DNA of 32,000 nt from Candidatus Saccharimonadota bacterium. GTDB lineage: Bacteria > Patescibacteriota > Saccharimonadia > Saccharimonadales > UBA4665. Location: NCBI GenBank assembly GCA_016699935.1, contig CP064992.1, forward strand, positions 60,001-92,000, read 5' to 3'. The notes beneath the pieces were generated by a model, which was not told the DNA's origin, ran no database searches, and saw nothing but the letters and a program-made list of their open reading frames with translations. The position numbers and the translations under genes are program-made. Below are positions 1-32,000 of this stretch, piece by piece. The first letter of the stretch is position 1, and every line of letters begins with the position of its first letter.

Positions 1-48
1 GCAACAATACGCCCGAGGTGACGGTTACTTGCCATCGCATACCCCTGC

Positions 49-82
49 GATGTAGATGGTAGATGGTAGATGGTAGATGGTA
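49..82. repeat. Heptanucleotide tandem repeat, (TAGATGG) x4 plus partial units
   Basis: Read directly. There are four perfect 7-nt units at 53-80, flanked by partial units (gatg before, ta after). The array is intergenic, downstream of the bL32-like gene. Confidence 0.9.
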
Positions 83-135
83 ATTATCATCATGAAAGTC
101 CTAGCAGTATTTCGACTGCTCGCTAAGGCTAAAGA

Positions 136-300
136 CTACTTGCCACTCACTGCAGCCTTGAGCGCTTTGCCGCTCTCGCGGGTAGTCGTATAGGCTTTGA
201 CTGGAGATTTTTTATTGACAGCTCGTGCGAGCTTCAGTATGAGGTGGCTACGACGCGCACCGGTAGCTCGTGGACTAGTTCGTTTCTTTGGTTTACCCAT
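136..300 (-). CDS. rpmF: 50S ribosomal protein bL32-like (54 aa)
   Basis: This ORF is below the ORF-track length cutoff. ATG is the complement of 298-300 and TAG the complement of 136-138. Own translation: MGKPKKRTSPRATGARRSHLILKLARAVNKKSPVKAYTTTRESGKALKAAVSGK. The PKKRTS...ARRSH segment resembles the bL32 N-terminal signature. GAAGGAG lies about 11 nt upstream of the ATG. Confidence 0.55.
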   Translation of the reverse strand: MGKPKKRTSPRATGARRSHLILKLARAVNKKSPVKAYTTTRESGKALKAAVSGK

Positions 301-402
301 AGATGTGCTAACTCCTTCTCGAAGTTCTTCGTTACTATTTAGCTTGATTATACGCTATTTCACCCCTTTTCTCAACCCAAAAAACTTCCGAAAACAGAGA
401 TA

Positions 403-432
403 TTGACACTTAAGTATATAATGTGGTATAAT
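403..432 (+). promoter_or_regulatory. Sigma-70-type promoter: TTGACA, 18-nt spacer, extended -10 TGGTATAAT
   Basis: TTGACA is at 403-408 and TGGTATAAT at 424-432. The ATG of the downstream ORF is at 443, only 10 nt after the -10 element, so the leader is very short or absent. Confidence 0.6.
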
Positions 433-442
433 ATTAACGATT

Positions 443-1057
443 ATGAGTAGCCTGAGGGTAGATATTTACAGTGGAAAAGAACATTTAGATGCTACTGCAA
501 AAGAGGCAATTATTAGCGGTCTCGCAGAATTTGGCAGCGTGGCCCGTCTAGACTTATTACTCCGGCATATCCCAGGCTGCGGCAAGCTTGATCAACGCAA
601 AATAGTTGTAGACAAGTTGCCTCTTGAAGAGCTTTTAGGCGGCAAGCTCAACATACTTGTCGGGAATTTTGCATTACACAATAACCTTGCAGGTAGTTAT
701 TTTGGCGAAGGATTTGTATTTCTGAATCCTACCACTCTAGCCAGTAAGAGCTTGGCGGTAGTCTCGAGACCAGCGACGGCGCTACGTATTGCCACAGCCC
801 ACGAAACAGCTCATGCATTAGGCTTCGTCACCCCTGAGAGAAGCCAAACGGCTCACTGTCGCTCTGAGGGCTGCATAATGCAATCAAGCCTTGGGTCACT
901 TAGCCTAAAACCAGACTCAGGATACAGTGACGTATGGTCAGGCGTTGTACCTATTCATGATGGACGCCGCGCCATCGTTCCTGATAATGCGACATTTTGC
1001 GAACCCTGTGTTAATGAGATTAGCGAACACACAGAGCAGCATATACAAGCCTTGTAG
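443..1057 (+). CDS. Zn-metallopeptidase, archaemetzincin (M54)-like
   Basis: Intact 204-aa ORF. It contains HETAHALG (HExxHxxG), then C-RSEG-C-I-M (CX4CXM), and a distal CEPC (CxxC). This is the archaemetzincin motif order, but with longer spacers than the canonical HEXXHXXGX3CX4CXMX17CXXC. Confidence 0.55.
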   Translation: MSSLRVDIYSGKEHLDATAKEAIISGLAEFGSVARLDLLLRHIPGCGKLDQRKIVVDKLPLEELLGGKLNILVGNFALHNNLAGSYFGEGFVFLNPTTLASKSLAVVSRPATALRIATAHETAHALGFVTPERSQTAHCRSEGCIMQSSLGSLSLKPDSGYSDVWSGVVPIHDGRRAIVPDNATFCEPCVNEISEHTEQHIQAL

Positions 1058-1080
1058 TTCAGCAACATTTATACTAACGG

Positions 1081-3672
<2,592 letters not shown>

Positions 3673-3933
3673 CAGGGGCGAAAAATTCCAGCATAGCCTT
3701 AACTATTCTCTAGCATCAGACCGCGCACGAGAACTAATCGGAGCCATATTAAGCACCTAATGCGTGAGGCAATAAATATTTACCTTAGGCATAATGCTTG
3801 TGTTAGGATGTCGTTATGGAAGCTAATGACGTGCCTTTGAGACGTACCATACAAGTAACGCGGAGCATTACATTCTTATTCTACTACTTGGAATCTTTAC
3901 TTTTACAATGCCCGGTTTTCTTGATATGATGGT

Positions 3934-4263
3934 GTGGCTTTGCCATGGTCCGAGTTAACCAACGAGCAATATGTTAAATTACTGGTTTATTTTGGACCCC
4001 TCCTGGCCGTAGTTACTCTGTCTTTAAAGATACAATCTCTATACCTTTCGCAAGGCTACGCAAAGGTTACAAATATCCCCATACGCATCGGGCTTGGATT
4101 GTACGTCTGGACTTTATTTGTTGTATTAGGTGATTTATTTTCAGCCCCTAGCGATGGTTTGAGCGATTCGCTAATCGTGATATTTACACTGCCTCTTGGG
4201 AATAGTGCGATGTTCTTGGGTTTACTCTTAAAACACTTTGAAGATTGGGCAAATAGGGCCTAG
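3934..4263 (+). CDS. Hypothetical small membrane protein
   Basis: 109-aa ORF with a GTG start and 3 hydrophobic segments (LLVYFGPLLAVVTL, GLGLYVWTLFVVLG, LIVIFTLPLGNSAMFLGLLL). An out-of-frame ATG ORF at 3826 could be a displaced N-terminus. No homology recognised. Confidence 0.4.
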   Translation: MALPWSELTNEQYVKLLVYFGPLLAVVTLSLKIQSLYLSQGYAKVTNIPIRIGLGLYVWTLFVVLGDLFSAPSDGLSDSLIVIFTLPLGNSAMFLGLLLKHFEDWANRA

Positions 4264-4317
4264 CGTACAAATTAGCCATCCATCTGTGACACGCGGTAAC
4301 TTTTTCATGTCGTATGG

Positions 4318-5502
4318 CTAGAATTGTTTTAGGAAGTTCGTTGTGAATGTCGTGGCGTGTTTGGCTCGGTCAGCGTGGCGGGCGAGCGCAAAGGTGATGA
4401 GTTTTTCTACCAGGTCTACGCGGCTTACCCCAGATTGTTGCCAGTTGTGAGCGTAGAGGCTGCCAGGCAGCGGATTTACCTCGTTGAAATACACCTTTTT
4501 AGCTTTTGTATCAACCAGCATGTCCACCCTGGCGATACCGTCGCATCCAAGCGCGCGGTACACCCGCACGCCCAGTTGCACGGCAGCGTCAGACAAGTCT
4601 TTTGGCAGATTCGCAGGAATCTGGCTATAGCCTTGAGAACCTTTTTACGCTCACCTTACCACTCGCTTTTGCACCCATTTTGCCACCTTTTTCCCACCGT
4701 GCATATATTTGGTTTCAAAATCAAAGAAATCCTCACTATGGGTAAGCGGCTGCTCGAGAAGTGCTGGCTGAGAGGCGGTGCTTGGGCCCATAATTGGGAG
4801 CGTCACTTCCACGAGGTTGACAACCGCTTCTTCAACGATAATTTTAGTATCATAATGAGCGGCAACCTCGAGTGCATTTTTCAGCTCTTTTTCGTTCGTG
4901 ACACGGCTAACACCAATGCTTGATCCAAGATGAGCGGGTTTTACAAACAGCGGATAGCGAAGCCCCTTGCACATGGTTTTAAGCGCAGCAGGATTTGACG
5001 CTACGAGTTCTGCGTCTGCATAAACGCCACGTGGCGTCGAGATTCCATCGGCCGTGGCAACCTGTTTGGCGAGCGCTTTATCCATAGCAACCGCGCTTGC
5101 CGCCACGCCACAACCAACATATGGTATGCTTGCCATTTCAAACAAGCCCATAAGCTCACCGTCTTCACCGTGGGTACCGTGCATGGCCGGGAATGCAATA
5201 TCAATAGTGACTTCTTTGCGCTTCCCGAAGCCGCTCGGAATGAGTAGTTTCATCCCATTACCGCAAACGACCCCTGTTGGTTTCACCCGGGATATTATGT
5301 CCTTGATTGCGCCCCCCTGGTAGGTTGTGATGTCTTTGAGCTTCTCATGCACGAACCAGCGACCATCCTTTGCGATATAGACCGGTACCACTTTGTACTT
5401 CTTGGTGAGTTCTAGTGGCGCGATCACACTCGTCAGCGCCGTGATGATAGACACATCATGTTCGGCCGATTGACCCCCAAAAAATACTGCGACTGTTTGC
5501 AT
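4318..5502 (-). pseudogene. ddl: D-alanine--D-alanine ligase, frame-disrupted as read (2 fragments)
   Basis: 4651-5502 begins MQTVAVFFGGQSAEHDVS... (typical Ddl N-terminus and ATP-grasp). 4318-4596 contains ...ARVDMLVD..KVYFNEVNPLPG.... The frame changes between 4597 and 4650. Confidence 0.9.
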
Positions 5503-5523
5503 ACTACGTATTATACCCCGTCA

Positions 5524-6960
5524 TCACGAATAATTATCCGGCCAATCGTTTTGCATGAGGACGAGGTCGCCCTTAGCCGTAAAACTGGAGAGGTTTAGGT
5601 AGAACTCGAGCGGATCATCCACTATGCGTACTTCACCGCTGTAATCAGTGTCGCTCAGGCCAGCTGCAATGTGCTGTGTTACCGAATTTTTCATAAGTAC
5701 AATCATATCTGGCCGAGCCATGGCTATCATACGGCCTATGCCGCGGTGAATCGCCGGCGAATCTTGACCCTGGTCGACAAGACCTGGTGTCACGTAAATT
5801 TTGCGGTTCGCTGGTAGCATCTTGAGAAGCTCTGTCCCAGCTCGTACACCCTCTACATTGCCATTATACGTGTCGTCTATAATGATAGCGCCACCGAGCG
5901 CGTACGGCTGCATGCGATGTTCAAACGGTTTTGTCTTGGCTATACCACTTGCGACTTGCTTTTCGGTAAGTCCAAGCTGCAAAGCAAACGCCGCCGCAAA
6001 TGCAAGTGGACCAACCATGTGCAAGCCAACCAAACCACTTTTCAGCTTCAGCCGCTTCTTGCCCTTTACCAGCTCGAACGTCGTCCCGTCTAGATTGGTT
6101 GCCACCTTTTGGATGCGCCAGCCAAGTGTCGTGCTACGGCTATATATGCGAAAATCTGGCTGCAAAAAGCCCTGCACCGCATCGGACTCGGCATTGACAT
6201 AAACCTGCTCTTTCGAAACGAAATTGGCAACAGAAAAAATGTCCTCCGCGGCAGCTTGCAGCGTTTTGTACTGGTCGAGATGAGCCGGTGCTAATCCGGT
6301 AATTACTGCGTGCGTTGGACGAACGACGCGGCTGAACAGCGCAACATCTCCAGGACGTCCTTCACCGAACTCGATAATAACCACGTCTTCGTCGCCACTC
6401 AGGCTGCGCGCAAACCGAGCATGAGCTTACGACGTTCATGTTGCCCGGTGTTGCGGCTACGTTTTTAGCTTCGCCAAGCACTGTCGCAAGTAATTCTTTC
6501 ATGGTGGTCTTTCCGTAGCTGCCAGCAATGGCAATCCGCAAACCGGGGTGATTGTGAAATATCTGTTGCGCTGTGAAGGCATTTTTCTCGCGAGGGCGAT
6601 TGTCAGCACCTGTCCTATCACCAATGCCTAGCGCCAGCAAATGCGCCCCAACGACTGGATACGCCACCATCACCGCCGCACCATACCAAAACTACACCTG
6701 GATTGTTAGTGCTCTCAGCTGCAATCATGCACAGTAGCAGCAAACGTAATAAAACTGAGAACGCCAAGCGACACGAATAATTGTATACTCCACGGGCAAT
6801 CCGCGTATTTTCGAGCGTGCGACGGTGCATAACGCGCGAAAATCTTGCGTACGCCAAAACCAGCGCAAAACGGCAATGGCTGGTATTCAACGTTCTGGAG
6901 CATGTATGCCAGTGTGGTACTCGTTGTCGCAATGAATACAGCGCCACCGCACCGCCACAC
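5524..6960 (-). pseudogene. murF: MurF-like Mur ligase paralogue 1 (UDP-MurNAc-tripeptide--D-Ala-D-Ala ligase family), frame-disrupted; 5' limit approximate
   Basis: 6362-6673 carries IAIAGSYGKTT (P-loop) and GNMNV. 5524-6384 carries VITGLAPAHLDQY and IIDDTYNGN plus the C-terminal domain. Upstream pieces in three frames (6674-6960) read ..LAYMLQNVEYQ.., ..RWFWRTQDF.., ..FSRVMHRRTLENTRIARG.. and appear to be an N-terminal extension. Confidence 0.75.
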
Positions 6961-7705
6961 CAGTTACGCACAAGAAAATCCTGGACAATCTGAAGCGTAT
7001 CTTTGGGGCATCGATGTGGATAAAATGCCCTGCGTTTGGTATGACGTGCAGATGGGAACCTTCTATAACGTGTTCGAGTTGTCGGGCGACCGTGAGGGGG
7101 GTGTCTGGTCGTCTTTGTCCCCATACACAAGCAGCGTTGGGGTGCTGATATAGGCAGCGTCTACCTGACATCGTCGCGAACTATCCGCTTGAAGGTTTCC
7201 TGCATGTGTTCGGCGACTAACAAGTCTGAACCGGCCTTTGCGTAGAGCTTGGCGCCGCAGCCGACTACGAACCTTTTTTAGGCAGTGGGACACAACCATT
7301 TTCCCAACTTTGGCCATGACTTTCAAACCTTGATTAGCGCGAGGATTACGCACACCAGCGCTGGCGAGGAGAACGAGTTTATCGGCAACGAACTGACCTT
7401 GACCGATTCCCCGCACGGCAATGGCGCCGCCATTTGAGTGACCGATGACTGCGTATGGCGATACTTCGATTTTTGCAAAAATCTCGTACAAACTGCGTAC
7501 TCGCTGAGACTCCAGGCCTCAGCTGGCTGGCCTGTCTCGCCAAAACCTGGCAAATCCGGGACAATCACATCGTAGTTTTTGCGAGCAACTGCATTGCCGA
7601 GCTCCAGCTGGCCCTGGTATCTCCCCAGCCGTGAAGCAGCAGCACCGACTTGCCTTTTCCGCTGCGACGGTACTGCGTTACGATATCCTGAACAACAACC
7701 TGCAT
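6961..7705 (-). pseudogene. Alpha/beta-fold hydrolase, frame-disrupted (at least 4 fragments); 3' limit approximate
   Basis: The pieces read MQVVVQDIVTQYRRSGKGKSVLLLHGWGD (from the ATG at complement 7703-7705), IVPDLPGFGETG, AVIGHSNGG (GxSxG nucleophile elbow), PTLLVYGDKDDQTPP, and VIPNAGHFIHIDAPK (catalytic His region). They lie in different frames. Confidence 0.75.
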
Positions 7706-7731
7706 ATGCTTCTTGTGTAGCAGGCTTACGC

Positions 7732-9342
7732 TTACAGTTGTCTTGCTTTTTGCGCAGCCACGCCGGGACTCTGCGCGCTTAAGTTTTCTGGCGTCTTTGG
7801 GGTGAGCCAAAAGCTGCTTCACGACTTCTTCGGCAAAACACCATTCTGCAAACCCTTTACAAGAATCACCGCATTTTCCTGCAGGTTTTTCGAACAAACA
7901 CCGCACGCATCAGCATGAGCAAAGCTACGCACCTGGCAGCCCTTAGCTTTGCGCCGGAGCTACCCAGCGTTCTGCGTCGAGTCCAAGAGTCAGAACATAG
8001 TCGAGCTTACTTTGCGTCACAGTATTCGCCTACTTCCTCGTGGGCCTCTTTGGGCATATGCACCCATTTCATTCATGCTCCCAAGATAGCAATGCGCTGT
8101 TCGCGCGTGCGCTGTCATACAGAACATCGAGTGCTGCCTTAACCGCGACGGGCGAGGCATTGTACGTATCATCGATAATCTTTGTGTTCTTTGACGCCGT
8201 CGAGGACCTGCATGCGCCCAGCAAACGGCTCCAACTGGGCGAGCCCTTCCGTATCGCAACCCTGTCAAACCCTAACATTGACGCGACGGTCAGCAGCAGC
8301 GAGCGCACACGTGCTCCCTGCACGCCAAGATACTGTACATGCGCTGTCAGATTGCCAGATGGGAGCGTGATAGAAAGCTCCTGCCCCGCCAAACTCGATT
8401 TTGTAATATGTGCATAGCTTTCAGCCGTGTTATCGCTAAGACTATAGCGCGTGTAATTTTCGCGCTCCACGACAGCTTGTTCGGCGTATCGTCGATATTG
8501 ACTAGCACCTGTTTGCTATAGTCAAAAACCTGTTTTCTTCCGTCGCAACTGCCTGGAGCGAGCGGAAATTTTCCATGTGTTCGGGTGTGATCGCGGTAAG
8601 AACGCATACATCTGGCCGGAGATACGCGAACTGCCGCATTTGGCCCGGGCCGTCTGTGCCGATCTCTACCACAACGACATCGTACGGATACGGCTGCGTA
8701 AGCTGAGCGGCATTTTCGCCAAATAGCTTCATCCAGGCAAAGACGTTAAACAGAGAGGGGTTGTGTTTGCCCAAAAACACGAGCGGCACAGTCACACGGT
8801 CGTTGTAATTGCCCTTTTGGTAGCGAACCCTGGCGCTCGTTCCCAGTAGCTCAGCAATCGCCAAGCTTGGTTCCCGTCTTTCCAACCGAACCGGCAACCG
8901 CAATAACTTTAAAGTTATGCTTCCTGCGCAGTTGCTTGACCTGCCCTTCGAGTATTCGTCCGACAATACTTTTTACCTAATCGCTTTGGCGACAGAATGT
9001 ATGCAACAGCGCGCCATAGCCCAACCAAAGCCGCAAAGCCATAAGCCGTCACAACAGGGTAAGCAAGTAGGATCGCTGCACCAAACGCCCACCAATCCGG
9101 CACTCCCTTGCGCCAGCCAGTCTGTCAAGAGCCAGACACCTCCTGCGATTTGCGCAACCATCACGAACAATAGAGCAGTCACGAGCGACAAATCACGTCT
9201 GTCAATCCCTTTGAGTCGATATGTCTTTTTGTTTGAAAACCATTTGACGCCGCCAGCCAAGCGAATCATCGTGAATACGAAGCGATGCTACAAGCTCCCG
9301 AGCAAGCCCAAGGCTATAGAATCCTCTCAACTGTCTTACCAT
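7732..9342 (-). pseudogene. MurF-like Mur ligase paralogue 2 with hydrophobic N-terminal extension, frame-disrupted (at least 5 fragments); 3' limit uncertain
   Basis: ATG is the complement of 9340-9342, with GAAGGGGG 6 nt upstream. Pieces: an N-terminal extension with TM-like segments (8915-9269); KVIAVAGSVGKT (own translation, about 8875-8915); KGNYNDRVTVPLVFLG and LTAITPEHMENF (8502-8966); IIDDTYNASPVAVKAALDVL (8069-8470); ILGSMNEMG; ..AVILVKG..AEEVVKQLLAHPKDA (7706-7906). Confidence 0.7.
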
Positions 9343-9383
9343 ACGTAACCCCCTTCACGTGACCACCCTATTCTGTCAGTTTA

Positions 9384-10889
9384 CTAAAGCGATGAACCGG
9401 TAAAATCCGGCAGGAAGGTTTGCGCACCCAGAACGCTCTGATCGAGCCCAAGCTGTTTCATGACATCGGTAAAAGGTTTGCTCCAGTTGGGGCGGTAATG
9501 TTTACCTTCTTGTCGCTTGGCGTTACTTTAAGATCCATCTTTGCTGTTGTTCCGGTCATGTCAACGTCAAGATTCACTGTGAGTTCATTCGTTTTTGTGT
9601 TAACGCTCAGGCCAATCATAGCCATACCCTTATCGGCGCTGTCCTTCGATTCAAGCATGAACTCTAACGGGTAAACATCTCCACCGGTGTAGTTTTGCGC
9701 TATCGTCAACGCCTGGTTTTATCTTCTTTCATGGTGAACACCAAACTCTGAACCAGCTTTGTCTTCACATCGACATACATGTCAAACGTATCATCGGCCT
9801 TCATTTTATCTATAGAACTCGTCAGCTCACTAACGTTTAGCATTTCGCTTATTTTTTTGCCACCATCTTGTTGTTTTGCCCAATCATTGAGCTTGCTTTC
9901 GTCAAGCGCCTTAGCGACCGCTTCTACATACGCCTTGAAGTGCGCTTTGTCGTAACCAGCAGTATAGTGCTTCACATCACGCCCATTTTTGGTCTCTTTT
10001 CCTACGTATTTCTTGTACGTTACGACCGCCTTGTCTTTATCACCGCTAAACAGATACTGCTTGTTGACCGCCTGCATTTTGGTGAGCGCATCTTTGAGTT
10101 GCTCATTTGTCGGTGTTGTTGGCATGCTAGAATTTGTTCCTAATTGTTCTTCTTGCATATTGAGGTACGAATCTAGCAACGTATGATCAATCCCTATCCA
10201 TTGCCCATCAAGCGCTGCGAGCTGTGCGCCTCCGGCTTCTTCAAGCATGCTCTTCACGCCGCCTACCTTCATATACATGTCAGGCATATCTGATTGAGCA
10301 GCATCCACCATAACCATATCGGCTGTAAATTTCTGGCCAGCAACATTCGCGTCCATAGTCAGTTTCGCGTTCTCTTGATCACCCTCACCCTTGATTGTCG
10401 CGTCTAGGCTAACTCCACTACTTTGCAACGCAACAGTGCCATTGTAAGTTTCTGACGCCGAAGTGTCAGCAGTTTTCATATAATCGACAAGTTTATCGGC
10501 TGCTTGACCACTCCGCTGAAGGCTAGAGCTAAACAAAGATTCCGGTCGATTCGGAAGATACATACCAAAGACATAGCCGCCCGCTAATAGCAAGACCGCT
10601 GCTGAACCGACTAGTGCAGGTACAAACCATTTTTCTTACCGCCGCCAGTAGGCGTCCCACCAGACACTGGGCTGGACTCTACGCTACCCACGATAGGATT
10701 TCCATTCACGACTGGCGCAGAAACTTGCGGCGTCGAAACTGATGATGATGCTTCGGGACCTACTGCAGGATTTGACACTGTTTGCTGCTGCGGTGATGGT
10801 GCATCATCAGACGTAGTTACCGTTGCTGGGACCGCCGGTTCCGTACCATTTGTAGAATTTGTTAATTGAGAAGGGTTTGTTGGCTCCAT
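9384..10889 (-). pseudogene. Hypothetical membrane-anchored protein (low-complexity N-terminus, one TM, large extracytoplasmic domain), frame-disrupted as read
   Basis: Fragments 10611-10889, 9706-10593 and 9458-9709, plus an out-of-frame tail ending at TAG (complement 9384-9386). GGAG lies 10 nt upstream of the ATG at 10889. The TM segment WFVPALVGSAAVLLLAGGYVFGMYL is recovered if the T5 run at 10630-10634 is corrected by one base. No family recognised. Confidence 0.5.
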
Positions 10890-10974
10890 AGAAGTATAAC
10901 TCCGTACCGCTTATGTGATAATAGTGGTAGTATACGCTTGTTTCTCAGCAGACGTAAAGAAAAAAACGCGCAGC

Positions 10975-11003
10975 AAAAAGACCAGTTTGCGCTGGTCTTT
11001 TTT
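10975..11003 (-). terminator. Intrinsic terminator hairpin downstream of tRNA-Ala
   Basis: aaaaagaccag / tttgcg / ctggtcttttt is an 11-bp stem. On the minus strand the U-run forms the 3' arm. It lies 4 nt after the tRNA 3' end. Confidence 0.7.
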
Positions 11004-11006
11004 GCT

Positions 11007-11083
11007 TGGTGGAGCTACAGGGACTCGAACCCTGGACCTCTTCCATGCCATGGAAGCGCTCTAGCCAACTGAGCTACAGCCCC
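11007..11083 (-). tRNA. tRNA-Ala (anticodon GGC), CCA encoded
   Basis: Minus strand: GGGGCTG TA GCTC AGTTGGCTA GAGC G CTTCC ATGGCAT GGAAG AGGTC CAGGG TTCGAGT CCCTG TAGCTCC A CCA. This folds as a full cloverleaf with a canonical T-loop, anticodon GGC and a G3:U70 pair (the alanine identity element). Confidence 0.93.
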
Positions 11084-11220
11084 GATATGAAACAAACCAG
11101 GCGGTTTCTCTCATCGCGCGGGGTCGCGGAATGTATCTATCGACTCCGGCTGCTCTTTTCCCCTTTCGAAGAGTATAGGTCAATAGAACGGGGGTATTGT
11201 ATCTCAGTTGTGACAAAAAT

Positions 11221-11415
11221 CTAGGCTGCTACGGGCTGTTCTGATCGATCCGAATGCTTCTCTTTATGCTTGGCGCTTTCGAAGCCGTGGTGGCGCTCGT
11301 AATGGACGTGGTTGACGACGGAGCTGATCTTGTGACCGTCGTATTTGTGCAGCAGACTTCTTGCGCGGCTAATTCCTTTACGTTTATGACCTCGTGCTTT
11401 TTCTCGTAATGACAT
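11221..11415 (-). CDS. Hypothetical small basic His-rich protein (64 aa)
   Basis: Intact ORF with a strong SD (AAAGGAGG) 5 nt upstream of the ATG. No family recognised. Confidence 0.5.
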   Translation of the reverse strand: MSLREKARGHKRKGISRARSLLHKYDGHKISSVVNHVHYERHHGFESAKHKEKHSDRSEQPVAA

Positions 11416-11453
11416 GGTTTCCTCCTTTAGTTAGACAAATCTAAAAAGCGCTG

Positions 11454-11816
11454 CTACTGGAGCACAGCGATCATCTTGCGAGGTAACTCGGCAGTGATGT
11501 CGTCTACCGACTCGCGGTCAAAAAGCTCGCAAATTGCTTGCCACGCGGCCTGTAGATAGTGGCGTGCTCGATGCTCATCGACGTCCTCAAGATCCATGTA
11601 TTGCTCGATAATGTCATCCTCAATAGCGCCCGCGGTCGGCACCATCATGGCGGCCGCCTGAAGTTCTTGGGGTAGTTTGGCGGCAAACCCTCGGCGAGTA
11701 CGGTCAGTTAGATGTACTGCAACATTTTCCACTACAAGCTCGAGTGCATCTTGCGACTCGTCGGCACGCGCCCCTGCCATGGAGTGAATTTTCTTGATTA
11801 GTAAGTGATATTTCAT
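11454..11816 (-). CDS. Hypothetical protein, DUF2267-like
   Basis: Intact 120-aa acidic ORF. Two ..LP(x)EL/KM.. helical repeats (AAKLPQELQ, TAELPRKMIAVL) are reminiscent of DUF2267. This assignment is from memory only. Confidence 0.4.
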   Translation of the reverse strand: MKYHLLIKKIHSMAGARADESQDALELVVENVAVHLTDRTRRGFAAKLPQELQAAAMMVPTAGAIEDDIIEQYMDLEDVDEHRARHYLQAAWQAICELFDRESVDDITAELPRKMIAVLQ

Positions 11817-12142
11817 TATGATTACCCCTTTCCATATACCACTATGCGCTATTCTGCTGAGAAATAACTATGAGTTATATTACAAATCTTGAAAAACACG
11901 TATTTCGCACTTTGAGCTCATGTGCATGTTCTCCTCGAAGCACGTAAGGAGCTGTACTGAGGGACAGCGACTGGTGTCGTGAGCTGCACAGGAAAAGAAA
12001 AGTTTTACATTTTCTTTTCTGAGCAGCGAGAAAAGAGGCAAAGCCGATGTACTGAAGAGGAAACATGTGGAGGAGTTTGGAGAAGCAAGCAGAGTTCTGG
12101 CTTTGTCGGAAGCGGGCTGGCTGGTGAGATAGGCGTGAAGAA

Positions 12143-12185
12143 GAAAAAAATTCACCCCTCATCCCCGAGGAGATACAATGAGGGC
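12143..12185 (-). terminator. Intrinsic terminator after the methyltransferase gene
   Basis: Minus strand: CCCTCAT-(15-nt loop)-ATGAGGG followed by GTGAATTTTTTT. The plus-strand A-run is at 12143-12150. Confidence 0.65.
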
Positions 12186-12241
12186 GGTATTTACTGTGAG
12201 ATGGTACTTGAACCTTCGACAGATGTTTGCCAATGAAGTGA

Positions 12242-13067
12242 TCATTTGGTGATTCTTACTGTGATATAGCGAATATAGTCTTTGCGCCAGCCGTTTAGAG
12301 CAATGTGTGCTATGAGAGTATTGGGATGCGCATGCTCTTTACCAAGCAACTTCAATAAATGGTAGGGTATCCATGATATTGCATAAAAAAGCTTAATTAC
12401 GGGCAATACTGAGGTACCTTCATTCGCAATATTAAAGCTAGAGACGCCAAGTTTTGGCAGCAACTTATCATAATAATCATGAGTGATGGTATCGAAACCT
12501 GGGCAATTTGTCTTCTCGGCAATAGTATGGATTGCTCGGGCAATATCTGGAGGCACTTGGTCAAGTGGTGCGATTGAGTAGTCAAATATTGCAATTCGAC
12601 CACCGGGCTTTAGGACGCGCAAGAATTCTCTGATAGTCGCCTCGGGGTTAGAGCTATGGGTAAACGTTTCTCGCATGCAAGTGAATACGACATCGAATGT
12701 TTCATCTTCGAAAGGTAGCGAGTTGTAGTCTGCTATCTGAAAGTCTACATTCTTGTTTCTGCCCAGTCTTTTTGCTAAAGCGATACTACGTGGCACTAGA
12801 TCGATTCCGCTTATTCTCGCATGATGCTTTTCTGCAAGCCGAAGTGAAGCTCGCCCCTGACCGCAACCTGCATCTAGAACACGGTTGCCGCTACGTATAT
12901 TTCCGCAACCTTGGCCAAGTGGTTTATCGTCGCTTCTGCCGCGCGTGTCATGTTTAAGTACTTCTTATCTTTGTACCACCCGAAATGCCTGTGACCACCA
13001 AGAAGTGCTCGGTAGCCCAACCGTGAAGCCAACCGCTCGTAATATCTAATCGTCAAATCTTTGACAT
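12242..13067 (-). pseudogene. Class I SAM-dependent methyltransferase (Methyltransf_11-like), frame-disrupted as read
   Basis: 12242-12796 carries the Rossmann-fold core (..FDVVF.., VLKPGGRIAIFDY). Own translation across about 12800-12875 gives NRVLDAGCGQG (motif I), out of frame with the 12874-13110 piece (YYERLASRLGYRALLGGHRHFGWY). The probable true start is the ATG at complement 13065-13067, recovered by a 1-nt correction at the A3 run 13055-13057. The gene is visibly more AT-rich than its neighbours. Confidence 0.7.
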
Positions 13068-13282
13068 ACTCTATAGCAGATATTATCAGATATAAAATAA
13101 AAAGACCCAATGCCGCTAGGTCTCATGACTTGATTTGATAGAGTCGGTGAGTACAGATTATAGATTAATAGCATGGCAACATACGAGTGCAGCGAACGCT
13201 CGCGGATAAGCAAAGAATTTTTCGAATTTCCCGAGCTATTCTAATCCTCTAGGGCGGAAAATCTCCTCATTCGAGCTTCGTG

Positions 13283-13306
13283 AAAACCCGACATAATTTG
13301 GTCGGG
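13283..13306 (-). terminator. Hairpin plus U-tract immediately downstream of the duplicated tmRNA 3' end
   Basis: Minus strand: CCCGAC-caaattat-GTCGGG followed by TTTTCA. It lies 10 nt after repeat copy A. Confidence 0.5.
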
Positions 13307-13315
13307 TGCTTTCTG

Positions 13316-13334
13316 TGGTGGAGACGCCGGATAC
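13316..13334 (-). repeat. Second copy of the tmRNA 3' end (17 of 19 nt identical), att-like
   Basis: The minus strand reads GTATCCGGCGTCTCCACCA, against GTATCCGGCAGCTCCACCA at 13501-13519. Similarity stops abruptly 5' of GTATCC, that is, inside the T-loop. Confidence 0.7.
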
Positions 13335-13457
13335 CCGTTCTGCTCTTTAAGCTCACTTGTCCAGAACGTTCACGATTGCAAAACCAGTTTGCATCGGATC
13401 CTTCTTTGCGACCCGCCACCGGCGGGTCTCACTCTCAAGGCGATATCCTCAATCTTC

Positions 13458-13498
13458 TATAAGAAGATAAACACCCCATCAAACGATGAGGTGTTTAT
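13458..13498 (-). terminator. Intrinsic terminator of ssrA
   Basis: 14-bp stem (13467-13480 pairs with 13485-13498). One position is a G-U pair only on the minus strand. The loop is GTTT, followed by CTTCTTATA. It starts 2 nt after the tmRNA CCA. Confidence 0.7.
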
Positions 13499-13500
13499 CA

Positions 13501-13880
13501 TGGTGGAGCTGCCGGATACTGCCTCCGGTCCGCTAGATTTTCAGTCAGAATACTACAGGTATAGTCTATTTTAATGTCTTAACATTCGGGTTTAAAAACA
13601 GACAAACAAACCGAATGAGCAATCCTAGTCTTAGCACCTGAGCTGGATAAACTCAAGTGAGTTGTCCAGATATATATAACGCTACTTTGGCTATCTGAAA
13701 TCGTCAAAGGCGTTGCCTAAAATTAATTAGGCTGTTTGGAAAGCAAGCTTAGGTGCGAACACGCTAGCTAGTCTTTCCATGAATGATGTTTTTGCATCTA
13801 TTCTGGTTTGCCTATAACGCTGACAAGCGACCTGCATTCATGACCGAAAGGTACCAACGTCGAGCTTAAAATTCAGCCCC
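13501..13880 (-). ncRNA. ssrA: tmRNA (SsrA), about 380 nt, CCA encoded
   Basis: The 5' end reads GGGGCTGAATTTTAAGCTCGACG... and the 3' end reads ...CCGGA GGCAGTA TCCGG CAGCTCC ACCA. The acceptor strands GGGGCUG/CAGCUCC-ACCA are identical to E. coli tmRNA, including G3:U70. The 5-7-5-7-4 geometry of the 3' end is also the same. A candidate tag ORF (complement 13795-13727) follows AAUAGAU: GCA... encoding AKTSFMERLASVFAPKLAFQTA*. Confidence 0.8.
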
Positions 13881-13890
13881 ATGTAGAGCT

Positions 13891-13920
13891 ATTTTAGCAT
13901 AAATGTAAGCGCTTTGTAAA
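13891..13920 (-). promoter_or_regulatory. Candidate ssrA promoter: TTTACA, 18-nt spacer, TAAAAT
   Basis: TAAAAT is the complement of 13891-13896, 10 nt upstream of the mature 5' G. TTTACA is the complement of 13915-13920. The promoter lies inside the 3' end of the ksgA remnant ORF. Confidence 0.5.
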
Positions 13921-14144
13921 GATCATGCCAATGCGTAAGTGCAAGGGCTTGGGCACGGTTTTTGGGGTCGATGTTTGCTTTGTCGAGAAGCGCTTTGGTT
14001 TCGTCTTTGCTCAGGTGCATCCCTGCGCTGAGTGAATTATGGAGGGTTTTGCGCTTTTGGCTAAAGCCTGCGCGAACGATGAAAAATTGTTTAGTATCGA
14101 CATCTGTGAAAAGTGGGTTTTTTTCGAATGTTAGCTCCAATACC

Positions 14145-14273
14145 TGGCTATCCACCTTTGGTGGTGGTGGTGTGAAAAGTTTGCTTTGCCGGTACAACGA
14201 CAACCAGCGAAACTTGGCAATAAAACTGCGCGCTGACGCTCAGTATCGACATTTGGCCAGGCCTAGCAGTGAC
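14145..14273. repeat. Direct repeat copy 1 (ksgA-internal segment), near-identical to 16173-16294
   Basis: By-eye alignment shows a 61-nt perfect block (14204-14264), two substitutions and two small indels (ggtggtggtggtg vs ggtggcggcg; aagtttgcttt vs aagcttt). Flanking ksgA sequence is much more diverged. Confidence 0.85.
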
Positions 14274-14559
14274 GTGTTTGGCTTTTTGCCAACAGTTAGA
14301 AAGTCTATTCATAAACCACATCAGGAAACACTCATTACCTATGCATTAAGCACGCTGAAATACGGCTTTGTTGTCGTGGCTTTGCAAAGCTATAGCCTTG
14401 TTACGGTATTGTTCCCGCTCAGCATAGCTATCCTGAACGGTTTATTCGTCATTCTATTATTGGTACGTAGGCGACAAGTAACTTTGTAGTTTTTGGTTGG
14501 CTTTTAAACTGTCGAAATATGGAACAAGGCTCATAAACGTAAGATGGGTCTTTTTCTTT

Positions 14560-15768
14560 CTAGGAAGCGGCCATTGGGTTTTCGTGGCGGGCTTCGATGG
14601 CTAAAACGTCTTTTGGCACTTTGTAAAATGCCGTGAATATTAGGGCACCTAGCAATATCATGCCTGCGCCTACCACCACAGGAACGCTCACGCCCATAGT
14701 AGCCACATACCCACCTATGATGGCCGGTATGGCCTGTGCCAGCGCCTGCACACTTGCCTCTATACCCAGGACTTCTCCCTGTTGCTTCGGACCCGCCGTT
14801 AGGCTGACAAGCGCGCCGGAGTTGGCGATAAACTGCCCATTGAAAAGTGCAATAAATGGCGCCACCAGAAGCAGCTGGGTTGTGTTGGTCGGCAGTAGTT
14901 GCAAAAGTAGTGCGCCCGAAAGGCCAAACATAGCCACCCGCACGATATTGTGTGTCAGAAATCGCTTGGCTGTAAAAGGAACAATTAGTGCCTGGCTTAT
15001 AGCGATACATATACCTATGTAGGCAAAGAAATCGCCGACATTATTCGTTTTGAAGCCCAGTTTCTGAATAAGAAGTATCTGAAAAAAGGTCGTAAAGAAG
15101 GTAAAACCACCACAGAAGAAAAATTCGGCCGTAAAGATCATTCGCAGCCGCGGACTAGTAGCAGCCCGACGAATATTATCGAGAGATTTATTCCATACAA
15201 GCTTAATTTTTTTATCAATATGAGCGTGTGTCTCTGGTAATAAAGCTAGCAGCAGAGCTGTGTTGACCAGGCTCAATATAGCTGTAAACCAAAAAGGCGT
15301 AGCGGTTGTAAACCAGTGCGGCGTATCAAACAATCCAAAAAATGTCACATCTGGAGTAGCCAAACGCGCCCCAATATAGGGCCCAAAAACAAAGCCAAGC
15401 CCAAACATACCACCTATCAGACCGAAGTTCCGCGCCCGATGCTCTGGCGGCGTTACATCGGCAATGACCGCACGAGCCACACTAATGTTGCCGCCAGTTA
15501 TGCCGTCTAGACCACGCGCTGCAAACAAGAGCGGGATGTTTTTGGTCATAATGGCTATGGCAAACAGTGCGTAACCTATAGCCGTGCCAAAAAGGCTAAA
15601 GCCCAAAACTGGTTTACGGCCATAACGATCAGACATTTGGCCAAGTATGGGTGTCGCGAGAAACTGCATCAGCGGGAAAATCGCTACCAACCATCCGAGC
15701 AAAATGAGCGAAGTAGAGAAACTATAACCAGCTGGCTCAAAAATCTTAAAGATAAGCTGAGGCAGCAC
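14560..15768 (-). CDS. MFS transporter, DHA1/TetA-like drug:H+ antiporter family (N-terminal TM1 out of frame upstream)
   Basis: 402-aa ORF with motif A, GQMSDRYGRKPV, and about 11 TM segments. Own translation upstream gives ATG (complement 15884-15886) MSTIKSKVKSVAERNEKRAMPIVALTVF.., which joins ..VVGILIPVLPQL after a 1-nt correction at the A6 run 15812-15817. The full gene is therefore probably 14560-15886. Confidence 0.85.
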   Translation of the reverse strand: MLPQLIFKIFEPAGYSFSTSLILLGWLVAIFPLMQFLATPILGQMSDRYGRKPVLGFSLFGTAIGYALFAIAIMTKNIPLLFAARGLDGITGGNISVARAVIADVTPPEHRARNFGLIGGMFGLGFVFGPYIGARLATPDVTFFGLFDTPHWFTTATPFWFTAILSLVNTALLLALLPETHAHIDKKIKLVWNKSLDNIRRAATSPRLRMIFTAEFFFCGGFTFFTTFFQILLIQKLGFKTNNVGDFFAYIGICIAISQALIVPFTAKRFLTHNIVRVAMFGLSGALLLQLLPTNTTQLLLVAPFIALFNGQFIANSGALVSLTAGPKQQGEVLGIEASVQALAQAIPAIIGGYVATMGVSVPVVVGAGMILLGALIFTAFYKVPKDVLAIEARHENPMAAS

Positions 15769-15919
15769 TGGTATGAGTATGCCGACGACTCTAGCACATC
15801 CAAAAAACTGTCAAAGCCACAATGGGCATGGCACGTTTTTCGTTTCGTTCAGCAACACTCTTTACTTTACTTTTTATAGTGGACATATCGTTTTATACTA
15901 CGTAGATTTTCTTTTTAAG

Positions 15920-16731
15920 TCAATCTAGAGCTAGCTCCCTATACAGGCTATACCACTGATCTAGGCTAAGCGCTTGAGCTCTTGTTTGAAATGGTATATC
16001 TACTCGCTCGAGTTTTTCCCTGACAATCGATTTTTCTATCTGTAGACCGGCGCTCAAGGAGTTTTCGAGCGTTTTGCGTTTTTGGCTGAAGCCGGCTTTG
16101 ACGAGCTGAAAGAAAACTTTTGCATCAATGTTCTTGAAAAGCGGCTGCTGACGGTACTGCAAAATCAAAACTTGGCTATCCACCTTTGGTGGCGGCGTGA
16201 AAAGCTTTGCCGGTACAACGACACCCAGCGAAACTTGGCAATAAAACTGCGCGCTGACGCTCAGTATCGACATTTGGCCAGGCCTGGCAGTGACCCGTTC
16301 GGCCACTTCTTTTTGTACCAGTATGGCGGCCGTGCTGAAATGGTTGGGGCTTTCGCACAGAACCCGAATGAGATTGCTTGTCAGATAGTATGGGATATTG
16401 GCAACAACTTTGAAGCCCCCTGGTAGCTGTTGTAAGTTAAACCGTAAAATATCCCCTCCACCACAGTAATATTACCCCCACCCTCCCTTTTGGGAGGACT
16501 GTCCTCCCAAAGCCGGTCTGTGAGGGTCTGAGCGAGGTTTGTATCGAACTCGACGGCGGTGACGTGAGCGCCACGCTGGAGAAGCTTGCGGGTCAAAGTA
16601 CCAAGACCAGGGCCCACTTCGAGCACGTCGTCACCTGGCTGTACGTCTGCGGCATCACAGATGGCTTCGAGCGTCACATCATCATACAACCAATGCTGAC
16701 CAAGTGATTTCTTTGGAACTGTTTCTTTCAC
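15920..16731 (-). pseudogene. rsmA: 16S rRNA (adenine1518/1519-N6)-dimethyltransferase RsmA/KsgA, one frameshift as read
   Basis: 16381-16758 carries PKKSLGQHWL and VLEVGPGLGTLT (SAM motif I). 15920-16306 carries VTARPGQMSILSV, FTPPPKVDS and AGFSQKRKTL. The frames rejoin (..VEGDILRFNLQQLPGGFKVVANIPYYLTSNLIRVL..) with a 1-nt correction at the C4 run 16453-16456. The probable start is a GTG at complement 16729-16731. Confidence 0.88.
16173..16294. repeat. Direct repeat copy 2 (inside the full-length rsmA)
   Basis: See 14145-14273. The two copies are 2028 nt apart, start to start. Confidence 0.85.
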
Positions 16732-16802
16732 ACGATCATTGTACCTTACTAAATACACACTCCCTATACCGCCGCACCGACCCCGCTCCTTATTCTTTCG
16801 TT

Positions 16803-16838
16803 TTCCAATAACCGAGACGTACGTCTTGGTTATTGGAA
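16803..16838. promoter_or_regulatory. 36-nt near-perfect palindrome (18-bp arms) between the G5-domain gene and rsmA
   Basis: ttccaataaccgagacgt|acgtcttggttattggaa has one G-T position. No U-tract follows on the transcribed (minus) strand, so it is not a classical terminator. Confidence 0.6.
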
Positions 16839-16959
16839 TGTTTAATAAGAGTATTCGGTACGGGTTGGCGACGAGGAGAGATGAAGAGAGATTTTACCGG
16901 TATCTTTACGTCGAACTCGGGTTATGCAACGTCGTGTTTTGTCAGTTGGCTTATGAAAC

Positions 16960-18195
16960 CTACCACCAGTGGTGACTGAGCCAAAAATTGTACGCAGCGC
17001 CCCAGCTTCCGTAACGACCGATGGCATATCCGCTAAAAACTGCGTTTGGCAAACGGCATTTGTCTGCCAGTTGGCGCACGCATTAATGACCTTGGCGCCA
17101 GGACAGGCCTGACCCAAACCAGCACAGCCTCCAGCATTGGTTGCAGCCGCATTCCAGCGTGATTCTCGCGAAAATATATAGTCGACATACGCAAAGTCAC
17201 CCTGGCTAATCCCCGCAGCGACCATGACTGCCTGTTTATCGTCTGGGATATTCACCGTGTTCCCCTTCGCCACCACACGCTCTACTGGCTGTACGGTAAC
17301 TACCGACTGGAGCAGTTTGCGGCTGACTTCCTCACCATTCTGCACGTTAATTTCATATGTCTGCACGCGCTTACCCGGCTACCCTCCTGACGAACAGCCT
17401 GGCTGCCAAAAGACAGCGACATATCGATGATGCTTTTTACTGGCGCCGGGATATCTTCGTTTAGCGTAATAACCTGCAGACCATTTCTTACTACCACAAC
17501 CTGCATATTCGCACTGAGCGGTGATTCGGCAGACGGTTTCACGGTGTCGTCCGCACGAACGGTAATACGCTTTTCTTTCAGCAACTCACCGACTGTTTTT
17601 GCCTGCGTTCGTAGCGTCAGCGGCTGCCCGTACAATGTCAGGGTGAGCGGCACTGCTCGGTTCACGATAACTCGATTACCAAGGCTCTTTTGTAATACAA
17701 AGTTATCGGTCGGCATAACATCAACCGTATCTTCGCCGTACAAATCGATTCCCATCGCAGCCACCATACTGCGAGGTGTTGCCGCTGCACTTTTCGCGTA
17801 GGTTACCTGCGACCCGTCATGTAGCGCAATAGGTACTGACCGGTAAACATTTACAAGAAAGTTGTCCTGGGCGATTAATTCATCCGCAGCAGGCTCGACG
17901 CGGTCCCCTGGAGCTAGTGTGATATCGAGCTTTTTGAGTAAATCTCCGACCGTTTTGGCATCGGTTGGGATGGTTGATTTTGACCGTCATAGGAAATAAT
18001 CGCGATACTTGTATCCCTAGCGACATAGTCTGCTACCACTCCCTGGCGGTTGGCGTACCACAACCCTCCACCGCTCACTGCCAGCAGAACAACAAAGAGT
18101 ATCAGCGGCAAGCCTGCGGGGTGATGATGGACGCGTTGAGCCAGGCGCTTACTAGCTTCATACGACCTTCTGATTGCATGTTTTACCCTCTGCAT
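16960..18195 (-). pseudogene. DUF348/G5-domain cell-wall hydrolase (RpfB/YabE-like), frame-disrupted as read
   Basis: 17914-18195 is an N-terminal TM anchor. 17300-17767 plus own translation of 17768-17975 gives two DUF348-like repeats (TVGDLLKKLDITL.., TVGELLKEKRITV..). 16842-17366 has a G5-like segment and FSRESRWNAAATNAGGCAGLGQ. The true C-terminus ..YAIGRYGSWGAAYNFWLSHHWW* is out of frame and ends at complement 16960-16962. One junction is at the T4 run 17978-17981. Confidence 0.7.
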
Positions 18196-18235
18196 ACCTA
18201 CCCTAGTATACCACCGAGAGTTAGAGGTCCTGACG

Positions 18236-20419
18236 CTAGAGTTTTTCGAGGCGGGCGAAGGCGGTGTTTAGCTTTTTTAGACCTTTGCCTTTGAAATAAA
18301 TCGCAGCCATGTCACCGTCTGTCTCTACAACCGTTCCCACACCAAATACATCGTGCCTGACTTGGTCGCCTTCGTGGAGTTCGGGGATATAACGTGGTTC
18401 ATCCGAGGTTAAACTGCTCGTATCGTTCATCTGTTCTTCTGGTGCAAAATCATCAAATGAGGTGAAATCAACTCTCCCAAAACTAGGCATAATGGTTGTC
18501 TCCTCAACATGCTCACCAGCAATTTCACCTAAAAACCGGCTGGGAATGTTGTGCTGCGCGCTACCATACAGCGACCGTGCCGAGGCATACAGCATGTACA
18601 GATCTTCGCGGGCTCGTGTCATACCGACATAGCACAAACGCCGCTCTTCCTCCATTTCGCTCTGGTCGTACAGAGCGCGGCTGTGCGGCAAGATAGACTC
18701 CTCAAGCCCAACCATGAACACCACTGGGAATTCGAGCCCCTTCGCACTATGCAGCGTCATGAGCGTAACGGCATTGTCACCGAGATTCGCCGCATCGAGA
18801 TCAGAAATAAGAGCGACTTCCTCAAGAAAGCTACTGAGTCCTTCATCGTGGTAGCCCTGGGCCACACCGAAAAGCTCGCGGACATTCTCCTGGCGACTTT
18901 CACCTTGCGGTGTTTTATCGTCCAGATACGCAAGGTAGTTAAGCCGTTTCACCAGACTTTCGACTAAAATATCGGGCGGAAGTTCGTCGAGCTGCGCCCG
19001 CAGCGAAGCAAGAATACCCGCAAGGTCCATAAGCCCTTTGCGCGCTTTAGCCGTCAACGTGTCGCACTCGCCAACACGGTCAAGCGCTTCGCTCAAGCGT
19101 AGTCGTTCCACTAGCATCCAACCTATAAAGTTACCGAGACTAACCGCGCCGACACCCCTGCCCGGCACATTCACAATCCGCTCGAAACTGGCGCGATCAT
19201 CAGGCTGGTAGAGCAACCGTAGGTAGGCGATAAGGTCTTTGATTTCTTTCCGGTCATAGAAGCGTACACCACCGACAACACGATAGGGTAAACCATACTG
19301 CACCATAACTTCTTCTATAGAGCGGCTCTGGGCATTGGTGCGGTATAGGACAGCGAAATCTTTGTACTGCCGCAGTCCGGTGTCCACAGCCGTGCGGATG
19401 GTACGCATGATGGTTTCGGCTTCCGCTCGCTCGGTCATAACCTGCATAAGCTGAACACGGCGACCATCACCCTCAGCTGTCCACAGACGCTTATCACTCC
19501 GCTGCGTATTTTTGGTTACAACGCCGTGAGCAGCATTCAGAATATGGCCGGTACTGCGATAGTTTTGCTCGAGCTTTATTACAGCGCAGTCTTTATAGTC
19601 CTTTTCGAACCGTAAAATATTGCGAAAATCTGCGCCCCTAAACGAATATACCGATTGCCAATCGTCACCTACGACCGCTAGGTTACGATGCTTGTTGACT
19701 AAAAGTTTGACTAGTTGGTACTGAGCGGCATTGGTGTCCTGGTATTCGTCGATCATGATGTGCGTAAAACGGGTGCGCCACTTCTCTTGGACTTCTTTAT
19801 GCGTTTCGAGCAGCTGGACGGTGCGCCAAATGAGGTCATCGAAATCAAGCGCCACGGCGTCATGTAGCGCCGCCTGATACAGCGGGTAGACACGGGCAAC
19901 GACTTCACCGGTAGGACTTTTTACAGTTTCACGGTACTCACCTGGTCCTATCATTTCGTTTTTAGCACTAGAAATGTAGCTCGCGACCGTTCGAGCTGGA
20001 AATGATTTTTCATCGACCTGGAGTTCTTTGCATATGCGCTTGACCGTTGCACGCCGATCGTCTTCGTCGAAAATAACGTAGCTCGATGGTATGCCAAGGT
20101 ATTCGCCGTCCATTCGAAGAAGTTTTACGCATATGGAGTGAAAAGTTCCCATCCAGGGCATAAACCGCCGGTCGTCGGCACTCTGGCCGAGCAGCCGTGC
20201 GACTCGCTCGCGCATCTCGCGGGCAGCTTTGTTCGTGAATGTCACCGCGAGAATGCTATGCGGTGTCGCCTGACGCGTCGCGATGAGGTAGGCAATCCGG
20301 TGCGTCAGTGTCTTGGTTTTGCCACTCCCCGCCCCGGCTTGAATAAGCAACGGCCCCTCCGTCGTCACCACCGCCCTCCGCTGCTCCGGATTCAACCCTC
20401 TGAGTAACTCTTCTTGCAC
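18236..20419 (-). CDS. pcrA: ATP-dependent DNA helicase PcrA/UvrD (SF1)
   Basis: Intact 727-aa ORF with a GTG start. It contains AGAGSGKT (Walker A), DEYQDTN (motif II), VGDDWQSVYSFRGA, LEQNYRS and TLHSAKGLEF, plus a C-terminal Tudor-like tail. Confidence 0.93.
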   Translation of the reverse strand: MQEELLRGLNPEQRRAVVTTEGPLLIQAGAGSGKTKTLTHRIAYLIATRQATPHSILAVTFTNKAAREMRERVARLLGQSADDRRFMPWMGTFHSICVKLLRMDGEYLGIPSSYVIFDEDDRRATVKRICKELQVDEKSFPARTVASYISSAKNEMIGPGEYRETVKSPTGEVVARVYPLYQAALHDAVALDFDDLIWRTVQLLETHKEVQEKWRTRFTHIMIDEYQDTNAAQYQLVKLLVNKHRNLAVVGDDWQSVYSFRGADFRNILRFEKDYKDCAVIKLEQNYRSTGHILNAAHGVVTKNTQRSDKRLWTAEGDGRRVQLMQVMTERAEAETIMRTIRTAVDTGLRQYKDFAVLYRTNAQSRSIEEVMVQYGLPYRVVGGVRFYDRKEIKDLIAYLRLLYQPDDRASFERIVNVPGRGVGAVSLGNFIGWMLVERLRLSEALDRVGECDTLTAKARKGLMDLAGILASLRAQLDELPPDILVESLVKRLNYLAYLDDKTPQGESRQENVRELFGVAQGYHDEGLSSFLEEVALISDLDAANLGDNAVTLMTLHSAKGLEFPVVFMVGLEESILPHSRALYDQSEMEEERRLCYVGMTRAREDLYMLYASARSLYGSAQHNIPSRFLGEIAGEHVEETTIMPSFGRVDFTSFDDFAPEEQMNDTSSLTSDEPRYIPELHEGDQVRHDVFGVGTVVETDGDMAAIYFKGKGLKKLNTAFARLEKL

Positions 20420-20425
20420 CTATCT

Positions 20426-20434
20426 ATTCTACCA
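20426..20434 (-). promoter_or_regulatory. Extended -10 element TGGTAGAAT, 6 nt upstream of the pcrA GTG
   Basis: Read directly on the minus strand as ..ctcTGGTAGAATagatagGTG. This implies a leaderless or near-leaderless mRNA. Confidence 0.45.
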
Positions 20435-20575
20435 GAGTAAGCTACGAAATAATCCGTAAAGTCTGTATCTGTTAAAGGCCAAACTTTTTGATTCTTTTGG
20501 TTCATTTTACTAAACTACCCAGTACTAAAAAACATCTTACCGGTTTTCGCGGGAGGAGAAGTTGGTAGATACGGT

Positions 20576-21284
20576 TCAGTTGAATAATGAGGTGTGAGGG
20601 ATGGATTCTAGGTTGAGGACTTCCATGTCAAGGAGTACGTTGAGCACGACGATTGCTGCGAGCAGAATGAATACGGTGATGAGAACAGCTTTCTGGCGGC
20701 GGTGCCTGACTTGGCCGATGGGTAAAAAATAGGTGCCAGCTGTTATATGGCGGTCGATCTCCTGGTTTTTGCCACACTAGGGTCTGCTTTATTGGTTTCA
20801 GCTGGAGGCACCTCTGACGATTCGGATTTGCTCTCTGCATCTTGCGCATTTTCGGCCTCATCAGAAACATCATGTTTTGGTGGCGTAACCTTGATAGCAG
20901 CGGTGCTCTGTGCGGGCTGTTCTGCGCCTAGTGAACTCGGGGTCACCTGGTCCGGCTCAATCTTTTGGTTCTCGGGACTTTCCTCGGGGACACTCTCTTT
21001 TTGGCTGGTTCAGGTGGTGTTTCAGCGGGTTGATCTGGGACGGAGACGATACCCTTATCATCGGTCGTGAGCAGTGGCGCACCTTGCGGAAAATCGCTGG
21101 GTTGAAGGGCAGCTTCACCAGACGATTTTTCTTCGCCCGCAATAACCGCGTCCGGGGTGAGCATGGGGTCTTGGATCATATATGGCCGGTTCGTGACGAG
21201 AACCGGGCGTCCGGATGGCGTTGGTGGCGTATCCCCAGGATGCACGGCATCCATGACCTTGATTAGTTTTTTAGCGGTCGCCAT
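20576..21284 (-). pseudogene. Hypothetical low-complexity (P/E/S/A-rich) protein with C-terminal TM anchor, frame-disrupted; in frame with tpiA as read
   Basis: It starts MATAKKLIKVMDAVHPGD.. (ATG at complement 21282-21284). It continues through 20743-20946 and an out-of-frame tail, ..QEIDRHITAGTYFLPIGQVRHRRQKAVLITVFILLAAIVVLNVLL..*, ending at complement 20576-20578. The junctions are at short A and C runs. Confidence 0.45.
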
Positions 21285-22066
21285 TGTTTTTCTTTCAGTT
21301 TGGAGCTGGTGAGCAACTTTCACAATTTCTGAAAACTGGTGGTAGTTGAGGCTGGCCGCTCCAACGAGCACGCCGTCACAGTCTGGCAGCTCCAGATAGC
21401 TGCGGACATCGTGTTCATTGACGCTGCCGCCATACAGTACGCGCATAGCTTTGGCGGCGCGTTCGCCGTACAGTTCTTTGACTTGATCACGCATATACCG
21501 GATCATTTCCTGTGCGTCGTGGGGTTTGGCGATGATACCATCAGCCGTACTGATAGCCCAAACAGGTTCATACGTCAGTACAACCTTTTCGATATCTTTA
21601 CTTGTGAGATTCATAAGAGCCGTGGTGAGCTGATCGTGAATGACTCGCCGAGCCTCACCTTCATCACGTTCATGTTTTGTCTCGCCTATGCAAATTATGG
21701 GCTCAATATCGTTGCGGATTGCAGCCTGCACCTTGTCACGCACAACATCTAGCGTGTCACCCGCATTGAGTCGCCGCCAAGAGTGACCAACTATAGCGTA
21801 GTGCACAAGGTCACCCAGCATGGCGAAGCTGACTTCTCCCGTGCAAGGCCCTTCGTCTTTATAGAATGCGTCTTGAGCGGCGAGTCGGAACTGGCGGCGG
21901 TCTATCTCGACACTGAGCGGCTGTAGGGCAAGCATGCTCGGCGCAAGCACGACCTCAACGTCACGGTGATGACTGATGCGTTCACCAAGTCGATGCACCA
22001 GTAAACTTGCCTGATGCACACTGAGGTGCATTTTCCAGTTGCCGACGATGAGAAGTTTTTATCCAT
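21285..22066 (-). pseudogene. tpiA: Triose-phosphate isomerase; N-terminal frameshift, and no stop codon before the next ORF as read
   Basis: Recognisable segments are ..VLAPS.., AIVGHSWRR, ICIGET and TYEPVWAI (catalytic Glu region), LYGGSV and VLVGAASL. The true N-terminus MDKKLLIVGNWKMH is recovered from the ATG at complement 22064-22066 by a 1-nt correction at the T5 run 22056-22060. Confidence 0.85.
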
Positions 22067-22107
22067 AGTGGTTATGCCTTATTATAAATTTTCATTTTAC
22101 ATTTTAC

Positions 22108-22189
22108 AATTTTCAGAAAAATTATAGAGGAACAATTTTTCAAAATGCGGGAATTTGAATCTTTGGTAATTGAAAATTTTCTGAAAATT
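22108..22189. promoter_or_regulatory. 13-nt perfect inverted repeat (AATTTTCAGAAAA / TTTTCTGAAAATT) separated by 56 nt in the pgk-tpiA spacer
   Basis: The arms are at 22108-22120 and 22177-22189. The context is AT-rich and also contains the tandem attttac x2 and a TATAAT on the minus strand. Confidence 0.5.
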
Positions 22190-22212
22190 AGGTGTTGAAA
22201 AATGTGAATTGG

Positions 22213-23508
22213 TCATTTGTTTTCCAATGCTTCAACACCTGGTAATTTGCGGCCGCTCATAAGTTCGAGGCTAGCACCACCGCCGGTTGAAACGTGGTCA
22301 AAACTAGCAGTCAAGCCACGATCTTGCACAAATCCGACCGTGTCACCACCGCCCACAATACTAAATGGGCGGTTACCAAATTGACCGAGCATGGCTTCGG
22401 TCAGCAGCTCAGTACCTTGAGCTGTTGGACCAATTGGCCCAAGCAAGCTCTTCGTTTCCGTAACGCCCATAGTGCCATTCCAGACAACTGTTTCAGCCAG
22501 CTGGAGCAAGCCAGCGATAAACGCACCGCTGAAGGGGCCAATATCGAGTAGCATTTCGTCCTCGCCGACCTGGCTGGCTTCATGCAACGGGCGCCGAGGA
22601 TAGGCCTCTATTTCGGCGATAACATGCGCACTCCAATCGACGATGCGTGTCGGCGCGGCCGAGTCAATTTTGCTTGCCACAACACCATCTTGCGGCAGGT
22701 AGAAAACAAAGTCTCGTTCTTTTTATCTCTGTCACTCGGTGCATGATTTCCTTGGCGAGCGGTAAATCTTCGGGCTCAATTTTGCTCTTGCCCACCCTAA
22801 GACCAGTGGCGTGCAGGAAGGTGTTTGCCATAGCACCACCCACGACGACAGCATCGGCAATATCGAGAAAACGCTGCAATATTTCTATCTTATCAGCTAT
22901 TTTCGCCCCGCCAATTACCGCCACCAGCGGTCGCTTCGGGTTTTCCATGGCAGTGGTAATAGTATCGACTTCTTTTTCAAGCAAGAGTCCAGCAGCAGCC
23001 GGCAGGTGGTGCGTAATTGCTTCGGTACTAGCATGGGCGCGGTGAACAACACCGAACCCGTCTTGGACAAATATATCAGCCAAACTCGCTAGCTGCTTGG
23101 CAAAATCGTCACTGTTTGCCTCTTCTTCTTGATAAAAACGGAGATTTTCGAGTAGCAGTACCTGACCAGGTTGTAAGCTTTTGCTGCTTTTTGAGCACGT
23201 TCGCCCACACAATCCGGGACGAACTCCACCTCTGTTCCAAGTAGCTTCCCAAGTGATTTGGCTACCGGAAAAAGGCTGTATTTGGGGTCTGGTTTGCCAT
23301 CTGGGCGGCCAAGGTGCGAACACAATATCAAAGCAGCACCGTGGTCTAGCAGATAGCGCAGGGTTGGCAGGCTCTGTTGCAAGCGGTAGTCATCACTTAT
23401 TTCACCCTTGTCATCGAGTGGCACATTATAATCAGCCCTCACAAGAACCTTTTTGCCAGACACATCGATATCTTTGATCGTTTTTTTGTAAAACTCATTG
23501 CCCACCAC
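22213..23508 (-). pseudogene. pgk: Phosphoglycerate kinase, frame-disrupted as read (3 fragments)
   Basis: 23089-23508 carries [12 protein letters not shown] and [11 protein letters not shown]. 22664-23323 carries [28 protein letters not shown] and AVIGGAKIADKI. 22213-22680 carries WNGTMGV and STGGGASLE. Confidence 0.92.
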
Positions 23509-23580
23509 AGACTAATAATGAAATGCTTATGCCTTTATTGTACATTCGAACATCAAAATTCCAAATTCGAAATTCGTTTA

Positions 23581-25017
23581 TCAGTCTAGCTGTCGAATCT
23601 TGATGGTGTCTGTCGCGCCGACAACGCCCGGGTATTGTCCGCTCACCAGCATAACAATATCGCCCTTTTCAAAAACACGCTCTTTCAACAGGAAATCGGT
23701 AATCTTTTGAGCAGCCTGGGCGCTGACGGGACGTACATAGCTCTTGACGTCATAGACGATAGCGAGTTGCTGAGCAGTGCGAACACTGTCGGTTACCGCA
23801 ATGATGGGCACATCAGGACGCTCCGAGGCGATGGTCAGCACAGTCGCACCCGTCTTCGTTTCGGCGATAATAGCCTTGGCATGAATACTCGTCGCCATAC
23901 CAATAACGGCACGACTAATCGCGAGCTGACGCGTAGGGTCTTTTTGCCTGACCTTTAAACGTGACTCGAACGACACCATGTTGCTGCGAGTAGTTAATGA
24001 TACGCTTCATTATTTTCACCGCTTCATGCGGGTATTTGCCCATGGCGGTTTCGTCGCTCAGCATGACACAGTCAGCGCCCAGGTACACTGCCGTTGCGAC
24101 ATCTGATACCTCAGCGCGGGATGGTTCGGGTGATTCGGTCATGCTGGCGAGCATCTGTGTCGCCACAATGGTCGGTTTGCCGTACTGAAGCCCCATACTG
24201 ATGATCTGTCGCTGGGCGACCGGACGACTTCGGGGTTCACCTCGACCGCCATATCACCGCGTGCGACCATGGCAACATCGGTAGCTTGCATGATTTCATT
24301 GATGTTATCTATGGCAAGTTTGGTTTCGAGTTTGGCGATGATACGAGCGTCATAGCCGAGGTTTTTCATCATCTTACGCATATTTTCGATATCAGCGGCC
24401 GACTGAATAAAGCTCATGGCGACATAGTCAATGTCCTGTGTGCTGCCATAGGCGAGATCCGCTTTGTCTTTTTCGGTGATAACATCACCGCCAAAGTCAG
24501 TGTCTGGTAGGTTGATGCCTTTGCGTTTGAGCAAAATACCATCATTATGCGCCTCGCAGTAGACAATGCCGTTTTTAACGCTCGTAATCTCGGTGCGAAC
24601 TTTACCGTCAAAGATGTACAGTCGCTCACCTCGCTTCACCTTTGTACTCAGGTCGTACTGGGTCGGGATGATGCCCGTTTCAAGCCAGTCCACCTCATAG
24701 CCAAGCTTGAGCGTTTGGCCTTTTCTGACCGTGATGATATCGTCGAACTCGCCAAGGCGAATTTTGGGACCCTGCAAATCCTGGATGATGGCAACCGGTT
24801 TTTTTAGCTCCCGGCTGGCTTTGCGAATCCATTTGATATGCTGCGACTTTTGCGGGTGGTCGCCGTGGCTGAAATTGAGCCTGAGACCATTGGCGCCGTC
24901 TAGTATAAGTTGCTTGATTGCGGCATAGCTGTCTGTGGCAGGCCCAACTGTGGCGATAATCTTGGTACGTTTGTAATGCCTCAAAGGCACATGGTGCTCG
25001 TGATGTGAATCTATCAT
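23581..25017 (-). pseudogene. pyk: Pyruvate kinase, frame-disrupted as read (3 fragments)
   Basis: 24139-25017 carries RTKIIATVGPA, LRLNFSHG, IAKLET and [10 protein letters not shown]. 23915-24196 carries [22 protein letters not shown] and [10 protein letters not shown]. 23581-23979 is the C-terminal domain. Confidence 0.92.
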
Positions 25018-25252
25018 ATTGCTTATAGTCTACACCACTTTCGCTCTGTGATAAATATCACTACCAAAAGATTCCTTGCCCATAGGTGGCAAAGGGACAC
25101 AATGTGGCTAATCGTCATGAAAGATGCGCACAGAGGAGTTAGTGGACCGCATAATATAGTCCGTCAGCGACAGAGCAGATTGGGTACCCAGAAATCGACA
25201 ATACCAATACCGCCCAAACGTCAACGGGGAGAGGAGTTATGAGATTTGTTGC

Positions 25253-27631
25253 TCAACCACCTAGCGGCCGAGGATTCTTCGGTTTTTTGAGGTCGATAGT
25301 GGTTTTGATGATGGTGTCGGGAGCGAGCGAAATGCTGTCTATGCCAGTTTCTACTAAGAAGCGGGCAAACTCTGGGTAATCAGACGGCGCCTGGCCACAG
25401 AGGCCAATCTTAACGCCCTTAGCCTTAGCGACACGCACTGCTTCGCGGATGAGTATCTTTACAGCTTCGTTGTTTTCATCGTACACATGTGCCACTGTGT
25501 GGTTATCGCGGTCGACGCCAAGTGTCAACTGCGTGAGGTCGTTACTTCCTATGGAGAAACCGTCGAAGAGATCGGCAAATTGCTCAGCAAGGATAACATT
25601 GGCCGGTATTTCGACCATGACATACAGCTCAAACCCATTTTCGCCGCGGCGCAGGCCGGTTTCTGCCATGACTTCTTGGACCTTGCGGGCTTCTTCAAGA
25701 CTTCGACAGAATGGCACCATGGCTTTGACATTGGTTAGTCCCATCTCGTTGCGAACCTTCAAAAATGCCTGACATTCTAGTTTGAAAGCATCACGATATT
25801 CCGGGCTGTAGTAACGGCTGGCGCCGCGCCATCCTATCATCGGGTTGTTTTCTTGCGGTTCAAACTGCGTCCCACCGATGAGATTAGCGTACTCATTCGT
25901 CTTGAAGTCACTGAAGCGCACTATGACTGGATTCGGGTGAAAAGCAGCGCCCAAGATGGCAATGCCTTCAGCTAGTTTGTCTACAAAATACTGCGCTTTG
26001 TCGGTGTAACCTTTGGTTAGTGCGTTTATTTGGGCGCGGACGGCTTTGTCCTTGACTTGGTCGAAATACAGTAGTGCCTTCGGGTGAATTTTGATATGGC
26101 TATCTATGATGAACTCTTCGCGCGCCAGCCCAACGCCATCGTTCGGGATGAGCGAATAGGCAAAAGCTTGGTCGGGTGAACCGATATTCATCATCATTTT
26201 GGTGTGTGGTCTCTCGATATTTTCAATATTGGTGCGGTTGACATCGTATTTCAGAATGCCCTCATAGACCGTACCTTCGTCGCCGCCGCCGCCACAGCTG
26301 ACGGTGACATTCTGGCCGTCGGCGATGAGTTCAGAGGCGTTGCCGGTACCGACAACACACGGTATACCCAGCTCACGCGAAACGATGGCAGCGTGACAGG
26401 TGCGCCCGCCTTTGTCAGTCACGATGGCGCTGGCGATTTTCATGATGGGTACCCAGTCTGGGTCGGTCATTTCGGTAACGAGCACATCGCCTTCTTTGAA
26501 ATCATCAATATCTTTGACACTCATGATCTTGCTGGCTTTGCCTTGGCCAATCTTATTACCAACGCTCGTGCCTTTGACGATTACTTGACCTTCATCGGCC
26601 AGTTTGTACTCTTCGATGACGTTGACATCACGACGTGACTGTACTGTCTCGGCGCGCGCTTGGACTATATAGAGCTGCTTATCATCTTCGTCGAGCGCCC
26701 ACTCTATGTCCATAGGATGGCCGTAGTGCTGCTCGATGAGAATACCCCAATGCGCGAGTGTCTTGACTTGGTCATCGGTTATGCTAAAACGTTCCTGGTC
26801 TTTGACTGGTACGTCCAAGTTTTTGGTACGATTATTGCCTGTTGGAATCATTTTCATTTTTTTCGTACCAAGCCGGTGCTTCAGAATGGCCATGGTAGGT
26901 TTGAAAACGATAAAGTCGTCTGGGCTCACATGCCCCTGTACGATGTTTTCGCCCAAGCCGTAGATAGAGCTGACAACAACGGCGTTTTTGAAACCGCTTT
27001 CGGTGTCTATGGTAAACATGACACCGGCGCATTCGCTACGAACCGCCACCATCTGCTGTATACCAACGCTAAGAGCAACTTTCATATGGTCAAAACCGTT
27101 TGACACCCGGTAAACGATGGCGCGGTCGGTAAACAAGCTAGCAATGCACTCTTTCACCGACTGCACGACCTCTTGCTCGCCCTTGATGTTTAGGAAGGTG
27201 GCCTGCTGACCGGCAAAAGAAGCATTCGGCAGGTCTTCTGCCGTTGCTGACGACCGGATTGCAACCACCATATCTTTTTCGCCGTGACCGCACATTTGAC
27301 ACAGCTCGCGGTAGCCCCGGACGATTTCGTCCTGGAAATCCTGTGGTAGGGTCGCGTCGGTGATCATAGTGCGGATGATATTACCGCGGCGCGCGAGTTC
27401 ATGGACATCAGAGACATCCAAGCCGGCAAGGGTATCTGTTATGCCTTGGCTCAGACCGGCGTCTTGCAAAAAATAGCGGTAAGCATCGGCCGTAGTGGCG
27501 ACACCATTCGGCAAGTTCACACCTTGCGGACGCAGGTGATGATACATTTCGCCAAGTGAAGCGTTTTTGCCGCCCACTTGCGGAATGTCATCGATAGATA
27601 GTTCCTCGAAAAACTTGAGATATTTGTACAT
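25253..27631 (-). CDS. ppsA: Phosphoenolpyruvate synthase (pyruvate, water dikinase)
   Basis: Intact ORF. It contains VGGKNASLGEM near the N-terminus, GGRTCHAAIVSRELG (phospho-His domain) and a C-terminal PEP-utilising TIM barrel (..GSNDLTQ..). I prefer the ATG at complement 27629-27631 (MYKYLKFF..) because AAAGGTGG lies 8 nt upstream. The ORF track starts 12 nt earlier, at a GTG. Confidence 0.9.
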   Translation of the reverse strand: MYKYLKFFEELSIDDIPQVGGKNASLGEMYHHLRPQGVNLPNGVATTADAYRYFLQDAGLSQGITDTLAGLDVSDVHELARRGNIIRTMITDATLPQDFQDEIVRGYRELCQMCGHGEKDMVVAIRSSATAEDLPNASFAGQQATFLNIKGEQEVVQSVKECIASLFTDRAIVYRVSNGFDHMKVALSVGIQQMVAVRSECAGVMFTIDTESGFKNAVVVSSIYGLGENIVQGHVSPDDFIVFKPTMAILKHRLGTKKMKMIPTGNNRTKNLDVPVKDQERFSITDDQVKTLAHWGILIEQHYGHPMDIEWALDEDDKQLYIVQARAETVQSRRDVNVIEEYKLADEGQVIVKGTSVGNKIGQGKASKIMSVKDIDDFKEGDVLVTEMTDPDWVPIMKIASAIVTDKGGRTCHAAIVSRELGIPCVVGTGNASELIADGQNVTVSCGGGGDEGTVYEGILKYDVNRTNIENIERPHTKMMMNIGSPDQAFAYSLIPNDGVGLAREEFIIDSHIKIHPKALLYFDQVKDKAVRAQINALTKGYTDKAQYFVDKLAEGIAILGAAFHPNPVIVRFSDFKTNEYANLIGGTQFEPQENNPMIGWRGASRYYSPEYRDAFKLECQAFLKVRNEMGLTNVKAMVPFCRSLEEARKVQEVMAETGLRRGENGFELYVMVEIPANVILAEQFADLFDGFSIGSNDLTQLTLGVDRDNHTVAHVYDENNEAVKILIREAVRVAKAKGVKIGLCGQAPSDYPEFARFLVETGIDSISLAPDTIIKTTIDLKKPKNPRPLGG

Positions 27632-27722
27632 TTGGTTGCCCACCTTTCTAGACTAGTAAGATTTTTTACTTTTTTATTGTTATGCTTTTACTATACCCCC
27701 GTTCCCCCACTTTTCAAAATAT

Positions 27723-27753
27723 TTGACATTATATACTTTTTTTATGTTATTAT
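27723..27753 (+). promoter_or_regulatory. Candidate promoter: TTGACA plus TGTTAT/TATTAT, directly abutting the ATG at 27760
   Basis: TTGACA is at 27723-27728. The -10 candidates are 27745-27750 (16-nt spacer) and 27748-27753 (19-nt spacer). There is no SD before the ATG at 27760. Confidence 0.45.
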
Positions 27754-27759
27754 ATTTTT

Positions 27760-28660
27760 ATGATCCACACCAGGCTGTCGTCCGCTGATAAAAAGAAGGG
27801 CTATGCTCAGTTGACTTGAGGATAGCCTTAGGAAATCATGGTTACCCTGGATACGTTCCCGACCATAAAGTTGGCATTCTTGCAGTCACAGATGCTGAAT
27901 ATGGGTTCGTAGAATCGTTTACAGACCAGCTAGACCCAAGGCATGGAGATGTATGCGCAATTGAAGGTGATGGTCATCCTGACAAACCGCCAGTTACCGG
28001 ACTATTTGGCGGGCTTCTATGGGAAATAGGTGATTCACCGCATCTTGATGATGATTCGCGACGTCTTCTAGATGAGTACCAAAAATGGTTGAAGTATGTG
28101 GCTCAAGACAGCGGATACACGATGAAACCTGGTTCAAGCGAACCTGGGGAAAATTACGTGATTATCAACTTATTGATCCTATACATTATGGACTTGGATT
28201 GACTTATATTAAAGGAGTGGCGTCTTATTATGCTGATGCATCAGCGGCTGAAGTCTCTACATGGAGTAATGCTGTATACGATGGTTTAGAGAAGGCTCCC
28301 TACCTAACTCAATTTATATTCAATACTGCTATGTTTGAGCGAAAAATGCTTGAGTTCCGTAACCAACGAACTGTTGAAAGACTTGCGAGGATTGCAATTG
28401 AAATGGATAAAGTAAGTGAACGAAAACCGATACTCGCATACATGGGTGGATTAGCACACCTTAAGGGTATTAGTAGAATTTTGGACGATAATGGTATACC
28501 TTTCCAGGCAAAAACTTTTTATCCCAACAGAAGAAGGCGAAAATATGCAGACCATGTAAGAGATGCGGGTCATGCACTATTGCCGATTATTAACTCTAGT
28601 CTTCTAAACTATGAAAAACTTTGGAAAGATAATATTGCAGCCCATACACATTCAACATAG
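27760..28660 (+). pseudogene. Hypothetical protein (possible Tiki/TraB/ChaN-erythromycin-esterase superfamily), frame-disrupted as read
   Basis: The pieces are 27760-27819 (MIHTRLSSADKKKGYAQLT), 27816-28202 and 28085-28660. ALGNHGYPGY near the N-terminus and ILAYMGGLAHLKGISRILDDNGIPF near the C-terminus resemble the GxxH and GxxHL motifs of that superfamily. This is a weak, memory-based assignment. It is the only plus-strand gene within the glycolysis cluster and is visibly AT-rich. Confidence 0.35.
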
Positions 28661-28758
28661 TTTAATTAGTATCGTTCGGTGTGGATTACAAAGATACTAG
28701 GCCATTTAAGAGCCACGAGGGGCTACCCTTACCGTCTGTAAAAAGTACGTTTGGGGTT

Positions 28759-30417
28759 TTAGGCATTGGGGGCGACGGTGTCTATGCGGGTTTCGTTTTT
28801 GGCGAGCATGTGGCCTTCGGGGTCGACATCGTATATCATAGTGTTACCGAAGGGCATCTCTAGGTTCTCGACATCTTCGTCTGAGATATTTTCTATATAC
28901 TTCATGAGGGCGCGGATGCTATTGCCGTGTGCTACTAGCAGGACATTTTTGCCAGATAGCAGCAGCGGCAACACCTCATCTTTATAGAAAGGTATAACAC
29001 GTTCATAGACCCTTTTGAGCGTCTCTCCACCGGGCACTGGGTGATCCCAGCCGCGGCGGATTTTGCTAAACTCATCATCACCGACTAGTTCTTTCATGTC
29101 CCATTTGTTTTTGCCGGTGTATTCACCGTAATCACGCTCATTTATGGCTGCCGTACGCGAAAATGGCACGTCAATCTGCCCCGAAGCGTCCAAAATGCCT
29201 TCCAGCGTTTCCAGGGTACGAATCTGCTCCGAGCAATATGCTTGGTCAAGTTTGATATCGAGGCTACGTATCGAAACACCCAGCAGTGCGGCCTCATGGA
29301 AACCCTTTTCGCTGAGGTGGACATCGGTCAGACCGGTCCATTGCCCCAGTGCGTTCCATTCACTTTCTGCATGACGAGTGACGAGCAGTTTACCCATGCG
29401 CGGCTTTTGCGGTTGAACCCTATTCGGTACATCACCATACCAAAAACGAATGATATTCTGGCAGGTTGTACTGTTTATTCGTCCAATGGCTTCTTCGGTA
29501 TTAAAGGCGTTGTGCGGTGTCAGTATAACGTTTGACATTTTATTTAGTGCTAGCAAAGCCACGCTTTGTTCGGCAGTTTTAGTCGGCAGCTTACCACTGC
29601 GCAGCAAGGCAACTTCCTCGTGCATGTCAAACAGCTGTTCACCTTCCAGCACATCGAGTGCTGCACCGGCCAGCTGGTCGTTTTGTAGGGCTTCTGCAAG
29701 CGCTTGGGCGTCCACCAACTCACCTCGTGCGGTATTGATCAGGACCGCAGATGCCTTCATTAGCGCCAACCGTTCGGCATTTATAAGATGGACATTTTCT
29801 GGCACCAAAGGCGCATGCAAGGTCACGACATCACTGGTTTTAAGAAGTTCATCAAGTGGTATATATTCGAAACCAAGCTCGGTAGCCAATTCTTCTTTGG
29901 CAAAAGGGTCATAGGCAACGACACGCATTTCGAAGCCTTTGGCAATCTTGATAACGTGCTGGCCAATATGACCGCTGCCGACTACCCCAATGGTTTTTTC
30001 ATGCAAATCATGCCCCATGAGGCTACTGATTTCGACCTCTCGACTTAGGAAACCGAGACTAGGTGGTAGTTTGCGCATAAGCGCCAAAAGCAAGGTGAAG
30101 GTATATTCAGCAACAGTCGACTCACCGTAGGTTGGTACATTTGTTACTGTTATGCCACGTGCAGCTGCGGCTGCTAAGTCGACATTATTGAAGCCGGTCG
30201 AACGGCAGGCTATGAGCTTGAGCTTTGGCATTTTTTCGATCATTTCAGCCGTCACTGTACTTGTCACGAAAACCGAAATAACTTCGGCTTCCGGGTCGCA
30301 GTTATTTGCAGAAATACTTTCGATAATATATTCCCAGCGATGATCGGAATCTTTGAGACCATCTTCGAGCTGTCGCTGATCCAGTTCGGATGAGTCATAA
30401 ATGTAGATAAGTGCCAT
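28759..30417 (-). CDS. Fusion protein: D-isomer-specific 2-hydroxyacid dehydrogenase (D-lactate/glycerate dehydrogenase-like) plus histidine-phosphatase phosphoglycerate mutase (dPGM-like)
   Basis: Uninterrupted 552-codon ORF. The N-terminal ~335 aa carry GVVGSGHIGQHV (NAD binding), NTARG, DVLEGE and LTPHNAF (the catalytic R/E/H triad of the family). The linker is RVQPQKPR. The C-terminal part starts MGKLLVTRHAESEWN (RHG-type motif), followed by ..LVAHGNSIRAL... Confidence 0.8.
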   Translation of the reverse strand: MALIYIYDSSELDQRQLEDGLKDSDHRWEYIIESISANNCDPEAEVISVFVTSTVTAEMIEKMPKLKLIACRSTGFNNVDLAAAAARGITVTNVPTYGESTVAEYTFTLLLALMRKLPPSLGFLSREVEISSLMGHDLHEKTIGVVGSGHIGQHVIKIAKGFEMRVVAYDPFAKEELATELGFEYIPLDELLKTSDVVTLHAPLVPENVHLINAERLALMKASAVLINTARGELVDAQALAEALQNDQLAGAALDVLEGEQLFDMHEEVALLRSGKLPTKTAEQSVALLALNKMSNVILTPHNAFNTEEAIGRINSTTCQNIIRFWYGDVPNRVQPQKPRMGKLLVTRHAESEWNALGQWTGLTDVHLSEKGFHEAALLGVSIRSLDIKLDQAYCSEQIRTLETLEGILDASGQIDVPFSRTAAINERDYGEYTGKNKWDMKELVGDDEFSKIRRGWDHPVPGGETLKRVYERVIPFYKDEVLPLLLSGKNVLLVAHGNSIRALMKYIENISDEDVENLEMPFGNTMIYDVDPEGHMLAKNETRIDTVAPNA

Positions 30418-30479
30418 GATGGCTACAGTATGCCATAAGCGGAATGGAAAAGGTAGTGTGGGGAGGTATGAGGCAAGGG

Positions 30480-30563
30480 ATAAGAGATAAGAGTTAAGAG
30501 ATATGAGTCTAGAGATAAGAGTTAAGAGATAAGAGATAAGAATTATGATTTATGAATTGAGAA
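30480..30563. repeat. Twelve tandem heptamers, consensus ATAAGAG (WTAAGAG)
   Basis: The units are ataagag ataagag ttaagag atatgag tctagag ataagag ttaagag ataagag ataagaa ttatgat ttatgaa ttgagaa. The array lies 63-146 nt upstream of the fusion-gene ATG (30417). The stretch 30440-30565 is almost free of C on the plus strand. Confidence 0.9.
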
Positions 30564-30564
30564 T

Positions 30565-32000
<1,436 letters not shown>

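Follow-up and report, generated by a model that had tools for sequence, protein, structure and literature searches.

Elements that insert within the 3′ part of a gene and bring a replacement for the end that they displace are well known, and include phage 21 and e14 in icd as well as islands that target tRNA or tmRNA genes. A ksgA-tmRNA locus located within a 32-kb stretch of Saccharibacteria DNA (hereafter, the window) shares with phage 21 and e14 the presence of direct repeats, a restored target gene, and a displaced original end. It differs from them by the lack of an integrase and of phage or island genes, the small size of the unit (2 kb), the long and ragged block of identity, and its single occurrence.

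Homology-facilitated illegitimate recombination and Campbell-type insertion have been described in Acinetobacter, Streptococcus pneumoniae, and Pseudomonas stutzeri (PMC3240628, PMC5361080), and it is well established that competent bacteria can take in DNA with homology on one side only and join it illegitimately at the other (PMC3240628). As in these cases, the window carries putatively foreign DNA beside a homologous anchor without an element-encoded recombinase, its two junctions appear to fall in homologous and in unrelated sequence, respectively, and the host group is naturally competent (PMC10633639). Unlike in these cases, the anchor is a short conserved stretch of a strongly diverged gene and is duplicated, the microhomology at the second junction (CAAAA(A)G) is suggestive at most, and the event is known from sequence alone.

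A third comparison is offered by the Rhs, CdiA, and T6SS effector loci, where C-terminal displacement leaves orphan 3′ modules (Jackson et al. 2009; Kirchberger et al. 2017, PMC5361080). There, as here, a conserved 5′ part gains a new 3′ end and a downstream gene, and the old 3′ end is found downstream as an orphan that carries a short stretch of the conserved core. However, ksgA encodes a housekeeping rRNA methyltransferase rather than a polymorphic toxin, an MFS transporter gene takes the place of an immunity gene, and there is neither an orphan array nor recurrence in relatives. The likely value of the orphan also differs, since here it would supply a putative promoter for the tmRNA gene.

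Organization of the locus

The window derives from an indel-rich metagenome-assembled genome in GenBank (locus tags IPL68_*), in which frameshifts split the genes for LeuRS, PGK (three pieces), pyruvate kinase, and Mur ligases, as well as ksgA and the MFS gene. All genes of the locus are encoded on the minus strand, in the order full-length ksgA, MFS gene, spacer, second copy of a repeat block, orphan ksgA 3′ end, and tmRNA gene (ssrA). We refer to the N-terminal part of ksgA as N, to the repeat block as B, to the resident 3′ end as C1, and to the orphan 3′ end as C2. We confirm that this anatomy, in which an orphan ksgA end is located beside the tmRNA gene, is real.

The full-length ksgA (rsmA) gene, which encodes a 16S rRNA adenine dimethyltransferase, spans positions 15920 to 16758. 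In this assembly it is broken by a 1-nt frameshift at a G run near 16455-16459 into ORFs 16758..16381 and 16306..15920. The joined 279-aa protein matches the Pfam family RrnaAD (PF00398) over residues 16-277 (7.2e-55; 186 bits versus a gathering cut-off of 24), and the closest match to it in a set of 5.8 billion proteins has 74% identity. About 32 nt past the ksgA stop codon, an ATG near 15887 begins the MFS gene (14560 to 15887; Pfam MFS_1, 7e-42), which encodes a DHA1 or tetracycline-resistance-like transporter that is annotated in GenBank simply as an 'MFS transporter' (QQS18578.1). Its ORF is clean from 15768 to 14560, whereas frameshifts in the assembly interrupt the 5′ end (15769-15887); the proteins of relatives and cluster mates are 440 aa long. 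The transporter is 91% identical to that encoded next to ksgA in the related locus L005 and 77% identical to those of L003 and L004.

A 277-nt spacer of no recognised origin (14283 to 14559) separates the MFS gene from the ksgA fragment. Neither 146 related loci nor the rest of the window contain a match to it, and it has no homology to ksgA. Each of its six-frame translation products is under 75 aa in length and none is recognisable as a recombinase, and a profile scan of its longest plus-strand ORF against PHROGs yielded nothing significant. A microhomology candidate (CAAAA(A)G) is present at approximately 14296-14302, following a gap of 5-6 nt.

The orphan end C2 (13889 to 14137, minus strand) retains an intact frame to its stop codon and is annotated as a hypothetical protein (IPL68_00485; QQS18576.1). 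The ksgA fragment to which it belongs lacks an N-terminal half, matching RrnaAD only at profile positions 175-261 (1.7e-10; 40.9 bits versus a gathering cut-off of 24), and ends 8 nt ahead of the tmRNA gene. Of 19 residues with at least 90% conservation among 64 orthologues, C2 preserves 18. Together with the open frame, this conservation suggests that C2 was functional until recently.

The tmRNA gene (13501 to 13880, minus strand) matches Rfam model RF00023 over its full length (1-374) with 65.5 bits (threshold 47), and is most similar to the tmRNA genes of L002 (80%) and L110 (78%). It is followed directly by a terminator-like hairpin (13466 to 13499, minus strand) with a 15-bp stem and then a T-rich tail. 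ARAGORN made no call for this tmRNA. The best sigma-70-like site in the interval 13300-16900 lies within the last 30 nt of the orphan end and 10 nt before the tmRNA gene. This site (13891 to 13920, minus strand; TTTACA-18-TAAAAT with an upstream TG) matches 10 of 12 consensus positions, and its stretch from −10 to +1 is common to the window and the region upstream of the L002 tmRNA gene. That stretch was the only shared sequence when we asked whether the insert-bearing relatives L002, L006, and L007 retain a piece of ksgA ahead of the tmRNA gene. Its putative supply of −35 and −10 elements to the tmRNA gene is probably the reason that the orphan end has been retained.

The repeat block and the two ksgA ends

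The two copies of B are in direct orientation on the minus strand. Copy 1 (16166 to 16303) is located within the full-length ksgA gene and encodes VTARPGQMSILSVSAQFYCQVSLGVVVPAKLFTPPPKVDSQV, whereas copy 2 (14138 to 14282) forms the 5′ edge of the ksgA fragment and is annotated as another hypothetical protein (IPL68_00490; QQS18577.1). A repeat search aligned 14183-14282 with 16204-16303 at 95% identity over 100 nt, and 14138-14167 with 16166-16195 at 90%. A core tract matches at 80 of 81 positions, and the longest exact match is 61 nt (14204-14264 and 16225-16285). For comparison, the longest exact run that the ksgA gene of the window shares with any of 67 orthologous ksgA genes is 29 nt (median 14), and therefore the identity between the copies is far above ortholog-level conservation. 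Copy 2 differs from copy 1 by insertions of 4 nt and 3 nt. The identity block is approximately 80-140 nt long with two ragged ends, and on its 5′ side the ksgA homology goes on at lower identity, to about 14300 at copy 2. A long, ragged block with continuing homology resembles a tract of recombination or conversion and not a short, sharply bounded att core.

Beyond the 3′ edge of B, the similarity between the copies falls abruptly. C1 (15920 to 16165, minus strand) and C2 are 51% identical at the protein level, and their DNA identity is roughly 40-73% per 30-nt window. The 76-aa C region was analysed in 300 neighbour-joining bootstrap trees of weak resolution, in which C1 and C2 were never each other's sole sister and leaned to different groups. 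The protein identity and the trees together indicate that C1 and C2 are not recent duplicates. We could not date the event by dS because synonymous sites are saturated against every relative. This saturation, considered with the 61-nt perfect run, the 80 of 81 matching positions, and the limit of 29 nt shared with orthologs, suggests that the B block is recent and that the rest of the comparison is not.

These observations bear on the simplest account of two copies in direct orientation, which is an old tandem duplication of the 3′ part of ksgA within this genome followed by divergence. We rejected this account and give it a negligible probability, since the step from 95-100% identity in B to approximately 40-73% in the adjacent coding DNA effectively refutes it. 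Furthermore, the two ends are never sole sisters in the trees, and an old pseudogene would not retain an open frame and nearly all of its most conserved residues.

The affinities of each ksgA region provide clues to the history of the gene. Among 119 KsgA homologues, closeness to N predicts C2-likeness over C1-likeness (Spearman rho −0.38, p 2e-5) and closeness to B predicts greater C1-likeness (rho +0.36, p 5e-5), in comparisons that use segments of 40-140 aa from homologues that are not phylogenetically independent. The closest relatives of C1 (66-72%) are homologues whose N-terminal parts are merely 67-73% identical to that of the window. At diagnostic sites, assignment to the nearest group is favoured 4:1 by N and 4:0 by C2, and opposed 1:3 by C1. 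The two copies therefore look like reciprocal chimeras, with C2 looking like the older partner of the N-terminal part of the gene.

Most of the sequence-level description in the first-pass annotation is borne out by these data. It had placed a ksgA-internal segment twice in direct orientation, at slightly narrower boundaries than ours (14145-14273 and 16173-16294), with a 61-nt perfect block that exact-match comparison reproduces. It had also judged the 3′ coding sequences to be about half identical in protein, the upstream copy to be continuous with a SAM-binding half and followed 33 nt later by the MFS gene, and the downstream copy to lack an N-terminal half and to carry the ssrA promoter in its 3′ end, where we find a promoter-like site; these statements agree with the values given above. 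The separate phylogenies that it proposed for the two ends point to distinct affinities at the weak resolution noted. Its suggestion that recombinase remnants might lie between the MFS gene and the fragment led to no recognisable candidate.

The possibility that the arrangement is an assembly artefact must also be weighed. Two haplotypes or species that occur together could have been linked by a chimeric or bridging long read in a metagenome assembly of low accuracy, and the many frameshift-split genes and the mixed affinities of the locus to two species groups are compatible with such an origin. In addition, exact-protein look-ups with UvrD, MFS, DUF2267, and the fragment ORF yielded no second assembly of the species in the collections searched, and an exact 25-mer of B was absent from metagenome contigs. 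However, the junction between spacer and fragment is not at shared sequence, and thus would not be made by a graph-based haplotype switch. The substitutions and two indels that distinguish the copies of B indicate that these were assembled separately. Even a chimera of two genomes would still require a recently shared tract of 80-140 nt between otherwise saturated sequences. We consequently regard an artefact as improbable.

The locus in related species

No second case of the ksgA-segment duplication was found among about 140-146 related Saccharibacteria loci. The most common arrangement is ksgA followed by the tmRNA gene on the same strand, which is present in 64 of 68 metagenome loci (with a gap of at most 200 nt in 11) and also in L009 and L010. 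Together with the association between N and C2, this prevailing synteny supports the view of the first-pass annotation that the downstream copy represents the ancestral ksgA-ssrA junction. Against this view, no close relative, as ranked by N-terminal identity, has ksgA directly abutting the tmRNA gene; L002 has a gap of 2.1 kb between them, and the tmRNA gene is on the opposite strand in L110, L003, and L004, and also in L014 and L015, which are more distant. We considered short KsgA C-terminal proteins of other samples as candidates for further orphan ends, and these proved to be contig-end truncations or frameshift splits.

Adjacency of ksgA and an MFS gene without any fragment is observed in L003, L004, L005, L020, and L021, with synonymous sites saturated throughout. 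An MFS gene at this locus is thus normal for the group rather than novel cargo. MFS genes also separate ksgA from the tmRNA gene in scattered lineages (L007, L053, L056, L057, and L119). Identities among the transporters roughly follow those among the KsgA N-terminal parts, as expected for vertical descent. The species nearest to that of the window by core genes, L001 and L002, are 90-96% identical in PPDK, PK, PGK, and UvrD and have no MFS gene. The p93, DUF348/G5, and MFS genes of the window instead have affinity with L003-L005, and for this reason either more DNA (about 4.4 kb) may have been imported or the history may be more complex.

The same comparison raises the prospect of the reverse polarity, which we consider distinctly unlikely. 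Under this scheme, N, B, C1, and the MFS gene are native, as in L003-L005, and the imported part is a block comprising the fragment, tmRNA gene, tmRNA-3′-like remnant, and methyltransferase region (about 14300 to 11890). Its source would be a lineage whose tmRNA gene directly follows ksgA, and it would have replaced a native tmRNA gene of opposite orientation. A patch of gene conversion templated by the resident ksgA would later have homogenised B. The order and types of genes from p93 through DUF348, G5, and ksgA to MFS are indeed the same in L003-L005, where the tmRNA gene is inverted beside DUF2267. All differences between the window and L003/L004 are confined to the interval between the MFS gene and DUF2267, with homology resuming at about 11886, and the segment 13317-11890 (the methyltransferase gene and its flanks) has no counterpart in any related locus. 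The tmRNA neighbourhood is also an integration hot spot in relatives, with a serine-recombinase-like ORF on the tmRNA 3′ end in L002 and prophage-like genes in L001. On the other hand, reverse polarity requires an extra event in the form of conversion between sequences that are ~25-40% diverged, as well as a pre-existing chimera of N with B and C1, and it leaves the association of N with C2 as a coincidence. Moreover, the tmRNA gene and remnant of the window are most like those of L002, L110, and L001, the nearest by core genes, which fits a native origin for these sequences.

Evidence for and against a mobile element

The bracketing of the unit by direct repeats, the restoration of a full-length ksgA by C1, and the position of the old end at the far side constitute the classic attL/attR geometry. 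Such features could arise from a small integrative cassette of ~2.02 kb (a copy of B, C1, the MFS gene, and the spacer) that inserted site-specifically in ksgA, and that was either mobilised in trans by a recombinase encoded elsewhere or is what is left of a larger element that has lost its integrase. The MFS genes between ksgA and the tmRNA gene in the five scattered lineages listed above could be read in the same manner. Yet no integrase or transposase was detected in the unit or the 32-kb window by scanning ORFs in and around the unit with Pfam and PHROGs profiles and other large ORFs with Pfam, in agreement with the first-pass annotation, which had recognised none in the unit. Likewise, neither the duplication, nor the spacer, nor a ksgA piece adjacent to a recombinase gene was found again among about 146 loci and viral contigs; the single match when viral contigs were searched for a Saccharibacteria-like ksgA 3′ piece is an irrelevant gene with 29% identity. 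No empty site, circle junction, or attP form of the unit was found in the loci of relatives, although sampling of this species elsewhere is nil, and thus the absence of a second occurrence is weak evidence. The length and raggedness of the identity block and the parallel between MFS and KsgA N-terminal identities also count against a cassette, to which we assign little probability.

The unit looks like a one-off recombination scar rather than a new mobile element. Thus, the interpretation in the first-pass annotation stands with respect to the geometry, the older orphan end, the ksgA-tmRNA synteny, and the promoter-like site. Its proposal of a mobile element integrating in the 3′ part of ksgA is not supported, given the absence of a recombinase and of a second instance, the ragged block, and the frequency of MFS genes at this locus.

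Origin of the arrangement

The explanation that we favour, with confidence that is about evenly balanced, is the homology-driven insertion of DNA from a related species into ksgA. Recombination with the DNA of a related organism had been named previously as an alternative, and the reciprocal affinities, the absence of the MFS gene from the nearest species by core genes, and the lack of a recombinase now bring it to the fore. Ancestrally, ksgA would have been located directly upstream of the tmRNA gene, whose promoter would lie within the final codons of ksgA. A related Saccharibacteria lineage would then have contributed DNA that recombined into the conserved middle of ksgA and carried the 3′ 45% of a ksgA gene (B and C1), the MFS gene, and 277 nt more. 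The join would be driven by homology (RecA-type) and not by an integrase, either as a Campbell-like single crossover with an associated repair or conversion tract, or by homology-facilitated illegitimate recombination after natural transformation. Natural competence and the integration of DNA through homologous recombination are documented for cultivated Saccharibacteria, as distinct from this uncultured lineage (PMC10633639). The resulting ksgA gene would be whole, consisting of native N followed by incoming B and C1, with the MFS gene added. C2, the presumed native 3′ end, would have been displaced 2 kb downstream, and its 5′ edge would have received a copy of ~80-140 nt of the incoming B.

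A search for a foreign-DNA signal in GC and GC3 yielded none, and no donor was found. The homologues closest to C1 (L144 and L145) lack an MFS gene after ksgA, and the best matches to C1 (72%) and to the MFS gene (91%) occur in different lineages, with L005, which gives the latter match, having a C2-like ksgA end. The incoming piece itself would therefore have to be a mosaic.

A broader and more speculative possibility, which we deem unlikely, is that recombination in Saccharibacteria is concentrated between ksgA and the tmRNA gene, where species would trade cassettes, the MFS gene among them, by natural transformation, with the ksgA core and the tmRNA gene serving as homology arms. The window might then represent an unresolved intermediate, produced by C-terminal displacement in the style of the toxin loci, in which the orphan end has been kept as a driver of the tmRNA gene.

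Implications

The arrangement, known from one error-rich metagenome-assembled genome, reveals neither a new type of mobile element nor new biochemistry. It does correct the public annotation, in that IPL68_00485 and IPL68_00490, both listed there as 'hypothetical proteins', belong to a displaced ksgA end, and it draws attention to the ksgA-tmRNA junction as a variable locus across Saccharibacteria. If the favoured insertion of related-species DNA is true, the locus would provide a clean natural example of gene gain by competent, recombinase-poor, ultrasmall bacteria. In this event, new DNA would have entered by homology-anchored insertion inside an essential gene, whose end was replaced while the old end was kept as a promoter carrier.

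Gene order and assembly quality

All relevant genes of the region are carried on the minus strand. In descending coordinates they are uvrD (20419-18236), a frameshifted DUF348/G5 protein gene (17767-16842), full-length ksgA (16758-15920), an MFS transporter gene (about 15887-14560) and, beyond a 277-nt spacer (14559-14283), a ksgA 3ʹ fragment (14282-13889). These are followed by the tmRNA gene (13880-13501) with a terminator-like hairpin after it, a frameshifted methyltransferase gene (13110-12242), DUF2267 (11816-11454), and tRNA-Ala (11083-11007). The source is a GenBank MAG named 'Candidatus Saccharibacteria bacterium' (locus tag prefix IPL68_; contig of 1,226,308 bp), in which the ksgA fragment is split between two hypothetical-protein entries, IPL68_00485 and IPL68_00490, and the C-terminal ksgA ORF is entered as hypothetical IPL68_00500. 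Between the G5 gene and ksgA lies a palindrome with a 16-bp stem (16803-16838), matched at 92% in both orientations by positions 5081-5119 of the related locus L005. This conserved hairpin probably terminates the gene upstream of it.

Frameshifts break up housekeeping and essential genes across the window, including those for LeuRS, PGK (three pieces), pyruvate kinase, and Mur ligases. Essential genes split into two or three ORFs each are found, for example, at 1081-3672, 22213-23508, 23581-25017, and 5524-8966. Because housekeeping genes are split all over the window, the assembly must be rich in indels, so decay cannot be read from the frameshifts in ksgA or the MFS gene. Uncorrected long-read assemblies typically show this pattern, and pseudogene calls anywhere in this genome are unsafe. 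The duplicated ksgA structure is known from this one error-rich MAG, and an assembly artefact is accordingly retained as an improbable explanation for it.

A duplicated segment within ksgA

The first-pass annotation had described a ksgA segment duplicated around the MFS gene, with a 61-nt perfect block and diverged 3ʹ ends, and all of these features hold up. The direct repeat, block B, occupies 16166-16303 in full-length ksgA and 14138-14282 in the fragment, and its perfect run spans 16225-16285 and 14204-14264. In gene orientation, 14 of the 19 nt 5ʹ of this run match, and a single mismatch on its 3ʹ side is followed by another 19 identical nt. The fragment copy then carries insertions of 4 and 3 nt ahead of a PPPKVDSQ-coding stretch that is conserved in all species, beyond which identity drops to roughly 40-73% per 30-nt window. 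In comparisons of the window's ksgA with 67 orthologs, the longest exact run is 29 nt (median 14), so block B reflects a recent common origin rather than conservation. Synonymous sites are saturated between the window and all relatives, and thus only block B can be dated. The two 3ʹ ends, C1 in the full-length gene and C2 in the orphan fragment, are 51% identical in protein. An old duplication followed by divergence is extremely improbable, given how abruptly divergence rises at the edge of block B.

The probable native ksgA 3ʹ end

Region-by-region comparison was made with 119 full-length KsgA homologues, the best of which is only 74% identical overall to the window's protein. Homologues nearest in the N-terminal part, N (78-83%), are more like C2 than C1, and those nearest in C1 (66-72%) are only 67-73% identical in N and 76-90% in B. 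Across the set, the difference between C1 and C2 identity (C1 minus C2) correlates negatively with identity in N (Spearman -0.38, p 2e-5) and positively with identity in B (+0.36, p 5e-5). The same tendency appears in diagnostic sites and in bootstrap trees; the trees never pair C1 and C2 as sole sisters. The C2 end retains 18 of 19 highly conserved residues in an open frame, and so was part of a functional gene until a recent date. Taken together, these affinities, sites, trees, and the conservation of C2 point to full-length ksgA being a chimera of N with B-C1, and the fragment a chimera of B with C2. In the closest relatives by N-terminal identity, ksgA does not abut tmRNA. Reverse polarity, followed later by a conversion patch, is kept as an unlikely alternative.

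Mosaic ancestry of the locus

Judged by its upstream core genes, the window is the sister of related loci L001 and L002 (PPDK 96%, PK 90-92%, PGK 89-91%, and UvrD 90% identical), and its nearest tmRNAs are those of L002 and L110. The p93, DUF348/G5, and MFS genes are of the type found in L003-L005, and L001 and L002 are without the MFS gene. Because these affinities differ, the locus is a mosaic. By position, 18236-27643 (PPDK, PK, PGK, UvrD) is closest to L001/L002 (88-96%), and 16842-18195 (p93, DUF348, G5) is 60-89% identical to L003/L004/L005 versus 42-57% to L001/L002, with the breakpoint in ancestry at about 18200-18236, close to the stop of UvrD. The UvrD match in L002 (5010-8414) and L005 (165-3437) is split in two, with about 1 kb between the blocks (residues 1-256 and 255-727), which suggests that uvrD in these loci is interrupted by an intein or by an inserted gene absent from the window.

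Possible ssrA-linked remnants

Downstream of tmRNA, at a distance of 65 nt, is an element of about 120 nt (13318-13437, minus strand) whose end, ..GTATCCGGCGTCTCCACCA, closely resembles the 3ʹ end of tmRNA, ..GTATCCGGCAGCTCCACCA. The element is not recognised by Rfam. Its sole homologue, at L001 10832-10929 (78% across about 100 nt), comes immediately after ksgA but on the other strand, beside prophage-like genes such as a terminase-small-subunit-like ORF. The element may be a tmRNA 3ʹ end displaced by past integration of an element into ssrA. In the close relative L002, a 299-aa ORF (13303-14202, minus strand), which by inspection looks like the C-terminal region of a large serine recombinase, overlaps the tmRNA gene 3ʹ end with its last codons, suggesting a tmRNA-targeting integrative element. 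At 12242-13110 (minus strand) and 11890-12241 is a low-GC stretch (0.43) with the frameshifted methyltransferase gene, which encodes a class I SAM-dependent enzyme. Among about 146 related loci, this gene is matched only weakly, by an L007 protein at 27% identity, and otherwise has no counterpart, and L003/L004 have only tmRNA beside DUF2267 at this position. The gene may be cargo from a past island linked to ssrA.

The ksgA-tmRNA gap in related loci

A KsgA scan of genomes and a tmRNA 5ʹ-end scan of metagenomes yielded about 140 Saccharibacteria loci, none of which carries a second ksgA piece or the 277-nt spacer. Among the 68 metagenome loci with both a ksgA end and tmRNA, ksgA precedes tmRNA on the same strand in 64 and the two are convergent in four. 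The gap is at most 200 nt in 11 of the 64 same-strand loci, and an MFS gene lies within it in five. In L009 and L010, too, ksgA directly adjoins tmRNA. Five loci (L003, L004, L005, L020, L021) have an MFS gene immediately after ksgA, 77-91% identical to the window's, and L007 has one about 0.5 kb downstream (64%), all without the fragment. The gap is thus a variable locus in which an MFS gene is a recurrent occupant. A further example of varied content 3ʹ of ksgA is L144, where a TetR-family regulator (5712-6101) replaces the MFS gene and the KsgA end is among the most C1-like.

Short-read metagenome contigs often stop inside ksgA near the 5ʹ part of block B (L015/L016 at position 1, L019, L065, L076, L124). 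Five of 16 true contig ends within ksgA, a small sample, fall at aa 149-172, and the breaks in L015 and L016, which come from two samples, are at the identical base. Such ends may reflect a boundary at which recombination is frequent at the strain level, or a conserved k-mer that is shared.

Origin of the duplicated structure

The ksgA unit has the same geometry as elements that restore their target gene, and the first-pass annotation had likened it to what an integrating element leaves behind. A mobile element is not supported: neither the unit with its spacer nor the rest of the 32-kb window yielded an integrase, a transposase, or any other recombinase, the arrangement does not recur in about 140 loci, and block B differs from an att core in the length and ragged edges of its identity. 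An integrative cassette that was mobilised in trans or has decayed is improbable. C-terminal displacement in Rhs, CdiA, and T6SS effector loci also shares this geometry, but the unit carries neither toxin-immunity modules nor orphan arrays.

The unit works like homology-anchored insertion of foreign DNA. Cultivated Saccharibacteria show natural competence and recombine the DNA that they take up (PMC10633639), and homology-facilitated illegitimate recombination, with one homologous anchor, is a known route by which competent bacteria acquire foreign DNA (PMC3240628, PMC5361080). Given this competence and this route, the lack of a recombinase, and the long, ragged block, we favour homology-driven insertion of related-species DNA, at about even odds; recombination with DNA from a related organism had been raised earlier as an alternative. 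A native N-B-C2 gene would have recombined with an incoming B-C1-MFS-spacer piece, and a crossover, together with the repair or conversion tract that accompanied it, would have produced both chimeras. No donor was found. The C1-like lineages are without the MFS gene, and L005, with the closest MFS gene, has a C2-like ksgA end beside it. The viral contigs scanned carry no Saccharibacteria-like ksgA 3ʹ piece. The missing donor, the lack of abutting ksgA and tmRNA in the nearest relatives, synonymous saturation, and the single assembly are why the rival explanations are kept.

The best promoter-like site of the region falls within C2, 10 nt upstream of the tmRNA start, and it is plausible that the orphan end was retained for this predicted tmRNA promoter. 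The structure, seen in this one MAG, is a genuine recombination scar within a housekeeping gene, and a singular one.
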